Source of the DNA: Trypanosoma brucei
Lineage: Eukaryota
Assembly: GCA_000002445.1 (NCBI GenBank)
Contig: CP000071.1
Coordinates: forward strand, 896,001 to 960,000
DNA length: 64,000 nt
Direction: 5' to 3'
In this document: piece by piece, positions 1-64,000 of the stretch
Layout of the letters: the number at the start of each line of letters is the position of its first letter
Numbering within the stretch: position 1 is the first letter of the stretch
The notes under the pieces: model-generated
What the model saw: only the letters and a program-made list of their open reading frames with translations
What the model was told of the DNA's origin: nothing
The model's database searches: none
Position numbers and translations under genes: made by a program

Positions 1-648
1 GATCCCGAATCGGTGCAGGTGTACGTCTTAACGGGTCGTGACGAAAAGTACCGCAGGCGGATTACGGCGCTGCTGGACAATGTGGGGCTGTTGGGGATTA
101 TGAACGGCGTGTTTCTGAAACCAAGTGAGACTTATGGCACCGTGAAGTACAAATTGGAGACAATGTACACGCTTTTGGCGAAGCACCAACCAACACAGGC
201 TTTCTACTACGAGGATCGTATGGAGCAGGGCCAAAAACTGCTTGGGGGTATCCGTCGGCTTTCCGATGTGGTTAATAAAAAATCATCGGGTACTGGTTTT
301 GTTTCTACGCTGATGCTGCACCCCGATGGGAGTCTGTGCCGTCTTGAGCCGGACCCTCTCAATTCCGATGAGGCAAATATAGAAAACTGCAACGCTGCCA
401 AGCGTTGGTGGAACGACGTTTGTCGTCGCATCGACCCCTATCCCTTGTCAAGTGTCAATCCCTTTTGGTTTACACTCGTCTTTCTCGATCCTGAGCTTCC
501 TTCTTGCAGTGATCGCATGCTTACGGCGAAGGAAGAGGACTTACTTGTGAGTGAATTGCGGTACGAAGGGGAGGCATACAGGGCAGCAAATCCCACAAAG
601 GCACGGTCCACCTCTGATGGCCCGAGGGGCTTGCGGAAGAGAAGCTAA
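1..648 (+). CDS. 3' portion of a hypothetical protein; the gene starts upstream of the window and has possible HAD-like flavour
   Basis: Frame 1 is open from nt 1 with no start context, and the listed ORF 13..648 is the in-frame continuation. Coding-like composition is followed by a low-complexity spacer. The motif 'VYVLTGRDEKYRRRITALLDNVGL...FLKPS' is only vaguely HAD-phosphatase-like. Confidence 0.4.
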   Translation, partial: DPESVQVYVLTGRDEKYRRRITALLDNVGLLGIMNGVFLKPSETYGTVKYKLETMYTLLAKHQPTQAFYYEDRMEQGQKLLGGIRRLSDVVNKKSSGTGFVSTLMLHPDGSLCRLEPDPLNSDEANIENCNAAKRWWNDVCRRIDPYPLSSVNPFWFTLVFLDPELPSCSDRMLTAKEEDLLVSELRYEGEAYRAANPTKARSTSDGPRGLRKRS

Positions 649-2037
649 CTTTCGTGCAAACAGAGCAATTTTAAAAATCGTTTTTCGTCCCCCTAGAGAG
701 GGGAGGGAGGGTTTGCGTGTATGTGCATTTAGTTGAGGATGTTTGCTTCATTGAGATCAGGAGCGGTTCGGGGTGTAGTTGGTGTTTTGCTGTGTTGCTA
801 TTATTCTCTCCCCATCCCTTTCTCCATACATTGCCTCCTTGTTCACATTTGTTTGTCCCTTCTGAAGTGGCGACACCGGTTGCGCGCCGTTTCCGCAGTG
901 GTACGAGTGCAGTTGTAGAGTGAAGGAACGGTGCCGGGAACAAACGATGTTTCGGGTCTTGTGTTGGATCGGACGGAATTCCCTCTCTTTTCTCGGAAGC
1001 TCCACAGCTTCCTCGCTCCTTAGGGAACCTTCGGTGTGGCGGCAACCCATGCTCCCTTTTCGATGTTTTTTCTTTTTGCTTCGTTCCACTCTCGCATCTT
1101 ACCAACTGGTGGGAGGGGCAAGAAAGGTACTATCTTTTATTAATTGCGCACGGGTACCTGTGACCGTTTACCCCCTTTCTTTCACCCATTTGTTGTTTGT
1201 ATTTACTGTTTAACATTTATATATTTTTTCACTATTCCCACTCTACTGTATCGGTGCTGTCGTATTCTACGGCCCCAAAATGTAATGGCCTATCGGGAGA
1301 GTAAAGAAGGACGAAAAGGCAACATTTGGCAGTGGAAGACAATCAAAAAGTTAATAGTGCTTCTTCACTCCGGTCGGGGACCAAGGTGATAGCAACAGCA
1401 AATATAAGCCACCGAGAAGCAATCTTAAATGAAGCGGTCACCTGTGGAGTTCCCAACACAAAAAAATTTAACTCAGATGTCAAAAGAAATAGGTAAAAAA
1501 TAAAAGAAAACTTAAATTGGTCCTGGTCACATGTATATACGCATGTGTTTTTTTTTGTGGGGTGTGACTTATTTTTCATATCGCGGGAAAGTGTGGGGGT
1601 TATGTTCATATGAGACACTCGTAAGTACAGTAAGACGCCAGCAATAACAGCGTAAAACTAATAAGAGCGAGAGGGAAGAATGGGGAACAAAAGATATTTT
1701 CAAAAGGATTGCCAAGGAGTAAGAACTACTTCTCCTGCCTTCATATTCCTCCATTTTCCACAAGGGTATTAACTGTAGTCGAGCGTGTGAAAATGTTATG
1801 CTATTTTTAATGGGTAGAAAGGGACTCGCAAAACTAAGTGCGGGAGACCGGAGGTTATACGATAAATTCAATGTGCAAAACAAACGTATAAAAGGTAAAT
1901 AGGGGTGGGTGTGGTGTGGGTTTCGCCGCCGTGTCAAATAACTTGTGAATACTGAGCCTGTTTTTCGTTCATTTGCCCTTGCCGTTATTGATTCTTACTT
2001 TCCTGCCTACGCTTTGTGCCTTAATATGCAAAACTAG

Positions 2038-3291
2038 GTGATGAGGAGTGCTCAGTTGCCATCAAAACTTTCTTCGGCTGCTGGATCATGCAAACACTGG
2101 GTTGTTTCAGTGCCTAATAGCAGCGAAAGCTATAGGTGTTTTTGTTCTCTCATCGACCGGGCCCTTCAACCGGGTACGTGTCACCCATATTCTGTTCGGT
2201 TTCGTCTTGAACACCTTCTACCCGCGGACTGGAGTCTTTTACTAGGGTGGTGTCGTCGGTTAACATCATGTGGTGGGAGCTTCACTTACACCTCTCCTGG
2301 TGACATCTCCGAGCAAACGGAAAGTGTAGGGGCTGTGGACGATTCAGAAGGGCACCCGGCAGTGGTGAACGCTGCCTTCATGCATGTTGTGGAGAGGTGC
2401 CATGGCGACTTCGTGCCCAACAACATGATTTATCATGAACTGCAGAGGCGGTACACTGTCTATGCCCCTGCGTCCCCACCGCCCCCAGAGGGACCCGAGG
2501 ATTTTACCTCCTTTCTGGGTGCTCTTCAGGATAGCGTATGTGATGGTTGTTTAGCGTCTCTGTCGGAGGGTGATGGAAACGTGGGCGAGGACCCACTGGC
2601 AAGCCAGGTGCCGTCTTTGGAGGCAACGAAGCACAACCAAAAGGTGCTTGGCGTTGGTGCTGCCGCTTCAATGGAGAGTGAGGCGCATCGCCAGCAGGGG
2701 GAACTACTTTTTAACTTCTTTCCGCACCGTGTTGTGGTATCGGATGGTATACCGTGCCATTCCACCCACTTTGTTGTAATGGTCAACCTTAAACCTGTTG
2801 TCCCGTGGCACCTAATGGTGGTGCCTATACGTTGTGTTGGCACTTTGTCTGCCCTTAGTGCTGCGGAAATGGAGGATTTAGGGCATATGATTCATCTCAC
2901 GATAAGTGTGCTGAGTCACGTGTTGGTGAAGCCCGCGGTGACGGGTACTGGGGACACCAGCTCTAATGGTGGTAGTCGCGTTGAAAGGGGGTGTAGTCCA
3001 CACAGTATCGGTTCTCCTGTACCCGCTTCTGTTGTCGGTGGAGGGGGGTTTAGCATTGCCATTCAACAAGGGGAGCTCGCCGGTCAGACAGTTCCGCACC
3101 TCCACGTGCATGTTATTCCGTTTGACCCGCGCGGTAAGCTTGCGGGTGAACCGGAGGACGAGGAGCAACAGAGGCGGCAACCCCCGCGCACAGGGGCACA
3201 AATGCGGAAGGAAACGGAGTTCCTTAGGCCTCACTTTGTTCGATTAGCCAATGAAAAGAACATGAGAGGAATCTGCGCAACTTGCGGTTGA
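2038..3291 (+). CDS. HIT-superfamily protein of the Fhit branch (bis(5'-nucleosyl)-polyphosphatase-like) with a long N-terminal extension
   Basis: C-terminal 'QQGELAGQTVPHLHVHVIPF' matches the histidine-triad HxHxHxx motif and the Fhit-type 'AGQTV.H.HVHV.PR' context. Upstream 'VVVSDGIPCHSTHFVVMVNLKPVVPWHLMVVPIR' resembles the HIT beta-strand core. A pyrimidine-rich spacer lies upstream. Confidence 0.6.
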   Translation: MMRSAQLPSKLSSAAGSCKHWVVSVPNSSESYRCFCSLIDRALQPGTCHPYSVRFRLEHLLPADWSLLLGWCRRLTSCGGSFTYTSPGDISEQTESVGAVDDSEGHPAVVNAAFMHVVERCHGDFVPNNMIYHELQRRYTVYAPASPPPPEGPEDFTSFLGALQDSVCDGCLASLSEGDGNVGEDPLASQVPSLEATKHNQKVLGVGAAASMESEAHRQQGELLFNFFPHRVVVSDGIPCHSTHFVVMVNLKPVVPWHLMVVPIRCVGTLSALSAAEMEDLGHMIHLTISVLSHVLVKPAVTGTGDTSSNGGSRVERGCSPHSIGSPVPASVVGGGGFSIAIQQGELAGQTVPHLHVHVIPFDPRGKLAGEPEDEEQQRRQPPRTGAQMRKETEFLRPHFVRLANEKNMRGICATCG

Positions 3292-3552
3292 AAAAGATGG
3301 TGACATCTTCATGAAGTGAACGTTGCACATGGTCAGTCGTGGGGTTGCCTCGTGGAGAAGTCAAAGTGAATGGGCCTGTCCTCTGTATGCAATCACAATT
3401 TCTTAATTTTTTTTTTTTCGCGTTGATGCTGGCAGTGGCATTCGATTCTTACTTTTCCCGATTTCCGCAATCGGACCACTTAATCACCTCGCAGTTTTAT
3501 TGGATATTTCCATACCTTTTTGGTCTGACGTAGCTTTTGTGTCCTACTGTTT

Positions 3553-4554
3553 GTGGGGAAGTGGCATGACGGAGTGAGACGGTGGCCGAATATGTACCCG
3601 CTGAGTGCCATCTCCGATGCCAAAAAGGTTTTGAGACTCACTCACATGCGCCGCCTCCGCGCGATGGCAAGGAGCGATCCCAGTGCCTTGAAACTTGAGT
3701 CGATACGCATTTGTGAGGTGCTGTACGAGCGTATCTGTGTTTTGAGACGTAAGCACTTGGGTGTCGAGGGTGCGATGCTCCCTCCTCTTCTTCTTTGTGC
3801 CTATCTGCCACTGTTCTATGAAGTGGATCTCCGTCCTCTGTTATCCCGGTTGTGGAGGGAGCGACCCAACGAGCACCTCAGGTGTGTTTCTGTCTTTGTT
3901 CCGACTGTGCTTGCGCAGTTTAAGAATGTGAACAGCTGCACGGGTACCTCAGTGCCTGTTCCCTTGCGGTCATTTCCGCCGCAGACCGTTGCTGAGCGAC
4001 TGATGAGTGCCATGCTGTTTGTTGAAGTGCTTGGTGAGGGAGACTTGCTACGGTCTTTCGACGTGCGTGGTTGCTACGGGTTGATGGAGCTGAAGGAAGG
4101 TATTCTTCATCGCGACATTTTCCGTAGTGGCGAAAGTGTAACTTGCGGTGTGTCACCATCCTCCCGCCGGGTTATCGCCTGTGACTGGTGGCACTCCCTC
4201 TTTCCACATTGTCCGAGGCCTGCAGGTCTGATTGAGTCGGGAGATCACCCGCGGGGCGGGGTTCAGCGAGGTCCTCTTCTTTCCCTTACACCCGGTGTTT
4301 TATTTGATCGGACGGGAGGCCGGTTGGGGAAGGGCGGCGGATACTACGATAGATTTTTGCAGTTTCAGCGGTGTGCTTCGGGTGATCCGGCGGAAGAGAC
4401 GACCTTAGCATGGGGTGTTGCTAGGGAAATGCAGCTGCTATCGGGAGAGGGGGACAAGCTACCAGTTTATAGAGATTCTTTGCCTTCCCATGGTATGAAG
4501 GACGCCCTAATGGATGCTGTGGTTACATCCACTGAGTTTGTTAAGTGCTCGTGA
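3553..4554 (+). CDS. 5-formyltetrahydrofolate cyclo-ligase (MTHFS)-like protein
   Basis: 'GGRLGKGGGYYDRFL' matches the MTHFS family signature G.RLG.G.GYYDR. An alternative ATG at 3592 (MYPLSAISDAKKVLR...) fits the usual family N-terminus better. Poly-T/pyrimidine tract 3400-3545 lies upstream. Confidence 0.6.
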   Translation: MGKWHDGVRRWPNMYPLSAISDAKKVLRLTHMRRLRAMARSDPSALKLESIRICEVLYERICVLRRKHLGVEGAMLPPLLLCAYLPLFYEVDLRPLLSRLWRERPNEHLRCVSVFVPTVLAQFKNVNSCTGTSVPVPLRSFPPQTVAERLMSAMLFVEVLGEGDLLRSFDVRGCYGLMELKEGILHRDIFRSGESVTCGVSPSSRRVIACDWWHSLFPHCPRPAGLIESGDHPRGGVQRGPLLSLTPGVLFDRTGGRLGKGGGYYDRFLQFQRCASGDPAEETTLAWGVAREMQLLSGEGDKLPVYRDSLPSHGMKDALMDAVVTSTEFVKCS

Positions 4555-4939
4555 GGCATTGGAAAATGTTACACAAGGTTCGCGTTGTCAGGGTTGAATT
4601 TCCTACCTTCTTTTGTGAGCCGGTAGGAAGTTGTGTTCAAGTGAGACACAGATTATCTTTGCCATGCATTCGCGGTACCTAACCCTCCTTTGTCCCACAC
4701 ATTTGTTTCGTCGTTGAACAGTTTTCAAAAAGAAAAAAATCCGTGGAGGCAGCAAGGGGAACTGCTGCTGGAGCAGTATACGTGGGGGCTCCTTGTGTTC
4801 CATCTTCAACTAAGAAAGTGGAGAGCTATTGCTTACTTTTCGGGCTTCTACTAATCTCTCTTTTCTGAATTGGAAGCCGTTAGAAACGGAGTTAGGGAAA
4901 AGTGTATAGGTAGGTGGGGCGACAACAATAACAGTAAGG

Positions 4940-6472
4940 ATGTGCGCAATGGAATATAGCGACTACACTGTTGGTTTGTCACATTTGTGGCATATGCACC
5001 ACCTGGCAGCCGTGCGCCTTCAATCCGGCAAGGGGATTACCGGGCTTCCCTACATTGACTTCCGTAACCCCGAGACGATGGATCATCCACAACTGGCCAC
5101 CGACGCTATCGTGAGACGGCTTCATCGTCGCATTGCAGCCGATGAGCAGCACATTGTAAAGGCTAACTATCACCTTCGTGATGTTATTTGTAATGCGGGT
5201 GACCCTACGTACAGAAGGCGGCGGAATATGAATAACCTACCCACTGAAGAGGAGGTTGCAACGTGTCTAAACTCTGCAAAGCACACTGCGGCGCTGGAGA
5301 GGGCCCGCTTGAACAGAGTAAAGAACATACAGAGAGAGAATTACATACTCTTAGAACATCTGAAGAACACTAAGTGTTCCGTCACTTCTGCCAAAGAGCT
5401 CAACCGGTGGTATAACAATGAATACAAGAAGCGTTCGCGGATGACGCGCCACTTTAAACCCAGGGAACCATTCTGTGGTGCTCGTGTCCTTACTGCAGAG
5501 TGCAAGTTTACACCTGGTACCAACCCGGATTATGTTACATCGCAAGCGCTTGTGGAAACCCCGTCCTTGTGGATGCATCGGAGAGAACCTACCGTCGTGG
5601 AGGTGCTGGCGAAGGGCCCTGTGCTTCCGTCGCTGCAGGAGGCAGCGAATCAGTACATCGAAGGATGTTGTTACACGGATGCAAAAACCGGTGTTCCACA
5701 CCTTCTGTCACGCTCCAAAGGAGGGAAGAGAGGGAAAGCTGAGTGGAAGGGCATATCGAAGCTTGACGTTAAGCTTATGAACTATGCAAACGATTTGAAG
5801 CTCGTACGTGGCGGAAACCTACCCATTGTTCGACGTGGCGAGGAGAACGGTATTACCAGTTTATGGCGGGGGGAGCTTGAGAAGCGGTCTCCGACCAGGT
5901 GTCAGGGCCCCCCTTGGAGGTGGTTGGGGGCTACCGAAAAGAGTAACGAAGAGAAGGCTGGAGGGCAGCACCAGAGTGTAAATACCATTGTGCCGGGAAG
6001 GTGGGATCCCCACAGAAGCATAATGGGGAGGGTGCGGAAGTTAGCCTTATTGAAAGATAAGCGACACCAGTATGCCAAAGATGCTAAGGATGGAAACGCT
6101 AGGCGGGAAAACAGGCGGCCACCGTATGGAGTACCGGTAATTCCCCCAGCAGCTGCTGGCGGTTTCCCATTTAACGGCTCGACTGATGCACAAATTCCTT
6201 ATGGTATGCAGCGGCTACAAAATCGTCTATCAACTGAAGTGCCCTATGCCCAGAACGGTCATTACGCGGAGGGAATGCCTGGCCCGGTCGCTTTCCCCTC
6301 TAATGCATACGGGGAGTCTACCAAGACTGTGGATTCGTCAGGTCCGCACGGGTTTCACGATTTTTCTCAACTAAAAAATTATAGATTAGGTTCGCAGGGT
6401 ACGCCCGCTTCATCGATTAGCCGAAACTTTGGAGACGCAGACGCGGAGGCTCCACAATATGTGTCGGGTTAG
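4940..6472 (+). CDS. hypothetical protein (510 aa)
   Basis: Long + strand ORF with coding-like composition between a pyrimidine-rich upstream spacer (4600-4930) and a purine/GT-rich downstream spacer. No motif I recognise. Confidence 0.5.
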   Translation: MCAMEYSDYTVGLSHLWHMHHLAAVRLQSGKGITGLPYIDFRNPETMDHPQLATDAIVRRLHRRIAADEQHIVKANYHLRDVICNAGDPTYRRRRNMNNLPTEEEVATCLNSAKHTAALERARLNRVKNIQRENYILLEHLKNTKCSVTSAKELNRWYNNEYKKRSRMTRHFKPREPFCGARVLTAECKFTPGTNPDYVTSQALVETPSLWMHRREPTVVEVLAKGPVLPSLQEAANQYIEGCCYTDAKTGVPHLLSRSKGGKRGKAEWKGISKLDVKLMNYANDLKLVRGGNLPIVRRGEENGITSLWRGELEKRSPTRCQGPPWRWLGATEKSNEEKAGGQHQSVNTIVPGRWDPHRSIMGRVRKLALLKDKRHQYAKDAKDGNARRENRRPPYGVPVIPPAAAGGFPFNGSTDAQIPYGMQRLQNRLSTEVPYAQNGHYAEGMPGPVAFPSNAYGESTKTVDSSGPHGFHDFSQLKNYRLGSQGTPASSISRNFGDADAEAPQYVSG

Positions 6473-7140
6473 GGGCTGTTGATTCTCCCTGGTGATTACT
6501 GTGGACTTGAGATAGGTGATTCTAGGTGTCAGAAATCTCTGTTTCTCCGATACCTCGTGTTCGAAGGGGTTGATTTGACTGCTGGGAAGGCGTAGAACGT
6601 CGATGTATATATGTTTGTCTGTTTTGGTGTGTGGTGGGAGCTAGGCGATTGGCAGAAAACGGGCTGGGGATGGAGGTGCTTCCTAAACTCTTGTCGGACA
6701 ATGTGTGAAAGAACTTTTTGCACCCCAGTGGCGTGTCCTGGCTTAGAAAGCCACTTGGAGTTTGAGTCAGGCGCATCGACCGCGAAATGACGTGAACAAA
6801 ACCATGCGGGAAAGAGACCCTTGTCTTCTTTTTGCTATATGTGCAACGGCAGGGGCCACAGAGGCCCCGTTTTTTCTGTAGAGTATCACAACCTGAAGCC
6901 TTCTGCGATTTGCATTACGCGGAAGCTGATGGGGAAGGTCATCATCAAGGCGGGGTGTGACCACATCGCTTAGGTTTTTGTACAGGATGAGTTTTAGAAA
7001 TGGGAGCCGCCGCCCGTCCGCAGGGGCGGTGTGCGTGTGTGTGTAAGCAGGAAGGGTGGTGTCGTTGCCTGGGCACCACAGTGGGGTCAAGCGAACGAGG
7101 CGCACTGAGTGCGATGCTCCCTCATCCTATTTGTTCCGTC

Positions 7141-7310
7141 TGCTTTTTTTTTTTCGGTGCTACCGAGTGAATTATCGGTGGATCTCTATGAGGTTTCCAG
7201 ATGTACTACAGACGCGTTTAATACCATCACCGCACGGCGTTCTACACGCTGTATGCAATATCATTTTTTTTTTTTTGATGCGCTGTTTACAGTTTATTTT
7301 TTATCTTTCT
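7141..7310 (+). promoter_or_regulatory. polypyrimidine tracts (candidate trans-splicing / polyadenylation signals) upstream of the gene at 7463
   Basis: T14 at 7145-7158 and T15 at 7264-7279 plus a pyrimidine-rich run 7280-7330, followed by AG dinucleotides before the ATG. This is the typical kinetoplastid intergenic architecture. Confidence 0.5.
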
Positions 7311-7462
7311 AAACGTGGGTCCTCATTCATCTTCTTGCTTGCGACTTATTCACAAAAATTATGTAGTGAGTATAGCCTTGAAGGGGAAGAAGGAAGCGGA
7401 GGGGGAAACACATCAAACGGGGGGAAGAACTGAACACCACACAAGGCGCCAAGTGTAACACT

Positions 7463-9676
7463 ATGAAATATAGTGGTGACACTCCTGTGGCGGATGATGA
7501 AGCTGTTGACAAGCTTCGAGGTGAGCTGGTCGACCTCCAGAAGCGCTTTATTCTCCTCTTCAAAGCTTCCGGCCAAAGTCTCGAGCAGATTCGGTCAACT
7601 GTTGAATCGTCCCTCAAGTCACGAGCAAATGAACCCACACAAGGTGGGCGATTAAGTGACAGGGACAGCATGCTGCAGGACCTCGTGAGAATTGTTGAGC
7701 GAACTCAGCGTTATGTACAGTTGGCTGGAAAACCTCCACTAGGTTCTGTTTCCGCAGATGCACTCCAGATAGAGTATCAATCGTGGGCAAGCAATATGCC
7801 TACTGCCAGTTCGCATCGCAGTCACGGGGATCATGCAACCACGGAGCAACGTGTGAAGAGTCTTCAACTTGAAAGAGATGACGTTAAGAGGAAACTGCAG
7901 GAAGCGGAAGAGAATAACGCGAAATTGCAGCGGAAACTAAAGGCCGCTGTGCAGAAGTATAACCACCTTGCGAAGAATACGAAGGAGATGGGCGAGCCCA
8001 GTCACACAACGAGAGCTCGCACTTTGAGTCCCAGTGCGCACAATGGCAATTCTTCAAAATCATCGGAAGCAGTGTCTAAACGCTTTACTGGTCACAGCTA
8101 CAGAGATTCCGCCGGACAGCGATCGTGCCGTCAAAATTCTTGTAATGATGTAGTCGGAGATTCTGCGTTTAACAGCCAGCACACCTCAGCCCGTGGTGGA
8201 TCATCGGAGTTTCTGGATGCGGTGCGGCAGGATAACGCCTCACTTCGGAGAGAGGTCACTAAGCTCAAAGAAGAGCTGCGGCAAACACAGCGAGGGGCTA
8301 TTGCGCGAACTAAACAAGGGGACGAGGATGTGGGATCATTGCTTATGAAAATTACTGGCTTGAAGCAGGAGCTTGTGTTGGAGGAGCGGCAGCGAATGGA
8401 CGCCTTGCTGCACTTGGGTGAGGCCAAGCGGGAAAATCAACGACTGGTGACCCAAGTAGAGGAGTTAAAACAACAGCTAGTGCACGTGCAGCAGTCGGAC
8501 GGCCGTGTCCCTGATGTAATCTCCGTCGAAAGCAAAGAGACAAACATTATGAATAGCCTAGGGAAGGAGCTGGGTCACACACAGCAGGTCGCTGCGATGC
8601 AAGTGTTGCAGGCGAAGGAATTGACTCGGGTGTTGGAGAGGATGCAGGACTTCTTACACTCGTCGTTTTTGAAGCAGAGGAAGTTGGTAACGGAGCTAGA
8701 AAAAGCGGGGAAAGGTTGGAGCACCACGCCCCTGCAGCTGGAGGCGGCGCAAACCCACGAGGGTTGCACGCCTGCAAATAAGGTGAAGATAGAGGACGCC
8801 AATGTGTCATCCCCTGGCGTGGAGTCGAGTGGAGGGAAGAGCAGAACGATATTAAAGGCTTCTGATGACAGTGGTAGTAGCGATTTGAACACTTTCTGTG
8901 ACCGGGTACTCACTGTGGACGACGTGGATCCTCTTACCTTGGGCAAGAATGATGGCGACACACATCTTCGTAGTCAGAACAGCGAACTTGTGAAGGAGAA
9001 TCAGCAATTACACGATGCACTTTCCAAACTTTCGATGATGTATCGGTCGACGAAGGAAAAACCCAAAAGTGGTGAGCGGTCGGTGATGGAACGTGAGGCT
9101 CTTCCTCCCGGAGTGAAGCAACCTGACAGGTCTGCTGAGGTTGCAAGCGCAAAAAGGGTTGTGAAGGAGCACGTGCGTAAAGATAATGCAAAAGCACATC
9201 GGGATGCCAAAAAAGAAAAGGCCCAATCCTCACTTCGGGAGCAAGTACCCCCAAAGCAGTTACCGGTGCAACCGCATCAGCTCCCCAAAGCACCAAAACC
9301 CCAAGCTCAACGTGATCTGCCACCAAAGTCACCCGTGCGAAGACACGACTCTCATCTGCAGCGGTCTCGGACGACGACACCGAGACGGGAAGCGCATGCG
9401 CAATACGACCAAAAGCAACGACACAACCTGTCAAGTTCATTGCAAGCTGAGACCGGCTATACTCAGTCGCCTTCAGCTTCTCAGAGTAGAGACGACCGGT
9501 CTTCTTCACATTCCTCCACTAGTACCGCTAGGTTTTTACGTAGATTGGCAGAGTTTCGTTTCCCAAAGGAGGGTGCTGCAAGTGTTCCTGATAGTGGCGA
9601 AAGAAACACAGATAGTGGTAAGGATGATGTGCGGAATTTCTCACCTCCCCGGCTGAGCTATATGAAGTCCACGTAA
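7463..9676 (+). CDS. coiled-coil protein with a basic Pro/Lys-rich C-terminus (hypothetical)
   Basis: The 737 aa ORF has heptad-like Glu/Lys/Leu/Gln-rich segments (e.g. 'LQLERDDVKRKLQEAEENNAKLQRKLKAAVQKY', 'EELKQQLVHVQQ'). The C-terminal ~150 aa are basic ('PPKQLPVQPHQLPKAPKPQAQRDLPPKSP'). Strong poly-T tracts upstream at 7141-7310. Confidence 0.55.
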   Translation: MKYSGDTPVADDEAVDKLRGELVDLQKRFILLFKASGQSLEQIRSTVESSLKSRANEPTQGGRLSDRDSMLQDLVRIVERTQRYVQLAGKPPLGSVSADALQIEYQSWASNMPTASSHRSHGDHATTEQRVKSLQLERDDVKRKLQEAEENNAKLQRKLKAAVQKYNHLAKNTKEMGEPSHTTRARTLSPSAHNGNSSKSSEAVSKRFTGHSYRDSAGQRSCRQNSCNDVVGDSAFNSQHTSARGGSSEFLDAVRQDNASLRREVTKLKEELRQTQRGAIARTKQGDEDVGSLLMKITGLKQELVLEERQRMDALLHLGEAKRENQRLVTQVEELKQQLVHVQQSDGRVPDVISVESKETNIMNSLGKELGHTQQVAAMQVLQAKELTRVLERMQDFLHSSFLKQRKLVTELEKAGKGWSTTPLQLEAAQTHEGCTPANKVKIEDANVSSPGVESSGGKSRTILKASDDSGSSDLNTFCDRVLTVDDVDPLTLGKNDGDTHLRSQNSELVKENQQLHDALSKLSMMYRSTKEKPKSGERSVMEREALPPGVKQPDRSAEVASAKRVVKEHVRKDNAKAHRDAKKEKAQSSLREQVPPKQLPVQPHQLPKAPKPQAQRDLPPKSPVRRHDSHLQRSRTTTPRREAHAQYDQKQRHNLSSSLQAETGYTQSPSASQSRDDRSSSHSSTSTARFLRRLAEFRFPKEGAASVPDSGERNTDSGKDDVRNFSPPRLSYMKST

Positions 9677-10950
9677 ATTTTGTGCGTTCAGTGAGATGAA
9701 GCTCTTTTCCCTCGTGTGAAATGATCGCACATTTGCGTTCTCTGACACTTTGATGAGGTGAGGTTAGATGCGTGGCCTGAGTTCCGCCTTCTCATCCCAT
9801 GATGTTACATTTATGTGACTTATTGTTTTGTTTTTGATTTCCATTCCGTATTTTCCCCTCTTCCAAGCCTCTTAGCGCTCGTATTTTTTTTTTTTTCACA
9901 TTTTTGCCTTTTCCGTCCTTTTGGGGCCGCATTGGGGAACGCAATATGTGCGAGTGCAATGACAGATAGATTTCCATACTTTCTCTTTATTTTAATTCTT
10001 CACTCCATAGGACACGTTCACTGGTGGTGGGTATCGGTGTGTGTGCCTGCCTACTCGCATTATTTATATATACGCTTTTTACACGTCTTGTTCGCTTTAT
10101 CTGTGAGTGGTGATTCAGCCGTTTCGTTGGAGATGTAAATATGCTGCACTAGCCTACTTCTCTGTTTATACACGCGCGTATATGAATGTATAAGTGAACA
10201 CTTCCCTCTTCTGTGTTCTCTACCACTTGCTCATCTTATTTTTTTGTGTGTTTCAGTGGTGGTAGCGCTCCTTCCTCGTGACTACACATCCGCGTTGCAT
10301 TGCGTGTTGTGAGGTTCTGAGAGATGTTTTCAATGTTGTGCCCCCGCGCGTGTTTTTGTTTTTGTTTCTTTTTCCTTTTTTGCGTTTGCTCCACGCAACT
10401 GAGGGTTCCCACAGAATGAGGTCTTTGCGGGTTTGCAGCTGACATGTGAGCACTGCCGCAAAGGGTTGAAAGGCAAAAGCAGAGGGAAAGCGGGGAAAAG
10501 CAAGGGGAACTACGTACGTTAATAAGGCAGAAGTAATGACGGAGTGAATATTTCGGTGGGCTTTTGTACATGTGGGCTTTGTTGCTCCTCCAAACACTGT
10601 GTATGATTGAGCGGGTAAAGAGGGAAAAAAGAATCTGAGCTTGTGTTTGGCCGTTTGGATGTTTGTTGTTGGCCGTTGGTATTGCATGCTTCCATCGTTG
10701 TAAGCCACAGGAAGATGCAAGTTCGAGAAGAAGTGAGGGGTCGAAACATATACATATTATGTATTATACATATATAGAAGTGTGTCGCTCTTGGTGTTGG
10801 CGAGTCGGCGAATGTTATTTAATAGGAATTGATCACTCTGGACTCGGTCCGTTATTGCAGTGTTTTTCATTTGGCGTGCCTCCTCTCCGTTGCTTTTTCC
10901 TATCATAAATATATAATCATTCACGTAAGCTGCAACATTTTTTTGTTTTT

Positions 10951-11277
10951 GTGTTCCTCCTTACTAACTTTTATTTTTGCGTTTGCATCTACAGGCCCCT
11001 CCTCTGCGTAAATTTCCTTTCCTTCCCTCTACCCAATTGTTTTTCTTCCGCCATGCCATTATCTGCAGGAAGTGGACATCGTAACGTTGTCTACTTTCGA
11101 TGTTGTGTTAATTCCCCTTCTGATAAGGTTTCGTCATGCTCGGACATATTTTTCTCACCCCCCCCCCCATTTCCGCCCTTTTGTTGCGAGCTTCTCATAA
11201 CACCCCATTCGGGTTGCTGCGTATTCCCTAATTTCTGTGTCTTCTTCTTCGTACTTTTGAACGTTTTAAGCAAGAGG
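10951..11277 (+). promoter_or_regulatory. long polypyrimidine tract including a C11 homopolymer upstream of the pseudo-helicase gene
   Basis: The + strand is ~80% C/T over >300 nt, with a C-run at 11158-11168. It translates as an F/L/S/C/P-rich pseudo-ORF fused in frame to the downstream gene in the ORF track. Confidence 0.5.
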
Positions 11278-13089
11278 ATGGAGACGAAGCGTAGTTTCGA
11301 CTCTTTGGGCATTCACCCAACATTGGTCGAAGCGCTCCGCCGTGCTGGAGTACGGCCGACGCCGTTTCAGGCGCGCGTATTAGAGAACACCACGACTGAC
11401 CTCGCTGATATCATCGTCGATGCGCGTGCTGTGAGTGGCGAAAGTTCGAGTGGGGTATCGGCCGCTGAAGGTGCCACTAACGCGCAACCGACGGTTTCCG
11501 AGCGAAACAACCTCATGATGATATTTGTGGCGCATTGCGTGCTTTCCTCAAGAGATTCGGCACGCCACATAGGGTTAGTGTTGGCCAACAACAAGGAAAA
11601 CGCTGGGCGTCTACAAAAGTGCGTGGCAAACCTTGCTGCGCGCTGCGGCATTACCGTTGAAACGATGACAAATGAGGGGCAAAAACCACAGCTTCCATCT
11701 GCTGAGGGAGATGAAAGGGAATGCAGCAGCAATGGTGGGAAGCAAACTGATGGTGAAGGAGAATATCGCATCATCATTGCAACAATGCGTGCACTACACT
11801 CCTGGGACAAAGCACTCTTTGCACCCGTCGTAACGTTTGCTGTGGAAGATGCCAGTCGAAGTTTCGATCCGCCGCTGGACGATGTTCTGCGGTTGTTGAC
11901 CCAACCGAACAAAACAGGGCAGGGGCAGTCTAATCGTACTGGATCGCCCTTGCCGTCCCCGGGGGCGCCCGCTTTCGTGCCCAACATATTCCTGATGTGC
12001 CTTGCATCTCCAGTTTCTTTGAAACAGAGTATTAGGTACAGGTTAAACCGAAAAAACCGTCGGTATTACCACATACAAACTCCTTCTGAATCACATCCCC
12101 CTTCGCCGTCCCCCTCCGCAGGTGTTGGTGATGCCACTCAGGACCCCGCATCTGAGCAACTGCATGTGCCACCGAGTACGACGCCACCTGCGTCAACGCA
12201 GGTTCTATACCTGTTGTACATCGATGAGAATGACCGTATGGAGCTGCTGCAGCGTGTACTAAAAATGTACGCGGGTCGTCGCACTCTGTTACTTACTCAC
12301 CATAAGGAGATCCGACAGTTGCATCAGAAGGTGATTAAGTGGGACATGTACAACACTACCGGAGAGGCGGGGGGAAATGGCGGTGGGAGTATAAAAGCGA
12401 CGGAATATGTTCACTGCATGCAGCGCACCGATACTCCCGAGAGACAGGAGTCGACCGTGATGGCCTTCATTCGTGAATCCACATCCGGCAATCGAGGTGG
12501 TGCCGGTAACAAAAAGTCAGTGCCGCCTACGCTCTTGATCGGATGGGATACCTTTACCGCAATAGATCTCGTGGACGTGGATGTGGTTATCCAATACTAC
12601 CCACCGCAAAAGTCAATTACGCGGCAGGAATGTGTTGGATTCGTGCAGGTGCTACACACGACGACTGACCCGAAAGTGGGTGGCCGATGCCACCGCACGA
12701 CGCTTATAACTTTTCTTTCCACCAGCGACTTCACACTAGCCGCCTTCTTCATGGAGCAGTACGGTCTTCGTGGCCATATACTTAACGTCACCCCGTCGCA
12801 CCATCACTTTGAGCGGTGCCTCCGCAATTCGGCCGGTGTCTTGGAGTACAAACTGCGGAAGCAATGCGAGTCACTTCATGACGAGGGTTCTGAATCTAAT
12901 GGCACGGCGCAGTGTTCGATTCCCTTCTCGCGACCGCGTTCACGAAGGCGTGGTAATGGAAACCGAAATGCTGGTAGTAACAATGGCGTCGGCACCAACG
13001 CTAGCACTCAAGCTAATATGAATGCTGCTCCAAGCACGAGCAACAGTGACACCGAAACCCGCCGTCCGCTGGGGCGCCACCGTGGTTGA
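11278..13089 (+). CDS. DEAD-box helicase-like protein with degenerate catalytic motifs (probable pseudo-helicase)
   Basis: 'SFDSLGIHPTLVEALRRAGVRPTPFQARVL' is a good DEAD-box Q-motif with the upstream Phe and PTPFQ. The Walker A (AQTGSGKT) position instead reads 'DIIVDARAVSGES'. The motif II region reads 'FAVEDASRSFDPPLDDVL' (VEDA rather than DEAD). The motif V/VI region 'TLLIGWDTFTAIDLVDVDVVIQYYPPQKSITRQECVGF' lacks HRIGR. The ORF-track start 10951 is a translated polypyrimidine tract; I place the start at ATG 11278. Confidence 0.55.
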   Translation: METKRSFDSLGIHPTLVEALRRAGVRPTPFQARVLENTTTDLADIIVDARAVSGESSSGVSAAEGATNAQPTVSERNNLMMIFVAHCVLSSRDSARHIGLVLANNKENAGRLQKCVANLAARCGITVETMTNEGQKPQLPSAEGDERECSSNGGKQTDGEGEYRIIIATMRALHSWDKALFAPVVTFAVEDASRSFDPPLDDVLRLLTQPNKTGQGQSNRTGSPLPSPGAPAFVPNIFLMCLASPVSLKQSIRYRLNRKNRRYYHIQTPSESHPPSPSPSAGVGDATQDPASEQLHVPPSTTPPASTQVLYLLYIDENDRMELLQRVLKMYAGRRTLLLTHHKEIRQLHQKVIKWDMYNTTGEAGGNGGGSIKATEYVHCMQRTDTPERQESTVMAFIRESTSGNRGGAGNKKSVPPTLLIGWDTFTAIDLVDVDVVIQYYPPQKSITRQECVGFVQVLHTTTDPKVGGRCHRTTLITFLSTSDFTLAAFFMEQYGLRGHILNVTPSHHHFERCLRNSAGVLEYKLRKQCESLHDEGSESNGTAQCSIPFSRPRSRRRGNGNRNAGSNNGVGTNASTQANMNAAPSTSNSDTETRRPLGRHRG

Positions 13090-15398
13090 ATAGGAACCAT
13101 GGAATTCTCTGCAAGTGAGCGGTTATTGTAATGCTTGCGTGTGATGAGTAAGGGAATAAAAGTTGTGGAACTTCGGTTTCAATATCAGCGGCAAAGGGGC
13201 TACGCCATGGGCACACACATATGCATGTGTGTATGTGCGAGTAGGGCACCCGAATGTGTGTGCTTGGCTGCTACATCGCAGCCACGTGTTTGTGTTTGTG
13301 TGCGTGGCACGCTGCTTACTTTATTTTATTCTATTTTTTTTTTCGCATTTTCCCTACGTTTGTTAAATTTTCTCTTATTTCCACATAAAGTGCTGGATGA
13401 AATGAAGATAAACGACATGGTGGTGTAGGGATGAATCTCACCGAGGAAAAAAAGAAAAAAGGGGGAAAACGAAAAACACCACTAAAAACAAAACAAAAAA
13501 AACAAACAGTTCAACTCATACCTTAAAGAGAGTAAAGAGATGCCAAGAGGGGAACGAAAATCTCACAAACACATACTATCGATAGAAGATAGAAGTAAAC
13601 TCGCAATTGGTAAAACAAAAGGAGGGATGATGGTGATGATAAGGGTGCCGATGGTAAGGAGGTGGAGAGAACAGGAATGTTACGAGCAACTGCTGTTGCA
13701 ACTGGAGACGGGGGAGCGGCAATAAATGGAACGATACAAAAGGGTGAAGGTAAAGGCGACAGTAAAGGAATGTATTTGCGGTGAGTCGGTTCTTTTTCGT
13801 GTTGTATTGCTTCATTCTTTTTGTTTTATTTTTGTTTTAGAGGGTGCATATGTCTTCATCCCGTTTGCTGACTCAAATACCTTTCTAACAAACTTATTGG
13901 CCATTTATTCTTGGGCTTTCTTGTTTCCACACGTGGTTTTTCTTCTTTTCCTCTTTCGGGTCGTTTTCGCATCCATTCCGTCAACCTCCTCGCTATCGTT
14001 GTATTTTTTCCGGCTTCGTTCTTTGTTCCCACTTGTGTTTTTTTCTTTACTTTCTGTGCTTTTATTATGATTACTATTATCATTATCATTATTGTTTTTT
14101 TTTCGTTTTCTCTCCTTCCTACACTCCCCAAAACGAGAGAGAAAGGAAAAAGAAACTTGTACGCCACTTTCACAAATGGATGTTGGCGCACAGTTTTCAT
14201 TCCCCGTGTTCGTGTTTGTATAAAATCTATAGGGCATTATCTGGGACTTGCATGAGCGGTGAAAGCCGTCTTTGCTTGCTTCTCTCCTTTGCTCTCTTGT
14301 TTATTGTTTCTTTTTTCTATTTTGTGTGTGCGTGGCCGCTGCGTATCCAATGATTTTTGCACGCCTCGACTCCTCTCTCTCTTACTTTCTTTCGCTCCAG
14401 CGATAAGAAATAGGGAGAACAGCCACAACTAACTAACTAAATAAAAAAAAATAAAAAGAAACGGTCAGGAGGAAGAGAGGGAATAGTCAGGAAAACTAGA
14501 GAATGAAGTGGGAGAGCACGAATAAAAAAAGTGTAGGATGCTTTTCCTGCTGGCAATGCGGGTGTGAGGCAGCTAGGCTGTAGGTGTATTTGTGTATTTT
14601 GATCTTCGCGTGATTGAATACTCAGCTCTCGCCTCCACTTTTATTTTATTTTCCTCCATGCACCGTTCTCATACTTCACCTGTCATTTTCTTTCTCTTTC
14701 TCTGTGCTTCGTGCTTATAGCGAAGGATTCGGTACGCTTGACCGTGAGAGAGGGGGCCCACCAAGTGTTTTTTGTCTTTTTTTTTTTAAACTTTCAATCT
14801 CTTCCTTCCACTCATTTTCGTACTTTTGTATATCCTTTGCGTCTGTTTCTGCTTCATCCCGGTTCTTGTTTTTTTTTTTGCCCACGCTTCATTCTTCTGC
14901 TGTGGAGGGAGGGGGGAAGGGGTTTGAATGTGCCGTTATGAGTCTTGGGTCTAATGTCGACACAACCGTGAGGGTGCCGTGCTGTGGAATGGAGGTGAAG
15001 GAGAGGGAAGAATTTCAGGGAAAGGTGACAAAAAAGAGATTATGTGAAGTGAAAATAGAAGGGAGTGAAACAAAACACCAAAAGTAAAAAAAAAAGGTAC
15101 AGCGGCTAAGGGAGACGGGATGTGAAAGAGGACAGATGAAAGGAAACGAGCAAGTTTGTTTGGCCCCACGTGGCTCCCAGTTCCCCCTTCAACTACCGTC
15201 GACTCGACGATCGTGTGGGATTGTTTTGTCAGCCCTCCTCTCCGCTTCGCCTGGTCCCCCTTTCTTGCTTTCTTTTCTTTTTGTTTTGTGTGCGTGTTTC
15301 TATTCTTCCGGCCCAATGCGTGTCCCCAACGCGTAGGCAACCTAAAACGTTTTGGTTTGTTTTACAGTTTTCGCTTATTTTTCTCTTTTTCTTTCATT

Positions 15399-15417
15399 TG
15401 TGTGTGTGTGTGTGTGT
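15399..15417. repeat. (TG)9 microsatellite
   Basis: Direct read: tgtgtgtgtgtgtgtgtgt inside the T-rich desert. Confidence 0.9.
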
Positions 15418-17659
15418 TTCGCTTAGAGACTTCACTAGAGCCACCTGTCAATACCTTCACACGGTGCGCCGCTTTTTCTTCCATACTGCGCGCATGGACG
15501 TCTGAGGCTCATGTTCATGTGTGTTTTTCCTCGAGTGTACGACATAGCGGCGCTACTGGCGGCTGCAAGGTCGAGTCATTCCCCTTCTTTCTCGTTTGTT
15601 TCTTCTTTTGGATTTCTTGTCTTGTTTTTTTTTGTTAACGCTGTGCCCTTCTTTCCTCGCGTTCCTCGGAACCAATTGCGGTTTCTTTCGTTCTTATGTA
15701 TGACCCCGCCCCTCTTCCATTTGATGTCGCAACGGTCCACCTCTTTCTTTCTAGTGGCCACGTTTTTGTGTTAAGTTACTTGAAGTAGCGATGGGAGAAG
15801 CCTTTTATTGTTTTTTTTGTTTCAGCAGTCCTCTTGTGCCTGTGTTCGTGTTTTTGCGCTTTTGCTTGTGACTGCGGGGCGGGTGTCTTTTCTTTTTTTC
15901 TTTCTCTGCAATCAATTCACTCGTGTGCAATCACGTCTTTCTCAGTTGATTTTTTTTTGTTTCGAGGGTTTGTTTTTCTCCTTTTCCCACTCCCTGTACG
16001 GATGTGCGCATGGAACATACATAAATATATATATGTATTCGTTTCTATATGTTTATTTATACATATATGCGTACATGCTATTTATTTACTGTTGGCCTTT
16101 GGATCTTTTGATGGGATTAGGCCGGCGGGAAAAGGAACGGAGGGTGAGACGTTGGTTGAAGGGAGTTGCTGACACTGCATTGGGGGAAAACTGCGAGTGG
16201 CGGTGATTGTGTGCGTGTTGTAAGACATGAAGCAATGATGATGTGGAAACAGACAGTGAAAGGCATCTGTACGCATACGCGGCGGGCCTTTTCTCTCCTT
16301 AATTTTCGTTCTGTTTCTTGTTTTTCCCCCCTCTTATCTCTCCCTACTTCTCACACTGCGGCTGTGTCTGTGGCGTGACGTTGTTTGGCACATTTATCTT
16401 GTGGAGGGCACACTTTTTTCTTTTTCCTGTTTCTTTTTTCCCTTTTCCTCTTACAACATTCCCATTAACTACCGAAATGGGACAAATTTGGAGGGAAGGC
16501 TGGAAACTGGAGAAAACACCAAAAACAAAACCAAAACAACAACGGCACCAAACGGATGAGCGGGCGAGTGGAGTTCGAAGGTAGACAAGAAATACATATG
16601 CGAGAGGATGTATTTTACCGTTCCTCTCCTTTCAATAGTTTTCCTTCCCCCCTTTCCCCAGACACGAAATATCCCCTTTTCAAGTTTTAACCTGTGTACA
16701 TGCTTTGCGTCTTCCCATCTTCTTTGCTCTTTGTTATTATTGTTATTGATTTACTTATTTGTTTAACGTGAACTTTTTAACTGTTCCCATTTCGTAGCAG
16801 CATGTGGGTTGAACCTCGACCCGAGTGCCTCAACTTTGGCTGCCGCCGGACTGAAAGTGCTGCTGTGGGAAAGTCAGAAGAGGGAAGTGCAAGAACGACG
16901 CGGCAATAATGGAGTGCAACCGCATGCACAAGTTTGTCGGGCTGGTGTTGTCACGCAGCGTTTATTTGCGCCTGTACATGCATGAATACGTGCGTGTTTA
17001 TGAGGGGTTACGAGGAAACAAAGTGCGGGCATGAACTCCAGGGGAGGAGGAAATAAATAACTGGAAAAAAAAAGGAAAGAATAGTGTGGCCGATGCGTAT
17101 GGCTCTGGTGGAAGATGAGGTTCATGTGCGGCAACTCACCGGGCTCTACTCTACATTTCTCTTTTCTTTTTTTTTTTGTCATGCAAATGTTTTTCTCTCC
17201 GATGTTCGTTCCTTTTGCCTCTCTTCCTCCCTTTTGTTTAACGGTGTGACGTGCTTCATAAGCCTTCTCCGTAGTGCAGTAACTGAAGCAGTTCATCGTT
17301 GCTGGGGGGGGGCATGTGCTTGCGTTTTGAAGGTGTGTGTGTGTGGGACTCGCGTGGGTGCGAACTAAACCAAGCCAAGAAGGAAAGAAAAGAAAAAAAA
17401 TGCAGAACAGAAAAAGAAAAATAAAGAGGAGGGAAAAAGATTAATAACTAGACGGTGTGGGGACTACACTGATAAGATGACCAAATTGGTTTGTTATGTT
17501 TTCCAAGTACGGTGGAAGAGTTTCGATTGCGCATTCCCTCCCTTTTTTTTACCTTTCCTACGACCACTGCGTGCTTCCTTCTTTTCATCCAAACGCCCAG
17601 TTGGGGGCCAAGGAAGAGGAAGAAACATTGGCTCGGATTTCTCCATTAAGGATGTCTGC

Positions 17660-17660
<1 letters not shown>

Positions 17661-17686
<26 letters not shown>
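17661..17686. repeat. (AT)13 microsatellite
   Basis: Direct read: atatatatatatatatatatatatat. Confidence 0.95.
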
Positions 17687-17691
<5 letters not shown>

Positions 17692-19833
17692 TATTTGCTT
17701 GTTTTTTTGTACCCTCCTCCAATTTTTGTTTTCCTCACCATGCGCATGTTTTCTTCTTTCCCTTCTCTCTTTTCTTGGCTATATGCCCGCTGACTGTTTT
17801 GGAGGCGGTAAGGACATCAAACGAAGAAAAATTCAGTGCAGGTGACAAAACAAAAGCAAGTACGACTCAGCAATACGTAAGTGTATATGTATTTTCTCGC
17901 ATATGTGTATTAACATATTGCTCCACCCCCATTCAGCTTATGCACCTTTTCCCTGTATTTCTGTATAGTTTGTGCTGCATTGCCGTTAAGTTCACCCTTA
18001 CGATGCCAGCGGTGATGATCTTTTTTTTCTTCTCACCATTGCTTTCCTCCTCCTCCTCCCCTTTTTTGTCTCTTGTATTTGCAGTGGCATCGTTTCTAAC
18101 GGCCATGCGGATCACAATTTTGTACCGACCGCACGGACATGCACTCACGCTGCCACCACTACTGCTGCAGATGTCACCCGCAGACACTCCGGTGTCTCCT
18201 TAGCATTTCGGGCCCTTCAATACTTTTACTCGCTTACTTCATCGTAACCATCACGGGGAGGGGAGACGGCGTATATGAAGGCAGGAGCAATAATATGAAG
18301 CAACATCAACTTTTGTCCCAACTGGAATGCTAACACTCGAAACGGAGCTGACACTTCTCACCTGCAAGGAGGGTAAAATAACAAAAAGTTATCCTTCTAT
18401 CCTACCGTTTCTACCTTTTACAAGCACTTGCGGAGCCACTTGGGACACTTAGGTGCTTTCTGCTCAGTAGGGCCGCGTTCAAAACCAAAAAAAAAAATGA
18501 ATCCTTTATGTGACCTAAATCCCGACGGCTGGTTTGCGGTCACAAATAAACCTACAGTATGAGCGGCTCCAAAGCGGGTTGACACTCGATGTTTCTCCAG
18601 CCAAATGCCACAAACGCATCATTTGCTGCACATATGCAGAGTTGGGGGTTGTGGTGGAGGTTTTGTACCTTGACGATCGCTCTGCATGCTGCATTCGGGA
18701 CACCACCACTCGAAGATGCACCGCTTTGGGGGAAATATGGGGGATACAATTCGGTGTGCTGATATAACTCTGCGCACCACCGATGATCTGTTCCGTCGTA
18801 TGTAAATGCGTTAATCATAAACGTACATAGCGACTGAATTGAGCCCGAAACCGGAAGCGATGTGTATTGTAAATTGCACTGTGTTTGGCAATGTGTTGTG
18901 CGTTGGGGGACCAAAGTCATGTGATGAGGCGCTGCGAGCATAATATTCGCGTGGTTACATACCAATACGTTGGTAGCGAATGGTTTTGCCCTTTACTAAC
19001 CGGGTGGCACCCGCACAACTCTGCAAGGACTTGATCCCGCTTAAGTTTGCGTGCACTGATGAAAAACAACCTGCTTATATTCGAGCGTGGTCCGGGCACC
19101 ACTAACCGTGTTTTGATTCCGTTATATTACCTCCATCCCCTTTTCGTGGTTGATGCACTACCCGCGAGCCGTTCTTTTTATTTGGTCTCAAATGTCTACT
19201 CACGTGTTTTGTTGTTGTGCCTGCGCTACATTTATCAGCCGATGATGCGGGAGACGTAGGAAGTCTGTGAGTTGTAGCAAAAGGTCTTTCTGTTGGCGGT
19301 ACGGTGTTTGCTTTGGCTTTACTCCGTTTCAGTGCTTATGAGCGTTCGTTCAGTTGTGGTTCCACGCTTCGTGTTGTACTGAATGGGAATACTGCGTTTC
19401 GCCTGTCACACTCTGTGCACGTGGTTTGTTCGTGAGTGTACTTTCTTTCCAGGTGTTTGAGTGTCTGTGTGCCGCTACAATTTATCCTTTTGTGTGTTGC
19501 CTTACTGCCCTTTGCTCCGCGGTGAAGCATTTCCTGTAGATTGTGGACGTTCTCAAACTTTTTTCCTTATTCGCCTTCCCTTTTCTCCCAGTGGTAGGCA
19601 GCGTGAAGCTGTGGATACTGCACCGGTATATTTCTCGTTTCCGTATGTTTCGCATATCCTCATGTTTTCACAGTTTCTTTCTCAATGCTGTCCGCTGCAC
19701 CTTCATCGCTGACGTGCTGTACGGCTGCCGTTACAGCCCACACATTGGAATGTGCCACCATCCGTACGTGTACGTGAAAACAGTGTTGTTTTGCGTCTCC
19801 AGTCGTCCGGAGCAGCGGCTTGAACGTGAGTAT

Positions 19834-20253
19834 ATGCGTGGTCTTATCGAACACCTTGTCGCGTGCGATGCGAAGCACGATACGCAGACAAAACTAGAAC
19901 TGATGCGGTTTGTTGACGTCGTGCCGGCCGCCGCAAGCCTCGGTGGTAGCGGCCACAGTGAGGTGCTGAGCGCCGGAAAAATGGGTGGTGAAAGCGGAAT
20001 GTCCTCTTTCTTCACGGGTACTCTCTTCCCCGCAGTGTTGGGTCATGTGTTACTATACGACGCGGTTTGCGTATGTATGTCAGGTGGTTTGTACGACGAT
20101 GCGGCGCGCGACTGCGTGGCGCAGGTGGCGGCAAGGCTAGGTGTCTCTCAGCACGGCCGGGAAATGATTGAAAAAGCGGCAATACGTGAGCATCAGTTGG
20201 CTGCGATGAAGCGGCAGCTGCTTCTCCTACCTGAGACCCCGCCACTGCGTTGA
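19834..20253 (+). CDS. small hypothetical protein (~140 aa); the start is uncertain
   Basis: The 3' part of ORF 19543..20253 has coding-like composition ('MRGLIEHLVACDAKHDTQTKLELMRFVDVVPAAASLGG...'). The 5' 97 codons are F/L/S/C-rich, i.e. a translated pyrimidine tract. Alternative ATGs lie at 19750 and 19543. Confidence 0.3.
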   Translation: MRGLIEHLVACDAKHDTQTKLELMRFVDVVPAAASLGGSGHSEVLSAGKMGGESGMSSFFTGTLFPAVLGHVLLYDAVCVCMSGGLYDDAARDCVAQVAARLGVSQHGREMIEKAAIREHQLAAMKRQLLLLPETPPLR

Positions 20254-21126
20254 GAGACGCTTTGGGAGGTAACTGCAAGAGCGGCACCCGTCTAATTTTG
20301 GAGTGGAAAGGCTTGCAAGAGCTGTGTAGTTGTCTTACATTGTCTTTGGCGTGTGCATGGGCAAGGTTGCGGTATTGGTGTGCTTCCCAAATCCTGCTGC
20401 TCCATGCGTTTTATTCCTTGTTGTCACTGCTATGTTTTGCGTGTCCCATCGTGTTAGTAAATTAAACCTCAATAGCCACCACGACTCGATCATCAGAACA
20501 TTGGAGTGTTGACGCATTGGCTTAGAACCTGTGACCCGCCTCTTCGCAAATGTGGCGCCGGTGCATAGCGATGTTTTTGCCACTGTGTTGATTGTAATGC
20601 CTAAGTTGACGTGCACAACTTGATCCCTTAGCGTTGAGGAGGGATGCGCGAAGGCGAAGGGATTGAATGTCTTCTCTTGATGTGTTTTTTTTCTTATTGT
20701 CGACTTTCTTGTCGGCGTTGCCGTGCCCCCCAATTGGCGTGAGTCGAGGAGCTTGCACACATAGCTTGCGCGCACAGCATCACTAGACTTCTGTGGGGTT
20801 CATGTGTGGTGTGTCTCGACATTGGCATTGCGATCGCTATCAAAAGCTGCAATAGCGGATAGTGTATAGACGGCAGTTACAGCCGTGATCGCACAGCGGT
20901 AAGAGGCATAATGTTTATAGTGCACGACACAAAACAATGAATCCAATGGCGACCTGTGCCTTCCCCCAAATAACCTGGAAAAATATCTCTGTCTATTTAC
21001 TGTGAAGTTGGACGTAGCTCTGCTTTCTTCCTTCTCCTTTTTGCCTTTGCCCACTACAGTCATTCTAACAAGGTTAGCAGCCTTTTTGTTGTCGTTGTTG
21101 TAAACCCGCAGGAAACAAGTACATAT

Positions 21127-22842
21127 TTGAGTGACGCAATGACCACAGCAACCGTCAAGCCCGAAATTGTCATAGCGGTTCTCTCCATGTGCGGCCTGCT
21201 GACGGTTGTTGTCATCATTCTGCTGGTGTGCTCGTGGTGGTCTCGCCGCAAAGCTGGAGCTTATGCAGGATCTGCTCTTTATCGCGGGTTCAAGCGACGC
21301 CATCAATTCGAGCTCGTCTGTACACCTGGTCCGGGTGCTCACGCCGCTCCGCTGGAGGTTCAACTGCGCACATCGCATGTTGACCCTTGCGACATACTTG
21401 TGGATGTGCAGTACACACCGCCTGGCTTCCTCAAGGAATGTGATCGTACCGCTGTCTCCCCAGCACGACTATTGGGTGCTGATGAACACTATGGTGAACA
21501 ATATCTGCTTTACAGTCACCCGTTTGTGTTCCGGGGACCCGGCCGATACACGGTCAACGCACACACCGTCTCGCCTTCCATGCGGTATGTGGGCGCGGTG
21601 CATAATTTCTGCTTCGACGTGCTCCCCGGGGACACGCCGTCAGGGTCTGGAGACACTGAAATGGAGGCGAGCTGTCAGCATGCCAACGATTTCTCCAGGC
21701 ACGACTTTTCCACCCAGCGGGATGTAGCAACGAAATGCAGCATCACACCGATCAGGCATCCTTTGCCACCGCGCATCATTCCCAATGAGGGTGAAGTGAC
21801 AACATTTACTCCAATAATTATCACCACTAACAACGAAAGTACGACGGCCGATCAGATCCGGTACAGCGTGGACGGTAGATACCCATCGTTGCTGTACACG
21901 GGGCCGTTCACGCTCTCTGTGCCGCCTTTCAGCAATGCGTGTAATGGCTCGTCGGTGCCAGTCGTTGTGCGTGCTGTCGCCGTGTCCGGAAGTGATACGG
22001 GACTAACGAGTGAGGTTGTGACTGCGAACTTTACGGTGTATAGGGCGGGCCACAGTTTCTTTGATCCGCAGGTACCGGCCCCGGTTGCGCGTGTGCATGC
22101 TGTGAACGCCAAGCTGTACTTTGATGAGTCCCGTCGCCCACCGAACACGAACATCTTATACCAGCTAGTTTACGTCAGTGAAGCACGCCAGAAGCCAAAG
22201 TTCTCTCGCAGGCGGGGATTCGTGTACACTGGAGAGTTTGTTCCGCTGCGTGAGGACGTTGCCTTTATCTACGCCTGGACGTTTGTGGGTGATGGCAATG
22301 GCGATGGGACGGGGGTGGACCTCGACGAGGTGAACGGCGGTGGGCGTCGCCACATTCGCAGCTCAGCCGCTGTGTACGACTGTCGTCGTGGCACATCGTG
22401 GAACCGTGAGGCTCGGGATGAGGGAGGGTTGCACCCTCACAATAACGACCGTACTCATCGCGGTGACCTGTCGCCACCGGTCATCTGCGTCAGCTGCAGT
22501 GAGATGGAGGTATTCTTTGAGGATCCACCCGCGGGAGGCGTTGTGTGCTACACCCTTGACCGAACTGAGCCAGCAGCTCCCGGTGGAGCGACGGCACCTG
22601 AACAGGCAGTGAGGGTTGGTCTTGGTACAGGAGCGCAGCAGCTCGCGCGATTTGGGCCGGGGCCGAATCTCAGCACGTACGTGTACAAGTCCAACCAGCC
22701 GATTCACGTGACGCTTCTGCAGACGGAGCAGGTGTTCGTTACCGCGCGTACGTTTATTCCCGTTGCGGACGGTGCCGCTGGCGACGCCGTTACCTGCTAC
22801 CGTTTCAGTGATCGTTTCTTCCGTGGCTTTGCCATACAGTGA
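21127..22842 (+). CDS. hypothetical membrane protein with an N-terminal transmembrane anchor
   Basis: 571 aa ORF. Residues ~12-38 'IVIAVLSMCGLLTVVVIILLVCSWW' form one hydrophobic helix followed by 'SRRKAGAY' (positive-inside). The rest has coding-like composition with no recognisable domain. Confidence 0.5.
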   Translation: MSDAMTTATVKPEIVIAVLSMCGLLTVVVIILLVCSWWSRRKAGAYAGSALYRGFKRRHQFELVCTPGPGAHAAPLEVQLRTSHVDPCDILVDVQYTPPGFLKECDRTAVSPARLLGADEHYGEQYLLYSHPFVFRGPGRYTVNAHTVSPSMRYVGAVHNFCFDVLPGDTPSGSGDTEMEASCQHANDFSRHDFSTQRDVATKCSITPIRHPLPPRIIPNEGEVTTFTPIIITTNNESTTADQIRYSVDGRYPSLLYTGPFTLSVPPFSNACNGSSVPVVVRAVAVSGSDTGLTSEVVTANFTVYRAGHSFFDPQVPAPVARVHAVNAKLYFDESRRPPNTNILYQLVYVSEARQKPKFSRRRGFVYTGEFVPLREDVAFIYAWTFVGDGNGDGTGVDLDEVNGGGRRHIRSSAAVYDCRRGTSWNREARDEGGLHPHNNDRTHRGDLSPPVICVSCSEMEVFFEDPPAGGVVCYTLDRTEPAAPGGATAPEQAVRVGLGTGAQQLARFGPGPNLSTYVYKSNQPIHVTLLQTEQVFVTARTFIPVADGAAGDAVTCYRFSDRFFRGFAIQ

Positions 22843-23953
22843 GCTCTTCCTTCCACTGAAGCCGCGAGGGGCACACACGCACATGGCTTACTGGCGGTAC
22901 CCCAAAAACAACCTTAGGATGTTCACCTGTGCACAAACTCGATTGCGCATGGGCGGTGACGGGCCGTCGTGCGGCGCCCATCACCCATGTGCGCGTTATG
23001 AGTGTTGTATTGGACTCGATCGCTTGTTCGCAGTATCAGTGTTTTTCCTCCTCTTATCCTTTAGTAACATGTTTTCTCCCCTTTTTGTTACATTATTTCC
23101 ATCCCTTGTTTCGTTGTTTGTTAAACGTTATTATTATTTTTTTGTTGCGGTCACCGTTATCTTACACCGCACTTGGTGTACCACCGAGGCATGTTATATA
23201 TATATATTTTTTTTCATGGTGTCTGCGTCCGGACGCACGTGGCACAGGTTCATAGAAGCGGGAGATCATGGGGACCGACAGAATCAAATCACCACTTCTC
23301 TTTGGCAGAGATGAGGAACCCATGAGCAGATTGTTGATACAAAGACCATAGAAAAGTAGAGGATGAAATCGCTCCTCTTCGCACGAAAATACACAGCATA
23401 TACAATATCTCATACTAAGAGGAAGAGGCACTTTGGTGTGTCCGTTTTGCTAGAAGTACAATAGACCCCAAGAAGTTGAGATAAAGAGTAGATTGTAAGA
23501 AGGTATTTTGCTAAATTAAATGATATATGTGTTTGTCGCTTGCCGTGTGATTCCTTCAACTTCACAGATCGTGGGGTTTGTAAGGTGCTCCGACTACATT
23601 CGTGTGTCAGCTAAAAACGCTTTTTCTTTATGAATCTATGGTTGCTGCTACGAGGCCGTGGGGTGTCGTGGTTTGTGGTTTTGTGCTGGTGTTTTATTTT
23701 TTGTTGTTTCCACCTTGTGATTGCCACATACATTGCTGTTCTTCTTTCTTTTTTGTTCTTCCTTCGATATGTGTACCTCTGAAAACGAAGTTACGATAGT
23801 GTGTACCAGGCAAGCGGTGTGTAGGAAAGCATTCACCGCAGGGGCATTGACTGTTTATACTGAAGCGGGGTTTGTGTGCCACGAGGTGTGTAAGGTTCTT
23901 CTGTATTGGGGAACGCACATAATCTGGCAGCAAGGTTCAGGTGACAGACAGGG

Positions 23954-25969
23954 ATGCTCAAGAGAGTTATTGCGAGGGCAAGCCTCCCCAAGTCGTTGGA
24001 TGTACTGCCGCTTTTTTCTTTTTCGAAGAAGGGCAAGGGTGGTATCGAGAAGGTTGCTGGTGACAGCCAAGTAAAATCCCTTGTGTCCCACCCAAAATGC
24101 GTGTCGGCACATTTTTGCAATCCTAAGGACCACTCTGAAGCTTTACGTGAAGACGACGATGGAGGTGATGTGGATAAACACGACGCAGTGGATGTGCCTT
24201 TTGGTTTCCGTGATGCACCGGGGAATATTTTGTTGGATCCGGAGCGGCGGCGCCTCTTTGCCGGCATTGGTGAGAAACCAACGGTGCGGGACTATCGCCT
24301 AGCCGTGACGGCTGCTGTACGCGAAGCGTCTAAGTTAAAAGCATCAGCACTGGTTATGCGTTCTCTGCCAAATGTGCTGTATTCGGTTGGAGACTTGTTT
24401 CAGCCTGCGAGCGCTCTCCCGGCGGAGGACGTAGCTGAAAAAACGGTTACTTATGCCGTCGCGGCGGCGTATCGGTACGACCGATTTCTATCGAAGGCTA
24501 AAGGTGGCTTGCCCCCTCCGAGCCGTGGTAGGCGAAATAAGGCGGTTGCAGAAGGGAGTCATGAGCAGTTGAATTTAATTATTGACTGCGGGGACAAGAC
24601 TTCTATTGCCAGTGGAAATATCATTGGACATTGCATAAATGACGCACGAAACCTGGGTAATCTTCGTGAGGATGAGGGCACTCCGCAGTTTTACTGTGAG
24701 TGGATTCATCAGGAACTGGCCCCACTTGGCATTAAGGTGCAGAACGTGTTGCACGGAGAGCAGCTTGAGAAGGCGGGGTTGAACCTCATATACAACGTTG
24801 GAAAGGGGTCAAAACACACGCCTTATTTGGTTGTGTTTGAGTACGTCGGTGACAAGAGGAGCAATAAGGCAACTGCCCTCGTGGGCAAGGGTGTTACATT
24901 TGATTGCGGTGGTCTTAACATTAAACCATTCGGGTCGATGGAGACGATGCACATGGATATGATGGGTGCAGCCACGGTTATGGCTACGATGAAGGCTATC
25001 GCCGAACTTCAACTACCAGTTAACGTTGTGGCCGCCGTTGGGCTCGCGGAAAACGCGATCGGTCCAAGCAGCTACCACCCATCATGCATTTTGACTAGCC
25101 GCAAAGGACTAAGTGTTGAGGTGTTGAACACGGATGCCGAGGGGAGGCTTGTACTTGCTGACACACTGACTTACCTTCAGAAGGACGCTAAACTAGTGAA
25201 GAAGGCCGATACGATCATCGACATTGCGACCCTCACAGGCGCAATTGTTGTCGGCCTTGGGAGCCGGCGTGCAGGTCTCTTTGGCAACGACATCGCGCTG
25301 GTGCAGCAGCTTATGGCTAGCGGGCGAAGCAGTGGGGAGGAGGTTTGGCCGATGCCCATCGGGGATGAACACCAGAGGGCGATCAAAGGGAATATTGCCG
25401 ACCTTGTTAACGTACCGAGCGTGCGTGAGGGCGGTTCCTGCACTGCAGCGGCGTTCCTAAGCAACTTTGTGGAGAAAGATGTGAAATGGGCGCATCTTGA
25501 TATTGCAGGTTCGGGGATGGGGACCGACAAGCCAAGGGGATTCCAACCAGCGGGGGCACCCGGATTTGGTGTTGAGCTTCTGGTGGACTACTTTCGCCAG
25601 CACGTCATGGCTTCTTCAAAGGGAGTGTCGACGGGTAAGGATGGAAGCCACGGTGATGCGGAAGAGTCTACTCAAGAAGAGGGTGCTAATGCTGAAGTGA
25701 GTGAGGAAAATACCAAAAGATCTAAGACCAGCGCAGGTGGAAAGAAGTTAACGAAAAATGCCGAACCGAAGGAAGGAAAGGGCAAAGAAGCAAAACCCAA
25801 CGTGAAGGGTACGAAAGGTGGCAGAAAGGTTGGAGAAAAAGGCACGGAAGGCAAAGGAAAAGCGGCCAGCCCGGCTGAAAAGAAGAGGGTGAAAAAGGCA
25901 CCTGCGGCCAAGCAGGGTCGCCGGGCAGTGAAGGGGAACCCGAAAGGAAAGAAAAGGTCTGGCAATTGA
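23954..25969 (+). CDS. M17-family leucyl aminopeptidase with a C-terminal Lys/Gly/Ala-rich basic tail
   Basis: 'NTDAEGRLVLADTLTY' is the M17 signature NTDAEGRL. 'VGKGVTFDCGGLNIKP' matches the M17 GKG.TFDSGG.S.K motif. The metal/bicarbonate-site context 'MKAIAELQLPVNVVAAVGLAENAI' is present. The last ~110 aa run 'KKLTKNAEPKEGKGKEAKPNVKGTKGGRKVGEKGTEGKGKAASPAEKKRVKKAPAAKQGRRAVKGNPKGKKRSGN'. Confidence 0.85.
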   Translation: MLKRVIARASLPKSLDVLPLFSFSKKGKGGIEKVAGDSQVKSLVSHPKCVSAHFCNPKDHSEALREDDDGGDVDKHDAVDVPFGFRDAPGNILLDPERRRLFAGIGEKPTVRDYRLAVTAAVREASKLKASALVMRSLPNVLYSVGDLFQPASALPAEDVAEKTVTYAVAAAYRYDRFLSKAKGGLPPPSRGRRNKAVAEGSHEQLNLIIDCGDKTSIASGNIIGHCINDARNLGNLREDEGTPQFYCEWIHQELAPLGIKVQNVLHGEQLEKAGLNLIYNVGKGSKHTPYLVVFEYVGDKRSNKATALVGKGVTFDCGGLNIKPFGSMETMHMDMMGAATVMATMKAIAELQLPVNVVAAVGLAENAIGPSSYHPSCILTSRKGLSVEVLNTDAEGRLVLADTLTYLQKDAKLVKKADTIIDIATLTGAIVVGLGSRRAGLFGNDIALVQQLMASGRSSGEEVWPMPIGDEHQRAIKGNIADLVNVPSVREGGSCTAAAFLSNFVEKDVKWAHLDIAGSGMGTDKPRGFQPAGAPGFGVELLVDYFRQHVMASSKGVSTGKDGSHGDAEESTQEEGANAEVSEENTKRSKTSAGGKKLTKNAEPKEGKGKEAKPNVKGTKGGRKVGEKGTEGKGKAASPAEKKRVKKAPAAKQGRRAVKGNPKGKKRSGN

Positions 25970-27206
25970 GGGGTAATGCATTGGAACCACCGTGCCGCTC
26001 GTTTCTGTATTGTGAGGAAGGGGTGTTTTTCGACACGTAAGTTCCCACAACTGGGGGTTTCGGAGATAACATGCGGTGGTGGGGCGAGAGTAAAGACGCT
26101 TACCTGATTGTTTTGGTTGGGCTTATACCCTCCTGAGCTTGTGTTGATGTCTCTGGTCCACTTTGCCTGGCCATTAACAGTCACTGGGGTTTCAAGTAAC
26201 GACAAACAATTACAAGTAGTGTTTTTTCAAAAGAAGCCAGGTGCCTTCCTTTTTGTTTTTTTGTTTTGCCAGTCCGTACAACTGTTTTTCTAGCCGTTTT
26301 ATTTTTACTACCTTCAGCTCGAATTGTTCCCTCTTTTATTTTTTTCTTCTCTCCGGGCGCTGGTCGAGTGGTATCCCTTCCCCGACCATACGTTTTCTCC
26401 CACCTTTTTGTGATAACAAACCCCCTTTCCTGTTGTTGTGATCCACCGGGTACCTTCTTCCTATTGATACACATGGGCCGTAGTGCGGTGTTTCTTTATG
26501 ATTGTCTGGGAATACGGGTTGGTTACGTTCAAATTTCATCACATCTGGCAGCCGATGGATAAGTGGCGGTATCACCCATGCCAGCGCGGGAGACAAATAT
26601 GAATGGCCCTTTCAGTGCGTGAGAAACTGAACAGGGGAGGGGGCACCATGCCTTTTCTTTTTTTTTTTTTCATGGTGTCACAGCTGACCATCATACATAG
26701 ACGTGCGGCGCTGGTCATGGACATCATTATTTGGTCGTGCCTAATGGGCCCCGCGTGCAATTTATTAAATTTGTATTTTGGTTTGTTTGTCGCATTTAAG
26801 TAACTTAATTTCCATATTTATGAGTGAACTGCCTAGTTTCACAAATAGAACGCTGAATAAGCGTGTGCAAAGCGATATCGGGGGTGAGGGTGTGTGTATG
26901 TGGGGAGGGGAGTAAAATGAGTAAAACATGTGAATGGTGGTTTTTTTTTTTGCCACAGTTCGCTACTAATGGTTTTGGTTGAACTCATGATCTCTAGTAG
27001 GTGGTGAATGACTCGGAATTTGACTACACTACTAACGACCTGCCTCTGTATACACTTACTGGTCACAACTGAATCTAAAATTGCTTTGTTCCCCTTCCCA
27101 TTCCCGACGGGTGCACCTACTCTTAATCTTTCTTTCCACACGAGGTATTTTCCCAACTCTCCAGACTCTGGTGGTAAGTAGGAGCGGAAAGTGACAAATA
27201 GTATTT

Positions 27207-27647
27207 GTGATGGCCTATGTTTCTCCAGCACGCGTGAAATGGGCTACTTTTGTTTTTTGGAACTTCTTAGATCCCACATTCCGCTTGCACTTCAGGTACT
27301 ACCAGCGGAAACTAGCCGTGGATCGGTATCTGGAAAGGCTCGGTGTGGTAGCGAATGTTGGTATTGGTGTTACTTTTGGGCTTATGTTCTACAATCTCCT
27401 GATCGCCCGCTTTCTTCTCCCTCGTTCCGTCAGCTCAGGACATAGCATGGAGGAGAACGCAAATGAGGTACTCCGCGTGTTGAAATACGATACGACGAAG
27501 GAGCTTCCTGCGTTTTTGCTCATGCGTGCAAAGCGCGAGGTGATATCTAAGCTGCATGTCGCGGCTGATAAGGCCGAAGTGAAGCGACAGCGCGAGGAGG
27601 TGAGGAGGCTCCTTGACAGCATTGATCAGCAGCGGTTACCGAAGTAG
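27207..27647 (+). CDS. small hypothetical protein with one predicted transmembrane helix
   Basis: 146 aa ORF. 'GVVANVGIGVTFGLMFYNLLIARFLL' is a hydrophobic helix. The C-terminal half is charged and coiled ('KAEVKRQREEVRRLLDSIDQQ'). Pyrimidine-rich tract upstream at 26200-26470. Confidence 0.35.
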   Translation: MMAYVSPARVKWATFVFWNFLDPTFRLHFRYYQRKLAVDRYLERLGVVANVGIGVTFGLMFYNLLIARFLLPRSVSSGHSMEENANEVLRVLKYDTTKELPAFLLMRAKREVISKLHVAADKAEVKRQREEVRRLLDSIDQQRLPK

Positions 27648-28085
27648 CGGCGGTGCGTGGTTGCCGCTAGTGTGTCCGCTGCATCCCCGTGCAGATGCGC
27701 TGTTCGTTCATTCAGGCAATTTTGTGTCATTTTTTTCACCTGCCGCCACATTGGTTTTCTCTGAGCGGTCTCTCTCCTCTCGTTATGCTCTACTCCTTGT
27801 TGACGTGCCACTGCATTCCCTTTGTATGTGGGTGAAGCACCTTAGCTTGTCTGCAGACAATCTTTTTCACTATCCCCGTCGCCGTGCTGCAGCCTTTTTG
27901 TTAATCCGTTGGTACCGTTAGACGTTAGATGGTACGTGTATATAGGTTAGGTAGTGAAAAACAGGTCCGGTGTACGTTTGTTGCTTTGTCACACTTGCGT
28001 CACTGAACGCCATTCAGCTCTTCCAGGAGAGTTGGGGTTAGGGAAACATCGTGTAATCACGTTGTGAGTAGCCCACAGCTTCTGT

Positions 28086-31000
28086 GTGTTGGAAATGCTG
28101 AGAAACTTGCAAGCCCCGCCTGATTTAGAACCCCCAGCACCTCAGCTGCTTGCCGTGCGGGGTTGCTCGCTCATCACGTCGCGATGGCTCCAGGTGCTTT
28201 CGTACATTCTGGCGGAGGTTTGCAGCTCTGCGACACTACTAGATGATTATGTGCGCGCCACGCTGAATGTGTCGCATCACTTGCTCTCCGCGTGGCACAG
28301 CATAGCGGTGGCGGCTCATCGCCCGCGTGAACAACGTACGAGCGGGAGCTCTTCCGGTTGGCGCTCTGTTTCTAGGGATGGTACCGTACCACAGACGGAC
28401 CGTGTGCGCTGGGAGAAGGAGGCTACAGCTGCTAGGCATGTCGAGCTAGTTCGTCACCTGGTTGTCATGGCGCTGCTGCAGCAGTTCTTGTCTGTGCCCG
28501 TTTCTGGGAGCTCTGACACTGTGCTGCGTGACTTGCTCTTACGACACCGTCGATGGCGTCAGCGGAGGGCTGGTAAGGGCCGATTCACCGAGCTCGGCGA
28601 CGCGGAGGGTGGTTTGGTAGGGGATGATGATAATAACTGCGATGGCGGGGGCCCTCGTGCGCCGCGTGGACGGGACCGGGAGGAAAGCAAAAACAATAAG
28701 CGGCCACGGCCTCACTCTGTGGATCGCTTTGGGTGTTCTTCTTCATGGTCCACCTTGCCATCGATGGGCCAGCGACCGGACGATGATTGTTCCATTTGTG
28801 ACGAGGAGCGTTGTGACGACAACACGTGCTCTTCGGTGGACTTGCGGTTGTTTATGCGTGCGGCTGTCGCCATGAACCCCACCGCCTGCGCCCTGCAGCT
28901 CATTTCGCGTTGCATCGTGTGTATCCAGAGTGATTGGAGTTGTGACTGCAAGGACGGTGCGCCTCCCACGTCGCCGGTGGGTTTCCGTGGGCCTGATGCT
29001 GGGGACGGTGGCGTTGCGGGTAACCGCTACTTTGTTTTCGTGGCAAGTCGTGACGTTGCTGCATGTGAGCACTCAGGGCCATGCTTTGGAAACCGCAAGT
29101 TTATTTTTGTACATTGCGAGCGGCCTAGCTGTGAGGATGTTGAGCCTTCGCGTTGCTCTCGTCATTGTCCGGTAGTTATACCACCCCCGGAAACCGCAGC
29201 TGGCACCGTGGCTCCTATTGCTCTTGTGGCTTCGCGGAGGGGTGGGGGGCCGTTGCTTGGAGACGGCGGTGTGTGGGGTCATGTGATGCGGTCGATGAGG
29301 CAACTGCGACTTGAGCTGGGTCGAGGCGGCTTGGGCGTCCCCGCTCGTAGTGGTGTAGTGGCTTGCTTGCCCTCTGTTGCTCGCCCCGCTTGCAATGCTC
29401 AGGGCAGGCCGTCCTTTTCGAGAGAGGGGGCTGGGAGGTTCTTACTTCCGCCCCTCGCACCGAACCGTAGGTGCTCCACTGAGCACTGCATGGGATGCGG
29501 CCCCCTGCCGACCGATGCGCGCTCCCAGCGGGGGATTGACAGCGGGGAGGATGGCAGCGTGGGTGAAAGTGACGAGGGACGATCATCGTGGTTCCTTATG
29601 TATTCTGACCGGTGCAGCGCCACTGGGGCTTTCTTCTCCGGTGCAGTGCCCTCCGTGGGGCGGCTCATCGCGTTCCCTTCCCCTCTTACAGGCTCATCGA
29701 GCGAGCCGGTGCCGGTGGTGCAGCCCACATCCAATTTGGAGAGTGTGGACGTGCCCCTAGAGCAAGCCATTTTTCTGCCACCTGCTGCTGGACACGAAGT
29801 GCGCCATACAGGAAGGCCGTCTACGGAGGTGGACGAGTACAGTAAGTCAGTCATGGCTGGTCATGTTGCTTTCGCGGAGGAGGTGGCTGCGCGCCTGGAG
29901 TTCTGGTGTGCCCGTGGAAGCCCCCGTCGTTGCTACTATGACCCCGTGGTGCTAAACTCTGCAGGGGATAATGGTGATGGGGCTTCTGGGGGCACCGATG
30001 TTGGTGCGCGTCGTGGCAGCAATGACACGAATGGGTGCGTGTCTGAGGGAGAGAATGCGGGTGACTGGATGGAGGAAACTATGCCACTGATGTTGCTGTT
30101 CACTCAGGTCGGTACGGTCCGTTTCCAGTTGCTAGGAGACACAGTGTATTGCAACCCGAGGAGCCGGGGACTCCTTATTACCGCGATTAGTGAGGCAACG
30201 GAGTTGGTGATTTGTGGGACGCGTGAGAGCCGCGTTCATCGTGGTTGGCACAAGCGCTGTGACAATGGTCGTAGTGATGGACGCGCTGGTAACGGAGTTG
30301 GTCGCCGGAGGACGAGGGGAGAGAGCGTAAGTGGTGTTTGTGGTGCGAGCGACCTGACGCTTTCAGCTGGGGTTTCAGGTGGCGCCTCTCTTCATGTGTA
30401 CTACGACGTCGCAGTGGAGGTGTGCGTATGTTGGGCGCAAGGTGAAGTGCTTGGAGATGGCGAGAAAGACTGCCAGACAGCGCTGGAGGGGACGAGCGTG
30501 GGGAATGCTAAAGGTTCTCCATATGGCTCACGCTGCGGTCAGCTCCTTTCGAGACGCGAGCAAAACCAACGGAGGAGTGAACGGCTGAAGACGGAGTTCC
30601 GCCTCGCGCATTCTGATCGTTTGGATGCCCTCCTCGTTGACGGTCGAAACGCAAAGCCCATAGCCTCCGTCACGCTTGTCCCATCGACAGCTCCCGGTTG
30701 GCCCACGCAGTCTGCTACTCGGGCCGTGCAGGACACTCGGTTTATCGTTCAGTCTTTCAGCCACTACGTGGCGCCACTCCTGAATCACCTAAGGGAGGAC
30801 AAGGTACTGATGGTTGACATGGATCGCACGTTGGTGGACAACGCCATCATTTCAAGAAACCGGCTTGCCCATGGCTTCCTTGACAACCCGCTGTGGAGGG
30901 CGCAGTTTCATATGGGGTCTTCCCAAGAGGAGGGGCAGGCCGATGAGCGGGAGGCTCTGGAGAGGCATTGCGAGGCGTCGGGCATGGTAAGTTACTTTGT

Positions 31001-32009
31001 ATCTGAGGATCCACGCTGCGGGATGCGGACGGAGACTGTTTACGTTCGACGTGGCGTGAGGAACCTGCTACGGCGGTTCGCTGTGGAGTGGGGCATTCCG
31101 CTGTTGCTGGTAACCAAATCGTCGCGCAGCCGCGCTGAGGCCATACTGCGGCAGCTGCTCGACCCCGAGGGGGAGCTTTTCCCGATTGATCGCGGACGTG
31201 TTTACACAGCGGAGTTCCTAGTGAACTCAGTGCCCCACTCCGGCTTTTCCTCGCAAAGTATGGGTTCCTGCCCCACCAGTATTGATGGCGTGACAGATGT
31301 TGGTGCCATGGACGCAGAAAGTTGGCGTGAATACCGGCGGCGTTTGTGTGACTCGCGGAAGTCCACTACTGATGTACTGCGGGTGTGGGACCAGCTGTTT
31401 TCCTCCACTGAGGGAGTAGCACCGGTGCGTCGCGCACGAAGTGTTGCCGTGCTGGATGACATGCCTCAACTGTGGAGCGAGTCAGACTGGCCACGCACCG
31501 TAGCTGTTGCTCCGTACACGCTGGACCGTGTGGATCCAGATGAGTACTTTTCAGCCGGAGGCCTCATCGCGTCTCTGCTACTTTCAGTGCTCTATAGCAA
31601 GAATTCTGTGGTGTGCCCGTTACGTATGCGTCGCTTCGTTGCCGGGGGAAGTGGTTCCTATGGGTGCGGGACGGTATATGGTGAGGAGGCCACGTGCGAT
31701 TTCCGTGGCGGTGTTCAAGGGTATGGCCCTGGTGGAGAGCGCGACACCGTTTATGGCGAGGTGGAAGTACAACATGAGGACAGCACCTGTCATACGTGCA
31801 TGTCGGATGACACCGATTCCTTGGATTACTGTGGAAGGTCGTCCCCCCCACCGACTCCCTGTTTCGTTACCCTGGAGGGTGGTGGGGGTGTTTCTGTAGC
31901 TGGAGAGGAAGGGGTGGGCGATATAGTGGTTGTTGAGGAGGGAGGTTTAGATCTCCCGGAGGTGAGTGTATGGAACACTGCGGACGTGGAGGATGTAGCG
32001 CCTCTATGA
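28086..32009 (+). CDS. large (1307 aa) protein with a C-terminal FCP1/NIF-like HAD phosphatase domain; the N-terminal two-thirds are low-complexity, Cys/Arg/Gly/Ser-rich
   Basis: 'KVLMVDMDRTLVDN' (~30790) carries the HAD DxDx(T/V) motif in FCP1/NIF context (LVLDLDETLV). Downstream 'LLLVTKSSRSRAEAILRQLLDPEGELF' and 'VAVLDDMPQLW' (~31441-31480) match NIF motifs II/III. Cys clusters 'CSICDEERCDDNTC' and 'RCIVCIQSDWSCDC' lie near 28780-28960. GC-rich codon usage produces many spurious antisense ORFs over this region. Confidence 0.6.
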   Translation: MLEMLRNLQAPPDLEPPAPQLLAVRGCSLITSRWLQVLSYILAEVCSSATLLDDYVRATLNVSHHLLSAWHSIAVAAHRPREQRTSGSSSGWRSVSRDGTVPQTDRVRWEKEATAARHVELVRHLVVMALLQQFLSVPVSGSSDTVLRDLLLRHRRWRQRRAGKGRFTELGDAEGGLVGDDDNNCDGGGPRAPRGRDREESKNNKRPRPHSVDRFGCSSSWSTLPSMGQRPDDDCSICDEERCDDNTCSSVDLRLFMRAAVAMNPTACALQLISRCIVCIQSDWSCDCKDGAPPTSPVGFRGPDAGDGGVAGNRYFVFVASRDVAACEHSGPCFGNRKFIFVHCERPSCEDVEPSRCSRHCPVVIPPPETAAGTVAPIALVASRRGGGPLLGDGGVWGHVMRSMRQLRLELGRGGLGVPARSGVVACLPSVARPACNAQGRPSFSREGAGRFLLPPLAPNRRCSTEHCMGCGPLPTDARSQRGIDSGEDGSVGESDEGRSSWFLMYSDRCSATGAFFSGAVPSVGRLIAFPSPLTGSSSEPVPVVQPTSNLESVDVPLEQAIFLPPAAGHEVRHTGRPSTEVDEYSKSVMAGHVAFAEEVAARLEFWCARGSPRRCYYDPVVLNSAGDNGDGASGGTDVGARRGSNDTNGCVSEGENAGDWMEETMPLMLLFTQVGTVRFQLLGDTVYCNPRSRGLLITAISEATELVICGTRESRVHRGWHKRCDNGRSDGRAGNGVGRRRTRGESVSGVCGASDLTLSAGVSGGASLHVYYDVAVEVCVCWAQGEVLGDGEKDCQTALEGTSVGNAKGSPYGSRCGQLLSRREQNQRRSERLKTEFRLAHSDRLDALLVDGRNAKPIASVTLVPSTAPGWPTQSATRAVQDTRFIVQSFSHYVAPLLNHLREDKVLMVDMDRTLVDNAIISRNRLAHGFLDNPLWRAQFHMGSSQEEGQADEREALERHCEASGMVSYFVSEDPRCGMRTETVYVRRGVRNLLRRFAVEWGIPLLLVTKSSRSRAEAILRQLLDPEGELFPIDRGRVYTAEFLVNSVPHSGFSSQSMGSCPTSIDGVTDVGAMDAESWREYRRRLCDSRKSTTDVLRVWDQLFSSTEGVAPVRRARSVAVLDDMPQLWSESDWPRTVAVAPYTLDRVDPDEYFSAGGLIASLLLSVLYSKNSVVCPLRMRRFVAGGSGSYGCGTVYGEEATCDFRGGVQGYGPGGERDTVYGEVEVQHEDSTCHTCMSDDTDSLDYCGRSSPPPTPCFVTLEGGGGVSVAGEEGVGDIVVVEEGGLDLPEVSVWNTADVEDVAPL

Positions 32010-32398
32010 GGGGTGACGTGCCTGCTGCGTATCCTTGGCTGCGGCCACTTGCATGTCTTAGAGGTTGTCGTGCATATGCGCTGCCCCGTCACGATCTTGT
32101 TATATTATTATTGTGTTATATTGCTACGAAGTCGATGTGAACGCTATGGGTCTTCCATTGTAGCGGTATCTGTGGTCAATTGCTTTACTATGCAGCTGTC
32201 TTGTTGTGGAGGGGATGCCGGTTCGGGTGCTATGGCTGACCTGGCATCGCGCATCTCATAAATATCTTCCCCTATTTACTCTTTGTTAACACTGTCTCTT
32301 TTTTGGGGGGTTCAGCTTTGCGGGCTTTTACTCCCCGACCAAGCTGGTTGGTAGTGGGAGAAACCACTAGGCACTGTACGGAGACGCCGCCGTGAGTC

Positions 32399-32806
32399 AT
32401 GCAAGTCTCTCCACGTGTGCCAAAAGTGAAGGCGAAAACCCCATACGACCTTCCAGAAAGGGTGCGGTGGTACCACATATTGTGGGAAATGCGCAAGGGC
32501 GAGTTTCGTCGTTCTTATATTTCCATGCAGCGCCGCCACTGGCGCATTTTTTTGAAGTACGAGAGTCACTTGATCTACGAACGCGCGGTGATGGGCCTCT
32601 TGGCAGCAACGGTGATATATGCCCTCTCTAATCTAAATATCGTGAAGGCGGTTGTACGCCTGCCGACCGAGGATATTAATGAGCTGCTCAAAGAGGATGT
32701 GTGGCAGGGTTATCGGAACGAAGTGAATCAAAGGAAGGAGCACGCGAATAAAATGCTCGAGGAGTCGGCGTTCATAAGGGATAAAAACAAGCCGTTTTCA
32801 AGTTAG
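32399..32806 (+). CDS. small hypothetical protein (135 aa) with one hydrophobic helix
   Basis: ORF contains 'AVMGLLAATVIYALSNLNIVKAVV' flanked by basic/charged segments. No motif recognised. Could be a subunit of a kinetoplastid-specific membrane complex (inference only). Confidence 0.3.
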   Translation: MQVSPRVPKVKAKTPYDLPERVRWYHILWEMRKGEFRRSYISMQRRHWRIFLKYESHLIYERAVMGLLAATVIYALSNLNIVKAVVRLPTEDINELLKEDVWQGYRNEVNQRKEHANKMLEESAFIRDKNKPFSS

Positions 32807-33086
32807 GTGTAGTGTAGCACATGCTTTGAATTGACGCGAGCGGACTTTGATACGTTTGTTTGGTGGGCTTCATCTGTGCTCTGGATGGGCGTGTAGGATG
32901 TTGAATCGCGCTTGCTTTTACCTTCCACTTTGTGTGCATGCAGTTGGTGTGCCCCATGCAATTTAGTTTTCCATCTAATTCTCTCTTGTCAACGTTCGTT
33001 TCTTTTTCTTGTTCATGGTGAGGATCAAGTCACGCGCACACGTAAGTAATTCTACACAAGCATCTTCCCCACTGAGGAGCACCCCA

Positions 33087-34586
33087 ATGGACGTATCGCG
33101 GTTTCGACACACACAGGCTGTACCGGCACGGCAGGACCAACAGTTCCTAAACCTGACTCCTTCTGCAGCGCGGTGGGAGTGCAGCAACCTTATCGCCTGT
33201 AACGACCGCTTCATTGCGATACCGTGGTTGCAACTTGGTAGCACGGCTGTTCTGCGCCACACTGATTGCGGGAAGTTGGCCTCGAACCCGCCCATACTTT
33301 TGGGCCAGGAGGGGGACATCATTGATGTCGCCTTCAATCCATTTGACTCGTCGAAGCTATTCACAGCGAGCGAGGACGGGACCATTATGGGGTGGAACAT
33401 CCCCGAAGAGGGTCTGACGCAGAACTGCTCTGACAACATTGTTCACCTGCAAGGCCACTCCAAGAAGGTGGGTCTACTGAGCTTCCACCCCAGCGCCGCC
33501 AACGTGCTGGCTTCCGCGGGTGCTGATATGGTAGTAAACGTGTGGGATGTCCAGAAAGGTGTCGCAAAAGAAGTGGTGAAGTGCCACGCGGAGCAGATCA
33601 GCTCGCTGGATTGGAATCTTGATGGTTCGCTTCTTTGCACCACATCTAAGGATAAAAAACTAAACATTGTGGATCCGAGAAGCCAAAAAATTGTCTGCTC
33701 CAGCGGCGCTAGTGAGAGCACCAAAACTCAGCGTGCTCTTTGGGCACGACGTGCCGACCTTGTCATTACAATTGGAGTAAATACAATGCAAATGCGTCAG
33801 GCAATGGTATGGGACATCCGCAAGTTGGCGGCACCAGCGAGCACTGTGGATGTTGACCAGTCATGTGCTGTTTCTATGCCCTTTTTTGACGAAGACACAA
33901 GCCTATTTTATATTGGAAGCCGCGGTGAGGGCGGCATTCGCTCTTTCGAATTGAGAAACAGTCGGCTCATTAACTGTTCTTCGTACTCCTCATCGGAGAT
34001 TCATCGGGGGCTTTGCATGGTTCCCAAGTGGATGTTGGACACACACAAATGCGAGATCGCCCGCTTTTATGCCCTTACACAGAAGTCAATGTACAACGTT
34101 CAGATGCTGTTACCACGCAAAACTGCAGATGAGGAGCTTCAAACTGACGTGTATCCTCCCACCTTTGCAAATGAACCCGCTATTACCGCTGATGAGTACT
34201 TTAGTGGTGTGAACAAGGAACCTCTTGTCATGAGCATGCAGGCTGTTTTTGATGGTAAAAGTCTTGAGGCGACAAAAGCTGCTGAGACTAAGCGCCGGGG
34301 AGTACCTCGCCCTTCAGAGGTGGAGTCGGATGATGACGACTCCTCCGCAGACGAGGCGGTGACATCATCCCGGCAGAAACACGCGGACCCCAACGCTGTG
34401 CGGGGTCCCGCCCATTCCGAAGGTATCAGCAGCCAGACATCATCGCAGTTGTTAGCTCTTGCCTCGCTATTGGGGCAGCAACAGGCGGAGGTGCAGCGTT
34501 GTCGTGAGGACCTTCAGAAGAAGGAGAGCCTTGTCATGGAGACAATCGCAAAGATAAAGGCCCTTGCCTCTGGTAGTCAAGCGTAA
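33087..34586 (+). CDS. coronin (WD40 actin-binding protein)
   Basis: N-terminal 'MDVSRFRHTQAVPARQDQQFLNL' matches the coronin signature (SKFRHVFG.P.K.DQCY.D.). WD repeats 'GHSKKVGLLSFHPSAANVLASAGADMVVNVWDV' and 'CHAEQISSLDWNLDGSLLCTTSKDKKLNIVDPR' follow. The C-terminus is coiled-coil 'QQQAEVQRCREDLQKKESLVMETIAKIKAL'. The start is placed at ATG 33087, not the ORF-track 33009. Confidence 0.85.
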   Translation: MDVSRFRHTQAVPARQDQQFLNLTPSAARWECSNLIACNDRFIAIPWLQLGSTAVLRHTDCGKLASNPPILLGQEGDIIDVAFNPFDSSKLFTASEDGTIMGWNIPEEGLTQNCSDNIVHLQGHSKKVGLLSFHPSAANVLASAGADMVVNVWDVQKGVAKEVVKCHAEQISSLDWNLDGSLLCTTSKDKKLNIVDPRSQKIVCSSGASESTKTQRALWARRADLVITIGVNTMQMRQAMVWDIRKLAAPASTVDVDQSCAVSMPFFDEDTSLFYIGSRGEGGIRSFELRNSRLINCSSYSSSEIHRGLCMVPKWMLDTHKCEIARFYALTQKSMYNVQMLLPRKTADEELQTDVYPPTFANEPAITADEYFSGVNKEPLVMSMQAVFDGKSLEATKAAETKRRGVPRPSEVESDDDDSSADEAVTSSRQKHADPNAVRGPAHSEGISSQTSSQLLALASLLGQQQAEVQRCREDLQKKESLVMETIAKIKALASGSQA

Positions 34587-35311
34587 TGCTGTCTTCTTCC
34601 AGCTATTGTTGCTTTCACATGCTTAAATTGCGTGTGCCTTTTTTTCTCATTCTAGTGATGGTTGGCTCAGTCGTGGAAAGTCGTTTGACGATAAATAGGA
34701 AAGTGAAGGAGCAGCCCGGAGAGGGGTCGCCGGGTGGGAAGGGTGGTGGGATATACGTTATCCAGACTGGTGCGTGTTTGTCATTTCCTCCCTAATTTTC
34801 GTATCCTTTCTTGGCCAGCATAATTTACTTACATCATAGCTGTTTACCGGCACCACAACTACTCATCGTTCCGTTCCATTTACTAGTGCGTGTGCGTACT
34901 TGTGTGGGCTGCTTTTGCTGCGGCGTGTCTATCTTGTTTTGTTATTTTGCTTCCCATTACTGCATTTTTTCCCACATGTTTTTTCCCTTCGTTCTGGTTG
35001 CGCATCTTTATTTATTCGCTCGTTTGCAGGTACATCGGAGAGAGGGGGAGGAGGTAGCGGAGTGGCTGATTTTTGGAGCACCTTTTTTTTCGTAAAAAAA
35101 ACCTTTTGTGAGAAAGGAACACATAAACACCCGAGAGGTGTAACCGCATCCGCCAGAGAGCGTATTACTGACCTCAGCGCCACAATTAAGTTGGACATGT
35201 GAGGAAAGTAAGCAGAACAAACGGGGAAAAATGAGAAGGAGAAATGTTGGCGGAGAGGTTTCTGGAGGAACGGAATGGGGAACCAAACATGACTGATAAA
35301 GAGGGCTTTGC

Positions 35312-35332
35312 ATATATATATATATATATATA
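35312..35332. repeat. (AT)10 microsatellite
   Basis: Direct read: atatatatatatatatatata. Confidence 0.9.
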
Positions 35333-36089
35333 CATCATTATGTTAAATGCCCGTTTGGAAGCTGTGTGGATACAGTTATGTTTCCCAGGTGTGCTAGAAG
35401 GAAATGGGAAGTTGAAAATAAATAAATAAATAGAAGTGAACAAGCAGACATGAAAAGAATAAAAGGTATGAAACAACTGGTGGGGGAAAGGGTACATAAG
35501 GGGGATAAAACACAATGAGAGGGAGATTGTATTTTGAAGCAAATAACAATAGCGCCAACCGCGGCAGCGACACCATGAGAGAGAATGGAGGAATATCGAT
35601 GTGGAAGAAGGGAGAGAAGGAATCAGTGCCTTTGGTTGATACATTAGGAAATGGAGGGGAAAAGAACGGAGATAAAAGAGATTGAGGTATAGCGGGAGGA
35701 GTAAGTAAGGAGGGAATGATGTTGTGAGGTACAGAGTTCATATGAAAAGAGCCTTGTTGGGTGCTGTACTGGTTAGACGGTGCCTATTTGAAAATATTCA
35801 AACACTATTTTTTTTTGCTATCCAGGTGCCGTCCGCTCCTTTCCTTCCTCTTCCACTTTTGGTCCCTACAATTTATCCGATCCACTTCTTTTCTTTTCTC
35901 CACTTTTTTTTTCCGATTTGTCATTCTTTTAAGGGCGTTTTCCCTACTCCTTACGCTGGACGGTTGCTCACATGCGTTGTACCAGTTTTTCTTGGATTGC
36001 CTGTTTGCTTTACTAACCCTCTTCCTACTTACCTCGTCCTTTACTATCATCTTTAACTTTTTTCTTTCTTTAACGATAAGAGTTATCTC

Positions 36090-37421
36090 ATGCAGAAGCT
36101 CTTATCGCCAAGAACAGCGCGCCACGCCCGTCTCTTCCGACTCGCTGGCAAGTTGGCTGACTCGGGTAGTCCCGGTGTTCCTAAGAGTGACGGCGAGCGC
36201 CTCGTGTGGGTTAACTCACACGTGCGGCGTGATAAGGATATTTCCCTATCCCAAGAGGAGGAGAGGATTCGGGAGCTAATGATGCCGCTGGAGGTCGGAG
36301 AGAATTCCTTCGCGGCTAACGGGCAGGCAACACATGGTAACTTGTTTTATTTCCGCGAGTACCCAATGTACCCCGGAGAGTACGTACCGGCGGAGCATAA
36401 CACTCTTTCGTCGTTGCGCGACGAGCTGCGACTTGATCTAACTGCACAGTCGTTGAAAGAGGCCTGGATGCGGGTGAGTGGTGGGGTGTATTTTCAATCT
36501 GTGGATGAATACTACGCTTCTGTTGATGGTCTCGATGCGGAACAGATCGGCGAGGTATTGGCGGCCCTTTTTCCAGAGCTAAACTGTTACGAAGCTCAGG
36601 CACTTGTGCAGCGGACATTAGAGTGCATTAGTAGGCCAGTCAGCGCCGCTTCACGGCAGCTTAGTCGCACCATCACGGCCGAAGCGGTGGGACTTGACAA
36701 CGCACCGGGTCACTACACGAATTTCTTGGAGTGGATGGGTCGGTTAACGGAGACACGAGCGTTTAAAACAGAACATGCACTGTTTGAGTTTAGTCGTCGG
36801 AAGTTCAACAGAGATGATGTGCGTGTTATGTTCGAGAACTACCGACTGATGAGCAAAGCCACTCTCCTTGCTGATAGCGCGGATAGCTACAGCCACTTCT
36901 ACACGGTCCTTAAAGACTTTGCCCGTAAGGTAGCAGGTGAAGATTCCCGACACCAGATAGGCGTACGTATTGATGAAGCGGAGGTGGACCCGGAAACTGG
37001 AATTGCTGTTGGTCGTGGTTGTGCGGATGGGGAGAAATACCACTTCACCGCCCTCCTTCGTGAGAACAGAGACCACAACGGCATCATCACTGTGATGGGC
37101 AAACCACTTTCACTGGTTCTTGACAATAAAGCGTGGTTAATGGAGATGGTTTTGATGCCGTTTGATGAGGCAAATCTGGATTACAGGGATTTCGATGTGC
37201 ATATCGTTTCCGAAGGGCATGCAATGCCCTCCATCGCCAACGAAATTGCTGCCTTCGCCTTACGCATGGCGGTTGCGAACGCTCTCGTGAAGTTGATTCC
37301 ACTGACGCGTATTCCACTGAAGAAGTCGGGACTGCTGTCAGTGGACCGCCGGCGCGAAAGGGGACAGTTCCCGGGATATCTTGATGGAAAGAAGGTGAAG
37401 CGTCGCTTTGCCAAGCGGTAG
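36090..37421 (+). CDS. mitochondrial ribosomal protein uS9-like protein with a long N-terminal extension
   Basis: The C-terminal ~110 aa match the uS9 fold signature. 'HIVSEGHAMPSIANEIAAFALRMAVANAL' aligns to GGG.SGQA.AIRHGI.RAL, and the very C-terminal 'LLSVDRRRERGQFPGYLDGKKVKRRFAKR' aligns to uS9 '..LTRD.R.VERKK.G.KKARR..QFSKR'. A ~300 aa N-terminal extension is typical of kinetoplastid mitoribosomal proteins. Confidence 0.6.
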   Translation: MQKLLSPRTARHARLFRLAGKLADSGSPGVPKSDGERLVWVNSHVRRDKDISLSQEEERIRELMMPLEVGENSFAANGQATHGNLFYFREYPMYPGEYVPAEHNTLSSLRDELRLDLTAQSLKEAWMRVSGGVYFQSVDEYYASVDGLDAEQIGEVLAALFPELNCYEAQALVQRTLECISRPVSAASRQLSRTITAEAVGLDNAPGHYTNFLEWMGRLTETRAFKTEHALFEFSRRKFNRDDVRVMFENYRLMSKATLLADSADSYSHFYTVLKDFARKVAGEDSRHQIGVRIDEAEVDPETGIAVGRGCADGEKYHFTALLRENRDHNGIITVMGKPLSLVLDNKAWLMEMVLMPFDEANLDYRDFDVHIVSEGHAMPSIANEIAAFALRMAVANALVKLIPLTRIPLKKSGLLSVDRRRERGQFPGYLDGKKVKRRFAKR

Positions 37422-37682
37422 CGGCGTGCTTTATTGTAAGGCAATTTCGTATTGTTGTGGATGCAATGGTGCATCGGTTTATCATCTCATTGCCGCTGTC
37501 ACCGCCGGTTTATCCTGCCCCGCAAGAGAGCGATGCAGAAACACCGCTTTCGCCGTAGTATATTCGATCACTTTGACTATTTCTTCACCTAACTTCGTCC
37601 CCCGATGCTTGCTTCGAGATATTGCTGTCAATTGCTTGCTGTTTTTTTCTTTTACTGTTTATCATCTAGAAGATAGTGTGGG

Positions 37683-38045
37683 ATGTACTTTCTTTTGCTA
37701 GCTGGGATCATTTGGGGAATCACAAATCCACTTCTGAAACGGTATAGCGGTGGAATGTCGGTGGACTCCTCCTCGTTTCTGGAGGATCTTCGCTTCCTTG
37801 CTTCACGACCAAAGTACCTAGCCGCACAATTAGCGAATCTCAGCGGTTCCGTTTTTTTCTTTGCGGGGCTTCCCAGTGCTGATGTGGCGGTGGGCAGTAT
37901 TGTGGCCAACTCCCTCGCCTTTGTCATCACAGTGTTAGTGAGCGTTCTCGTGCTACGAGAGGGTACGCTGAAGCCGCGGACTCTTGTGGGGTGTTCACTG
38001 GTAGTAGTAGGAACATCGTTGTGTGGGATCGCATCATCATCATGA
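37683..38045 (+). CDS. TMEM234 (UPF0546)-like small membrane protein
   Basis: 120 aa and four hydrophobic segments. The N-terminal 'LLLAGIIWGITNPLLKRYSGG' matches the TMEM234 'WG.TNPF.KR' motif. Confidence 0.5.
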   Translation: MYFLLLAGIIWGITNPLLKRYSGGMSVDSSSFLEDLRFLASRPKYLAAQLANLSGSVFFFAGLPSADVAVGSIVANSLAFVITVLVSVLVLREGTLKPRTLVGCSLVVVGTSLCGIASSS

Positions 38046-38424
38046 TAATCGACATAGTTTTTGTGGCGGCTGCAATGCGATGGTGACCGCACTTCTCATT
38101 GTCGGCAACATCGCAAAACGGAACGATTTAGCGAAGAGTGCTTTGACCGCGGCTTCACCTGGGATAAGGAACCCCAATAATTTAAAGAATTTTGGAACAG
38201 GGACATCGGAGTTCACTCGGTGTCCTGCATTTGTATCTGTTTTCACTGGAAGTCGCCTTTAACATTTGTGGGAGGTTGATGCAGGTTGGCCCACGGTTCG
38301 GTGCCAATGCCACGTATAAGCATGCACAACTGTGATGATTATAATGTGGGTTGCTTGACTTTGCCCCCGTTTACATACCAATGATCCACACTAAGACTTC
38401 TGTATGCTCACATAGTCCAAGGTT

Positions 38425-39861
38425 TTGTTTAAAAACATGAAAAGAATCGTTGTACCCCATCGTTGGTCAGAAATGAATCGCGTCGAGCACCCTCCATTAA
38501 TGATGAAGCAACTGTTTCAAGGTGTTTGTGGTGGATTACGCTGGCTGGAGACAAAGTCACTGGCTCAGTATTTGGCGGTGCGCGCCATCGAAGAGGGGTA
38601 CCCCAGCACACCAGGTGTGCGCAAGGCGCTTCATGTAAAGAGGCCCCCCCTGCAAAAGAGGCGAGTGGTGCAGAGAAGCACAAAGTCAGCAACCGCAGCC
38701 TGTTCCTTGCCAACAACAGCGGCCCCAGCGCAACTTCCGCTTACTTCATCCGGTGATGCTCTAACCGTAACAGGGGGGCTCTCTCTGCAGGTGACGAAAC
38801 AGAAGCGGCTGGTGTCTTATGACGTTTTGGACTGCACGCTCGGCAGCGGCTACCACGCCGGTGCTGTTCTTGAAAATGGTGGGCCGTACACCCGCGTTGT
38901 GGCACTTGATTGCGACCACGACGCAATGCACGCGGCGAGGGATTTGGTTGAGGAGTTTGGTGGGGATCGGCTTCGCTTTTACTGTTGTAAGATGTCTGAG
39001 GCGAAGGCCATGTTCGGTGAGCGGTCTTTTGATGCTATCATGATCGACGGCGGGGTTTCAGATACGCAGTTGGAGGATCCTGAGCGTGGGTTTCTGCTGG
39101 ATGATGAGGGCGGTCACCGCCTTGACATGCGCTTCGGGCCGCAGATGGGAGTAGGTGCACTCGAATACCTTAATACTGTATCGCAGCATACGCTTGTTTC
39201 CTCGTTATTGGCCTACGGTCTCTTGGAGTACGGTCAAGCAATGAAGATGTCACGCGCGATAACCCGGCGAAAGCCGTTCGTGGATTCACGTGAAGTGCTT
39301 ACCTGTATTGAACAAGCTGGAGATGAGCTACCGGAGGGGGGCTGGCGCTCCCAAGGCAGCCGTCGCAAGTCGCCCATGTCGTGGAAGTTCCTCACCTCAT
39401 TGCGATGCATAATAAACAACGAGATGTACGAGTTGAGGCAGGGCATTGAGAATGCGCTGTTGATGCTTCGGGATGATGGGCGTTTGGTGGTGTTCAGCCG
39501 CCTCCCGTGGGAAGAGCGGCTTGTGCGTGGCACTGTAGACGACCACCCCCATGCTTTGTTGTCCTATGTGGAGGATATATCGATCGATGACGTGCAAATA
39601 TACGGCTTCACGCGCCATGCGAAGATGTGGGTCATTACCCGCGCCGCCTCGTCGGCGTACGCATTGAAAAATACCACAACTCTTACGGAGGAGAAGTTCC
39701 GTGAGAGCTCCGTGCGATGGCTTACTGGTATGTATGCCGGTCAAACACATGGATTTCCTGCAAATAACTTTACCTTTGAGAACTTTGAACGGAAAGAGTG
39801 GGTAACGCTTCGCCGAAATGGCAAACCACCCCCAGTTGACGTGGGGCTGGATGACAAATGA
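38425..39861 (+). CDS. RsmH/MraW (METTL15)-like rRNA cytosine-N4 methyltransferase, probably mitochondrial
   Basis: 'DCTLGSGYHAGAVLENGGPYTRVVALDCDHDAMHAA' aligns with RsmH 'DGTFGRGGHSR.IL...G..GRLLAIDRDPQAIAVA'. 'IDGGVSDTQLEDPERGFLLDDEGGHRLDMRF' aligns with RsmH 'LDLGVSSPQLDDAERGFSF..DGPLDMRM'. 'LRDDGRLVVFSRLPWEERLV' aligns with 'L.PGGRL.IISFHSLEDRIV'. The N-terminal ~125 aa extension is absent from bacterial RsmH and is probably a targeting sequence. Confidence 0.75.
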   Translation: MFKNMKRIVVPHRWSEMNRVEHPPLMMKQLFQGVCGGLRWLETKSLAQYLAVRAIEEGYPSTPGVRKALHVKRPPLQKRRVVQRSTKSATAACSLPTTAAPAQLPLTSSGDALTVTGGLSLQVTKQKRLVSYDVLDCTLGSGYHAGAVLENGGPYTRVVALDCDHDAMHAARDLVEEFGGDRLRFYCCKMSEAKAMFGERSFDAIMIDGGVSDTQLEDPERGFLLDDEGGHRLDMRFGPQMGVGALEYLNTVSQHTLVSSLLAYGLLEYGQAMKMSRAITRRKPFVDSREVLTCIEQAGDELPEGGWRSQGSRRKSPMSWKFLTSLRCIINNEMYELRQGIENALLMLRDDGRLVVFSRLPWEERLVRGTVDDHPHALLSYVEDISIDDVQIYGFTRHAKMWVITRAASSAYALKNTTTLTEEKFRESSVRWLTGMYAGQTHGFPANNFTFENFERKEWVTLRRNGKPPPVDVGLDDK

Positions 39862-40232
39862 GTGTTGCGCCCATGAGTTGTAGTTTTCTCTACTATTAGT
39901 GAATTTTTTGCGAGCATGGCGCCAGCAGTTTGTCTCGCTCCTTTTACCCCTTATCCGTAATGTTCGGTTGGGCATGGGAAGTAGTGCGCACCTATTGTGT
40001 ACGGCTTGGGCTAGGGGTTGACTACGTTAACGCGAAGTTGTCGAGCCCATCCTTCGATTGAATACTCCGTTGGCCATATTGAAGCCTGGAAATCCCAACA
40101 GTTTCATGCCGAACTTCACTTCCTTAATTCTTCACTGCTGTGAGAACCCCTTCTTGCGCTGCGTCTCCTTTGTACGGCCACCGAACTGTAAGTTGCCGGT
40201 AGAAAGGAGGCTAGGCACCCACTCGCAGCAGA

Positions 40233-41180
40233 GTGTTTAAGCTAGTGCAGTTGAGTGATATGGCTGACCGCCTTGCTATTTTCATTAAGCAATGCGGATT
40301 GCAACGGTGCGTGATCCTCACTGGTGCTGGTTGCAGTACCGAGAGCGGCGTGCCAGACTACCGAGGACCCAACGGTCTTTATCGCCGTCCGAACTTTGTG
40401 CCGCTGACGCGGCAGGTATTTCTTAGCGGCAGTGAACATCGGAAGCGCTACTGGGCCCGAAGCATGTTTGGTTATAACACCGTTAGCGGGGCAAGCTGCA
40501 ATGACACGCATATGGGTCTGTATGAGTTGTATCGGGCCGGTGTTGTGAACCGGCTGCTGACGCAAAATGTGGATGGTCTCCATCACCTTGCAGCCCATGG
40601 AGGTACGGGGAGCAAAACTGTTGAAGCATACGCCAAATACACCTCCAGCAACTCTGGTGTGTTGGAGTTGCATGGGAACATACACCAGGTTTGCTGCATG
40701 CAGTGCGGTGATGTGAGTCCACGGCGGCGGCTTCAGCAACGGTTGTGTGAGGCCAATTACCAACTGTGTAGGGATTACGAGGCTGAATTTAGTGAAGTAC
40801 GACCTGATGGCGACTACGAGGTCCCTGACCGTGTTGTGCAGGCCATGCAGCTTGTGTGCTGTGAGCATTGTGGTGGCTTGCTGAAACCACACGTTGTTTT
40901 GTTTGGCGAGAACGTACCTAAGGAGTGTGTCAGGGAGGCGTATACTGCTGTTCGCGCTGCTTCCTGCCTGATCTGCCTCGGGACGTCACTTCAAGTTTTC
41001 AGTGCCCTCCGCTTTGTGCTCGCTGCGCGCGAGAGCGGTGTGCCCATTGCTATTGTCACGGCGGGAAGGACGCGAGCTGACGGTTTGGAAGAGTTGAAGG
41101 TGGACACAAATAGCACAGCTGCCACAATGCGTGGGGTGGTGAAACAGCTCTTGGGGTTCGAGTTGGGCGGCACGAAGTAA
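40233..41180 (+). CDS. Sir2-family NAD-dependent deacylase of class II (SIRT4-like); likely mitochondrial
   Basis: '[20 protein letters not shown]' is the sirtuin NAD-binding motif GAG.S..SG.PD(F/Y)R. '[13 protein letters not shown]' is class-II/SIRT4-specific (RQRYWARNFVGW). The catalytic His sits in '[12 protein letters not shown]'. Zinc Cys pairs are 'CMQCG' and 'CEHCGG'. An alternative ATG lies at 40260. Confidence 0.85.
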
Positions 41181-41605
41181 AGATGGTTGTTGGTGCCAAG
41201 TGACATGAAGGAGTCGCCCCTGCGGTGCCACCCTTGTTTTGTCACTGTTGGTGGCGACGATTCACTTTTGCATGTGTTTAAAATCTCTTTTTCTGTATCC
41301 TTCCCATGGAGAGAGACAACGATCGCAGATGGACGATGGTGAGATCTCTAGCGTTTGTCCCTAGAAATCTTTTTTTGAATCCACCATTAAAAAAAAAAAC
41401 CACTATTTGCTTCTGTTCTTGTTTTTGCATCCATCGCTGTCATTGTGCCTGTGACTGTAGCAGTGACGACCATTCGTTGCTTTCCCTGTCTCCCCTTTGC
41501 TTTTGAGTGGAACGAACACATTCAACAGGAAGTAGTGAAGTTGAAGAACTTAACGTACCGAAAGCGACAAAAGAAGTAAATAACAAAGGAAGAAAGAAAG
41601 GGGAG

Positions 41606-43276
41606 ATGCAGCAGCAACAGCCCGTCATTGTGCTCAACCAGAAGATGGAGCGGCAGACTGGCCGCAAGGCACAGTTGAACAACATCGAGGCAGCTCGTGT
41701 TGTCTCTGGTCTTATCAGTAGCACACTGGGACCGTGTGCTATGTTGAAGATGATCCTCGACCCAATGGGTGGCACAGTTCTCACCAACGATGGAAATTGC
41801 ATCCTTCGTGAGATTGACGTCGTACACCCGGCAGCCAAACACATGTTGGAGCTCGCACGCGCCCAGGATGAGGAAGTGGGTGACGGGACCACGTCTGTTA
41901 TTATCCTCACAGGTGAAATTCTCAGCCTTTCCAAACCGCTTCTTGAGCGCGGCATCCACCCACTGAAGATAGTGAAGGGATTTTCCCTTGCGCTTACGGA
42001 TGCACTTGCCGCAATTGAGAAGATCGCCACATCTATTGACCCAAACGACATAAAGCAGTTGGAAGAGGTTGTTCGCGCTTGCCTTGGAACGAAGTACAAT
42101 TCTCATGAGGACGACCTTATGTGTAAGATGGCTGTGGAGGCCACGTTACGTGTCGTGGTAGAGAACAAAGTGACCGGCCAAAAGGAAGTGGACATCAAGC
42201 GTTATGCCAAGATAGAGAAAATCCCAGGCGGATCTGTTTCTGATAGCGTTGTGCTCGATGGCGTGATGTTCAACAAGGACCATATTCATCCGAAGATGCG
42301 GCGCTACATTGAGAAGCCGCGCATTCTGCTGCTGGATTGTCCTCTGGAGTATAAGAAGCCGGAAACCACCATCAACGTCGAGGTTGGACAGGCCACTGAC
42401 TGGGAACTGCTGCTCAAGCAAGAGGAGGACTACGTGCGCGGCCTCTGCCAGACCATCATTTCCTTTAAACCGGATGTTGTTATCACTGAGAAAGGTGCTT
42501 CGGACCTCGCGGCTCACTTCCTGCACAAGGCGCAGATCACGTGCATTCGCCGTTTGCGTAAGACTGACAACAATCGTATTGCACGTGCCACGGGTGCCAC
42601 GATTATTAGTCGCGTGGCGGAGCTAACGGAGGACCACATCGGCCATGCAGGGTTGATGGAGATCAAGAAGATAGGGGACGAGTACTTCACATTCATCACC
42701 GGTTGCACATCTGGAAAGGCCTGCAGTGTAGTGCTGCGCGGAGCAAGCAAAGATACGATCAATGAGATGGAGCGCAACCTGCACGATGCCATGTGTGTTG
42801 CACGCAACATTATTCTTGAGCCACGTGTAGTGTACGGTGCGTCCGCGCTTGAAATGTACGTTTCCTCATACCTCATGAACCGTTCCAAGAGTATCACGGG
42901 GGTACAGCAGGCGGCGTATCAAGCCGTGGCAATGGCGTTGGAGGTTGTCCCACGCATTCTCACAAGCAATTGCGGGGCGAATGTAATCCGCACTGTAACG
43001 GAACTGCGCGCCCGCCACGCGATGCCCGACGGTGATTACTGGGGCGTCGATGGCACCACAGGTGACATTGTGGACGTGCGTTCCTTAAGGGTGGTAGAGC
43101 CGGCAGCGGTGAAGGTGCAGGCACTGAAGACGGCTATCGAGGCGGCGTCGATGATTCTTCGAGTGGATGATGTTGTGTCTGGAACCAAGCTTCGTCATGA
43201 GAAGGAGAACAAGCCGGCGCCAGCAGCCGCACAAGGAGCGGCTGATGACGAGCAAGGTGAGGCTGAAGCTGCCTAA
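41606..43276 (+). CDS. CCT3: T-complex protein 1 (CCT/TRiC) gamma subunit
   Basis: 'LGPCAMLKMILDPMGGTVLTNDGNCILREIDVVHPAAKHMLELARAQDEEVGDGTTSVIILTGEIL' matches the chaperonin GDGTT ATP-binding motif and CCT-gamma N-terminal consensus. 'VVPGGGA'-like 'RVVYGASALEMY' lies near the C-terminus, and the acidic C-tail is 'DDEQGEAEAA'. The start is placed at the conserved MQQQQPVIV (41606), not the ORF-track 41507. Confidence 0.9.
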   Translation: MQQQQPVIVLNQKMERQTGRKAQLNNIEAARVVSGLISSTLGPCAMLKMILDPMGGTVLTNDGNCILREIDVVHPAAKHMLELARAQDEEVGDGTTSVIILTGEILSLSKPLLERGIHPLKIVKGFSLALTDALAAIEKIATSIDPNDIKQLEEVVRACLGTKYNSHEDDLMCKMAVEATLRVVVENKVTGQKEVDIKRYAKIEKIPGGSVSDSVVLDGVMFNKDHIHPKMRRYIEKPRILLLDCPLEYKKPETTINVEVGQATDWELLLKQEEDYVRGLCQTIISFKPDVVITEKGASDLAAHFLHKAQITCIRRLRKTDNNRIARATGATIISRVAELTEDHIGHAGLMEIKKIGDEYFTFITGCTSGKACSVVLRGASKDTINEMERNLHDAMCVARNIILEPRVVYGASALEMYVSSYLMNRSKSITGVQQAAYQAVAMALEVVPRILTSNCGANVIRTVTELRARHAMPDGDYWGVDGTTGDIVDVRSLRVVEPAAVKVQALKTAIEAASMILRVDDVVSGTKLRHEKENKPAPAAAQGAADDEQGEAEAA

Positions 43277-45509
43277 CTTCATCGTGGAGTTGTTTACAGC
43301 GTCCCCACTTTCTCCCTTACTTTTTTCCTATTCCTTATATCAAATTCATACATGCTCGTGGGCATGTGGGCAGTGAGATTTGTGGACCGTTTCTTTTTTT
43401 TTTTTCTTTAACGGGACGGTGCATCACTGCACCTTTAGTATTGTCTTTCGGGAGGGGCCGGAGGTGCGTGTGTGTGGGCTATATAGTGAATGTTTGAGCC
43501 GCCGAGGTCCATGTCACATTTGGTTCCTTCCCCCACATGTGACCTGGCTCTCTCTCTCTCTATTCATCTGTGCCACAACCGCCATCATTCAAAATATTAT
43601 TTGTAACCGGCACCGAAATATAATTGTAAGTAGCGGCAATAGCAGTGATAGAAGAATAAGAAAGATTTGATGGACTCCTCCGGTGCCTGCCCCGTCGTGC
43701 CCGGCGTCTGTAGTGCGTAACGGCGAGATTTCGATATGAGAAGGAACCAAGAAAGAGGGAAAAGGAGCTGAACAAGCAAAGGATTGTGAAGGTGCAGCAA
43801 GCGTTAGCGTTAGAAAAATGATTGATTGTAGGGTGTGGAAACGAATGATAGGGAAAGAGAAATATATGAGTGAGACGGGGGTAAAAAAAAAAAAAAGACA
43901 AGCGGAAGTGATGCTTGTCTGAAGTAAAAGCCGTGACGGCCGATTGTGGTGTGACTTTAAGAAACCATAAGAATGCTAAGAAACCAAGGAAAACAGAACA
44001 AAAGAAAAAGAAAAGAAAGGAGCAACTAAAAAGAAGAAACGAAAGGAAGCTTCAAAAAAAAGAAAAGAGAACGAAGTAAAAGCAATACAAAATACAACAC
44101 GTAACTGTTAACAGTAATGAAGACTGGGATGGGTGCATTATTAGATACTCACAGCATTACTGGGGGGTCGGAGTTTGGTCTTGTGCACTGTTTTTTTTTT
44201 GTGTGTGTGTATGTGAGGAGGGATGTGGCGTCCTTAAACGTCGACGGCGGTAAAAAGGAGTGGAACTCGGGGGCAAGGAGGAATACACTTGAATTCTTTA
44301 CAGTTCATCGCATTTCTCCGTAAATCCTCGTTTTTGTGGGGTTTCGTACTTGAAGCCTCCTCCCGCTTATTGTTTCTTTTCCTCTTTTATATGTTTTTTT
44401 TTGGTGTTCTATTCCGTAGCCTCGCCTTCCTCAGTTTTGTGTACGTCGCTCGCGGGAATTCTGCACACTTCTTCCCTCTCCTTTGTTGCAGATGAGGGTG
44501 ACATTCAATATGAAGCCAATGGGCGTTTTTGTGTGAATGTGTGGGCGAATGAAAACACGACCGCTTTGCTGACGATGGCCGGACTTGTGAATTCCAGATG
44601 AGAAGAAGCAGATACAAATGAAAACAACTTTCGCACTCCTCCTCCTTCCTTATATAAGAGAGCATGTGGGTGTTGCGCTGATTCTGGCCGTTCTTTGGTT
44701 TCCCCACCTATTTCCTTTTGTGGTTGTCTCAAAATACCTCCTGTTTCCTCGTGTTTCCTTTCACTTGTTACTGTTTCGTGATCAAACTTCTTTTTTTTCT
44801 GTCGTGGATCTCCTCCCTCCATAAAGTCTTGCTTCCCAACAAACCGGTAAGTAGTATAAAAAAGCAAGGTACATCAAGTAATAGCAGGTGAAACTGAAGG
44901 CGACTTTGTTGCTGTAGTTTCTCTTTTATTTTTTAGAGGGAAAAGGTCCCTTCGTTATTTTTGGTTGCGTCTCTGGTTTGTTTTCTTCTACACGTACCCG
45001 CGTGGAGTTTGGGCTCACTGATATAGACACTCTTATAGCTGAAAAGGAAGGTTCGGAAGAGAGAGGGTCTCAGTGTGTGTGTGTGTTTCCCTTTTATCTG
45101 ATCTCTTCTTTTGACCGTTAGACTTGCCGGTGTTTCTGAGGACCCCGACAATTAACGTTCGATATTCCTTAGCGTATTGCGGCGTGTCTCCATCGCCTGC
45201 AGGGCGCTGAAAAGAGAAAAAGGATACGCCAGGTAGCCCTAACAAACTACTAAAGACTGCTGCAGTGTTGGCCGTTGGTTTGGTTGTTGAAGTGAGTGAA
45301 AGGGCGGGGAGGGCACTGAAATTGAGGTTGAAGAAGCTCATAAGTATCCGGTCATCCGCCTCGCGGGACACCAACGCAGCCGGTGCAGCACACCATAAAC
45401 GCAACTGATAGAAATACTTGAGGCCACAAAAGACCGTAGAAATCACATATATATTTCAGAGGGTGGGTGTTGGGGGTAACACATTTAAAAGCGTCATTTC
45501 TTCGTTTGG

Positions 45510-46022
45510 ATGTTCCGCATCTCATTCACTTCCCTCGCCGGGGGCCTTATGCGCAAGGCGGGAAGGTCAGCGAAAGGAATGAGTGTAGTGGATCCCTCTG
45601 CTGTTGAATCGCTTAGTGAAATGGATAGTGCGGATATCATAAAACCGTCCAGCAGTGGTAGTCGCAAAGGCCGGCGGAGTCGGCGAGCGGGTACAGAGGC
45701 GGGCGAGGAAGGGAAAGGGGAATCCGCTTTTGCCGAATCCACCGGGTTTGTTCCCGTAGACAACGCTTCCATGGGCATTGTTGGTTATAAGGGAAAACAT
45801 AGTGAGGCAAAAGTACTGGAGTTAGCGGAGCGCATGCAGCGACGGGACATCACAGGTGAGGTGCCAGTTGCATCATTCGCATATGAAATACTGAAATCAC
45901 ATCCGTCGGTGCGACAAATGGGGTTGCGGGAACGTATGTCTTTTCTGTGTGACCGTTGGGAGCGGCTGAGCGACAGGCAGCGGAAGGCATACTTAGACAA
46001 CCCACTGAAAGGTCTGTTGTAG
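45510..46022 (+). CDS. small basic protein with a possible C-terminal HMG-box-like domain; the start is uncertain
   Basis: 170 aa ORF sitting in an otherwise ORF-poor 3.6 kb spacer. The C-terminus 'EVPVASFAYEILKSHPSVRQMGLRERMSFLCDRWERLSDRQRKAYLDNP' resembles HMG-box helices 1-3 (P..SAY.LF...........E..K..GE.W..LS..EK..Y). The N-terminal part is basic/Ser-rich. Confidence 0.4.
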   Translation: MFRISFTSLAGGLMRKAGRSAKGMSVVDPSAVESLSEMDSADIIKPSSSGSRKGRRSRRAGTEAGEEGKGESAFAESTGFVPVDNASMGIVGYKGKHSEAKVLELAERMQRRDITGEVPVASFAYEILKSHPSVRQMGLRERMSFLCDRWERLSDRQRKAYLDNPLKGLL

Positions 46023-46261
46023 GCAGCACAGAACATTTTCCGTGTTGTGCCCTGTGTATGGGCGGGAGCACACACATTCACAAAAGATTATGATGGTTTT
46101 GGAAACTATTCGCACAAGTGGCAGGAGCGGCAACATGGGAGCCGAAGAAGTGTTAGACGACTGAACGTTACGGTTAAGAAGCGGACGGATGTAACTGAGG
46201 CGCGTTGACCACACGACGAGGAAGGGAAGAATATTTCTTTTACCCCTACCCAGAGATACAC

Positions 46262-46267
46262 ATATAT

Positions 46268-46307
<40 letters not shown>

Positions 46308-46317
46308 GTGTGTGTGT
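46262..46317. repeat. compound (TA)n(TG)n microsatellite
   Basis: Direct read: atatatgtatatatatatatatatatatatgtatgtgtgtgtgtgtgtgtgtgtgt. Confidence 0.95.
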
Positions 46318-46935
46318 ACGCATGCGTGTAGTATTGTCCTCTTGCCCTATTTTCCAGCAGAGATCAACTTACTTTACCGAGTATCCGTCAATTCTCATCT
46401 CCTAACCGTTGCTTCTTCATAGAGATCGCGCCACCATTGTCACTACTGTTACTATTTGTTTTTTTTTCACACTACCCCTCTTGTAGAACGTACTGGGGCG
46501 ATGTGGTTGGAGTCCTGTTGGAGACGAAGCAGACTTCGCAGCCCTGGTGCTTTATTTCTCTGCTTTCTTTAGACGAAAATGGGAATCATCATTGGCAAGA
46601 AGTTATCAATGTTCGGTACGTGCATGAGGTCAGAATGTTGGAGGAGAATAAAAAGTGATGTGTGGTGGACGTGACACGCTTGTGACGGTCACAATGAGCT
46701 CATCCCTTTGTTGCAGAAGGACGCGTGAATATGCACAAAAAGGTCATGAAACCGCTCACGTGAACATATTACGTATTCCTAACCATTTCTACTTCATGTC
46801 GCACTGCATAGCGCATGATTCTGTCTTTTCCCTGCGTCTGTGACCAACTTGTGCATGCCCCTTTCTCTCGTCATTTTTTTTTCCAGCTGCCGTGTTGCTC
46901 ACAGAGTGGATCAGGCTGACTAGGGCAGCTAGGGA

Positions 46936-49326
46936 ATGCAAGATAAGGCGGTGCAAAAGGCGCTAATGGAGAAACGTGCACGGTTACTTCTTGGAGTCCG
47001 CATGAATTACGCCCCGTTTTCATTCATGCGGCGCCGTAGAATAACGGCTGCTGCACTTCCAGTGGCTGAACGGTCTGACCCGCTCAGCATCTGTTACCGT
47101 TGCGTGCATGAACGTCCCTTTGTGGAGCCCCCACCGGAAGGCGACAACAACTCGGACGGTGAAGCTTATGAGACAGCCCGTGATGCACTGCTCCAGCTTA
47201 ATATGATGGTGCGCCGTGGTATTGAGCCCGATGCCCTCATGTACACTTCTCTCATTGCGACCATGGGTCGGGCTCGGTTGGAGTGGCAGGCGTACAAACT
47301 GTTTTCTCGCATGCTGGAGAGCGGTATCCGACCGCTTCCCGAGACGTACGTGGCTTTGCACGACGCAACGTCTCCGAGGCGACACCATCTTCGGTGTGAC
47401 TTACAACAGAAAATCGAAGAGTCTCTTGAGACGTTTCCTGAGGAACTTGCGGAGGCTGAGTTGCAGCTACAGCGGGAAAGGGACAGATTATGTGTGCAGA
47501 AATTCGAGGAGTACATGAGCGGTGTGCTGCCACCGGCGCCACCACCGCCACCGTCGGAGCAAGAGGCTATTTCTGTGCGGGACAAGGAGCGTGAAGGAGA
47601 TCGGTCGTCATCTTTTGGTGGGGGATCAAATGCTGCGGGGTTGGGAAAAAGTGATGCGAAACCCATCGCCACAATGCATATACGGAACCCCACAGACGCA
47701 TGGAGCACCGCTCGGATGATGGATGAGCAGCAGAAGCTTGGAAATCAGCGAGCTCAGGGTAGTACGGCAATTTCCCTGTGTGAGCAACTAGACAAACTCC
47801 ATGAAGAGGAGCTGCGCATATTTCTTTCCGCTCAGAGGCAGCTACGGCACGGAAACAAAACCGACCTAGTAAAGCGTGTTCTTCACTGCGTCAGTGAAAA
47901 GAGCATTCGAGATATGCTGGAGCGTCGCAAGCATTACTTCCAGTCGGTGGCCCACATTTTGGAAAATGACTTGAATTCCCTTCGTCGCGACGGGATCATG
48001 GCGGAGAATAAGGCAGACGAGAGTGTTAATAATGAAGGTACTGATGCAATTCCATCTGCTGCCAACAGTGGTGGCTCCCAGCCCGTAATAATTTCGTATG
48101 CTTGTGGTGTAGACCAGACGATAACGGCAGAGGAAAAAGAATCGGTTGCTCCTGATTTCCTTCACACACCGTGGGGTATTCTGCGTAAGCCAGTTCGTCA
48201 TACTTCTACAGGGGAAAAGTCACGTAGCATTGATCGACTGCAACGTCTCTCGCTGAACGTAGACGAGCTGCAGCTTGTGCGCAGCAAAGCATCTACTGGC
48301 GATCTTGACGAGCTTCCGGAGAGTTTACTCCGACGTTACGCGTACCAGTTTTCCCTGACATGGAAGCGGCGGCACCCGCTCTCGCTCCTGGAAGCCGTGC
48401 AGTGGCACTCTACCACGCTCCTTCCGCAACAGCTTAACGAGGAAGGCGGCGCATCCCCCACACCAGCTCTGCGTCGCCAGCAGGAGGATGAGGGTGTGCA
48501 CAAGACGCTGGAGAATTATGAAGCTTTTCGCATTATTTCGCAGCGGACAAACAATCTGCAGGTGGTGGACAATAAGGAGATTAACTTACACTTGAAAGCT
48601 ATCCGCCGTGAAGCTCTCAGGAAGGAGCGGCGGGCAGAGGAAACGTTGCGGCGCGAGCACAGTCTACTTGAAGCGGCGGCGCTCGCGGCTTCAGCGAAGT
48701 CCTTCACGCCACCTGAGGAGGATATGGTTCCTTCATCGCGTGTGCTTGGTGTGGATGCAGAGCACAATAATGACAACGAAAGTAGCGGCCGGCTTCTGCC
48801 AACCTCCTCAGATTGGGAAAAGGGGGAATCGCAAGAAGATGAACCAAAAGAGCTGCCGCCTTGGGCAATTTTCAATGGCGAGGAGGAATTTAACATGACA
48901 ACGGGACGTTTTGGTGACCCACGTATCGGCCGCTACCAGGAGCTCAGTGACGGCCGCTTCAAAATCCTTCCCTCCCGTGAGGCACAGTCGCGCTGGACAG
49001 TGAACCGACAGCTTCTTCCGGGAGCCCTGCAGGATACATTACAGCGTGCGGAATTACAACAAAAGACTCGCGTAGAAGCTGTGGAGAAGGTACATCAGGA
49101 GAAGCTTAAGTTCAAACGTTACCGCAAGTGGGATGCGTTTCTGCGAAAAGCGCAGGATAAGCAGAAAGGGAAGCCCCAAACCGACGATAAGGAAGGAGAC
49201 GGGGATGGTAAAAAGAGCGCTGGGCCGCTTCCTGCGAAAAAGCGACTCTCTCTGTTACTGCGCAAAGGGAAAGATAAGGCACCCATTGACGATGCTGTTA
49301 AGGCTAAGTATTGCAAAACTCTGTAA
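46936..49326 (+). CDS. hypothetical protein with 1-2 PPR-like motifs and a SAP-like motif; the C-terminus is coiled-coil and basic
   Basis: 'ALMYTSLIATMGRARLEWQAYKLFSRMLESGIRPLPETYVAL' fits the 35-aa PPR consensus (.tYn.LI.....g....A..lf..M...Gi.Pd..TY..L). 'LCEQLDKLHEEELRIFLSAQRQLRHGNKTDLVKRVLHCV' fits the SAP motif (L..L.V.ELR..L..RGL...G.K..LI.RL). 796 aa. Confidence 0.6.
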   Translation: MQDKAVQKALMEKRARLLLGVRMNYAPFSFMRRRRITAAALPVAERSDPLSICYRCVHERPFVEPPPEGDNNSDGEAYETARDALLQLNMMVRRGIEPDALMYTSLIATMGRARLEWQAYKLFSRMLESGIRPLPETYVALHDATSPRRHHLRCDLQQKIEESLETFPEELAEAELQLQRERDRLCVQKFEEYMSGVLPPAPPPPPSEQEAISVRDKEREGDRSSSFGGGSNAAGLGKSDAKPIATMHIRNPTDAWSTARMMDEQQKLGNQRAQGSTAISLCEQLDKLHEEELRIFLSAQRQLRHGNKTDLVKRVLHCVSEKSIRDMLERRKHYFQSVAHILENDLNSLRRDGIMAENKADESVNNEGTDAIPSAANSGGSQPVIISYACGVDQTITAEEKESVAPDFLHTPWGILRKPVRHTSTGEKSRSIDRLQRLSLNVDELQLVRSKASTGDLDELPESLLRRYAYQFSLTWKRRHPLSLLEAVQWHSTTLLPQQLNEEGGASPTPALRRQQEDEGVHKTLENYEAFRIISQRTNNLQVVDNKEINLHLKAIRREALRKERRAEETLRREHSLLEAAALAASAKSFTPPEEDMVPSSRVLGVDAEHNNDNESSGRLLPTSSDWEKGESQEDEPKELPPWAIFNGEEEFNMTTGRFGDPRIGRYQELSDGRFKILPSREAQSRWTVNRQLLPGALQDTLQRAELQQKTRVEAVEKVHQEKLKFKRYRKWDAFLRKAQDKQKGKPQTDDKEGDGDGKKSAGPLPAKKRLSLLLRKGKDKAPIDDAVKAKYCKTL

Positions 49327-50307
49327 CGTCTAAGGTGATCCGGAAGGTGAGCAACGGTGCGTGCGCAACAGTTAAGAACAAAGATACATATGTGAGCAAG
49401 CAACGGTTGTGAAGGTTGGAGGCAACTCGTTTGTGTACAATTCGAGTCACTGTTTTTATCGTCGCGTGTCTTTGCTATGTCTTTTTAACGGGTGAAACTT
49501 CTTCCCTTCATTACGGTGTTTGTGTTGCGGTCCTCTCACGCTGATTTTGTGAGAAATATATTCTCATCCCGACTCTTCGCTGTATCTCCCACTCTTCTTT
49601 GACTTGGTTATAGTAGGTAATAGTGCTTGTTGTGTATCGCATCTCTGATTAGTCCACTGTTGCTTGACCGCACCGCAAGGGGCTATCCCCCGTGAAGATT
49701 ACAAATCCCAATGATTTGCCGCCATTGATCGACAGAAATGCTCAGCCAGGCGTACTCAGTTGGGGGAGATGTAGTTTTGAGACGGTCGTTTTTGGGTGGG
49801 GGAACACGGCTATATCCGTGAAAAGGGTGCTGGGACACGCTATTTGTAAGTCTTTGATGTCAGTTCCGGCTGTTTCTCTGCGGGTAATCGTACTCAGGAT
49901 GGCGCATTGGCGACCCTCTTACACTTTCTTCATTCTCCTAATTACGTTTGGTTTACCTTTCATGTCTTTTCACTCCCCCCTTTTCTCAACCCATTTCCTC
50001 CATTATCCTCCCCTTGAAGCGCCTTGTACTCGGGGGTCTGTTCTGGCAGCAGCGCCTTTGGTGCCGTCGTCCTAACTCGGCGGGTCCTTCGCTTGAACTC
50101 GAGGGTCACAGCGAGTGGGTGATTTCGCAAACACTTTGGCGGGAGGAATAGAAAGAACCGTATAGCCTCGCAAAAACAACGCCAAGGGTGGCGTCAACGT
50201 TTTCACAGGATATATATACGTACATTATATAGGTATCAGTATAAGTTTTCACGTGTTTGAATAGACTACAACCATAGTTTTCTACCTGTTCTCTTAGTTA
50301 CTGCGCT

Positions 50308-53300
50308 ATGTCCGGGCGCCGGGGGACGGTGAGAAGTGCTGAAGAGTGGCGGGATGCTTTCTACAACCTTGACGAACGGCATCGGCAGCTGCAGCGTAAA
50401 CTGAATGAGCAAGAACGAGAGATGAAGTTGTTGAAGGTATCGCAAAGACGAAGGTCGGCTCCCGCTGCGGCGGCTTTGCCAGGTGACGCGAACCGCAGCA
50501 CGCCTGCCGTGGCACAAGCGCAGTCTGGTGGCGTGAGAGAGGTTCCTAGTGGAGTCAAATCTAGGCTAGAGGACCCTGTGGGACTGTCAACAGAGAATTC
50601 GCGCGGGCGGAACCCGGAGCGTAGTGTCCAGTTTGTTGGAGTGCCGTCGGCTGCGAGAAGGGAAGATGCGGCAGCGGCTGCGGCTGAGATCGCCAATATT
50701 TACTCGGGTGCCCCACCCCCTGATCCTTCCATGGTGTGGGGAATGGAGAACAGCATACAGAATTACGTGACTGCTAACGCTCTCTACCACGCGAATGAGG
50801 AAATGCGGCAGCGGCTAGAAGATTGCGTTGCGGTTGTTAAGTCGCTTCAGCACGAACTGGCGGCGAGCCGTGTGCTATCGAAAAACACCCAGTCACGTTT
50901 AGATGAGGCGACGCAGCAGATACAGCAGCTCGTACGCGAGCGAGACATAGCGTGTCAAAAGCTCAGTGTCGCTCAGAACGCGACAGCTGAGCTTGAACGG
51001 CAACAAAAGCAAACGTCAGTAGAGGAGGAGCGAATCCGCTTCTCCCTTGAGAGTCAAGTTACCGAACTGCGCAACCGTTTGGTGGTTGGTGCCGATAGCA
51101 ACGAACTTCTCAGCCGAGACGTGCGCACGCTATTAGCGGAGGTGCAGGAGAAAACAACGACGATTCAGGGACTGCGGTCGAAATTGTCTCTTGCTGAGAC
51201 CGCACTCGCTTCACAGCGTCATACGAATGAGAATCTCCTTGCAGAGTTTCGCAGCCTCAACAGCCAGCTTGTGGAGGAACGGAAGCGGTTGCTCGCCATG
51301 ACGCAGGAGGTACACCTAGCGAACATGCGTGCCGGCGATATCAGGGACGCAGAGGCACGGCTTGCCGCTGTTGTAAACGATAGAACCGCTCTCGAGCGTG
51401 AGCACGCGAGGCTTATGGAAAGCCTTGTAACTGTCACAGAAGGTGCGCTTGCTATGGCGCGTGCGGAAGTGAAACAGGATTTAGATGAGTTTCGTGGCAG
51501 CGCCGCGCACTGGGAAGAAGTCGCTCAGTTACTGTACAAGGATATTGCGCAGCGTACACAAGCACATATCCACTGCAGGGAGGAGTGCGAAGAAGCGAAG
51601 CGTGCAAGGGATGAGGCCGCAGTGGCGTTGCGCGTTGCCAATGATGAACTGCGGTCTCATCGCCTCAAACTGGACATTGTGTGGCCAACACACCGGGCTG
51701 ATACTGACGGTTTGACCCACGAGCAGATGCTTTCAATTTTTGGAAGGTACAATGTTGGTGCTAGAAGGGGAAGTCAGATGCAACAACAACAGCAATCGGA
51801 GCAACATCGACTCTCTCCTGCAGAGCCGACCCTCCCTGATGGGAAACCCCAACTCTATGACGATAACGTAGCTCTTTATGGAAGGGACTTCGTGACTGCA
51901 CTGCAGGGTGCCCCGCTGGATGAACAGGTACGTGAGCTTCAAGAAGCAAACAGCGCACTGGTGGCGGAACTTCAACGCCTTCAGGTGACAAACGAACTTC
52001 AGAAAGAGCGCCTGCGTTCGTTGGAGAGTCAATTGCAGCGTAGGCAAGAGGCGGTGGAGACTGCAACTGCGGAACTCAAAGAACGTGAAATGGCAGGACA
52101 AACCTTTCTGCAGTCCCAACTCGATCGTGTCTCGTTCTTGGAGGCGCAGGTTCGTTCACTACGTGGCTATAGCATATCACCCACGAAGTCATTGTGTGAG
52201 GTTGAGGGGAACGAAACGGTGTTTGAGCTCTTCGTGGGTCAAATTTTGTCGACAGAGACCCCTGCTGGCGTTGAGTTGCGTAACACGTTCCCCCCGGTAT
52301 TCTGTTCTATAGATTTCCTGTTGCACGAAACCGTGACCACACCCGTTGTTGCCGGTCTCAACGCTTTTCTCGATACAAGTGTTTCGTTTTGTGTTGCGAT
52401 GGATGCACTGCTGCTATGCTATTTGCAGACACGGCAGCTCCTCCTTCAGTTGCATTGTGTGCGTTCCCAAGAGGAGCTTGGTGAAACAATGGTAGATAAT
52501 GATGAAACAGGGAAGCTATGCATAGGGGAGCGGCTGTACACAACGGTGGCGGAAGGGTCCGTTAGCCTATCGGCCCTTGTAGCAGATCCCAAGCAACTAG
52601 AGGCAGATCGACCAAGCATTCGCGGCCATGTTCCGCTGCGTGACGGCTTCGGTCATCACATTGCATCTGTGGAGTTCGCGGTGACTGTCCGAACACCGTT
52701 TAGCGAGGCATTTCGTGCACTAGCCGCAGAGGGGACTAGGAGTTGGAGTTTAGCGAAACATGAAGAACAACAGCAAATGGTTCAAGATCCGGTGTCAACA
52801 GTTCTGGCCGCATCTTCTTCGCGGTCTTCTCCTTTGGTGGCGGTTGTACAGAGGGACAGCCCTATATGTGAGCAAGTAGAAGGGGGCTCGGAGGTGAGGA
52901 GCGTGCGCGCCGTTTCTACTCCCAGACATGAGCGGAGAATGGTACTTGTTCCAACACCGCATCGCAGTAATGCTACTGGTCCCATATCGAGCACGTCGTC
53001 CTCTAACACTTTACTTGAGCGTTCTTCCTCCTTTACGCTCGTCCCACGTGCCGCTGCTATTGCTGCCGCCTCCGCACCTAACACTGTGCAGGCTCTCGTT
53101 GTTGACGTTTGCAAGCTTAAGCTTCCGCACGATCTATACCCTGTTCCTAGGCTTTCTTGCTACTATGCGTTAGAGCCCCTTGGCTGCAATTTGTACCTCC
53201 ACGCTCCTCCCACCGCCCGATATGAATACGAATATTTGCAGGAGGGCGGCTTCAATGGGAAACGATTCCCCATTGGATCATTGCGAGAACTACTCGCGGT

Positions 53301-53778
53301 TACACGCGAACCATTCATTTTATTCTTCTTCGACGAGTCGGCGGTTTCAACTACCATTGATATGGCATCTGCTGAGGGCAAGGTTGAGAGACATCGAGGC
53401 CAGTATTGGGCAACTGCGCGAACAGAGTGGAGGTTGGCACTTGAGAAGCCCGAAGAGTTTGTTTCGCTTGAGCTACCGCTGATCAATAAGCAGGGACTCC
53501 CAATAAAGGGCGCCACCGTGCGTGTGAGGCTGCTTGCCACTTGTAAGGGTGAAGGTCCCCAAGGTGAGAATCCTGCTCAAAGGGAACCGCAAAGCTTGTT
53601 GGGCGTTGCAGCAAGACTACCTGAGCACCGCACAAGGGGTTTTGAGGGTGCCGCCACTGCGGTTGAAGCCCGCGTTGTGGGAATTGCAACGAATCTTGAT
53701 GTCCAGGGATGTGAGTGTCCCGAGGATTCCATAGATATGGAGATAATGCGACACCAGTTGGGTTCCTTTATTCCTTGA
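50308..53778 (+). CDS. large coiled-coil protein (1156 aa), hypothetical
   Basis: The N-terminal ~600 aa are heptad-rich ('LQRKLNEQEREMKLLKV', 'LVEERKRLLAMTQEVHLANMRAGDIRDAEARLAAVVNDRTALEREHARLMESL', 'LQRLQVTNELQKERLRSLESQLQRRQEAVETATAELKE'). The C-terminal half looks globular plus Ser-rich and low-complexity. Confidence 0.6.
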   Translation: MSGRRGTVRSAEEWRDAFYNLDERHRQLQRKLNEQEREMKLLKVSQRRRSAPAAAALPGDANRSTPAVAQAQSGGVREVPSGVKSRLEDPVGLSTENSRGRNPERSVQFVGVPSAARREDAAAAAAEIANIYSGAPPPDPSMVWGMENSIQNYVTANALYHANEEMRQRLEDCVAVVKSLQHELAASRVLSKNTQSRLDEATQQIQQLVRERDIACQKLSVAQNATAELERQQKQTSVEEERIRFSLESQVTELRNRLVVGADSNELLSRDVRTLLAEVQEKTTTIQGLRSKLSLAETALASQRHTNENLLAEFRSLNSQLVEERKRLLAMTQEVHLANMRAGDIRDAEARLAAVVNDRTALEREHARLMESLVTVTEGALAMARAEVKQDLDEFRGSAAHWEEVAQLLYKDIAQRTQAHIHCREECEEAKRARDEAAVALRVANDELRSHRLKLDIVWPTHRADTDGLTHEQMLSIFGRYNVGARRGSQMQQQQQSEQHRLSPAEPTLPDGKPQLYDDNVALYGRDFVTALQGAPLDEQVRELQEANSALVAELQRLQVTNELQKERLRSLESQLQRRQEAVETATAELKEREMAGQTFLQSQLDRVSFLEAQVRSLRGYSISPTKSLCEVEGNETVFELFVGQILSTETPAGVELRNTFPPVFCSIDFLLHETVTTPVVAGLNAFLDTSVSFCVAMDALLLCYLQTRQLLLQLHCVRSQEELGETMVDNDETGKLCIGERLYTTVAEGSVSLSALVADPKQLEADRPSIRGHVPLRDGFGHHIASVEFAVTVRTPFSEAFRALAAEGTRSWSLAKHEEQQQMVQDPVSTVLAASSSRSSPLVAVVQRDSPICEQVEGGSEVRSVRAVSTPRHERRMVLVPTPHRSNATGPISSTSSSNTLLERSSSFTLVPRAAAIAAASAPNTVQALVVDVCKLKLPHDLYPVPRLSCYYALEPLGCNLYLHAPPTARYEYEYLQEGGFNGKRFPIGSLRELLAVTREPFILFFFDESAVSTTIDMASAEGKVERHRGQYWATARTEWRLALEKPEEFVSLELPLINKQGLPIKGATVRVRLLATCKGEGPQGENPAQREPQSLLGVAARLPEHRTRGFEGAATAVEARVVGIATNLDVQGCECPEDSIDMEIMRHQLGSFIP

Positions 53779-54349
53779 GGATGGACGTGGAGAACGGCTT
53801 AATGAAACTGCGATACACAGCGCGCGATATATATATATATAATTGTTATTATTGCGTGGAGTTTATTTTCTTTGTCACTGTTAATCGTTTGCCCATCTCC
53901 GGTGGATGCACCGCCAAGTTGCCGCCAGCCCTTGGAATGGTGAGTTCGACTGTCCCGTGACAGGGAAATGAAGGGGGAAGAAGAGAGTTGTGCGTACCTC
54001 TTCGTTTCGGGTGCGGTGCGGTGGTTACTGCGGACGTTTCCAGATATTAATATTCGTTTGCTTAATCCAAACATTTCCCTCTTTTGCTGTCGTAGTCTCC
54101 CCCTTTTTTTCGACCTGAATAGGCGACGTTTTGCGGAGCGTATATAGCTGGTCGCGTACGCACTTGTTTTCAGGGATATATCTACAGATCTACGGATTGG
54201 GCAGTGCTCACCCTACGAGCCCACTGTGGTGCGTTTGGTTACAGTTCTGTTGTTCCTCCAACCTTCAGGGCTGTGTTGGTGGAAGGACGGAAAGGCAAAA
54301 GGAAAAAGAAGGGAAAAGGTATCTCTACGAAGTGAAAAGCAGCTTTCAT

Positions 54350-55294
54350 ATGCCTCCGCCGCCATTCAGTGGATCCAACGTTGTGGATGCAAAGGAGGCC
54401 ACCAAACTGACAGTCGGTCCTCCGGAGGATCTTTGCGTAAGATCTCAGGGACCTGCTTCAGGGGCTAAATTACAGCACAAACCGGCGACTTTACCAGGGA
54501 GCACAAGCGGCAGCCGCTGGGGTCGGCCCCCTCAAAAGACATTGTCCCGGCCAGCCCTAACCTCTAAACCGGGCACGACGGTGAAGCCAAGGCCTCGGCC
54601 CCTTCCATTGCAGTCGAGTGAAGGAACGTCCACACCTGCAATTGCAACAGAGTTAAATAAGGAAAAGAGGGCGAAGGAGCAGGGGGCTCCCCCGGCCCCC
54701 AGGCCTGTTGTTGGTGCTGGTAAGAAGGTAACAGTAGCGGTGGCTCCGACGGAGAAAACGGAGGAGGCGAACCCCCCGGCGCCCGCTTCATCTTTTCTTG
54801 ATGATATGCCTGTAGAGGCGTGTCTGGAGTATCTGACGCGGCCCCATCGCTCGTGGGAAAGTGCCACACGAATTAGAGAATTACAAAAACAGCGCGCCGA
54901 AAACAGCAGCCGCGCGGCCAGAAGAAGGAGTGCTTCCAATTCCCTGTCTTCCTCCATGCAGTTCTCAGCCTCCTCTTCCGTCGGGAATATGAGTGCCCAC
55001 AGTGCCCCGCCCGCCTTCGGCCGCTTCGGTACGGGTTCAACGCGTGCCGAAAGCAGGGGTGGTATTGTGCCGCGTGCGCGGTTTGGTGCACTGCCGGGTG
55101 CGAAACCTGAACCTGAGGGCCTTATGGTGGGTGGTACTTCCGTCGTTGTGAGTGGAGGTCAACTGCCGTTACGGCTGCAGCCCCCACTATCATTTGGCGA
55201 ATGCCGTAGTGCAACAGCAGGGAGTGTTGGGTTTCGACCACATGGCGAAAGGTGTGGTGGTGGGCCGCAGGGGTTTTCATTTTCGATGCAGTGA
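54350..55294 (+). CDS. Pro/Ser/Ala/Gly-rich, probably disordered, hypothetical protein
   Basis: In-frame ATG at 54350 (MPPPPFSGSNVV...) after a pyrimidine tract at 54230-54340. Composition is biased and no domain is recognised, so coding status is plausible but not certain. Confidence 0.35.
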   Translation: MPPPPFSGSNVVDAKEATKLTVGPPEDLCVRSQGPASGAKLQHKPATLPGSTSGSRWGRPPQKTLSRPALTSKPGTTVKPRPRPLPLQSSEGTSTPAIATELNKEKRAKEQGAPPAPRPVVGAGKKVTVAVAPTEKTEEANPPAPASSFLDDMPVEACLEYLTRPHRSWESATRIRELQKQRAENSSRAARRRSASNSLSSSMQFSASSSVGNMSAHSAPPAFGRFGTGSTRAESRGGIVPRARFGALPGAKPEPEGLMVGGTSVVVSGGQLPLRLQPPLSFGECRSATAGSVGFRPHGERCGGGPQGFSFSMQ

Positions 55295-56520
55295 TGTAGC
55301 AAGTGCTTCCGGCTTCCACCTCATTCTTTTTTTTTTCGCGGTGTATGTACTTTGGCGTGCGCTTAGGTATCACCTCCTTCACTTTAATGAGAATATGTGC
55401 CTCGGGAGGATTTGGACGGGGCTTCGGTGAGGATTCGGTTGCATATGTATTCAGTTGAGGTATGAAGGGCAACTGAGAAAGTGAAGCTTCCTGTCTGTCA
55501 CCTCTTTTTCAACACTTTTACTTTGCTGTGTTTGTAGTGTAACGCTTCTTTGACAGCGGCTGTTCGCTCCCGTTGTTAAAGTGTCATGATAAAAGGATCA
55601 ACTGGACAAATGTGCTGCTATAAAGTAACGTAACACCGGAAGAGGGAATATTTAGATTAGGAAAGTGGTACCAGGCGAGGCGGGGCTCAAGTTATGAGGT
55701 GATAAACAGTGCAAGACGTTGCAGCGCAGGCGGAAACCGAAGGCACTAGTGTACTTCAACAGTCGGATTACACCTCAGTCGCTTCGGCAGCGGTCATAGA
55801 CATAAGGCCATATATTATTGCCATTTTTATTATTGTTACATTCTATCCTTCTTTTTTTCTTGTATGCCACTTCACTTTTTCTCTTTTAGTTACCAATATC
55901 CCTCACTTTTCACTGTTCCCACTCATGGATGCATTTTCACCCCCTTTTCATTATGTTGCCGGTCACACAATTGTTCTCCAACCATTTCCACAGATCATGC
56001 CCCACCTCAATATAATTTCATTCCTTGTCTTACCCCTGGGGATAGCAACAGGAAGGGAAGGTGCAAACAGTTAAACACATTTTTGTGAGTGTGGTCACTG
56101 CACGCCCAACTGAAGGTGGGTGAGAGGAAAGGAAGGAGTGCTCGTACGTGTTTGGGGGTGGGGGTAAATCGACAAAATCCGTCTCTCGCATTTCACGTGC
56201 CCACGAACTCTATCCCTCCCCCACCTTACCTAAAGATTGGATGGACAGCGACAACACGGACGGAAGCACCCACAAAATTGAATTCAAGAGAAAAAACTTG
56301 TTTTGTTGTTGTTGTTGTTGGAGATAGGTGTTGGTGGAGGCTAAAGAAAAGGTGGTGTCCCGCAGTGGGGGTCCCAGAAGTTGACCAGTTAGACGCCTTG
56401 GCACCATATTGTTATCACGATTACTGAATAGAACACAATTTATATATATATATACTATAAAGAGAGCGCACCGACAATAAACTGCTAAGGAAGTAATAGT
56501 AAAAAAAGAGTTTTACTCAG

Positions 56521-59500
56521 GTGAAAAAGGAGGCGACAAAAGTGAAGATCCGGGTGGCAGACTGTGCGATGGTTACCACTGGTCTTAGTCCTGGGGCACT
56601 GTCCTTGCTACAAAATGCTGGCATTAACTTGAAGGATTTTTCCAGAGCACAGGCAAGTTATGAAAAGCTTTGTGTCGAGCTCTCCAAGGGAGCATCCGCT
56701 GCTGGTGAAGGGGATGCGACCGCTGCGTCATCAATGGAAGACTTACAGCGCCTCTGTGACGCATGGGGGGAGTACACAGTTGTGGCTCAAGCATACTTTC
56801 GGAAGGTTTCCTTAGCTGCGTTGGAACAGCTAGTCAGTAGACCGCGAGGCGAGTCGTCCGCAACAGAGCGTGCTGAAAAGTTGAACGAGCTTTGTGCCAT
56901 AGGTGAGAAATGGCACGTTGGCAGGGAAACCATGTTCAAGCTTGATCACCCAGAGAAGCTGGCCGCAGTTGTGGTGGAGGCACTCGACTCCTCCAGTTGC
57001 ATCATGCGACTCCTTGCCTTACGGCTCGCCCGAATCTTCGCAGCAGACACTGAATTTCTTCGTTGCCTCTTTTCGAAAGGAGGTGCAGGACTTATTGGTA
57101 TGTGTTTTGACCATGAAAACACTACAGAGTTGGAGTACGTGCTAAGTTTGTGCAGGCGGCTGATTGAACTGCACAAGGCCTCCGCTGAACCATACCACGA
57201 ACTTCCCTTCGGTTGGGTTTACCGCATTGCGGCGCTACTCGACTTGCAGGATCCTGTGCCGAACCTTCTCCTCAAACGAAGGAGTCAAGCGCTCTGCGTC
57301 GCCGTGATGCTTCTTCGGCAGTTCCCACAGATGGCGACGACCGCGTCGCTACATATTACCCTCTTGCGGTACTGTATCGAAAAGGGTGCTGCCACTCGCG
57401 ATGAAGTACAATCTGTTCTTGAGGTGATTCTAGACATGTTTGATTCACCTGAGACACGACAGTATCTAGGTTACAATGACCTTGACGTTCTATACGCACC
57501 TTTTTTGTACTCAACCAACATGTGCAGTACGGAAGACTTAACCCTGATGAATGGAGCGAAAGAGGTACTGGTTATGCTGATGCGGAATTGGGTTGGTGTG
57601 TTGTGGGTGTGTTCCGAGACAAAAGGACTCCGTGCCGTGATTGACATTCTACATTTGCCATGTGATCTTGACAGAAAGATGGTACTACTAACACTTTTCA
57701 ACAAGTTGTTGTATCAGCTGGCACCGCACCGCGGTATAACGCTGGTGGAGCCGTGGCGGGGGTTTAAGGAAAAGCAGGAACTATTCCCGGCCACTCCCAA
57801 TGAACCTGCAGATTCTGAGGGGAGTTTTGTGCTTAACACTCCACTGGGGAGGGGGCATAACAGCAGCGAAAGCATGATCTCCGAACATGTATTTGGTGAT
57901 TGGTGCGATGAGCCGGATGAGTTTGTCCCGACAACCAAGGCGATCGGTTACCACGTGCTAGATCCCATTCTTGGTCGTGTGCTATTGATGCTCTCGCACC
58001 ATGGTCTTCCCATCGCATTGGTTTCAGTCATACAAGACCCCAACTCCAGCTCTGTCCTAACCCACGCCGCGCTATCACTTCTTCAGGACATGCTAACACT
58101 CATGGATACTGTGCTCCCTGAGAAGCCAGTGAAACGACTTCATACGGCACTTAATAAAGCTGTGGGTCGTCTCGCACTCGAGGGTTGTTTGTCGTTGGAG
58201 GGCGTTCTCTCCTCTCGGATCCCTCAACGAGGTAAAACAGCAAAGGGCATAGCAACCACCGCCACGGTCGCGGTTGGGAACGTGGTGGGGAGCGGGTGGG
58301 TGAGTGCACTTTCAACTGCCTCAGTAGCGACGTATGGTTTAGGCGCGTTGGAGCAAGACGATGCAGACTTCAAGAGGATGTTGAAGGATACGAATGTTGA
58401 GGGGGGGAATAGTTTTTTGTCATGGAACTATGACCTACTACTGCTACTTTTTCAGGGCCCACTAAAGAGCATCAGGAGGTTTCGGTGGGTGCTGAATGAA
58501 ACTCTGTTCTTTCGAAACCTCATTGCGTTCTACCTTCCAGTGATTAACACATCTACACGGACCTTTTTGACACTTCAGCCGAGGGAGGCCACTCCGCAAG
58601 TGTGCATGTTGGGGATGGTGATGCTTGACTTGTTCCTCTCTACGCGAGAAGGGACTGCTGCGCTTGATTCATTCGGCTTCAGCGGAGCCATGGCAGCCTG
58701 CCTTGAGGAAGTGATCCGAGGAACACCATATGTGCTAAATAAGCAACGTGTGGGAAAGCGTGTGGGGCAGACTCTACTCCGCATGGTTGGGAGGTACTCC
58801 ATGACGGCAAATGGTCTTGTGGTGCTAAAGGACTCAAACATGTTTTCTACCATCAATAGGATGTTTGTGGAGCTTTCTGGGGAACGGGTTAGCGCCCCGT
58901 ACCCCGATGACACCCTGCAGGAGGTTTGTCTTCAGCTTCTGCGTTGCATGAATCTTGGTGCCGTACCCAACTACGGAGTATGTGAATGGATTCGTCAAAT
59001 GTTTCGTTCAGCGCTATGCAATGAGTCCGACGAGATAAGGTTATGTGCTGTGAAGCAGCTGCGTGATGCCCTGTGGCGTGACTTCTCTACGTCCATGCGG
59101 TGGGGTATTGAAACGCTGGTCCAAGCTCTGCACGACGATCATTCCCGTGTTGTTGAGTGCGCCTTCAAACTCCTGTTGAACGTTTGCTTTTGTTCCGACG
59201 AGGCACTGGATTACCTCATTTCTCTTTCTCCAACAGTACTAATGGAGAGTGACACGATTCGAGAGAATGCCAAACAGCTTGACCTTAACACCTTGCTATA
59301 CTGCATCGTAGGGCGGCCATCAGGGTTCCGATTCCTGCAGTGCTACGGCTGGGTAGAGCAGGAATTACGCCGCTGGGAAGAAACGGAGTCGGCTAACCAT
59401 GTTACTACCGTGGAGAATATGCAATCTGGCCGCGCACTGGGGTCCGGGGCCGACTTTCGTGAAGGTATGAGCGCGTTGTTCCGTCATCGCCACAACCGCA

Positions 59501-60786
59501 CTTACTCCGACACAGGGTTGACCTTTCAGAAGCCCATCACGGCAACCGCCGGACCAGACTCACAAGTTACTCTACCATCTGGAATATTCCCAAGCCACTT
59601 TGCTGCGGTATTGTGTAAGTCCAACGAGGGGTGCACGCTCTTCAAGCACAGCAACCTGTGGCAACGATCCGTGCGACGGATACTTGAACAGCCAATGTTA
59701 CCTGATATTGTGTATGAGTGCGGAACATTTGGCGAGAGGGACAACATCGACGACGATGACGTGGATATGGACGGAACAACAGCGGATGACGATGACGCTA
59801 ATGCGCTGATTGAGGAGGATCCATCATTTGTAGGTCGTTGGGGCACGGAAGCAGCCAAAACTAGTACCGCCAAGCAGGATGAAAAGCACGCACTGCGCCT
59901 GTCGCGAGAGGGGCACCTTCCATCTTCTCATTCGGTGAAACTCCTATCCGCGTCCCGTGGCTATCAAGCGGCTGGACAGACCTACACCATTGAGTGTGTC
60001 GGGGACGTCAGCGAGCTAAAGGACGCCATACTTTGTGTGTGCCACGCCGCATCTAGCGACGCCGGCTTCTCTCTAATGCGTAGCGTGCCTATGTTGCAAA
60101 ATCAACTGATGGCGCTGTCGCGTTTTGCCGATACGGCAAGTGTTTCTAGTATTTGTATTGTTGGTAAATGTCTGCTTGCCCGCTCGAGGCGCGCTGCGGA
60201 GAAACTGACTGAGATATCCCACTACGTAGTAAACGAAAGTAACGCGTACATGAGTGCCGACGGTGTGCCGTACTCCGTTGCTTTTGCTGATAATCGACCG
60301 TCCAACTGGACGGCCATCGGTCGCCGCGACAATCCATCAAGGGTTTCGTGCTCGCCACCATACTTCGCCCACATGCGTTACGATGGAGAGATGGTGGATG
60401 GAAATTCAAAGAATGACGAAGAAACCACCGACTCGGTAGGCTCCACCCCTTCTCCAGTGGACTCTCGCGATTCCAGTACCTTCTGTGACGTTATTAAGGG
60501 CCTGAGTGCGACGTCGACCCGCATCCTTCACCACATCTTTGCACTTTCCAATCCTGTGCGCCGCGACGCTGCAAGACAGATGTTGTCGCAGACCCTAAAG
60601 CATCAACCCCATATCTTTGTGAATCCCCAAATGCGGTGGCTTCTTAGGCACTGCGCTCAGGCTTTTCGTATGCGGTATGACGACCGGAAATTCATAGCTA
60701 GCATATTGGAGGAAGCCCCACTTACAAAACCAACCCCACTAGTCCGTAAAACGGTTGTTTTCGTGCCGGAACCACAGCGTGGCTGA
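56521..60786 (+). CDS. large HEAT/ARM-type protein, possibly a Rictor (TORC2 subunit AVO3) homologue
   Basis: 1421 aa helical-repeat ORF. 'VILDMFDSPETRQYLGYNDLDVLYAPFLYS' resembles the conserved Rictor N-domain segment 'ILHLLNHPKTRQYVRADVELERILAPYTD'. 'LHLPCDLDRKMVLLTLFNKLLYQL' resembles 'LCIPNMEIRRGLLEVLYDIF'. The Rictor assignment is from memory of the human sequence and is not verified. An alternative start lies at 56566 (MVTTGL). Confidence 0.55.
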   Translation: MKKEATKVKIRVADCAMVTTGLSPGALSLLQNAGINLKDFSRAQASYEKLCVELSKGASAAGEGDATAASSMEDLQRLCDAWGEYTVVAQAYFRKVSLAALEQLVSRPRGESSATERAEKLNELCAIGEKWHVGRETMFKLDHPEKLAAVVVEALDSSSCIMRLLALRLARIFAADTEFLRCLFSKGGAGLIGMCFDHENTTELEYVLSLCRRLIELHKASAEPYHELPFGWVYRIAALLDLQDPVPNLLLKRRSQALCVAVMLLRQFPQMATTASLHITLLRYCIEKGAATRDEVQSVLEVILDMFDSPETRQYLGYNDLDVLYAPFLYSTNMCSTEDLTLMNGAKEVLVMLMRNWVGVLWVCSETKGLRAVIDILHLPCDLDRKMVLLTLFNKLLYQLAPHRGITLVEPWRGFKEKQELFPATPNEPADSEGSFVLNTPLGRGHNSSESMISEHVFGDWCDEPDEFVPTTKAIGYHVLDPILGRVLLMLSHHGLPIALVSVIQDPNSSSVLTHAALSLLQDMLTLMDTVLPEKPVKRLHTALNKAVGRLALEGCLSLEGVLSSRIPQRGKTAKGIATTATVAVGNVVGSGWVSALSTASVATYGLGALEQDDADFKRMLKDTNVEGGNSFLSWNYDLLLLLFQGPLKSIRRFRWVLNETLFFRNLIAFYLPVINTSTRTFLTLQPREATPQVCMLGMVMLDLFLSTREGTAALDSFGFSGAMAACLEEVIRGTPYVLNKQRVGKRVGQTLLRMVGRYSMTANGLVVLKDSNMFSTINRMFVELSGERVSAPYPDDTLQEVCLQLLRCMNLGAVPNYGVCEWIRQMFRSALCNESDEIRLCAVKQLRDALWRDFSTSMRWGIETLVQALHDDHSRVVECAFKLLLNVCFCSDEALDYLISLSPTVLMESDTIRENAKQLDLNTLLYCIVGRPSGFRFLQCYGWVEQELRRWEETESANHVTTVENMQSGRALGSGADFREGMSALFRHRHNRTYSDTGLTFQKPITATAGPDSQVTLPSGIFPSHFAAVLCKSNEGCTLFKHSNLWQRSVRRILEQPMLPDIVYECGTFGERDNIDDDDVDMDGTTADDDDANALIEEDPSFVGRWGTEAAKTSTAKQDEKHALRLSREGHLPSSHSVKLLSASRGYQAAGQTYTIECVGDVSELKDAILCVCHAASSDAGFSLMRSVPMLQNQLMALSRFADTASVSSICIVGKCLLARSRRAAEKLTEISHYVVNESNAYMSADGVPYSVAFADNRPSNWTAIGRRDNPSRVSCSPPYFAHMRYDGEMVDGNSKNDEETTDSVGSTPSPVDSRDSSTFCDVIKGLSATSTRILHHIFALSNPVRRDAARQMLSQTLKHQPHIFVNPQMRWLLRHCAQAFRMRYDDRKFIASILEEAPLTKPTPLVRKTVVFVPEPQRG

Positions 60787-61730
60787 CGTATGTCGGGGAA
60801 CGAGCTAGGTAGTTTTTTTTATTGGGATGTTATGTGTGGCTACGTGTGCGACTACCGTTTTATCTCCGTTTCTGTTTTAGCCTTTGTGCGCGTGTGTGTG
60901 TGTGTTAACTTTTTTTGGAGTGGATGCAGGCAGTTGGTTGACGTGGGGTTAGGGTTTACGCGCTGACAGAAGTGGCTGTAGAGTATGGAAAGTCTTTGTA
61001 TCTGTGGAGGGGAAAAGGACGCTGTTTCAGCTGGGCAATTTTACTAGATGCGACAAGCTAGGCCGTGTGCACACCATATATATATTTATTTATTTATCAC
61101 ATTTACTTTTATTTCGTACCCTCTTCGTGAAGTGCGCTAATACGCATGAGAAGGCAGTACAAAGCACCCCCGGGTGCTGCTTCGTCAGTTCATTTACAAC
61201 TGTGCGCGCTGCTGGGAAAATTCTGCTTTACGCTTGCTTTACGACCGGCCGCTGTTACATAGTGAGGGGTTTCGATAGTCCCGTCCCGCTTCTCATTCTG
61301 TACTTTTTTCTTTCTGTTTTTACGATTGTGCATGTGGGTGTATCGTACGTGCGCCGAAACTGTGTGTGTGGGAGTGCTGGCTACCGCGTTGTCATTGAGC
61401 ATCGAGCCTAAGTCTGGAAAGCGTAGTTTTTTTGGTATCAGTGACGTTTGTGAGGGGGGGGCTGGAGGCCGTTTTTGGCGCCTTTGTCTTCACGCTTTGT
61501 GCTTTTGCTCTGTTTGCCTCCGCTGTTGAATACGTTTTAAAAGGATTTACTTCAGCGCTTACCCCCCGGTTTATATGTTTTCTTGTTTTATGTCTTCCTC
61601 GACTGTATATTGCTGCTAATTCGTGTGTTTGCTCTTGTTTGGTATAGGTTGTTGAAGGGAAACTGAGGTAACGTTGACGTGGGAAGAGTAATTGGAGGAA
61701 TATCCGACTGCGTGTTTTCTCGGTTGCACC

Positions 61731-62249
61731 ATGACGGACACCACCAAAGGTGCACTGAAACGAAGCAACACGCTCTTCCTTAGCGACGCGGAACAATTTG
61801 TTTTCGACTTTGGTGGGTCTGCGGGTGGCCGTGCCGTGAGCCCGGGCTCATCGCATGGAAGCGGAGGTCAACCCGGAGAAGGTGACGGGGAAAAGGGTAT
61901 TGAGGAGACCGATTTGGCTAACGGGAGGACCGGAGTGGTGACACCTTTCAGCGAAAGGGAAAGGACTGCTCCAGTGGCACCGTTAGACGCTGAGGAGGTG
62001 CAACGCTATTTTGATAAGGCTCTCAAGGGTGGTCGCCGAATATTACTTGAAAACGTACCCCTCGATGAGGCTATCGAGAAGTTTCAGCTCGGGTTGCGGC
62101 GCTACGAGGAGTGGTTGTGCAACCAAGCCAACAGCAGGAATCGAGGCGACTCGTCGAAGAGCCGTGGGGACCCCTTGAATGAAGGTTATCGTGGAAAACC
62201 GGGTGATGTAGCAAGGGACGCAAAGGATAGGAAACGCCCACGTTTGTAG
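61731..62249 (+). CDS. small hypothetical protein (~172 aa), Gly/Ser-rich N-terminus, basic C-terminus
   Basis: ORF 61692..62249 with a likely start MTDTTKG at 61731. Composition is coding-like and no motif is recognised. Confidence 0.3.
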   Translation: MTDTTKGALKRSNTLFLSDAEQFVFDFGGSAGGRAVSPGSSHGSGGQPGEGDGEKGIEETDLANGRTGVVTPFSERERTAPVAPLDAEEVQRYFDKALKGGRRILLENVPLDEAIEKFQLGLRRYEEWLCNQANSRNRGDSSKSRGDPLNEGYRGKPGDVARDAKDRKRPRL

Positions 62250-63089
62250 TGTTGTATTACTTGTGTTTCACTGAGGGGTTTTATTGTATGTGCGCGCTCA
62301 TGCTTGAGCTGCGATAAAAACAGTTGAAGTGGCGGTGTGCGTGTTGGGGACGCGGTTAAATCCCTTCGGGATGCGGTGAACATGGAGTTGCATGCGCGGT
62401 AGTTTTTTTAATTGCCGCTGTTTGGACCCGCGCCGTGGTCAAGCGCAAAATGAACATTATTTTAATTTTTGCAGTTTGTCTTGGGCTGACGAATAATGAT
62501 GGGTGCTTTGCGTGGTCTTTTTACGTCTTCTGTTTCCCAAATCCCCTGTCGACCCTATTTACTTTTTCCCCCCTCGTGCTGCTTGTGTAAGCAATTTATT
62601 TTAGGTTAAGTAGGTGATAGCGGTAAACTTGCCAAACACCTCCGGTCAAAAGGGTAGGGAAGGGATTACAGCGCGTTTCCGTTCTGAAGTCTCTGTTTGT
62701 AGCAGCGGCGAGTCAGTGAGCTAGTTTTTAGATATAAGCATCATTTTAGGTTTCTTTCTTTCCGTTCTCTGTCTTGTGTGTGTATCGTTTTGTGCGTATT
62801 CGGTACTATTAATTTCATTTGGCTCATCGCACTGTGATATCTGAGTTTCCCACGAAGGCTACGAAGGGCAAAACTTGTTAGAGTGCCGATCACGGAAAGC
62901 CTTTAGAAAGGTGGTGCACTCGGGAGTATTGTCGCAGTGTTGCCACTCCACTGGGAGGCACGAAGGAAAATTTGTACACATATATATTTGTTTATTTACA
63001 TTGTATTATTATAGGGGGAAGGAGTGCTGAACTTTTGGGCACTCAAACCTCGATTCCACCGTCTCTACGCCCACCGCCGTGCTGACACT

Positions 63090-64000
63090 ATGGGGATTAA
63101 AGGGTTATGGGGAGAAGTGAAACCCGTGTGCCGAGACGCACACTTGGAGAAATTCAGAGGGAGCCGTGTTGGAGTTGACATGTACGTGTGGCTCCACCGC
63201 GCTGTCAGCGGAAGCGTTGATCTCAGTACCGAAGCGAATGTTGAAATGCTTAGGGCACATGTTGAAAGCCTGTCAGATCCTTCCGTGACAGTCAGCGCGC
63301 ATCCCATTCCCCTTAACACAAAATTTCTCCACTGGGTGATGAGTCAGGTCGAGCTTCTTCTGCGATACGGTGTGAAGCCTGTGCTGGTGTTTGATGGGAG
63401 GGAGTTGCCAATGAAGCGTGAGGAAGAAGAGGAACGAAGACGGAACAGGATCAAGCACCTCTCTGAGGCTCTGGATTTGCTGCGGCGCAACTCGAGGCCG
63501 ACGCCTAGCGAACGTAAGGATATAGCAGGGCTAGTGGAAAGGGGAATGGACATAACAACGGAGCTTGCACATGCCGTGATCATGATGTTACAAGAACGCC
63601 AGTTGGAGTGCATTGTGGCGCCTTACGAGGCGGATGCCCAGTTAGCGTATTTGTGCCAGCAGAGGTATGTGGACGCGGTAATAACGGAGGACAGCGATCT
63701 CCTTGTGTATTGGTGTCCGCGGCTTATCGCTAAGTTAGATCACAAGGGAAGTTGTCAAGTTATTGAGGTGGAAAGCGTACTTCATTGTCCTTTGTTTAAA
63801 GGACTTTCGTATAACTCTTTCCTCGTCGGCTGCATTCTTAGTGGCTGTGATTACTTACCTAATTTGCGGCATATTGGCGTGAAGAAGGCATTCGGCATTA
63901 TGTCAGAGGCCAGGTCGGTGCCGGATGTCATTCGGTTATTAGAGGAAAACTATGGGTTTCCCAGGGAGCAACTGCGCAAATATGAAGCTGGTTTACAGAG
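63090..64000 (+). CDS. EXO1: XPG/Rad2-family 5'-3' exonuclease, EXO1-like (N-terminal part; continues beyond the window)
   Basis: 'MGIKGLWGEV' is the XPG-N start. 'VKPVLVFDGRELPMKREEEEERRRNR' is the XPG-N acidic/FDG motif with an EXO1-style spacer. 'ECIVAPYEADAQLAYLCQQRYVDAVITEDSDLLVY' is the XPG-I motif (APYEADAQ...TEDSD). There is no stop codon before position 64000. Confidence 0.75.
   Translation, partial: MGIKGLWGEVKPVCRDAHLEKFRGSRVGVDMYVWLHRAVSGSVDLSTEANVEMLRAHVESLSDPSVTVSAHPIPLNTKFLHWVMSQVELLLRYGVKPVLVFDGRELPMKREEEEERRRNRIKHLSEALDLLRRNSRPTPSERKDIAGLVERGMDITTELAHAVIMMLQERQLECIVAPYEADAQLAYLCQQRYVDAVITEDSDLLVYWCPRLIAKLDHKGSCQVIEVESVLHCPLFKGLSYNSFLVGCILSGCDYLPNLRHIGVKKAFGIMSEARSVPDVIRLLEENYGFPREQLRKYEAGLQ

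Follow-up and report, generated by a model that had tools for sequence, protein, structure and literature searches.

A gene-free interval of about 6.4 kb on Trypanosoma brucei chromosome 8 is probably the long 3'UTR of Tb927.8.3020, at a site where related species carry BAR-domain genes

What fills the unusually long gap between two neighbouring coding sequences in an otherwise dense polycistronic unit of Trypanosoma brucei? The DNA analysed here (the window, a single stretch of 64 kb) comes from chromosome 8, and positions in the window equal the chr8_v4 coordinates minus 896,000; this offset was checked with three ORFs, which match the GeneDB v4 coordinates of chromosome 8 exactly. The gap at 13090-19644, which separates the stop codon (13087-13089) and the next real ATG (19645), measures 6,555 nt; whereas the remaining 20 stop-to-ATG spacers in the window measure 300-2,233 nt, with a median of ~985 nt. 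The ORF desert of ~6.4 kb reported in the initial annotation is therefore real. The range of 0.3-1.6 kb given there for the other spacers holds at its lower bound only, since the spacer at 43277-45509 is 2.2 kb long; and the end proposed for the desert, 19540, is merely the edge of a GTG-started frame, which coincides neither with the mapped poly(A) site nor with the next ATG. The candidate explanations were an unusually long 3'UTR of the upstream gene, a regulatory or chromatin element within the transcription unit, a lost or pseudogenised gene, and a locus for a non-coding transcript. The favoured reading, with a probability of about 0.9, is that 13090-19478 is the 3'UTR of the Tb927.8.3020 mRNA. 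As such, the interval is already known from published end-mapping and is ordinary for trypanosomes. Its length is the sole unusual trait; in base composition the interval resembles ordinary T. brucei spacers. The synteny comparison of BAR-domain genes at the Tb927.8.3020/Tb927.8.3040 site is the new part of this analysis.

The coding potential of the interval was assessed with a codon log-odds model trained on genes of the same window, in which real genes score 0.12-0.34 bits per codon. The interval contains 57 open frames with 60 or more codons, and 56 of these score 0.09 bits per codon or lower; the lone exception is an antisense frame of 88 codons, with 0.17 bits per codon. Sliding windows of the same model are negative throughout 13200-19200, which bears out the earlier statement that no ORF here has a coding-like composition. 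Moreover, a Pfam search of the largest internal ORFs on both strands returned no match and no domain. One of these ORFs has been annotated as Tb927.8.3030 (Table 1). It has no Pfam match, is absent from the coding-like frames of the codon model, and is listed among the annotated ORFs without a detectable transcript (Kolev et al. 2010, Table S2, PMC2936537). The internal ORFs had been regarded as artefacts, and this view is correct.

The composition of the interval had been described as strand-asymmetric, with alternating pyrimidine-rich and purine-rich blocks. Most of these blocks lie where they were placed; whereas the T/C-rich block at 14.6-16.5 kb is not continuous, since stretches that are either neutral or rich in purines break it up near 14.84-15.09 and 16.09-16.59 kb. 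A further purine-rich block at 16.84-17.09 kb had been missed. As a special trait, the asymmetry does not hold, because the values of the interval (GC 0.444, T 0.329, Y 0.542) are near those of all other spacers pooled (GC 0.457, T 0.314, Y 0.522). The only raised measure is the share of bases in pyrimidine runs of at least 12, which is 7.6% in the interval and 3.2% in the other spacers. The microsatellites mentioned in the initial annotation are present, and three of them were located with Tandem Repeats Finder (Table 1). Except for TA and TG microsatellite families, no dispersed or inverted repeats were detected across the window. A motif scan showed that only homopolymer runs in the interval exceed shuffled sequences; and known T. 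brucei regulatory motifs (RBP10 UAUUUUUU, AREs, PUF motifs) are not enriched relative to the other spacers.

Searches for RNA genes were also negative. Rfam at gathering thresholds gave no match in the whole window, the E-value mode on 13000-19700 returned only low-complexity noise (mir-297 on both strands, CrcZ), and a tRNA and tmRNA scan found none. A snoRNA cluster or structured RNA gene was rejected on the grounds that there is no Rfam family, no tRNA and no repeat unit beyond the microsatellites. A retroposon or dispersed repeat was considered as well; there are no copies of the interval within the window, and no Pfam domain in its internal ORFs.

The upstream gene, Tb927.8.3020, encodes a product with 99% identity to protein P0001 of T. 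b. gambiense, which is on FN554971.1. The label 'pseudo-helicase' given to it earlier could not be confirmed, as neither a Pfam helicase domain, even with the E-value limit relaxed to 10, nor a meaningful match to a PDB sequence was obtained. Its true start is probably the ATG at 11278 (METKRS..., 603 aa), instead of the annotated start at 11053. The mapped 5' end at 907264, i.e. 11264 in the window, is inside the annotated ORF (Kolev Table S1, PMC2936537); alignments of the orthologues start at residues 74-81 of the annotated protein; and the codon-model score is low before ~11400. The 5' end is less certain than the 3' end, because CG, not AG, precedes position 11264 in the window sequence and a 5'UTR of 638 nt is given in TriTrypDB-derived data.

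The ends of the mRNA have been mapped by RNA-seq (Kolev et al. 2010, PMC2936537). One Tb927.8.3020 transcript is placed at 907264-915478 on chr8_v4, i.e. 11264-19478 in the window, in this single study of procyclic cells of another strain aligned to TREU927 v4, from whose published tables the ends were taken. The stop codon, which ends at 13089, and the poly(A) site thus belong to one same-strand transcript. The predominant poly(A) site (915478) defines a 3'UTR of 6,389 nt, and the averaged site (914032) one of 4,943 nt, with a dispersion of 1,446 (Table S13). This dispersion implies that a substantial share of the Tb927.8.3020 molecules end earlier than 19478; moreover, the gene is flagged 'alt 3UTR' in Table S3. 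The same table gives 915592 as the 5' end of the Tb927.8.3040 transcript, which is directly preceded by AG in the window. The distance of 114 nt between the two sites falls within the ~100-200 nt expected upstream of the polypyrimidine tract and AG of the next gene, and the published median distance is 142 nt (PMC2936537). Orthologues of Tb927.8.3040 were located in T. cruzi, T. rangeli, T. vivax and Leishmania.

No novel transcript is listed between 893,271 and 945,614 (Kolev Table S7, PMC2936537), and none from the interval occurs among the novel lncRNAs found by nanopore sequencing. Furthermore, a single uninterrupted Pol II unit, which extends from Tb927.8.2890 to Tb927.8.3520 and lacks an internal start, covers the region (Kolev Table S14, PMC2936537). 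Mapping of spliced-leader and poly(A) sites had been proposed as a check on the nature of the interval, and the published data end the upstream mRNA at 19478. They show that the candidate of an unusually long 3'UTR was correct, in line with the lack of coding potential or of an independent gene in the interval (codon scan, Pfam, Kolev Tables S2 and S7). A tract scan of the interval found at least 14 polypyrimidine tracts with an AG after them, including those at 13815-13838, 14095-14120, 15255-15287, 17156-17177 and 17749-17776. These might be cryptic trans-splice and polyadenylation signals used in alternative processing.

Table 1. Coordinates of the features in and around the interval (positions in the window)
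Feature	Position	Strand	Description
Tb927.8.3020 coding sequence	11278..13089	+	conserved hypothetical protein; 'DEAD-box helicase-like' in some databases
3'UTR of Tb927.8.3020 mRNA (favoured reading)	13090..19478	+	6,389 nt, predominant isoform; alternatively processed (Kolev Tables S3, S13)
(TG)9.5 microsatellite	15399..15417	.	Tandem Repeats Finder
Longest internal polypyrimidine tract followed by AG	16413..16452	+	tract scan; candidate cryptic trans-splice/polyadenylation signal
Tb927.8.3030, spurious annotated ORF	17496..18203	+	235 aa, F/L/S/C-rich, inside the 3'UTR of Tb927.8.3020
(TA)13.5 microsatellite	17660-17686	.	Tandem Repeats Finder
(TCC)5 microsatellite	18045-18059	.	Tandem Repeats Finder
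Predominant poly(A) addition site of Tb927.8.3020	19476..19480	+	19478, within CTAC/AA; 915478 in Kolev Table S13
Tb927.8.3040 splice signals	19560..19592	+	polypyrimidine tract 19560-19589, AG 19590-19591, first exon base 19592
Tb927.8.3040 coding sequence, next gene downstream	19645..20253	+	202 aa; Kolev coordinates 915645-916253

Pol II thus reads across the whole region within this polycistronic unit, and the Tb927.8.3020 mRNA is cleaved and polyadenylated mainly at 19478. The tract and AG at 19560-19591 direct the addition of the spliced leader to Tb927.8.3040 at 19592, and the two events are joined by the usual trypanosome coupling of polyadenylation to downstream trans-splicing. Some Tb927.8.3020 molecules are processed at internal sites; a full-length mRNA of ~8.2 kb (11264-19478) would require that most of the internal tract and AG signals are skipped. 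Bloodstream forms contain 2.22 copies of the mRNA per cell and procyclic forms 2.09 (BS/PC ratio 1.06), with half-lives of 17.6 and 32.2 min, respectively. Since there are about two copies per cell in both life stages, the UTR does not act as a stage switch at the mRNA level. It is probably a large platform for RNA-binding proteins, with a putative role in setting the low mRNA abundance or in controlling translation.

Comparison of the syntenic loci showed that related species carry one to three BAR-domain genes at the position of the T. brucei interval. A synteny comparison had been suggested in order to see whether a gene occupies this position elsewhere, and in other species this is the case. 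Two Flabarin-related BAR-domain genes are here called A and B. In T. rangeli and Leishmania they are flanked by the Tb927.8.3020 and Tb927.8.3040 orthologues; in T. theileri and T. conorhini they follow immediately on the orthologue of Tb927.8.3020. In T. vivax they are directly upstream of the Tb927.8.3040 orthologue, and the Tb927.8.3020 orthologue is outside the locus examined. The T. cruzi locus keeps gene B only, and no relic of gene A was found there by profile HMM or tblastn. The T. brucei window has neither gene, and no relic of them is detectable. Profile HMMs, built from up to 5 species for A and 7 for B, with T. vivax and Leishmania among them, were compared with the six-frame translation of 13000-19700; the best match had E = 0.2, and the matches at this value or worse were mostly on the wrong strand (270 six-frame pieces). 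The T. vivax tblastn search gave only noise (E of at least 0.4), located elsewhere in the window. Moreover, no T. brucei protein is among the 30 looked-up matches of an exhaustive profile search.

A long stretch without a called gene is also found in the relatives. The Tb927.8.3020 orthologue is followed by 4.0-7.6 kb with no called gene in T. cruzi, T. rangeli, T. conorhini and T. theileri; whereas the other spacers of these loci measure 0.1-2.1 kb. After this stretch comes gene A or, in the case of T. cruzi, gene B. In T. vivax, at least 6.8 kb upstream of gene A have no called gene, and genes A and B with the two following spacers take up ~7.2 kb (6792-13949 of locus L009). The long gene-free stretch is probably older than the loss of the BAR-domain genes, because it is present in Trypanosoma species that keep these genes. 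At the nucleotide level, the interval shows only chance-level short matches to the syntenic spacers of T. cruzi, T. theileri and T. vivax. A block of 70 nt is conserved among T. cruzi, T. rangeli and T. conorhini, and is absent from T. brucei, T. vivax and T. theileri.

These observations suggest that the common ancestor had a Flabarin-related BAR cluster between Tb927.8.3020 and Tb927.8.3040, which the T. brucei lineage later lost. After such a loss, the next usable splice acceptor, and hence the poly(A) site, would be that of Tb927.8.3040. A tentative and rather unlikely extension is that the extreme UTR is a by-product of this loss, polyadenylation having defaulted to the Tb927.8.3040 acceptor, with the internal processing sites as remnants of the signals of the lost genes; in addition, the long gene-free stretch, which shows no sequence conserved between distant species, could reflect selection on UTR length or on a DNA-level feature instead of on sequence. 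The earlier candidate of a lost or pseudogenised gene is thus acceptable as history, given the BAR-domain genes at this site in the relatives; however, no relic of a gene is left in T. brucei. That the interval itself represents the pseudogenised remains of A and B, now passively transcribed, is very improbable. The presence of A and/or B between or adjoining the orthologues in Leishmania, T. vivax, T. theileri, T. rangeli, T. conorhini and T. cruzi, and the lack of a T. brucei protein among the looked-up profile matches, would fit such decay; whereas the HMM and tblastn results give no trace of it, and the species that keep the genes have the 4.0-7.6 kb stretch in addition to them. Deletion fits better than decay in place, because T. 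brucei has 6.55 kb in total, compared with ~7.2 kb plus at least 6.8 kb in T. vivax.

Alternatively, the interval might chiefly give rise to independent lncRNAs that are capped with the spliced leader and function in their own right, the real Tb927.8.3020 mRNA being short. The 'alt 3UTR' flag implies some internal processing, the averaged poly(A) position precedes the predominant one by 1.4 kb, and internal pyrimidine tracts followed by AG are available. Nevertheless, this reading is improbable, since the distal poly(A) site is the predominant one, neither Kolev Table S7 nor the nanopore lncRNAs include a transcript from the interval, no Rfam family matches, and sequence conservation does not extend beyond the T. 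brucei subspecies. The candidate of a non-coding transcript locus is weakly favoured by the Table S3 class, which includes a putative non-coding 3' fragment; however, no independent transcript is listed. Another reading assumes a DNA-level element, for example an origin of replication, a chromatin boundary, or a site inside the interval where transcription starts or stops, so that the conserved length in Trypanosoma reflects the element and not the mRNA. It is consistent with the long gene-free stretch shared by T. brucei, T. cruzi, T. rangeli, T. conorhini and T. theileri, with no conserved sequence between distant species, and with the comparable stretch in T. vivax. Moreover, T. b. brucei and T. 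b. gambiense differ less in the interval, with 7.0 substitutions per kb, than in the pooled other spacers (16.1), although the latter are few and very heterogeneous, with 0 to 33 substitutions per kb. Such an element is extremely improbable, because the single unit in Kolev Table S14 has no boundary at the interval, which also speaks against an internal Pol II start or stop, and because tandem repeat arrays, tRNA genes and retroelements, the kind of features that mark such sites, are lacking. The earlier proposal of a regulatory or chromatin element within the transcription unit therefore finds no support.

As a long 3'UTR, the interval matters mainly for annotation: it is alternatively processed, it contains a spurious ORF, and its poly(A) site is set by the downstream splice site, all of which are traits known from T. 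brucei. The synteny, in turn, documents the loss of a BAR-domain cluster in the T. brucei lineage, and the locus may be used to ask whether gene loss lengthens neighbouring UTRs.

The genes A and B are named 'BAR domain-containing protein' in UniRef, and their profile matches a Paratrypanosoma protein named 'Flabarin' (E = 5.7e-5). The flagellar BAR-domain proteins Flabarin and FlabarinL (LmjF.27.1730; Tb927.11.2410, Tb927.11.2400) are distant relatives. Flabarin proper is found at another locus (Leishmania chromosome 27, T. brucei chromosome 11) and in another orthologue group than A and B; it is the chromosome 8-syntenic paralogues that are absent from the T. brucei window. The processing of Tb927.8.3020 also has known parallels. 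Alternative 3'UTR processing was reported for 394 genes, which yield, besides the full-length mRNA, a shorter one and a putative non-coding 3' fragment (Kolev Table S3, PMC2936537), and Tb927.8.3020 is itself a member of this class. The 3'UTRs in that study have a median of 388 nt and range up to about 6,000 nt (PMC2936537), so that 6,389 nt is at the very top of the range. Likewise, Tb927.8.3030 is a standard case among the 805 annotated ORFs without their own transcript (Kolev Table S2, PMC2936537), for example Tb927.1.3060-3100 and Tb927.8.5790, being a low-complexity 'hypothetical' ORF embedded in the UTR of a neighbour.

The closest parallel in length is RBP10 (Tb927.8.2780), an example of the T. 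brucei 3'UTRs of at least 5 kb. Its 3'UTR of ~7.3 kb is likewise of multi-kilobase size, lies inside a polycistronic unit on the same chromosome, and is low-complexity and U-rich, with a poly(A) site set by the splicing signal of the next gene. Experimental dissection of the RBP10 3'UTR revealed six or more separate elements that confer bloodstream-specific expression; whereas the Tb927.8.3020 mRNA is equally abundant in both stages, and the regulatory role of its UTR is putative. Being among the longest 3'UTRs in the 2010 data set and belonging to an mRNA that is not stage-regulated, it might serve as a test case for functions of long UTRs beyond developmental switching.

The gene-free interval 13090-19644, between the coding sequences of Tb927.8.3020 and Tb927.8.3040, is the experimentally mapped 3'UTR of Tb927.8.3020. 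Three ORFs of the window correspond exactly to the GeneDB v4 chromosome 8 coordinates in Kolev et al. 2010 (PMC2936537) after subtraction of 896,000, which places the window at roughly 896-960 kb of T. brucei chromosome 8. A T. brucei gambiense protein on FN554971.1 shares 99% identity with the protein encoded upstream of the interval. Further downstream, the M17 aminopeptidase at 23954-25969 is consistent with TbLAP1 (Tb927.8.3060), which was described as about 70 kDa. The 145-aa ORF directly 3' of it (27210-27647) is probably Tb927.8.3070, on the basis of gene order and size only; Tb927.8.3070 is a diverged 17-kDa ATP synthase Fo subunit (PMC9034290).

Coordinates of the genes and conserved features at the site (L004-L010, loci of related species)
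Feature	Sequence	Position	Chromosome 8 position	Source
Tb927.8.3020	window	11053-13089	907053-909089	PMC2936537 supplement match
Tb927.8.3030	window	17496-18203	913496-914203	PMC2936537 supplement match
Tb927.8.3040	window	19645-20253	915645-916253	PMC2936537 supplement match
BAR-domain genes	L004	16798-17892		
BAR-domain genes	L005	19774 to locus end		
BAR-domain genes	L006	16518-18925		
BAR-domain genes	L008	9354-11805		
BAR-domain genes	L009 (T. vivax)	6792-11164		
BAR-domain genes	L010	6335-15528		
~70-nt block	L004	15406-15503		
~70-nt block	L006	15165-15255		
~70-nt block	L008	8588-8673		

Spliced-leader acceptor and poly(A) sites were mapped genome-wide in procyclic T. brucei by Kolev et al. 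2010 (PMC2936537); the published tables were used here rather than the reads, and they represent one life stage of a strain other than that of the window. The Tb927.8.3020 transcript, with the flag 'alt 3UTR', extends over 907264-915478 (window 11264-19478; Table S3). Its predominant poly(A) coordinate is 915478, with a 3'UTR of 6,389 nt; the averaged coordinate is 914032, with a 3'UTR of 4,943 nt and a dispersion of 1,446 nt (Table S13). Since the 3'UTR lengths in that study have a median of 388 nt and range to about 6,000 nt (PMC2936537), this 3'UTR is at the upper end of what was measured. Position 19592 is the first base of the Tb927.8.3040 transcript and comes immediately after an AG (19590-19591) with a 30-nt pyrimidine tract before it; the poly(A) site (19478) precedes this splice site by 114 nt, close to the median distance of 142 nt (PMC2936537). 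The interval sequence agrees with the published mapping, and every trypanosome 3'UTR feature that was tested is present. An unusually long 3'UTR of the upstream gene, one of the explanations offered in the initial annotation, is thus the correct one, and it had been published by 2010.

A transcription-unit boundary, a structured RNA gene and a repeat element were rejected, whereas internal processing may yield a stable non-coding fragment. As to an independent transcript, the novel transcripts of chromosome 8 in Table S7 pass from 892400-893271 to 945614-945885, so that none lies in the interval (PMC2936537), and a list of novel nanopore lncRNAs is empty from 857 kb to 1,046 kb of this chromosome. 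Tb927.8.3030 is an annotated ORF without a detectable transcript of its own (Table S2), and such ORFs often belong to the UTR of a neighbour (PMC2936537); the earlier view of this ORF as an artefact is in line with that. Against a boundary between transcription units, a single Pol II unit is given from Tb927.8.2890 to Tb927.8.3520, and no internal start was seen in it (Table S14; PMC2936537). For a structured RNA gene, no Rfam family was found in the whole window at gathering thresholds (the E-value mode gave only low-complexity noise), and no tRNA was found. For a repeat element, the repeat search returned microsatellites only.

Genes were taken as long plus-strand ATG ORFs, and spacers were measured from stop to ATG. 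The interval (6,555 nt) is the only exceptional spacer, as had been proposed; the other spacers measure 300-2,233 nt, with a median near 985, and not 0.3-1.6 kb. The second-longest spacer (43277-45509, 2,233 nt) is followed only by a 170-aa ORF (45510-46022). Under a codon log-odds model with the genes of the window as training set, every real gene scored 0.12-0.34 bits per codon in frame; among the 57 open frames in the interval that are 60 codons or longer, 56 scored 0.09 or less. The exception, a short antisense frame with 0.17, is unremarkable given 57 tries, and the sliding-window scores are negative along the whole interval, in agreement with the proposed lack of coding-like ORFs. Pyrimidine-rich and purine-rich blocks do alternate; however, their extent had been partly misstated. 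GC, T and pyrimidine fractions are 0.444, 0.329 and 0.542 in the interval versus 0.457, 0.314 and 0.522 in the other spacers pooled, and the spacers of this unit generally share the T-over-A skew of the sense strand. Runs of 12 or more pyrimidines are about 2.4-fold denser than in the other spacers. The interval is exceptional in length only; in base composition as a whole it resembles the other spacers.

Between T. b. brucei and T. b. gambiense, the interval has 7.0 differing sites per kb, compared with 6.2 in coding sequence and 16.1 in the other spacers; since the latter are few and their values vary between 0 and 33 per kb, the comparison hints only weakly at constraint. Divergence is locally high over 20254-22842, with 33 substitutions per kb in the spacer 20254-21138 and 14 in the Tb927.8.3050 coding sequence (21139-22842), versus about 6 for coding sequences overall.

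The order of a HIT-domain gene, 5-formyltetrahydrofolate cyclo-ligase, two hypothetical genes and the Tb927.8.3020 orthologue is conserved in related species. The synteny comparison suggested earlier revealed Flabarin-related genes at the site, in tandem except in T. cruzi: gene A (231-259 aa) followed by gene B (364-394 aa) in T. rangeli, T. conorhini and T. theileri, and gene B without gene A in T. cruzi. In T. vivax, gene A and gene B precede the orthologues of Tb927.8.3040, Tb927.8.3050 and the aminopeptidase; in Leishmania, gene A, gene B and a third paralogue lie between the Tb927.8.3020 and Tb927.8.3040 orthologues. Over all species, gene A encodes about 231-281 aa and gene B 364-749 aa. 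The products are named 'BAR domain-containing' in UniRef, with Paratrypanosoma Flabarin as a distant match; they are distinct from Flabarin proper (Leishmania chromosome 27, T. brucei chromosome 11). In one T. cruzi assembly (GCA_000496795.1, locus L002, 16793-17883), gene B is split in the alignment into two pieces that lie in different frames and overlap near 17254-17278, through either a strain frameshift or an assembly error; it is intact in two other T. cruzi assemblies.

Homologues from across the trypanosomatids, T. vivax among them, came up in an exhaustive profile search with gene B. T. brucei is absent among the 30 named homologues (11 further weak hits are not included), and absence elsewhere in its genome is judged from annotated proteins in the searched collections only. 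Since the genes are found at the site across relatives, the cluster is ancestral there and missing in T. brucei. A lost or pseudogenised gene, as suggested initially, therefore holds as evolutionary history; however, neither profile HMMs nor T. vivax queries detected any relic of A or B in the interval, and a pseudogene relic was rejected.

A long gene-free stretch also follows the Tb927.8.3020 orthologue in T. cruzi (4.9 kb), T. rangeli (4.65 kb), T. conorhini (4.0 kb) and T. theileri (7.6 kb, including 716 N), and at least 6.8 kb without a called gene lie upstream of gene A in T. vivax; the remaining spacers of these Trypanosoma loci are 0.1-2.1 kb. The corresponding Leishmania stretch measures 2.9 kb. 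Because the stretch is long in Trypanosoma species that keep the BAR genes, the long tail is probably older than the gene loss. Gene A, gene B and the two following spacers of T. vivax occupy about 7.2 kb beyond that stretch, versus 6.55 kb altogether in T. brucei, and deletion is therefore more probable than decay in place. The T. brucei interval has no nucleotide similarity to its T. cruzi, T. theileri and T. vivax counterparts. The long spacers of T. cruzi, T. rangeli and T. conorhini share a conserved ~70-nt block (…GGTTGATATCATTCATCA…CTTGTGCGGAGTCTTATCACTGA.GTTGAT…, then a T-run), placed about 0.7-1.3 kb before the next gene. The block is absent in T. brucei, T. vivax and T. theileri and may be an element of processing or regulation.

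Tb927.8.3020 probably does not start at the annotated position (11053); the ATG at 11278 (METKRS..., 603 aa) is the more probable start. The first 75 annotated codons are a translated pyrimidine tract rich in F, C and P, and orthologue alignments start near 11278. The transcript 5' end was mapped at 11264 (PMC2936537); CG rather than AG precedes it in the window, which may be due to a difference between strains or to a non-canonical site. According to a TriTrypDB-derived table the 5'UTR is 638 nt long, which suggests further acceptor sites. UniRef names the 11278-13089 product 'DEAD-box RNA helicase' or 'RNA helicase' (T. brucei, T. cruzi). The earlier pseudo-helicase label was not confirmed: the T. 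brucei, T. cruzi and Leishmania orthologues gave no hit to a Pfam helicase domain up to E = 10, and a PDB sequence search gave no meaningful match. The helicase label has a basis other than ordinary sequence profiles.

The interval is transcribed within the polycistron, the trans-splicing signal of Tb927.8.3040 fixes the 3' end of Tb927.8.3020, and part of the molecules are processed internally. Pyrimidine tracts of at least 20 nt followed by AG occur at least 14 times in the interval; these are plausible cryptic processing signals, and a full-length mRNA would need them to be usually ignored. Bloodstream forms contain about 2.2 copies of Tb927.8.3020 mRNA per cell (half-life 17.6 min) and procyclic forms about 2.1 (32.2 min); the mRNA belongs to the 'normal' processing class, and at the mRNA level the UTR does not act as a developmental switch. 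Known motifs (RBP10 UAUUUUUU, AREs, PUF sites) are no denser in the interval than in other spacers. The most likely role is plausibly a generic one, with many weak putative protein-binding sites lowering abundance or tuning translation. The small addition to knowledge is the loss of the BAR-domain cluster in the T. brucei lineage beside a conserved long UTR. Among T. brucei 3'UTRs of 5 kb or more, the best studied is that of RBP10 (7.3 kb), on the same chromosome.

Follow-up and report, generated by a model that had tools for sequence, protein, structure and literature searches.

The kinetoplast aminopeptidase TbLAP1 of Trypanosoma brucei carries a polycationic C-terminal tail, a candidate kDNA affinity module predicted to be disordered

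The window that was analysed is a stretch of 64,000 nucleotides of the Trypanosoma brucei genome (contig CP000071.1, positions 896,001 to 960,000). Its open reading frame list includes a complete coding sequence of 671 codons and a TGA stop on the plus strand (23954-25969, stop at 25967-25969), which encodes an M17 aminopeptidase. The product is 100% identical to XP_847137.1/AAZ13071.1, i.e., there are 0 differences to the T. b. brucei TREU927 protein, and the gene is TbLAP1 (Tb927.8.3060). Four published TbLAP1 primers for GFP tagging and RNAi match the window exactly. The homology arm of the forward primer for in-situ GFP tagging covers 25877-25966 (plus strand, 90 nt, 0 mismatches) and places the tag directly after codon N671, while that of the reverse tagging primer lies in the 3' UTR (25979-26059, minus strand, 81 nt, exact match). 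The two RNAi primers match 25566-25585 (plus) and 25946-25965 (minus) with no mismatch and delimit a 400-bp trigger (25566-25965, plus strand) that is essentially the tail-coding region described below (PMC5397073). Because the primers match, the gene is the known aminopeptidase of the kDNA and the nabelschnur; the initial annotation had mentioned that an M17 aminopeptidase had been reported at the kinetoplast DNA, and it is this gene that lies here. The V5-tagging primers printed in PMC5397073 had no match anywhere in the window, and the evidence for translation of the tail is therefore based on the GFP primers and not on the V5 primers.

The nabelschnur is the last structure that still connects the daughter kDNA networks physically, and TbLAP1 was the first protein to be placed in it. 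Besides the nabelschnur, TbLAP1 has been localized to the kDNA disc and the antipodal sites, and it forms asymmetric foci that do not cover the whole disc (PMC5397073). In the nabelschnur it co-localises with maxicircle DNA. Knock-down leads to a delay and an accumulation of 2K2N cells, and overexpression leads to rapid kDNA loss. TbLAP1-GFP was blocked from entering gels until it had been treated with DNase or sonicated, GFP nanobodies co-purified tagged as well as untagged TbLAP1, and pull-downs recovered no interacting proteins; the authors stated that they cannot assert direct binding to kDNA (PMC5397073). The co-purification suggests that TbLAP1 is an oligomer with an exposed C-terminus. 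An aminopeptidase activity assay with TbLAP1 was not found in the literature.

The enzyme part of the protein is a canonical M17 peptidase. The Pfam family Peptidase_M17 (PF00883) matches aa 231-544 (24644-25585, plus strand) with E = 4e-106 and 355 bits, compared with a cutoff of 25, and the match extends over profile positions 3-310 of 310. The motifs GKGVTFDCGG and NTDAEGRL begin at aa 311 and aa 392, respectively. The residues K312, D317, K324, D335, D394, E396 and R398 are present and are invariant in a 40-sequence alignment; they are presumably the metal-binding and catalytic residues, as assigned via the active site of the bovine-lens enzyme. The AlphaFold2 pLDDT of the domain is mostly above 90, and solved M17 structures match TbLAP1 with E-values down to 9e-69. 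The last structured element is a C-terminal helix at aa 540-556 (25571-25621, plus strand; AlphaFold2 secondary structure), which includes the motif ELLVDYFRQHV (aa 541-551, 25574-25606) and with which the M17 fold comes to its end. The catalytic domain had been proposed to end around this motif. Nearly all solved M17 chains stop within about 10 residues of the equivalent of ~aa 544-550, and PepA (1gyt) aligns to TbLAP1 only as far as aa 530. At the other end of the protein, about the first 30 residues (MLKRVIARASLPKSL..., 23954-24043, plus strand, net charge +6) form a presequence-like region whose motif ML[KR]xVxxRxPxPxS is shared by all trypanosomatid orthologues. According to PMC5397073, a mitochondrial targeting signal is called at this N-terminus by four predictors.

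Downstream of ELLVDYFRQHV the frame continues for 120 codons (25607-25966) up to the TGA. The initial annotation had described a Lys/Gly/Ala-rich tail behind the M17 domain, and the 75-residue string quoted from it is present verbatim in the ORF. The tail thus exists, although its borders had to be corrected, since the proposed start at 25620 is 13 nt inside the tail and the proposed length of ~110 aa is slightly too low. The tail has a bipartite layout. Based on composition, the proximal part is an acidic Ser/Thr-rich spacer (aa 552-587, 25607-25714, plus strand) with a net charge of -7 and a pI of 4.1. Based on composition and pLDDT, the distal part is a polycationic Lys/Gly/Ala-rich segment (aa 588-671, 25715-25966, plus strand) with a net charge of +24 and a pI of 11.1. 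This basic segment contains 24 K, 6 R and 6 E (29% K, 36% K+R, 18% G, 12% A, 6% P), including KKRVKK and many KG/GK dipeptides, with a net charge of +0.29 per residue, a charged fraction of 0.43 and only 6% hydrophobic residues. At the core K+R frequency of 11.6% the chance of 30 K/R in 84 residues is 8e-9 (binomial P). When 84-aa segments are compared across the 20 plus-strand ORFs of the window that have 200 aa or more, the +24 of TbLAP1 is the highest net charge, and the runner-up reaches +14.

The tail is in frame and translated in vivo, because the GFP-tagging primer joins codon 671, so that the published fusion includes the tail, and because this C-terminal TbLAP1-GFP fusion localised to the kDNA and the nabelschnur (PMC5397073). 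An annotation or assembly error, i.e., an upstream stop, a frameshift or read-through, was considered as well, as the tail is encoded by purine-rich, low-complexity DNA that also gives rise to long spurious antisense ORFs, e.g., 25672-26205 on the minus strand. The probability of such an error is practically negligible: four annotated Trypanozoon assemblies independently give the identical 671-aa protein, tail included, the knock-down phenotype was obtained with RNAi from the 400 bp that encode the tail, and the predicted mass of 71.3 kDa (59 kDa for the enzyme part, 12.3 kDa for the basic tail) agrees with the published "~70 kDa" (PMC5397073). The matches of the tagging and RNAi primers together with the four concordant records rule this reading out.

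The tail is predicted to be intrinsically disordered: in the AlphaFold2 model residues 564-671 have pLDDT values of 31-43 and no secondary structure. Pfam revealed no family in the tail at E-values up to 10, and in the complete protein, at E-values up to 0.1, it revealed M17 only. A PDB sequence search with the tail (E up to 10) yielded chance-level matches alone (PsaE tail and hexon protein, E = 0.1-0.5), and Tandem Repeats Finder detected one trivial repeat of 11 nt in 2.4 copies. The tail is, thus, neither a known domain nor the result of a recent internal duplication. With its charge, its low hydrophobicity and its predicted disorder it falls into the class of polycationic disordered tails, as judged from composition and model, and this is a functional class and not a homology family.

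The distribution of charge between the two parts of the protein is very uneven. The core has a net charge of +1 (pI 7.6), and the 120-aa tail (26 K, 6 R, 2 D, 13 E; net +17, pI 10.2) contributes +17 of the +18 of the whole protein. When the first 30 residues are omitted, the core has a net charge of -5 (pI 6.3), and core and tail together have +12 (pI 9.0). None of this overturns what was known, since the gene, the place where its product localises and the presence of an extension had all been published: Pena-Diaz et al. (2017, PLoS Pathog) remarked upon "extra 100 amino acids" without known domain and a pI of 9.8, and they linked the basic charge to nucleic-acid binding and the DNase-sensitive association (PMC5397073). 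The text of that paper neither locates the extra residues nor credits them with the basic pI, and it does not describe their composition or disorder. As the core is nearly neutral and the tail has +17, the basic pI invoked in 2017 is a property of the tail. The present analysis adds that the charge is split into core +1 and tail +17, that the tail is bipartite and that it is restricted to the genus Trypanosoma. An experiment on truncation, transfer or in-vitro binding of the tail was not found in the searchable literature.

An alignment with kinetoplastid and other M17 enzymes, which had been suggested as a check, confined the tail to the genus Trypanosoma. Leishmaniinae, Phytomonas, bodonids, euglenids, oomycetes and bacteria lack it, as do all solved M17 structures, and all kinetoplastid orthologues outside Trypanosoma end 0-19 aa past the last helix. 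All Trypanosoma orthologues recovered, with the exception of T. congolense, carry tails of similar architecture. No similarity was detectable between the TbLAP1 tail and these tails, and they cannot be aligned. Nevertheless, of the ten orthologue sequences from Trypanosoma, nine (including two from T. rangeli and two Logan-assembly sequences) have a net charge of +12 to +28 in the distal part; in T. cruzi it is +14. The orthologues from T. congolense, T. cruzi and T. rangeli, RNF17368 and the two Logan-assembly orthologues likewise have an acidic stretch (net -6 to -14) in the proximal part. Among the Trypanosoma orthologues compared, the K/G richness is seen only in T. brucei. That nine of ten tails are basic but unalignable argues for selection on the charge rather than on the sequence of the tail. 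A large-database search with the tail alone retrieved nothing, including the near-identical T. b. gambiense protein, and is thus uninformative about relatives, probably due to low-complexity words that are not indexed; local phmmer/BLASTP recovered the T. b. gambiense protein with E = 5e-64.

Two observations on the distribution speak against a tether. In T. congolense, according to the annotated and possibly truncated model, the acidic spacer is followed by just 11 distal residues, so that a basic tail is lacking and the overall charge of the tail is -3. In addition, the tails are not alike in sequence, and this low-complexity extension may have drifted neutrally.

The tail-less orthologues are basic. 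In Leishmania the orthologue is LAP-B (LmjF.23.0950; L. donovani Q95V75), which is 51-54% identical to TbLAP1, has the N-terminal motif ML[KR]RV..R.P.P.S in common with it and is also basic overall (pI 9.1-9.5). In contrast to TbLAP1, it ends 6 residues past the conserved ...LLVDFLR motif, and its positive charge is divided between the N-terminal region (+6 to +14) and an inter-domain insert of 30-41 aa (mostly +3 to +6). All trypanosomatid orthologues have the presequence-like N-terminus, and those outside Trypanosoma, which lack the tail, have their positive charge at these two places. Judged from these sequences, the tail would be the way in which Trypanosoma carries a positive charge that is common to kinetoplastid LAP-B enzymes as a clade. 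When the tail-less L. major LAP-B was overexpressed, kinetoplast-less 1N0K1F cells and swollen kinetoplasts appeared (PMC11184559), a kDNA-related effect that does not need such a tail and speaks against a tether. For L. amazonensis an older antibody study, as it is cited in PMC5557676, described diffuse cytosolic staining.

The best explanation for these results, in which our confidence is evenly balanced, is that the tail is a disordered appendage of acidic spacer and cationic arm that adds kDNA affinity to TbLAP1. It would be the DNA-contacting element and would act multivalently: M17 enzymes form hexamers, so that a particle would display six flexible cationic arms, one of ~84 aa and net +24 per subunit. 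The arms would bind the phosphate backbone of the kDNA electrostatically and without sequence specificity, similar to an H1 C-terminal domain or a KAP yet without homology, and would thereby raise the avidity and the dwell time on the dense kDNA network and on the maxicircle-containing nabelschnur. The spacer of ~36 aa would keep the arm at a distance from the enzyme body and may weaken the binding of the arm. This explanation is supported by the poor alternative DNA-binding surface of the enzyme, as only two of the nine DNA-binding residues of PepA are kept in TbLAP1 (PMC5397073). There are also precedents among basic proteins of the kinetoplast, namely DNA polymerase beta-PAK and the kDNA-compacting KAPs, both of which are compared with TbLAP1 below.

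The same data were weighed against the possibility, which is less probable though it deserves consideration, that the tail is dispensable for localisation. Targeting would then be achieved by the presequence together with either the M17 hexamer body or contacts to proteins of the nabelschnur or the tripartite attachment complex (TAC), and the tail would be a drifting low-complexity sequence or a modulator of solubility, turnover or activity. The presequence-like N-terminus and the basic body of the tail-less orthologues, the kinetoplast loss after overexpression of the L. major orthologue, the T. congolense protein without basic tail, the unalignable tails and the DNA binding of E. coli PepA by its M17 body are all in accordance with this possibility. 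It has to accommodate, however, that the T. brucei body without tail has a net charge of only +1, or -5 without the 30 N-terminal residues, that the PepA residues have largely been lost and that pull-downs recovered no interacting proteins; also, a distal charge of +12 to +28 in nine of ten orthologue sequences despite sequence turnover is hard to obtain by drift alone. According to the initial annotation, the tail could be what makes a kDNA-associated factor of a metabolic enzyme; the L. major overexpression phenotype, the tail-less basic orthologues with presequence and T. congolense weaken this proposal. Because the kinetoplastid LAP-B clade is basic throughout and the charge is located elsewhere in other trypanosomatids, the tail is more likely a module that enhances or tunes affinity than a single switch that creates kDNA association.

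A functional tail could also have a partner other than the kDNA duplex. This partner might be RNA in the mitochondrion, an acidic protein or the filaments of the nabelschnur that do not consist of DNA; alternatively, the tail could form a condensate by self-association of spacer and arm. The acidic-then-basic layout is kept in most Trypanosoma orthologues, the nabelschnur has non-nucleic-acid filaments with which the basic protein TbNAB70 has been reported to interact, and TbLAP1 is seen in asymmetric foci instead of over the whole disc. On the other hand, TbLAP1 is released by DNase or sonication, it co-localises with maxicircle DNA in the nabelschnur, and no partner proteins were found in pull-downs, and we regard this reading as quite improbable.

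Affinity of the arms for kDNA, the preferred explanation, can be extended to a bolder, rather unlikely model. In this model LAP-B would be under selection for the net positive charge of the particle and not for a particular sequence, and Trypanosoma would have moved the charge from the N-terminal region and the inter-domain insert to a C-terminal arm behind an acidic spacer. The hexamer would be a multivalent DNA cross-linker that holds maxicircles in the nabelschnur, its dosage would time the separation of the networks, and the spacer would inhibit the arm from within the same tail, possibly in a regulated manner. A cross-linker whose dosage sets the time of separation would explain both the delay after knock-down and the kDNA loss after overexpression.

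The placement of the positive charge of TbLAP1 on a disordered tail of 120 residues offers a concrete and cheap hypothesis on recruitment to the nabelschnur. The published RNAi trigger consists of tail-coding DNA, and a tail-less allele would retain ~41 bp of it and would mostly escape RNAi, which makes a direct complementation test feasible. Furthermore, the tailed Trypanosoma enzymes and the tail-less Leishmania enzymes that are basic elsewhere constitute a natural experiment on the recruitment of enzymes to the kinetoplast.

Several known systems can be compared with TbLAP1. E. coli PepA (1gyt, 503 aa) is an M17 hexamer that binds DNA independently of its peptidase activity, in Xer/cer recombination and carAB repression; it does so via residues of the folded hexamer, and it has no C-terminal extension, unlike TbLAP1. 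Histone H1 has a winged-helix globular domain and a Lys/Ala/Pro-rich C-terminal domain with S/TPKK motifs. The initial annotation had likened the tail to kinetoplast-associated or H1-like tails, and this holds for charge and disorder: KAP1-4 and the C-terminal domains of H1 are highly basic, Lys-rich and presumed to be disordered, and they compact DNA by electrostatic neutralisation. It does not hold for homology. Pfam detected no Linker_histone or HMG domain in the whole protein or the tail, the tail has no match to [ST]P[KR][KR] or [ST]P.[KR] and no RGRP or GRP as in the AT-hook (Arg-Gly-Arg-Pro core), and it is K/G-rich, in contrast to the K/A/P-rich H1 tails. Homology to H1 or KAPs is ruled out by these differences, and a mechanistic analogy alone is left. 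The lack of a canonical DNA-binding motif such as AT-hook or [ST]P[KR][KR] is a further observation that speaks against a tether. The KAPs are small free-standing Lys/Ala-rich proteins with a 9-aa presequence or HMG-box proteins of the KAP4/KAP6 type (PMC8080567), a definition that does not cover TbLAP1, a 71.3-kDa enzyme with a 12.3-kDa basic tail and no HMG box.

The T. brucei DNA polymerase beta-PAK is, like TbLAP1, a kDNA-disc enzyme with a lineage-specific, Lys-rich extension of low complexity (PMC10719067, PMC8375306). The likeness is one of description and implies no homology: beta-PAK has its extension of about 300 Pro/Ala-rich residues at the N-terminus, whereas that of TbLAP1 is C-terminal, comprises 120 aa with 18% Gly and 6% Pro, the percentages referring to its basic segment, and starts with an acidic spacer. 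Polymerase beta-PAK is located throughout the kDNA disc and is thought to add to the E-PTA staining of the kinetoplast (PMC10719067, PMC8375306). E-PTA (ethanolic phosphotungstic acid), a stain for basic proteins, also stains the nabelschnur and the antipodal sites.

The gene is an open reading frame of 2,016 nt and 671 codons on the + strand (23954-25969). Its product is identical to XP_847137.1/AAZ13071.1 of T. b. brucei TREU927 at 671/671 positions, and the "cytosolic leucyl aminopeptidase" of T. b. gambiense is 99% identical to it. TbLAP1 (Tb927.8.3060) was described, with primers printed, by Pena-Diaz et al. 2017 (PMC5397073). The GFP in-situ tagging primers match the window with 0 mismatches (forward, 25877-25966, + strand; second of the pair, 25979-26059, - strand), and both RNAi primers also match (25566-25585, + strand, and 25946-25965, - strand). 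Sequence identity and primer matches thus identify the gene as TbLAP1, the M17 enzyme published at the kinetoplast, and the initial annotation had rightly mentioned such an enzyme at the kinetoplast DNA (kDNA).

The Peptidase_M17 catalytic domain of Pfam covers aa 231-544 (E = 4e-106), with GKGVTFDCGG starting at aa 311 and NTDAEGRL at aa 392. After ELLVDYFRQHV (aa 541-551, nt 25574-25606) the frame stays open for a tail of 120 codons (25607-25966, + strand), up to the TGA stop codon at 25967-25969. The motifs and the 75-residue string quoted in the initial annotation were found verbatim; the tail start had been placed 13 nt too far inside, and its length, given as about 110 aa, was slightly short, but the observation was otherwise accurate. 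The forward tagging primer reaches codon 671 and stops there, so GFP was joined directly after the tail, and this fusion was found on the kDNA and on the nabelschnur, the last physical link joining daughter networks (PMC5397073). This excludes an out-of-frame or untranslated tail, and the view that the tail is an artefact is thus exceedingly improbable. Three antisense ORFs of 100-177 aa lie across the tail-coding DNA (25672-26205, 25722-26072 and 25748-26050, all - strand); they are by-products of purine-rich, stop-poor, low-complexity sequence and no genes.

The published RNAi trigger (25566-25965) is almost exactly tail-coding DNA. An allele lacking the tail would retain only about 41 bp of the trigger (25566-25606) and so be largely insensitive to it, which would make a complementation test easy. 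The primers that PMC5397073 prints for V5 in-situ tagging of TbLAP1 had no match in the 64-kb window with up to 3 mismatches. They encode ...IENYLEDKLDEIDIWV, which differs from the TbLAP1 C-terminus, and probably stem from another gene or from a misprint. In the published reverse primer for overexpression, TCAATTGCCAGACCT is complementary to the final four codons together with the native TGA (25955-25969), read in reverse; the ectopic 'TbLAP1-HA' insert made with this primer as printed retains the native stop codon.

Every one of the 17 ORFs in the window (1-64000) that reach 250 aa is on the + strand, as expected in one trypanosomatid polycistronic unit. They include genes, assigned by Pfam, for a WD40 protein resembling coronin (33015-34583), a protein with a ribosomal S9 domain, possibly mitochondrial (36090-37418), and a PPR protein (46936-49323); the ORFs 7463-9673, 11053-13086 and 28095-32006 had no Pfam match. 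The last 84 residues of the ORF 28095-32006 (+ strand, 1,304 aa) are strongly acidic with a net charge of -18, the opposite of the TbLAP1 tail. The unit is gene-dense except for about 8 kb (13100-21100) in which no ORF reaches 250 aa and just two ATG-ORFs (202-235 aa) occur.

The positive charge of TbLAP1 is located in the tail. The core (aa 1-551) has a net charge of +1 and a pI of 7.6, the tail (aa 552-671) of +17 and 10.2. It consists of a Ser/Thr-rich acidic spacer (aa 552-587, net -7, pI 4.1) and a basic arm (aa 588-671, net +24, pI 11.1) with 24 K, 6 R and 6 E, 18% G, 12% A, 6% P and 6% hydrophobic residues. Without the first 30 residues, which approximate the presequence, the body is at net -5 (pI 6.3) and the tailed protein at +12 (pI 9.0). 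At the K+R frequency of the core, 30 K/R per 84 residues have a binomial P of 8e-9, and in the other + strand ORFs of at least 200 aa in the window no stretch of 84 aa exceeded +14. AlphaFold2 (40-sequence alignment, mean pLDDT 77.5) modelled the M17 body with confidence up to a final helix at aa 540-556; aa 564-671 had a pLDDT of 31-43 and zero secondary structure, i.e., the tail is predicted to be disordered. It had no match in Pfam (E up to 10), no significant match among PDB sequences and no meaningful tandem repeats. Motifs of the AT-hook, [ST]P[KR][KR] and RGG types are absent from it; two K[KR]x[KR] patches (KRSK, KRVK) and 15 KG/GK dipeptides are present.

Alignment with other M17 enzymes had been suggested initially as a check on lineage specificity. 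Residues beyond the conserved fold end (...GFGVxLLxD[YF][FL]R) were counted in the best 120 database matches, and the tail was limited to the genus Trypanosoma. All ten Trypanosoma sequences (T. brucei, T. congolense, ORC89166, which we take to be of the T. theileri group, T. melophagium, T. cruzi, two of T. rangeli, RNF17368 and two Logan assemblies) have 46-132 extra residues. Orthologues of other kinetoplastids, including Leishmania, Porcisia, Leptomonas, Novymonas, Phytomonas, Bodo, Neobodo and Trypanoplasma, stop 0-5 residues past the fold end, with exceptions of 12 and 19, and no tail was found in the euglenid, oomycete and bacterial enzymes among these matches. Almost none of the solved M17 chains extends more than about 10 residues past it; E. 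coli PepA (1gyt) aligns as far as query aa 530 and has about 22 residues after its aligned part. The Trypanosoma tails could not be aligned with each other, and searches by phmmer and BLASTP using the T. brucei tail returned the T. brucei-group protein only. Nevertheless, a layout of a proximal acidic part (net -6 to -14) and a distal basic part (+14 to +28) recurs; in the two tails of the T. theileri group the acidic part is missing (distal net +12). Charge was thus kept despite total sequence turnover. Lys/Gly richness is confined to T. brucei, the other tails being rich in Lys/Arg and low in Gly. The T. congolense IL3000 orthologue is the sole one without basic arm: a 38-aa acidic spacer is followed by only 11 residues (...MPGAKGKAVV; whole tail net -3). 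Either the arm has truly been lost or the gene model is cut short.

Basic charge is a trait of the entire kinetoplastid clade, tailed or not. Tail-less trypanosomatid orthologues have a pI of 8.8-9.7 and carry their positive charge in the N-terminal region (mostly net +5 to +14) and in an insert of 25-41 aa that separates the N-terminal domain from the catalytic one (mostly +2 to +6; -2 in one Phytomonas sequence). In Leishmaniinae and relatives this insert is 30-41 aa long and basic in most. The insert columns correspond to TbLAP1 aa 186-212 (nt 24509-24589), and AlphaFold2 gave this loop (aa 182-203) a pLDDT below 50; T. brucei has 27 residues there (net +1), the T. cruzi clade 13. In Trypanosoma both regions are close to neutral. 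Counted from beyond residue 30, net charge averages +10 in Trypanosoma, where the tail supplies all of it, +12 in bodonid-like sequences and +7 in the other trypanosomatids. All trypanosomatid orthologues share ML[KR]xVxxRxPxPxS at the N-terminus, which four predictors classified as a mitochondrial targeting signal in TbLAP1 (PMC5397073).

The initial proposal that the tail had made a kDNA factor out of a metabolic enzyme is not supported: presequence and basic particle are older than the tail, one Trypanosoma species may be without basic arm, and overexpression of the tail-less LmjF.23.0950 in L. major led to 1N0K1F cells, which have no kinetoplast, and to swelling of kinetoplasts (PMC11184559). 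In L. amazonensis, an older antibody study, as cited in PMC5557676, found the enzyme diffusely in the cytosol. That the tail is dispensable for kDNA association is possible, and rather doubtful.

The best-supported reading, to which we give about an even chance, sees the tail as a disordered polycationic arm lending TbLAP1 affinity for kDNA. The arm would touch DNA non-specifically and electrostatically, and probably multivalently. M17 enzymes are hexamers, and a hexameric TbLAP1 would carry six arms per particle. Association of the whole protein is DNase-sensitive, as TbLAP1-GFP entered gels only after DNase or sonication; tagged and untagged TbLAP1 co-purify, suggesting oligomers, and 2/9 of the DNA-binding residues of PepA are kept (PMC5397073). 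The tail might instead bind RNA, nabelschnur filaments or itself, which we regard as improbable. Gene, kDNA localisation, basic pI and about 100 extra residues were already published, and later literature mentioning TbLAP1 held nothing further on the tail; added here are that the charge lies entirely in the tail, that the tail is bipartite, predicted to be disordered and Trypanosoma-wide, and that other kinetoplastids carry the charge elsewhere.

Taken together, the resemblance to histone H1 and kinetoplast-associated proteins (KAPs) seen initially holds for the proposed mode of action, and kinship to either was rejected; the arm would act in the manner of an H1 tail or a KAP. Precedents are the H1-like KAPs, which are Lys/Ala-rich, basic and on kDNA, and T. 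brucei polymerase beta-PAK, a kDNA protein that is found throughout the disc and has a Pro/Ala/Lys-rich, lineage-specific extension.

Follow-up and report, generated by a model that had tools for sequence, protein, structure and literature searches.

Tb927.8.3080 of Trypanosoma brucei, a kinetoplastid protein with a putative, highly divergent FCP/SCP-type phosphatase domain

The gene and its family

Analysis of the window (the whole 64,000-nucleotide stretch of T. brucei DNA under study) revealed a conserved gene, Tb927.8.3080. On the reading that we hold with moderate confidence, its product is a kinetoplastid-specific multi-domain protein in which amino acids 903–1170 form a highly divergent, loop-expanded HAD phosphatase of the FCP/SCP (NIF) type, closest in detail to FCP1. 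The gene lies in a single uninterrupted open reading frame between 28086 and 32009, on the + strand like every feature described below. Counted from the GTG at 28086, where a bacterial-code ORF call begins, the frame has 1,307 codons; the first ATG is 9 nt downstream, at 28095, and the complete CDS (28095–32009) encodes 1,304 amino acids plus the stop. The frame singled out in an earlier note on this DNA is a real gene, with its true ATG at 28095. The T. brucei TREU927 protein XP_847139.1 (Q57W65) has the same length of 1,304 aa as the ORF product and shares a 90%-identity cluster with P0001, a match that is 99% identical to that product. The gene identifier was deduced from the neighbours Tb927.8.3060, 3070, 3090 and 3100. 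The gene is annotated as "hypothetical protein, conserved", NCBI and UniRef names being only 'hypothetical' or 'uncharacterized', and neither a mention of it nor data on its activity, expression or localisation were found in the literature searched (main texts and portions of supplements).

Alignment showed that Tb927.8.3080 has full-length, single-protein counterparts in T. vivax, T. cruzi and T. cruzi marinkellei, at 37–41% identity by BLASTP (42–44% in the alignment), a conservation that puts the ORF far beyond chance. When 1.84 billion representatives were searched exhaustively with a profile, only 21 relatives were returned. Those with a named source were all trypanosomatid (Trypanosoma, Leishmania, Leptomonas or Novymonas) and the rest came from environmental assemblies; no canonical NIF protein was retrieved by the profile of this 21-cluster family. 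The base composition of the gene is ordinary, with a GC3 of 0.597 against 0.52–0.61 in 16 other large ORFs of the window, and the antisense ORFs are ordinary too (the longest is 151 aa), which does not bear out the extreme GC3 bias and the lattice of antisense ORFs described earlier.

The phosphatase domain

The putative FCP1/SCP (NIF)-type domain is encoded between 30801 and 31604 and contains all four HAD catalytic motifs. Motif I, D908-M-D910-R-T912 (30816–30830), was invariant in 15/15 and 20/20 sequences; from what is known of the HAD/FCP-SCP family we take its first Asp to be the nucleophile and its second the acid/base. In motif II, V-T1007-K-S-S (31110–31124), T1007 was at least 90% conserved and K1008 and S1009 were invariant; VTKSS aligned with the FTAS (T152) of human SCP1 in an hhalign comparison of 40 columns and 54% probability. 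The motif III lysine, K1089 in SRKS (31359–31361), did not vary among the 20 sequences of one alignment and was at least 90% conserved in another. Motif IV, V-L-D1121-D1122-M-P (31449–31466), followed by W1127, had invariant D, D, P and W, and its Asp-Asp is FCP1-like. DMDRT, VTKSS and VLDDMP all lie where the earlier note had placed them. Invariant residues in relatives down to 29% identity were D908, D910, T912, K1008, S1009, D1121, D1122, P1124 and W1127. As all four motifs are kept in ~20 kinetoplastid relatives, the domain is probably an active enzyme. The heavy break-up of the domain by loops, and the equal conservation of the ~60% of the protein outside it, would also suit a pseudo-phosphatase or scaffold in which the HAD fold survives as a binding module, like the presequence-receptor domain of fungal and animal Tim50, and the N-terminal module carries the real function. 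However, that the catalytic residues of motifs I–IV are all invariant or nearly so across such distant relatives is expected of an active enzyme and unusual in pseudo-enzymes, and we consider a pseudo-phosphatase very unlikely.

Comparison of the full native protein with Pfam PF03031 (NIF) gave no match, and the isolated native domain scored 13.9 bits, below the gathering score of 21.8 bits. Scores against PF00702 (17.5 bits, threshold 26.4) and the NCBIfam model TIGR02250, FCP1_euk (16.7 bits, cut-off 135), were similarly low, so that the native protein reached none of these three curated thresholds. The native domain is invisible to PF03031 because it is split by insertions: once its two lineage-specific loops were deleted, it passed with 22.5 bits (E 1e-4). 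Compact relatives also scored above the threshold, namely P0019 (40.3 bits), P0018 (36.3 bits) and P0016 (30.9 bits), found at E ~1e-25 to 1e-29, and the weaker P0020 (22.4 bits), found at E 1.7e-8. The NIF profile match anticipated in the earlier note therefore holds for the loop-trimmed domain and the four homologues, and fails for the native sequence. Family members matched TIGR02250 (E 1.5e-9 to 4e-7) better than the Dullard-like TIGR02251. In sequence and profile searches of the PDB no FCP or SCP chain was significant, the best being 4xpz at E 1.7.

The structural evidence is a predicted model, an AF2 model of amino acids 815–1179 built on 15–20 sequences (pLDDT 78, pTM 0.71). Foldseek placed Fcp1 (3ef1/4xpz/3ef0) at the top with E 1.4e-6, followed by CTDNEP1 and SCP1-3; Fcp1, SCP1-3, CTDNEP1, UBLCP1 and Tim50 were all matched ahead of generic HADs, which entered the ranking only from rank 16. 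The FCP1/NIF-type assignment made in the earlier note is supported, if indirectly, by this predicted fold and by the loop-trimmed and homologue matches. Directly N-terminal to the HAD core is a family-specific extension (aa 815–902; 30537–30800), conserved in the profile and modelled as a helix, three strands and a helix (residues 820–838, 840–849, 854–863, 881–889 and 893–902). The first lineage-specific insertion (aa 919–957; 30849–30965) is partly helical, lies between motif I and a beta-hairpin, and grows to ~200 aa in Leishmaniinae; the second (aa 1044–1080; 31224–31334) is a disordered, variable loop.

From these motifs and the modelled fold, we infer that the domain would act as a Mg2+-dependent phosphatase through an aspartyl-phosphate intermediate, with D908 as nucleophile, D910 as general acid/base, T1007 and K1089 holding the phosphate, and D1121 and D1122 binding the metal. 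It appears to be of the cap-less FCP/SCP type, the open active site of which would admit macromolecular substrates, so phospho-Ser/Thr proteins would be its most likely substrates. The earlier note had raised the substrate as a question, since trypanosome Pol II is not known to have CTD heptads. Activity on a non-protein phosphoester, such as phosphatidic acid, a different lipid or a metabolite, seems distinctly unlikely to us. CTDNEP1, a member of the lipin pathway, is among the top structural matches. Additionally, some members of the NIF family act on substrates other than proteins or are no longer phosphatases, and the T. brucei DxDxT/NIF protein TbTim50 is reported to hydrolyse phosphatidic acid (PMC8546626). 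The best fold match, however, is to the cap-less, protein-directed FCP/SCP group, and neither a membrane-anchoring domain (Pfam) nor a lipid-binding domain was detected in the family.

The regions flanking the domain

The earlier note had described ~900 aa of low-complexity sequence before the domain. This description was not upheld: 60-residue entropy is 3.5–4.0 bits throughout the protein, and alignment and AF2 divide the ~800-aa N-terminal region into about eight conserved, confidently folded blocks (pLDDT 85–94) separated by disordered loops. Blocks A and B (aa 25–75 and 100–135; 28167–28499) are conserved family-wide and predicted to be helical (residues 30–46, 51–56, 59–74 and 100–132; pLDDT 84–94), with a disordered loop at aa 80–98 between them. 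Block C (aa 246–277; 28830–28925) comprises two helices and a strand with a conserved ISRC motif at its end. The beta block D (aa 310–341; 29022–29117; AF2 strands 310–317 and 335–341) has invariant columns, including R319 and a C324-x-H326-x3-C330-F-G332-N motif (29064–29084). Further along, the alignment showed a conserved strand with an invariant C507 in 'RCS' (aa 497–512; 29583–29630), and a long conserved helix is predicted by AF2 at aa 577–617 (29823–29945), with a FAEE..ARLxFW..RG motif in which E596, R600 and W604 are invariant. The alpha/beta blocks G and H (aa 659–715 and 768–790; 30069–30464; pLDDT 77–93), which include an invariant C707, are separated by a disordered loop at 712–765.

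Two Cys clusters had been proposed as possible zinc sites, and both are present at the positions claimed. Cluster 1, CSICDEERCDDNTC (aa 232–245; 28788–28829), falls in a segment predicted to be disordered (157–244, pLDDT below 50). Cluster 2, RCIVCIQSDWSCDC (aa 272–285; 28908–28949), starts with C273, where a folded block ends, and then enters the disordered segment 282–305. Although Cys makes up a relatively high 3.6% of the protein, the orthologues of T. vivax, T. cruzi and T. theileri lack the clusters; only C273 is broadly conserved, the remainder of cluster 2 being specific to T. brucei. The invariant Cys/His set of the module is a different one (C324, H326, C330, C507 and C707). A low-complexity N-terminus with two zinc-binding clusters is accordingly hard to credit, and the invariant residues are the ones that might coordinate a structural metal. 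A basic KRPR motif in a disordered loop (aa 202–205; 28698–28709) was invariant in four aligned Trypanosoma sequences, and Leishmaniinae relatives have HKR[RP]RL at a comparable N-terminal position; the sequence suggests a candidate nuclear localisation signal and hence nuclear import. As a whole, the module, with its folded blocks on disordered loops, could provide targeting or regulation.

The protein does not end in the phosphatase domain, as had been supposed, since a 134-aa tail follows (aa 1171–1304; 31605–32006). This tail is variable, rich in Gly, Cys and acidic residues and poorly conserved except for two motifs; no BRCT or other Pfam domain was found in it at E up to 10. The first motif is a conserved acidic-hydrophobic 'VVEE' sequence (IVVVEE, aa 1277–1282; 31923–31940), which all Trypanosoma members and several distant members carry ~20 aa from the C-terminus and which occurs five times in P0020. 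The second is the family-wide C-terminal peptide V-W-NTA-D-V-E-D-V-A-P-L-COOH (aa 1292–1304; 31968–32006): W-x(3-9)-[VA]E[DE]V-x-P-L forms the terminus of nearly every full-length member and is repeated 2–3 times in Leishmaniinae-type proteins. Its sequence makes this W..VEDVxPL peptide a candidate short linear docking motif which, with VVEE upstream, might dock a partner or fold back on the enzyme.

Comparison with known systems

FCP1 (S. pombe Fcp1, PDB 3ef0/3ef1/4xpz; TIGR02250) is a TFIIF-associating CTD phosphatase, and the likeness of Tb927.8.3080 to it is drawn here from sequence and predicted model. Both have a cap-less HAD core of the DxDxT aspartyl-phosphatase kind, in which motif I is followed by a beta-hairpin, with extra helical material between the two, and the Asp-Asp of motif IV by a conserved Trp. 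In FCP1 this motif is followed by a V-x-P-Y strand as well, and FCP1 has an acidic C-terminal TFIIF-binding helix. In contrast to FCP1, Tb927.8.3080 has no BRCT after the catalytic domain, an 800-aa kinetoplastid-only N-terminal module before it, two long lineage-specific loops and a unique C-terminal W..VEDVxPL peptide, and its family scores 16.7–38 bits against the TIGR02250 cut-off of 135.

We think it unlikely that Tb927.8.3080 is the trypanosome's functional FCP1, the nuclear phosphatase of the RNA polymerase II (RPB1) C-terminal domain, with the N-terminal module and C-terminal peptide replacing the BRCT and the TFIIF-binding helix. In its favour, Foldseek puts Fcp1 two orders of magnitude ahead of any other solved structure, the family's best match among NCBIfam models is FCP1_euk, the Asp-Asp, Trp and V-x-P-Y strand of motif IV are FCP1-like, the NLS-like KRPR is conserved, and the acidic-hydrophobic C-terminal peptide recalls the acidic helix of FCP1. 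Additionally, an FCP1-type CTD phosphatase is so far unassigned in trypanosomes, and none is tied to their Pol II in the literature (PMC5829719). Against this stand the absence of a BRCT domain (Pfam) and the native 16.7 bits, and 14 other T. brucei FCP-like genes could serve instead. Purified T. brucei Pol II co-purified RPAP2/Rtr1, with FCP1 not listed, and a TFIIF-like complex gave no unequivocal FCP1 co-purification (PMC5829719).

SCP1-3/CTDSP, CTDNEP1/Dullard, UBLCP1 and TIM50 are linked to the Tb927.8.3080 family by PF03031, which its compact relatives pass, and by the alignment of motif II with SCP1 T152. They are ~180–300 aa proteins, single-domain or with UBL or TM additions, whereas the domain of the Tb927.8.3080 family is split by insertions; in SCP1, motif IV has Asp-Asn (LDNSP) instead of Asp-Asp.

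Kinetoplastids have an 'expanded family of FCP1 phosphatases' (PMC2175518, PMC5829719). The 14 FCP-like phosphatases catalogued for T. brucei in the TriTryp phosphatome, including the characterised TbPIP39 and TbTim50, have the superfamily and DxDxT chemistry in common with Tb927.8.3080, but are 198–729 aa long with IPR004274, compared to 1,304 aa. Tb927.8.3080 (Q57W65) is absent from this published list of 14; on our reading it is a further member of a known phosphatase family that had gone unnoticed, and not a novel type of system.

Identity and genomic context of the open reading frame

The target was a single open reading frame (ORF) on the forward strand, between 28086 and 32009. The ORF listing, made with the bacterial code, gave it 1,307 codons from a GTG; reading of the DNA placed the first ATG at 28095, so the product has 1,304 amino acids, the same number as T. 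brucei TREU927 XP_847139.1/Q57W65. This entry and P0001, a 99% identical match from the protein searches, belonged to one shared 90%-identity cluster. All of the ORFs of at least 250 amino acids in the window (17/17) were encoded on the forward strand, which is the polycistronic arrangement of trypanosomatids. Upstream of the target were an M17 leucyl aminopeptidase (23954–25969; Tb927.8.3060) and a 145 amino acid forward-strand ORF (27210–27647) that fits Tb927.8.3070 (17 kDa), a diverged ATP synthase subunit b. Downstream were a 135 amino acid forward-strand ORF (32399–32806), matching Tb927.8.3090 (16.3 kDa, Q57W64), and coronin (33009–34586; Tb927.8.3100). As the neighbours are Tb927.8.3060, 3070, 3090 and 3100, the target is therefore Tb927.8.3080. 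Assignment of the target to Tb927.8.3090 was rejected because that name belongs to the small ORF between 32399 and 32806, and the kinetochore phosphatase KKIP7 was rejected as it is a PPP-type phosphatase. A proteomics supplement gave Tb927.8.3090 a mitochondrial annotation and a link to post-transcriptional regulation.

The composition of the gene differed from its description in the earlier note. Its GC3, which had been called extreme, was 0.597 and within the range of the other ORFs in the window (0.52–0.61), and what had been taken for a lattice of antisense ORFs contained none longer than 151 amino acids. Local entropy was 3.5–4.0 bits per 60 residues, which shows the protein to be biased in composition and not of low complexity. 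The motifs that had been quoted from the translated ORF were all found at the positions reported for them.

The Logan contig L001 was examined for a spliced-leader junction and had no spliced-leader sequence at its 5′-end. Two polypyrimidine tracts (11 and 15 nucleotides) were present inside the target ORF, between 29629 and 29687, where they encode ..FFSGA..FPSPLT..; comparable tracts elsewhere in the window were in intergenic regions. No evidence was found for a role of the internal tracts in trans-splicing, and the ORF was intact in orthologues. tRNA and Rfam scans of the whole 64-kb window gave no matches. An 8 kb section between 13090 and 21126 had a lower G+C content (0.43–0.49) and no ORF of at least 250 amino acids; it encoded only ORFs of 120–236 amino acids, on both strands, and was likewise without tRNA or Rfam matches.

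The phosphatase-like domain and its family

The earlier note had assigned the protein an FCP1/NIF-type domain and had proposed a profile search with PF03031. The full native sequence of Tb927.8.3080 gave no match to PF03031 at E-values up to 10, and the isolated domain region (amino acids 815–1175) scored 13.9 bits (E 0.045), under the gathering score of 21.8 bits. The native protein was also under the PF00702 gathering score (17.5 against 26.4 bits) and the cut-off of the FCP1_euk model TIGR02250 (16.7 against 135.25 bits). Sequence searches of the PDB with the single domain and with four profiles (A2, from the C-terminal region of four Trypanosoma orthologues; A3 and A4, 15- and 20-sequence domain alignments; A5, a trimmed N-terminal core) revealed nothing significant, only marginal generic HAD motif-I matches and noise. 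An exhaustive search of 1.84 billion cluster representatives with the A2 profile retrieved just 21 proteins, none of them among the canonical NIF proteins, of which thousands exist.

Four of these 21 proteins, compact members without long loops in the domain, passed PF03031 (P0019, 40.3 bits; P0018, 36.3 bits; P0016, 30.9 bits; P0020, 22.4 bits). P0016, P0018 and P0019 had been retrieved with E-values of 1e-25 to 1e-29 and P0020 more weakly (1.7e-8), and the compact members scored better with FCP1_euk than with the Dullard-like model. When the loops at amino acids 925–957 and 1044–1080 were removed from the Tb927.8.3080 domain, it too scored barely over the PF03031 threshold (22.5 bits, E 1e-4). 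The profile search thus failed with the native protein and succeeded with the loop-trimmed domain and four homologues, such that homology to PF03031 is reached transitively and after loop removal. Together with the AlphaFold and Foldseek results described below, this shows the FCP1/NIF assignment to have been correct, and a plain Pfam run alone would have missed it because the native sequence fails PF03031. As the loops break up the domain, Tb927.8.3080 escapes domain annotation; it illustrates how known domains in parasite proteomes go unseen by profile searches when they carry insertions.

The named members of the family were encoded by T. brucei subspecies, T. congolense (TCIL3000_8_3090), T. 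vivax, T. cruzi, T. cruzi marinkellei, T. theileri and T. conorhini, and by Leishmania (Viannia) species (including LPMP_231060), Leptomonas seymouri and Novymonas esmeraldas. All were annotated as hypothetical or uncharacterized. The Leishmaniinae orthologues (P0008–P0011 and P0013) were 2,284–3,247 amino acids long, enlarged by low-complexity insertions. One insertion of approximately 200 amino acids separates motif I from the β-hairpin within the HAD domain, which is why HMMER breaks the domain into two or three pieces. Further compact members came from environmental assemblies. One of these, an 855 amino acid protein, was encoded between 4964 and 7531 on contig ctg67882l (L002; ENA ERZ21831265), where its neighbours were closely spaced, mostly same-strand eukaryotic genes including those for an SNF2 helicase, a dynein light chain and a kinesin. 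This gene layout suggests that the contig comes from a kinetoplastid-like organism not yet sampled.

An AlphaFold model of the domain, built from the 15-sequence alignment, had a pLDDT of 78 and a pTM of 0.71. A Foldseek search of the PDB with this model placed S. pombe Fcp1 first (E 1.4e-6), followed by CTDNEP1 and SCP1–3, with generic HADs from rank 16. The predicted fold is that of a cap-less HAD whose nearest solved structures are of the FCP/SCP type. Alignment of the A3 profile with human SCP1 by hhalign (the SCP1 sequence was checked and is identical to PDB 3pgl_A) paired VYVRRG..LLLVTKSS with VLKRPH..CVLFTAS, which places motif II on the FTAS of SCP1. Across the 15- and 20-sequence alignments, motif I (D908-M-D910-R-T912) was invariant in all aligned relatives, as were D915, N916 and R985. 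In motif II, T1007 was conserved in at least 90% of sequences, being Ser in T. vivax, and K1008 and S1009 were invariant. K1089 of motif III was invariant in the 20-sequence alignment and conserved in at least 90% of the sequences of the other; D1121 and D1122 of motif IV, with P1124 and W1127, were invariant.

Two rival readings bear on this domain: that it is a pseudo-enzyme, and that it acts on a non-protein substrate. The first is opposed by the retention of the complete catalytic set in family sequences with as little as 29% identity to Tb927.8.3080, which argues for an active aspartyl-phosphatase; the chemistry would be that of the well-established HAD/FCP–SCP mechanism. With regard to the second, the structures nearest to the model were those of the FCP/SCP group, with generic HADs ranked lower. 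The reading with the most support is that a kinetoplastid-specific scaffold carries a cap-less, FCP1-like domain which is probably active as a protein phosphatase.

The N-terminal module and the C-terminal tail

When four Trypanosoma proteins were aligned over their full length and 14 family members locally, conserved blocks were seen in the first 800 residues, at approximately amino acids 25–75, 100–135, 246–277, 310–341, 497–512, 577–617, 659–715 and 768–790. In an AF2 model of amino acids 1–1190 (overall pLDDT 59.7) most of these blocks had a pLDDT of approximately 75–94, with block E (amino acids 497–512) and block F (577–617) lower than the others. The loops between blocks accounted for the 559 of 1,190 residues (approximately 47%) with a pLDDT below 50.

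Two Cys clusters had previously been proposed to bind zinc. The first (amino acids 232–245) was conserved in neither T. vivax nor T. cruzi and is inside a disordered segment (157–244); of the second (272–285), only C273, at its start, was conserved, and the remainder enters disorder. Both are thus in or beside segments with a pLDDT below 50, and apart from C273 their lack of conservation argues against them as metal sites. The loop-trimmed core alignment (A5) instead showed R319, C324, C330, G332, C507, E596, R600, W604 and C707 to be invariant and H326 nearly so. The Cys/His residues of this set are in the folded blocks (C324, H326 and C330, 29064–29084; C507, 29613–29615; C707, 30213–30215) and centre on a CxHxxxC(F/M)GN motif. 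On this conservation, a structural metal site would more plausibly be formed by C324/H326/C330/C507/C707 than by the two clusters.

A basic motif, KRPR (amino acids 202–205; 28698–28709), was invariant in Trypanosoma within an otherwise variable disordered loop, and the Leishmaniinae relatives had similar HKR[RP]RL motifs. In sequence it resembles a monopartite NLS, and the protein may be nuclear.

The phosphatase-like domain had been described as ending the protein. It is followed by 134 further residues and is therefore not C-terminal. A Pfam scan of this tail (amino acids 1171–1304), at E-values up to 10, revealed no BRCT or any other match, and the tail was variable except for two short motifs. 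Almost every full-length member ended in W-x(3-9)-[VA]E[DE]V-x-P-L-COOH (amino acids 1292–1304; 31968–32006), and many had a VVEE motif (amino acids 1277–1282; 31923–31940) approximately 20 residues upstream of it. Proteins of the Leishmaniinae type contained the VEDVVPL unit two or three times. The terminal W..VEDVxPL unit looks like a candidate short linear docking motif. Targeting or regulation would fall to this peptide and the N-terminal module.

Comparison with FCP1 and the RNA polymerase II context

Kinetoplastids have an expanded family of FCP-like phosphatases, few of which have been characterised, and an RNA polymerase II (Pol II) without CTD heptads. In the TriTryp phosphatome, T. 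brucei has 14 FCP proteins (198–729 amino acids), and Tb927.8.3080/Q57W65 is not one of them. The main texts of the literature searched mentioned neither Tb927.8.3080 nor Q57W65, and the gene identifier was likewise not found in the searched parts of the supplements to four data sets (nuclear proteome, cell-cycle phosphoproteome, TrypTag and a structure-based annotation paper). The protein adds one FCP1-like member to the catalogued 14 and is conserved across trypanosomatids, in Trypanosoma, Leishmania, Leptomonas and Novymonas.

The literature bears out the Pol II context set by the earlier note: trypanosome RPB1 is without heptads and yet is phosphorylated (PMC2175518; PMC5829719). That Tb927.8.3080 is a Pol II CTD phosphatase is a further rival reading. 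RPAP2/Rtr1 co-purifies with Pol II (PMC2175518; PMC5829719). No FCP1 has been tied to Pol II or to the TFIIF-like complex of T. brucei, with which none is reported to co-purify unequivocally (PMC5829719). Nothing in this analysis links Tb927.8.3080 to transcription. We consider it improbable that the N-terminal module with its C324/H326/C330/C507/C707 set is an undescribed metal-binding fold which, with W..VEDVxPL, brings the FCP1-like domain to the RPB1 tail, which has no heptads, or to another nuclear machine. If it were so, Tb927.8.3080 would be the missing kinetoplastid equivalent of FCP1, with a wholly different targeting architecture. For the kinetoplastid FCP1-like phosphatase as we read it, the conserved lineage-specific N-terminal module and the candidate docking peptide are handles on partners and substrate, and bench follow-up is worthwhile because the substrate can be approached through a catalytic trap mutant and the C-terminal peptide.

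Comparison with FCP1 itself revealed differences in profile score and architecture. The best family member scored 38.2 bits with TIGR02250 and Tb927.8.3080 16.7 bits, against the cut-off of 135.25 bits, and FCP1 has a BRCT domain C-terminal to its catalytic domain whereas Tb927.8.3080 has none. By the family's own criteria Tb927.8.3080 is therefore not an FCP1 orthologue. It is a real member of a known phosphatase family, one that had gone unlisted and is unusual in structure, and not something categorically new.
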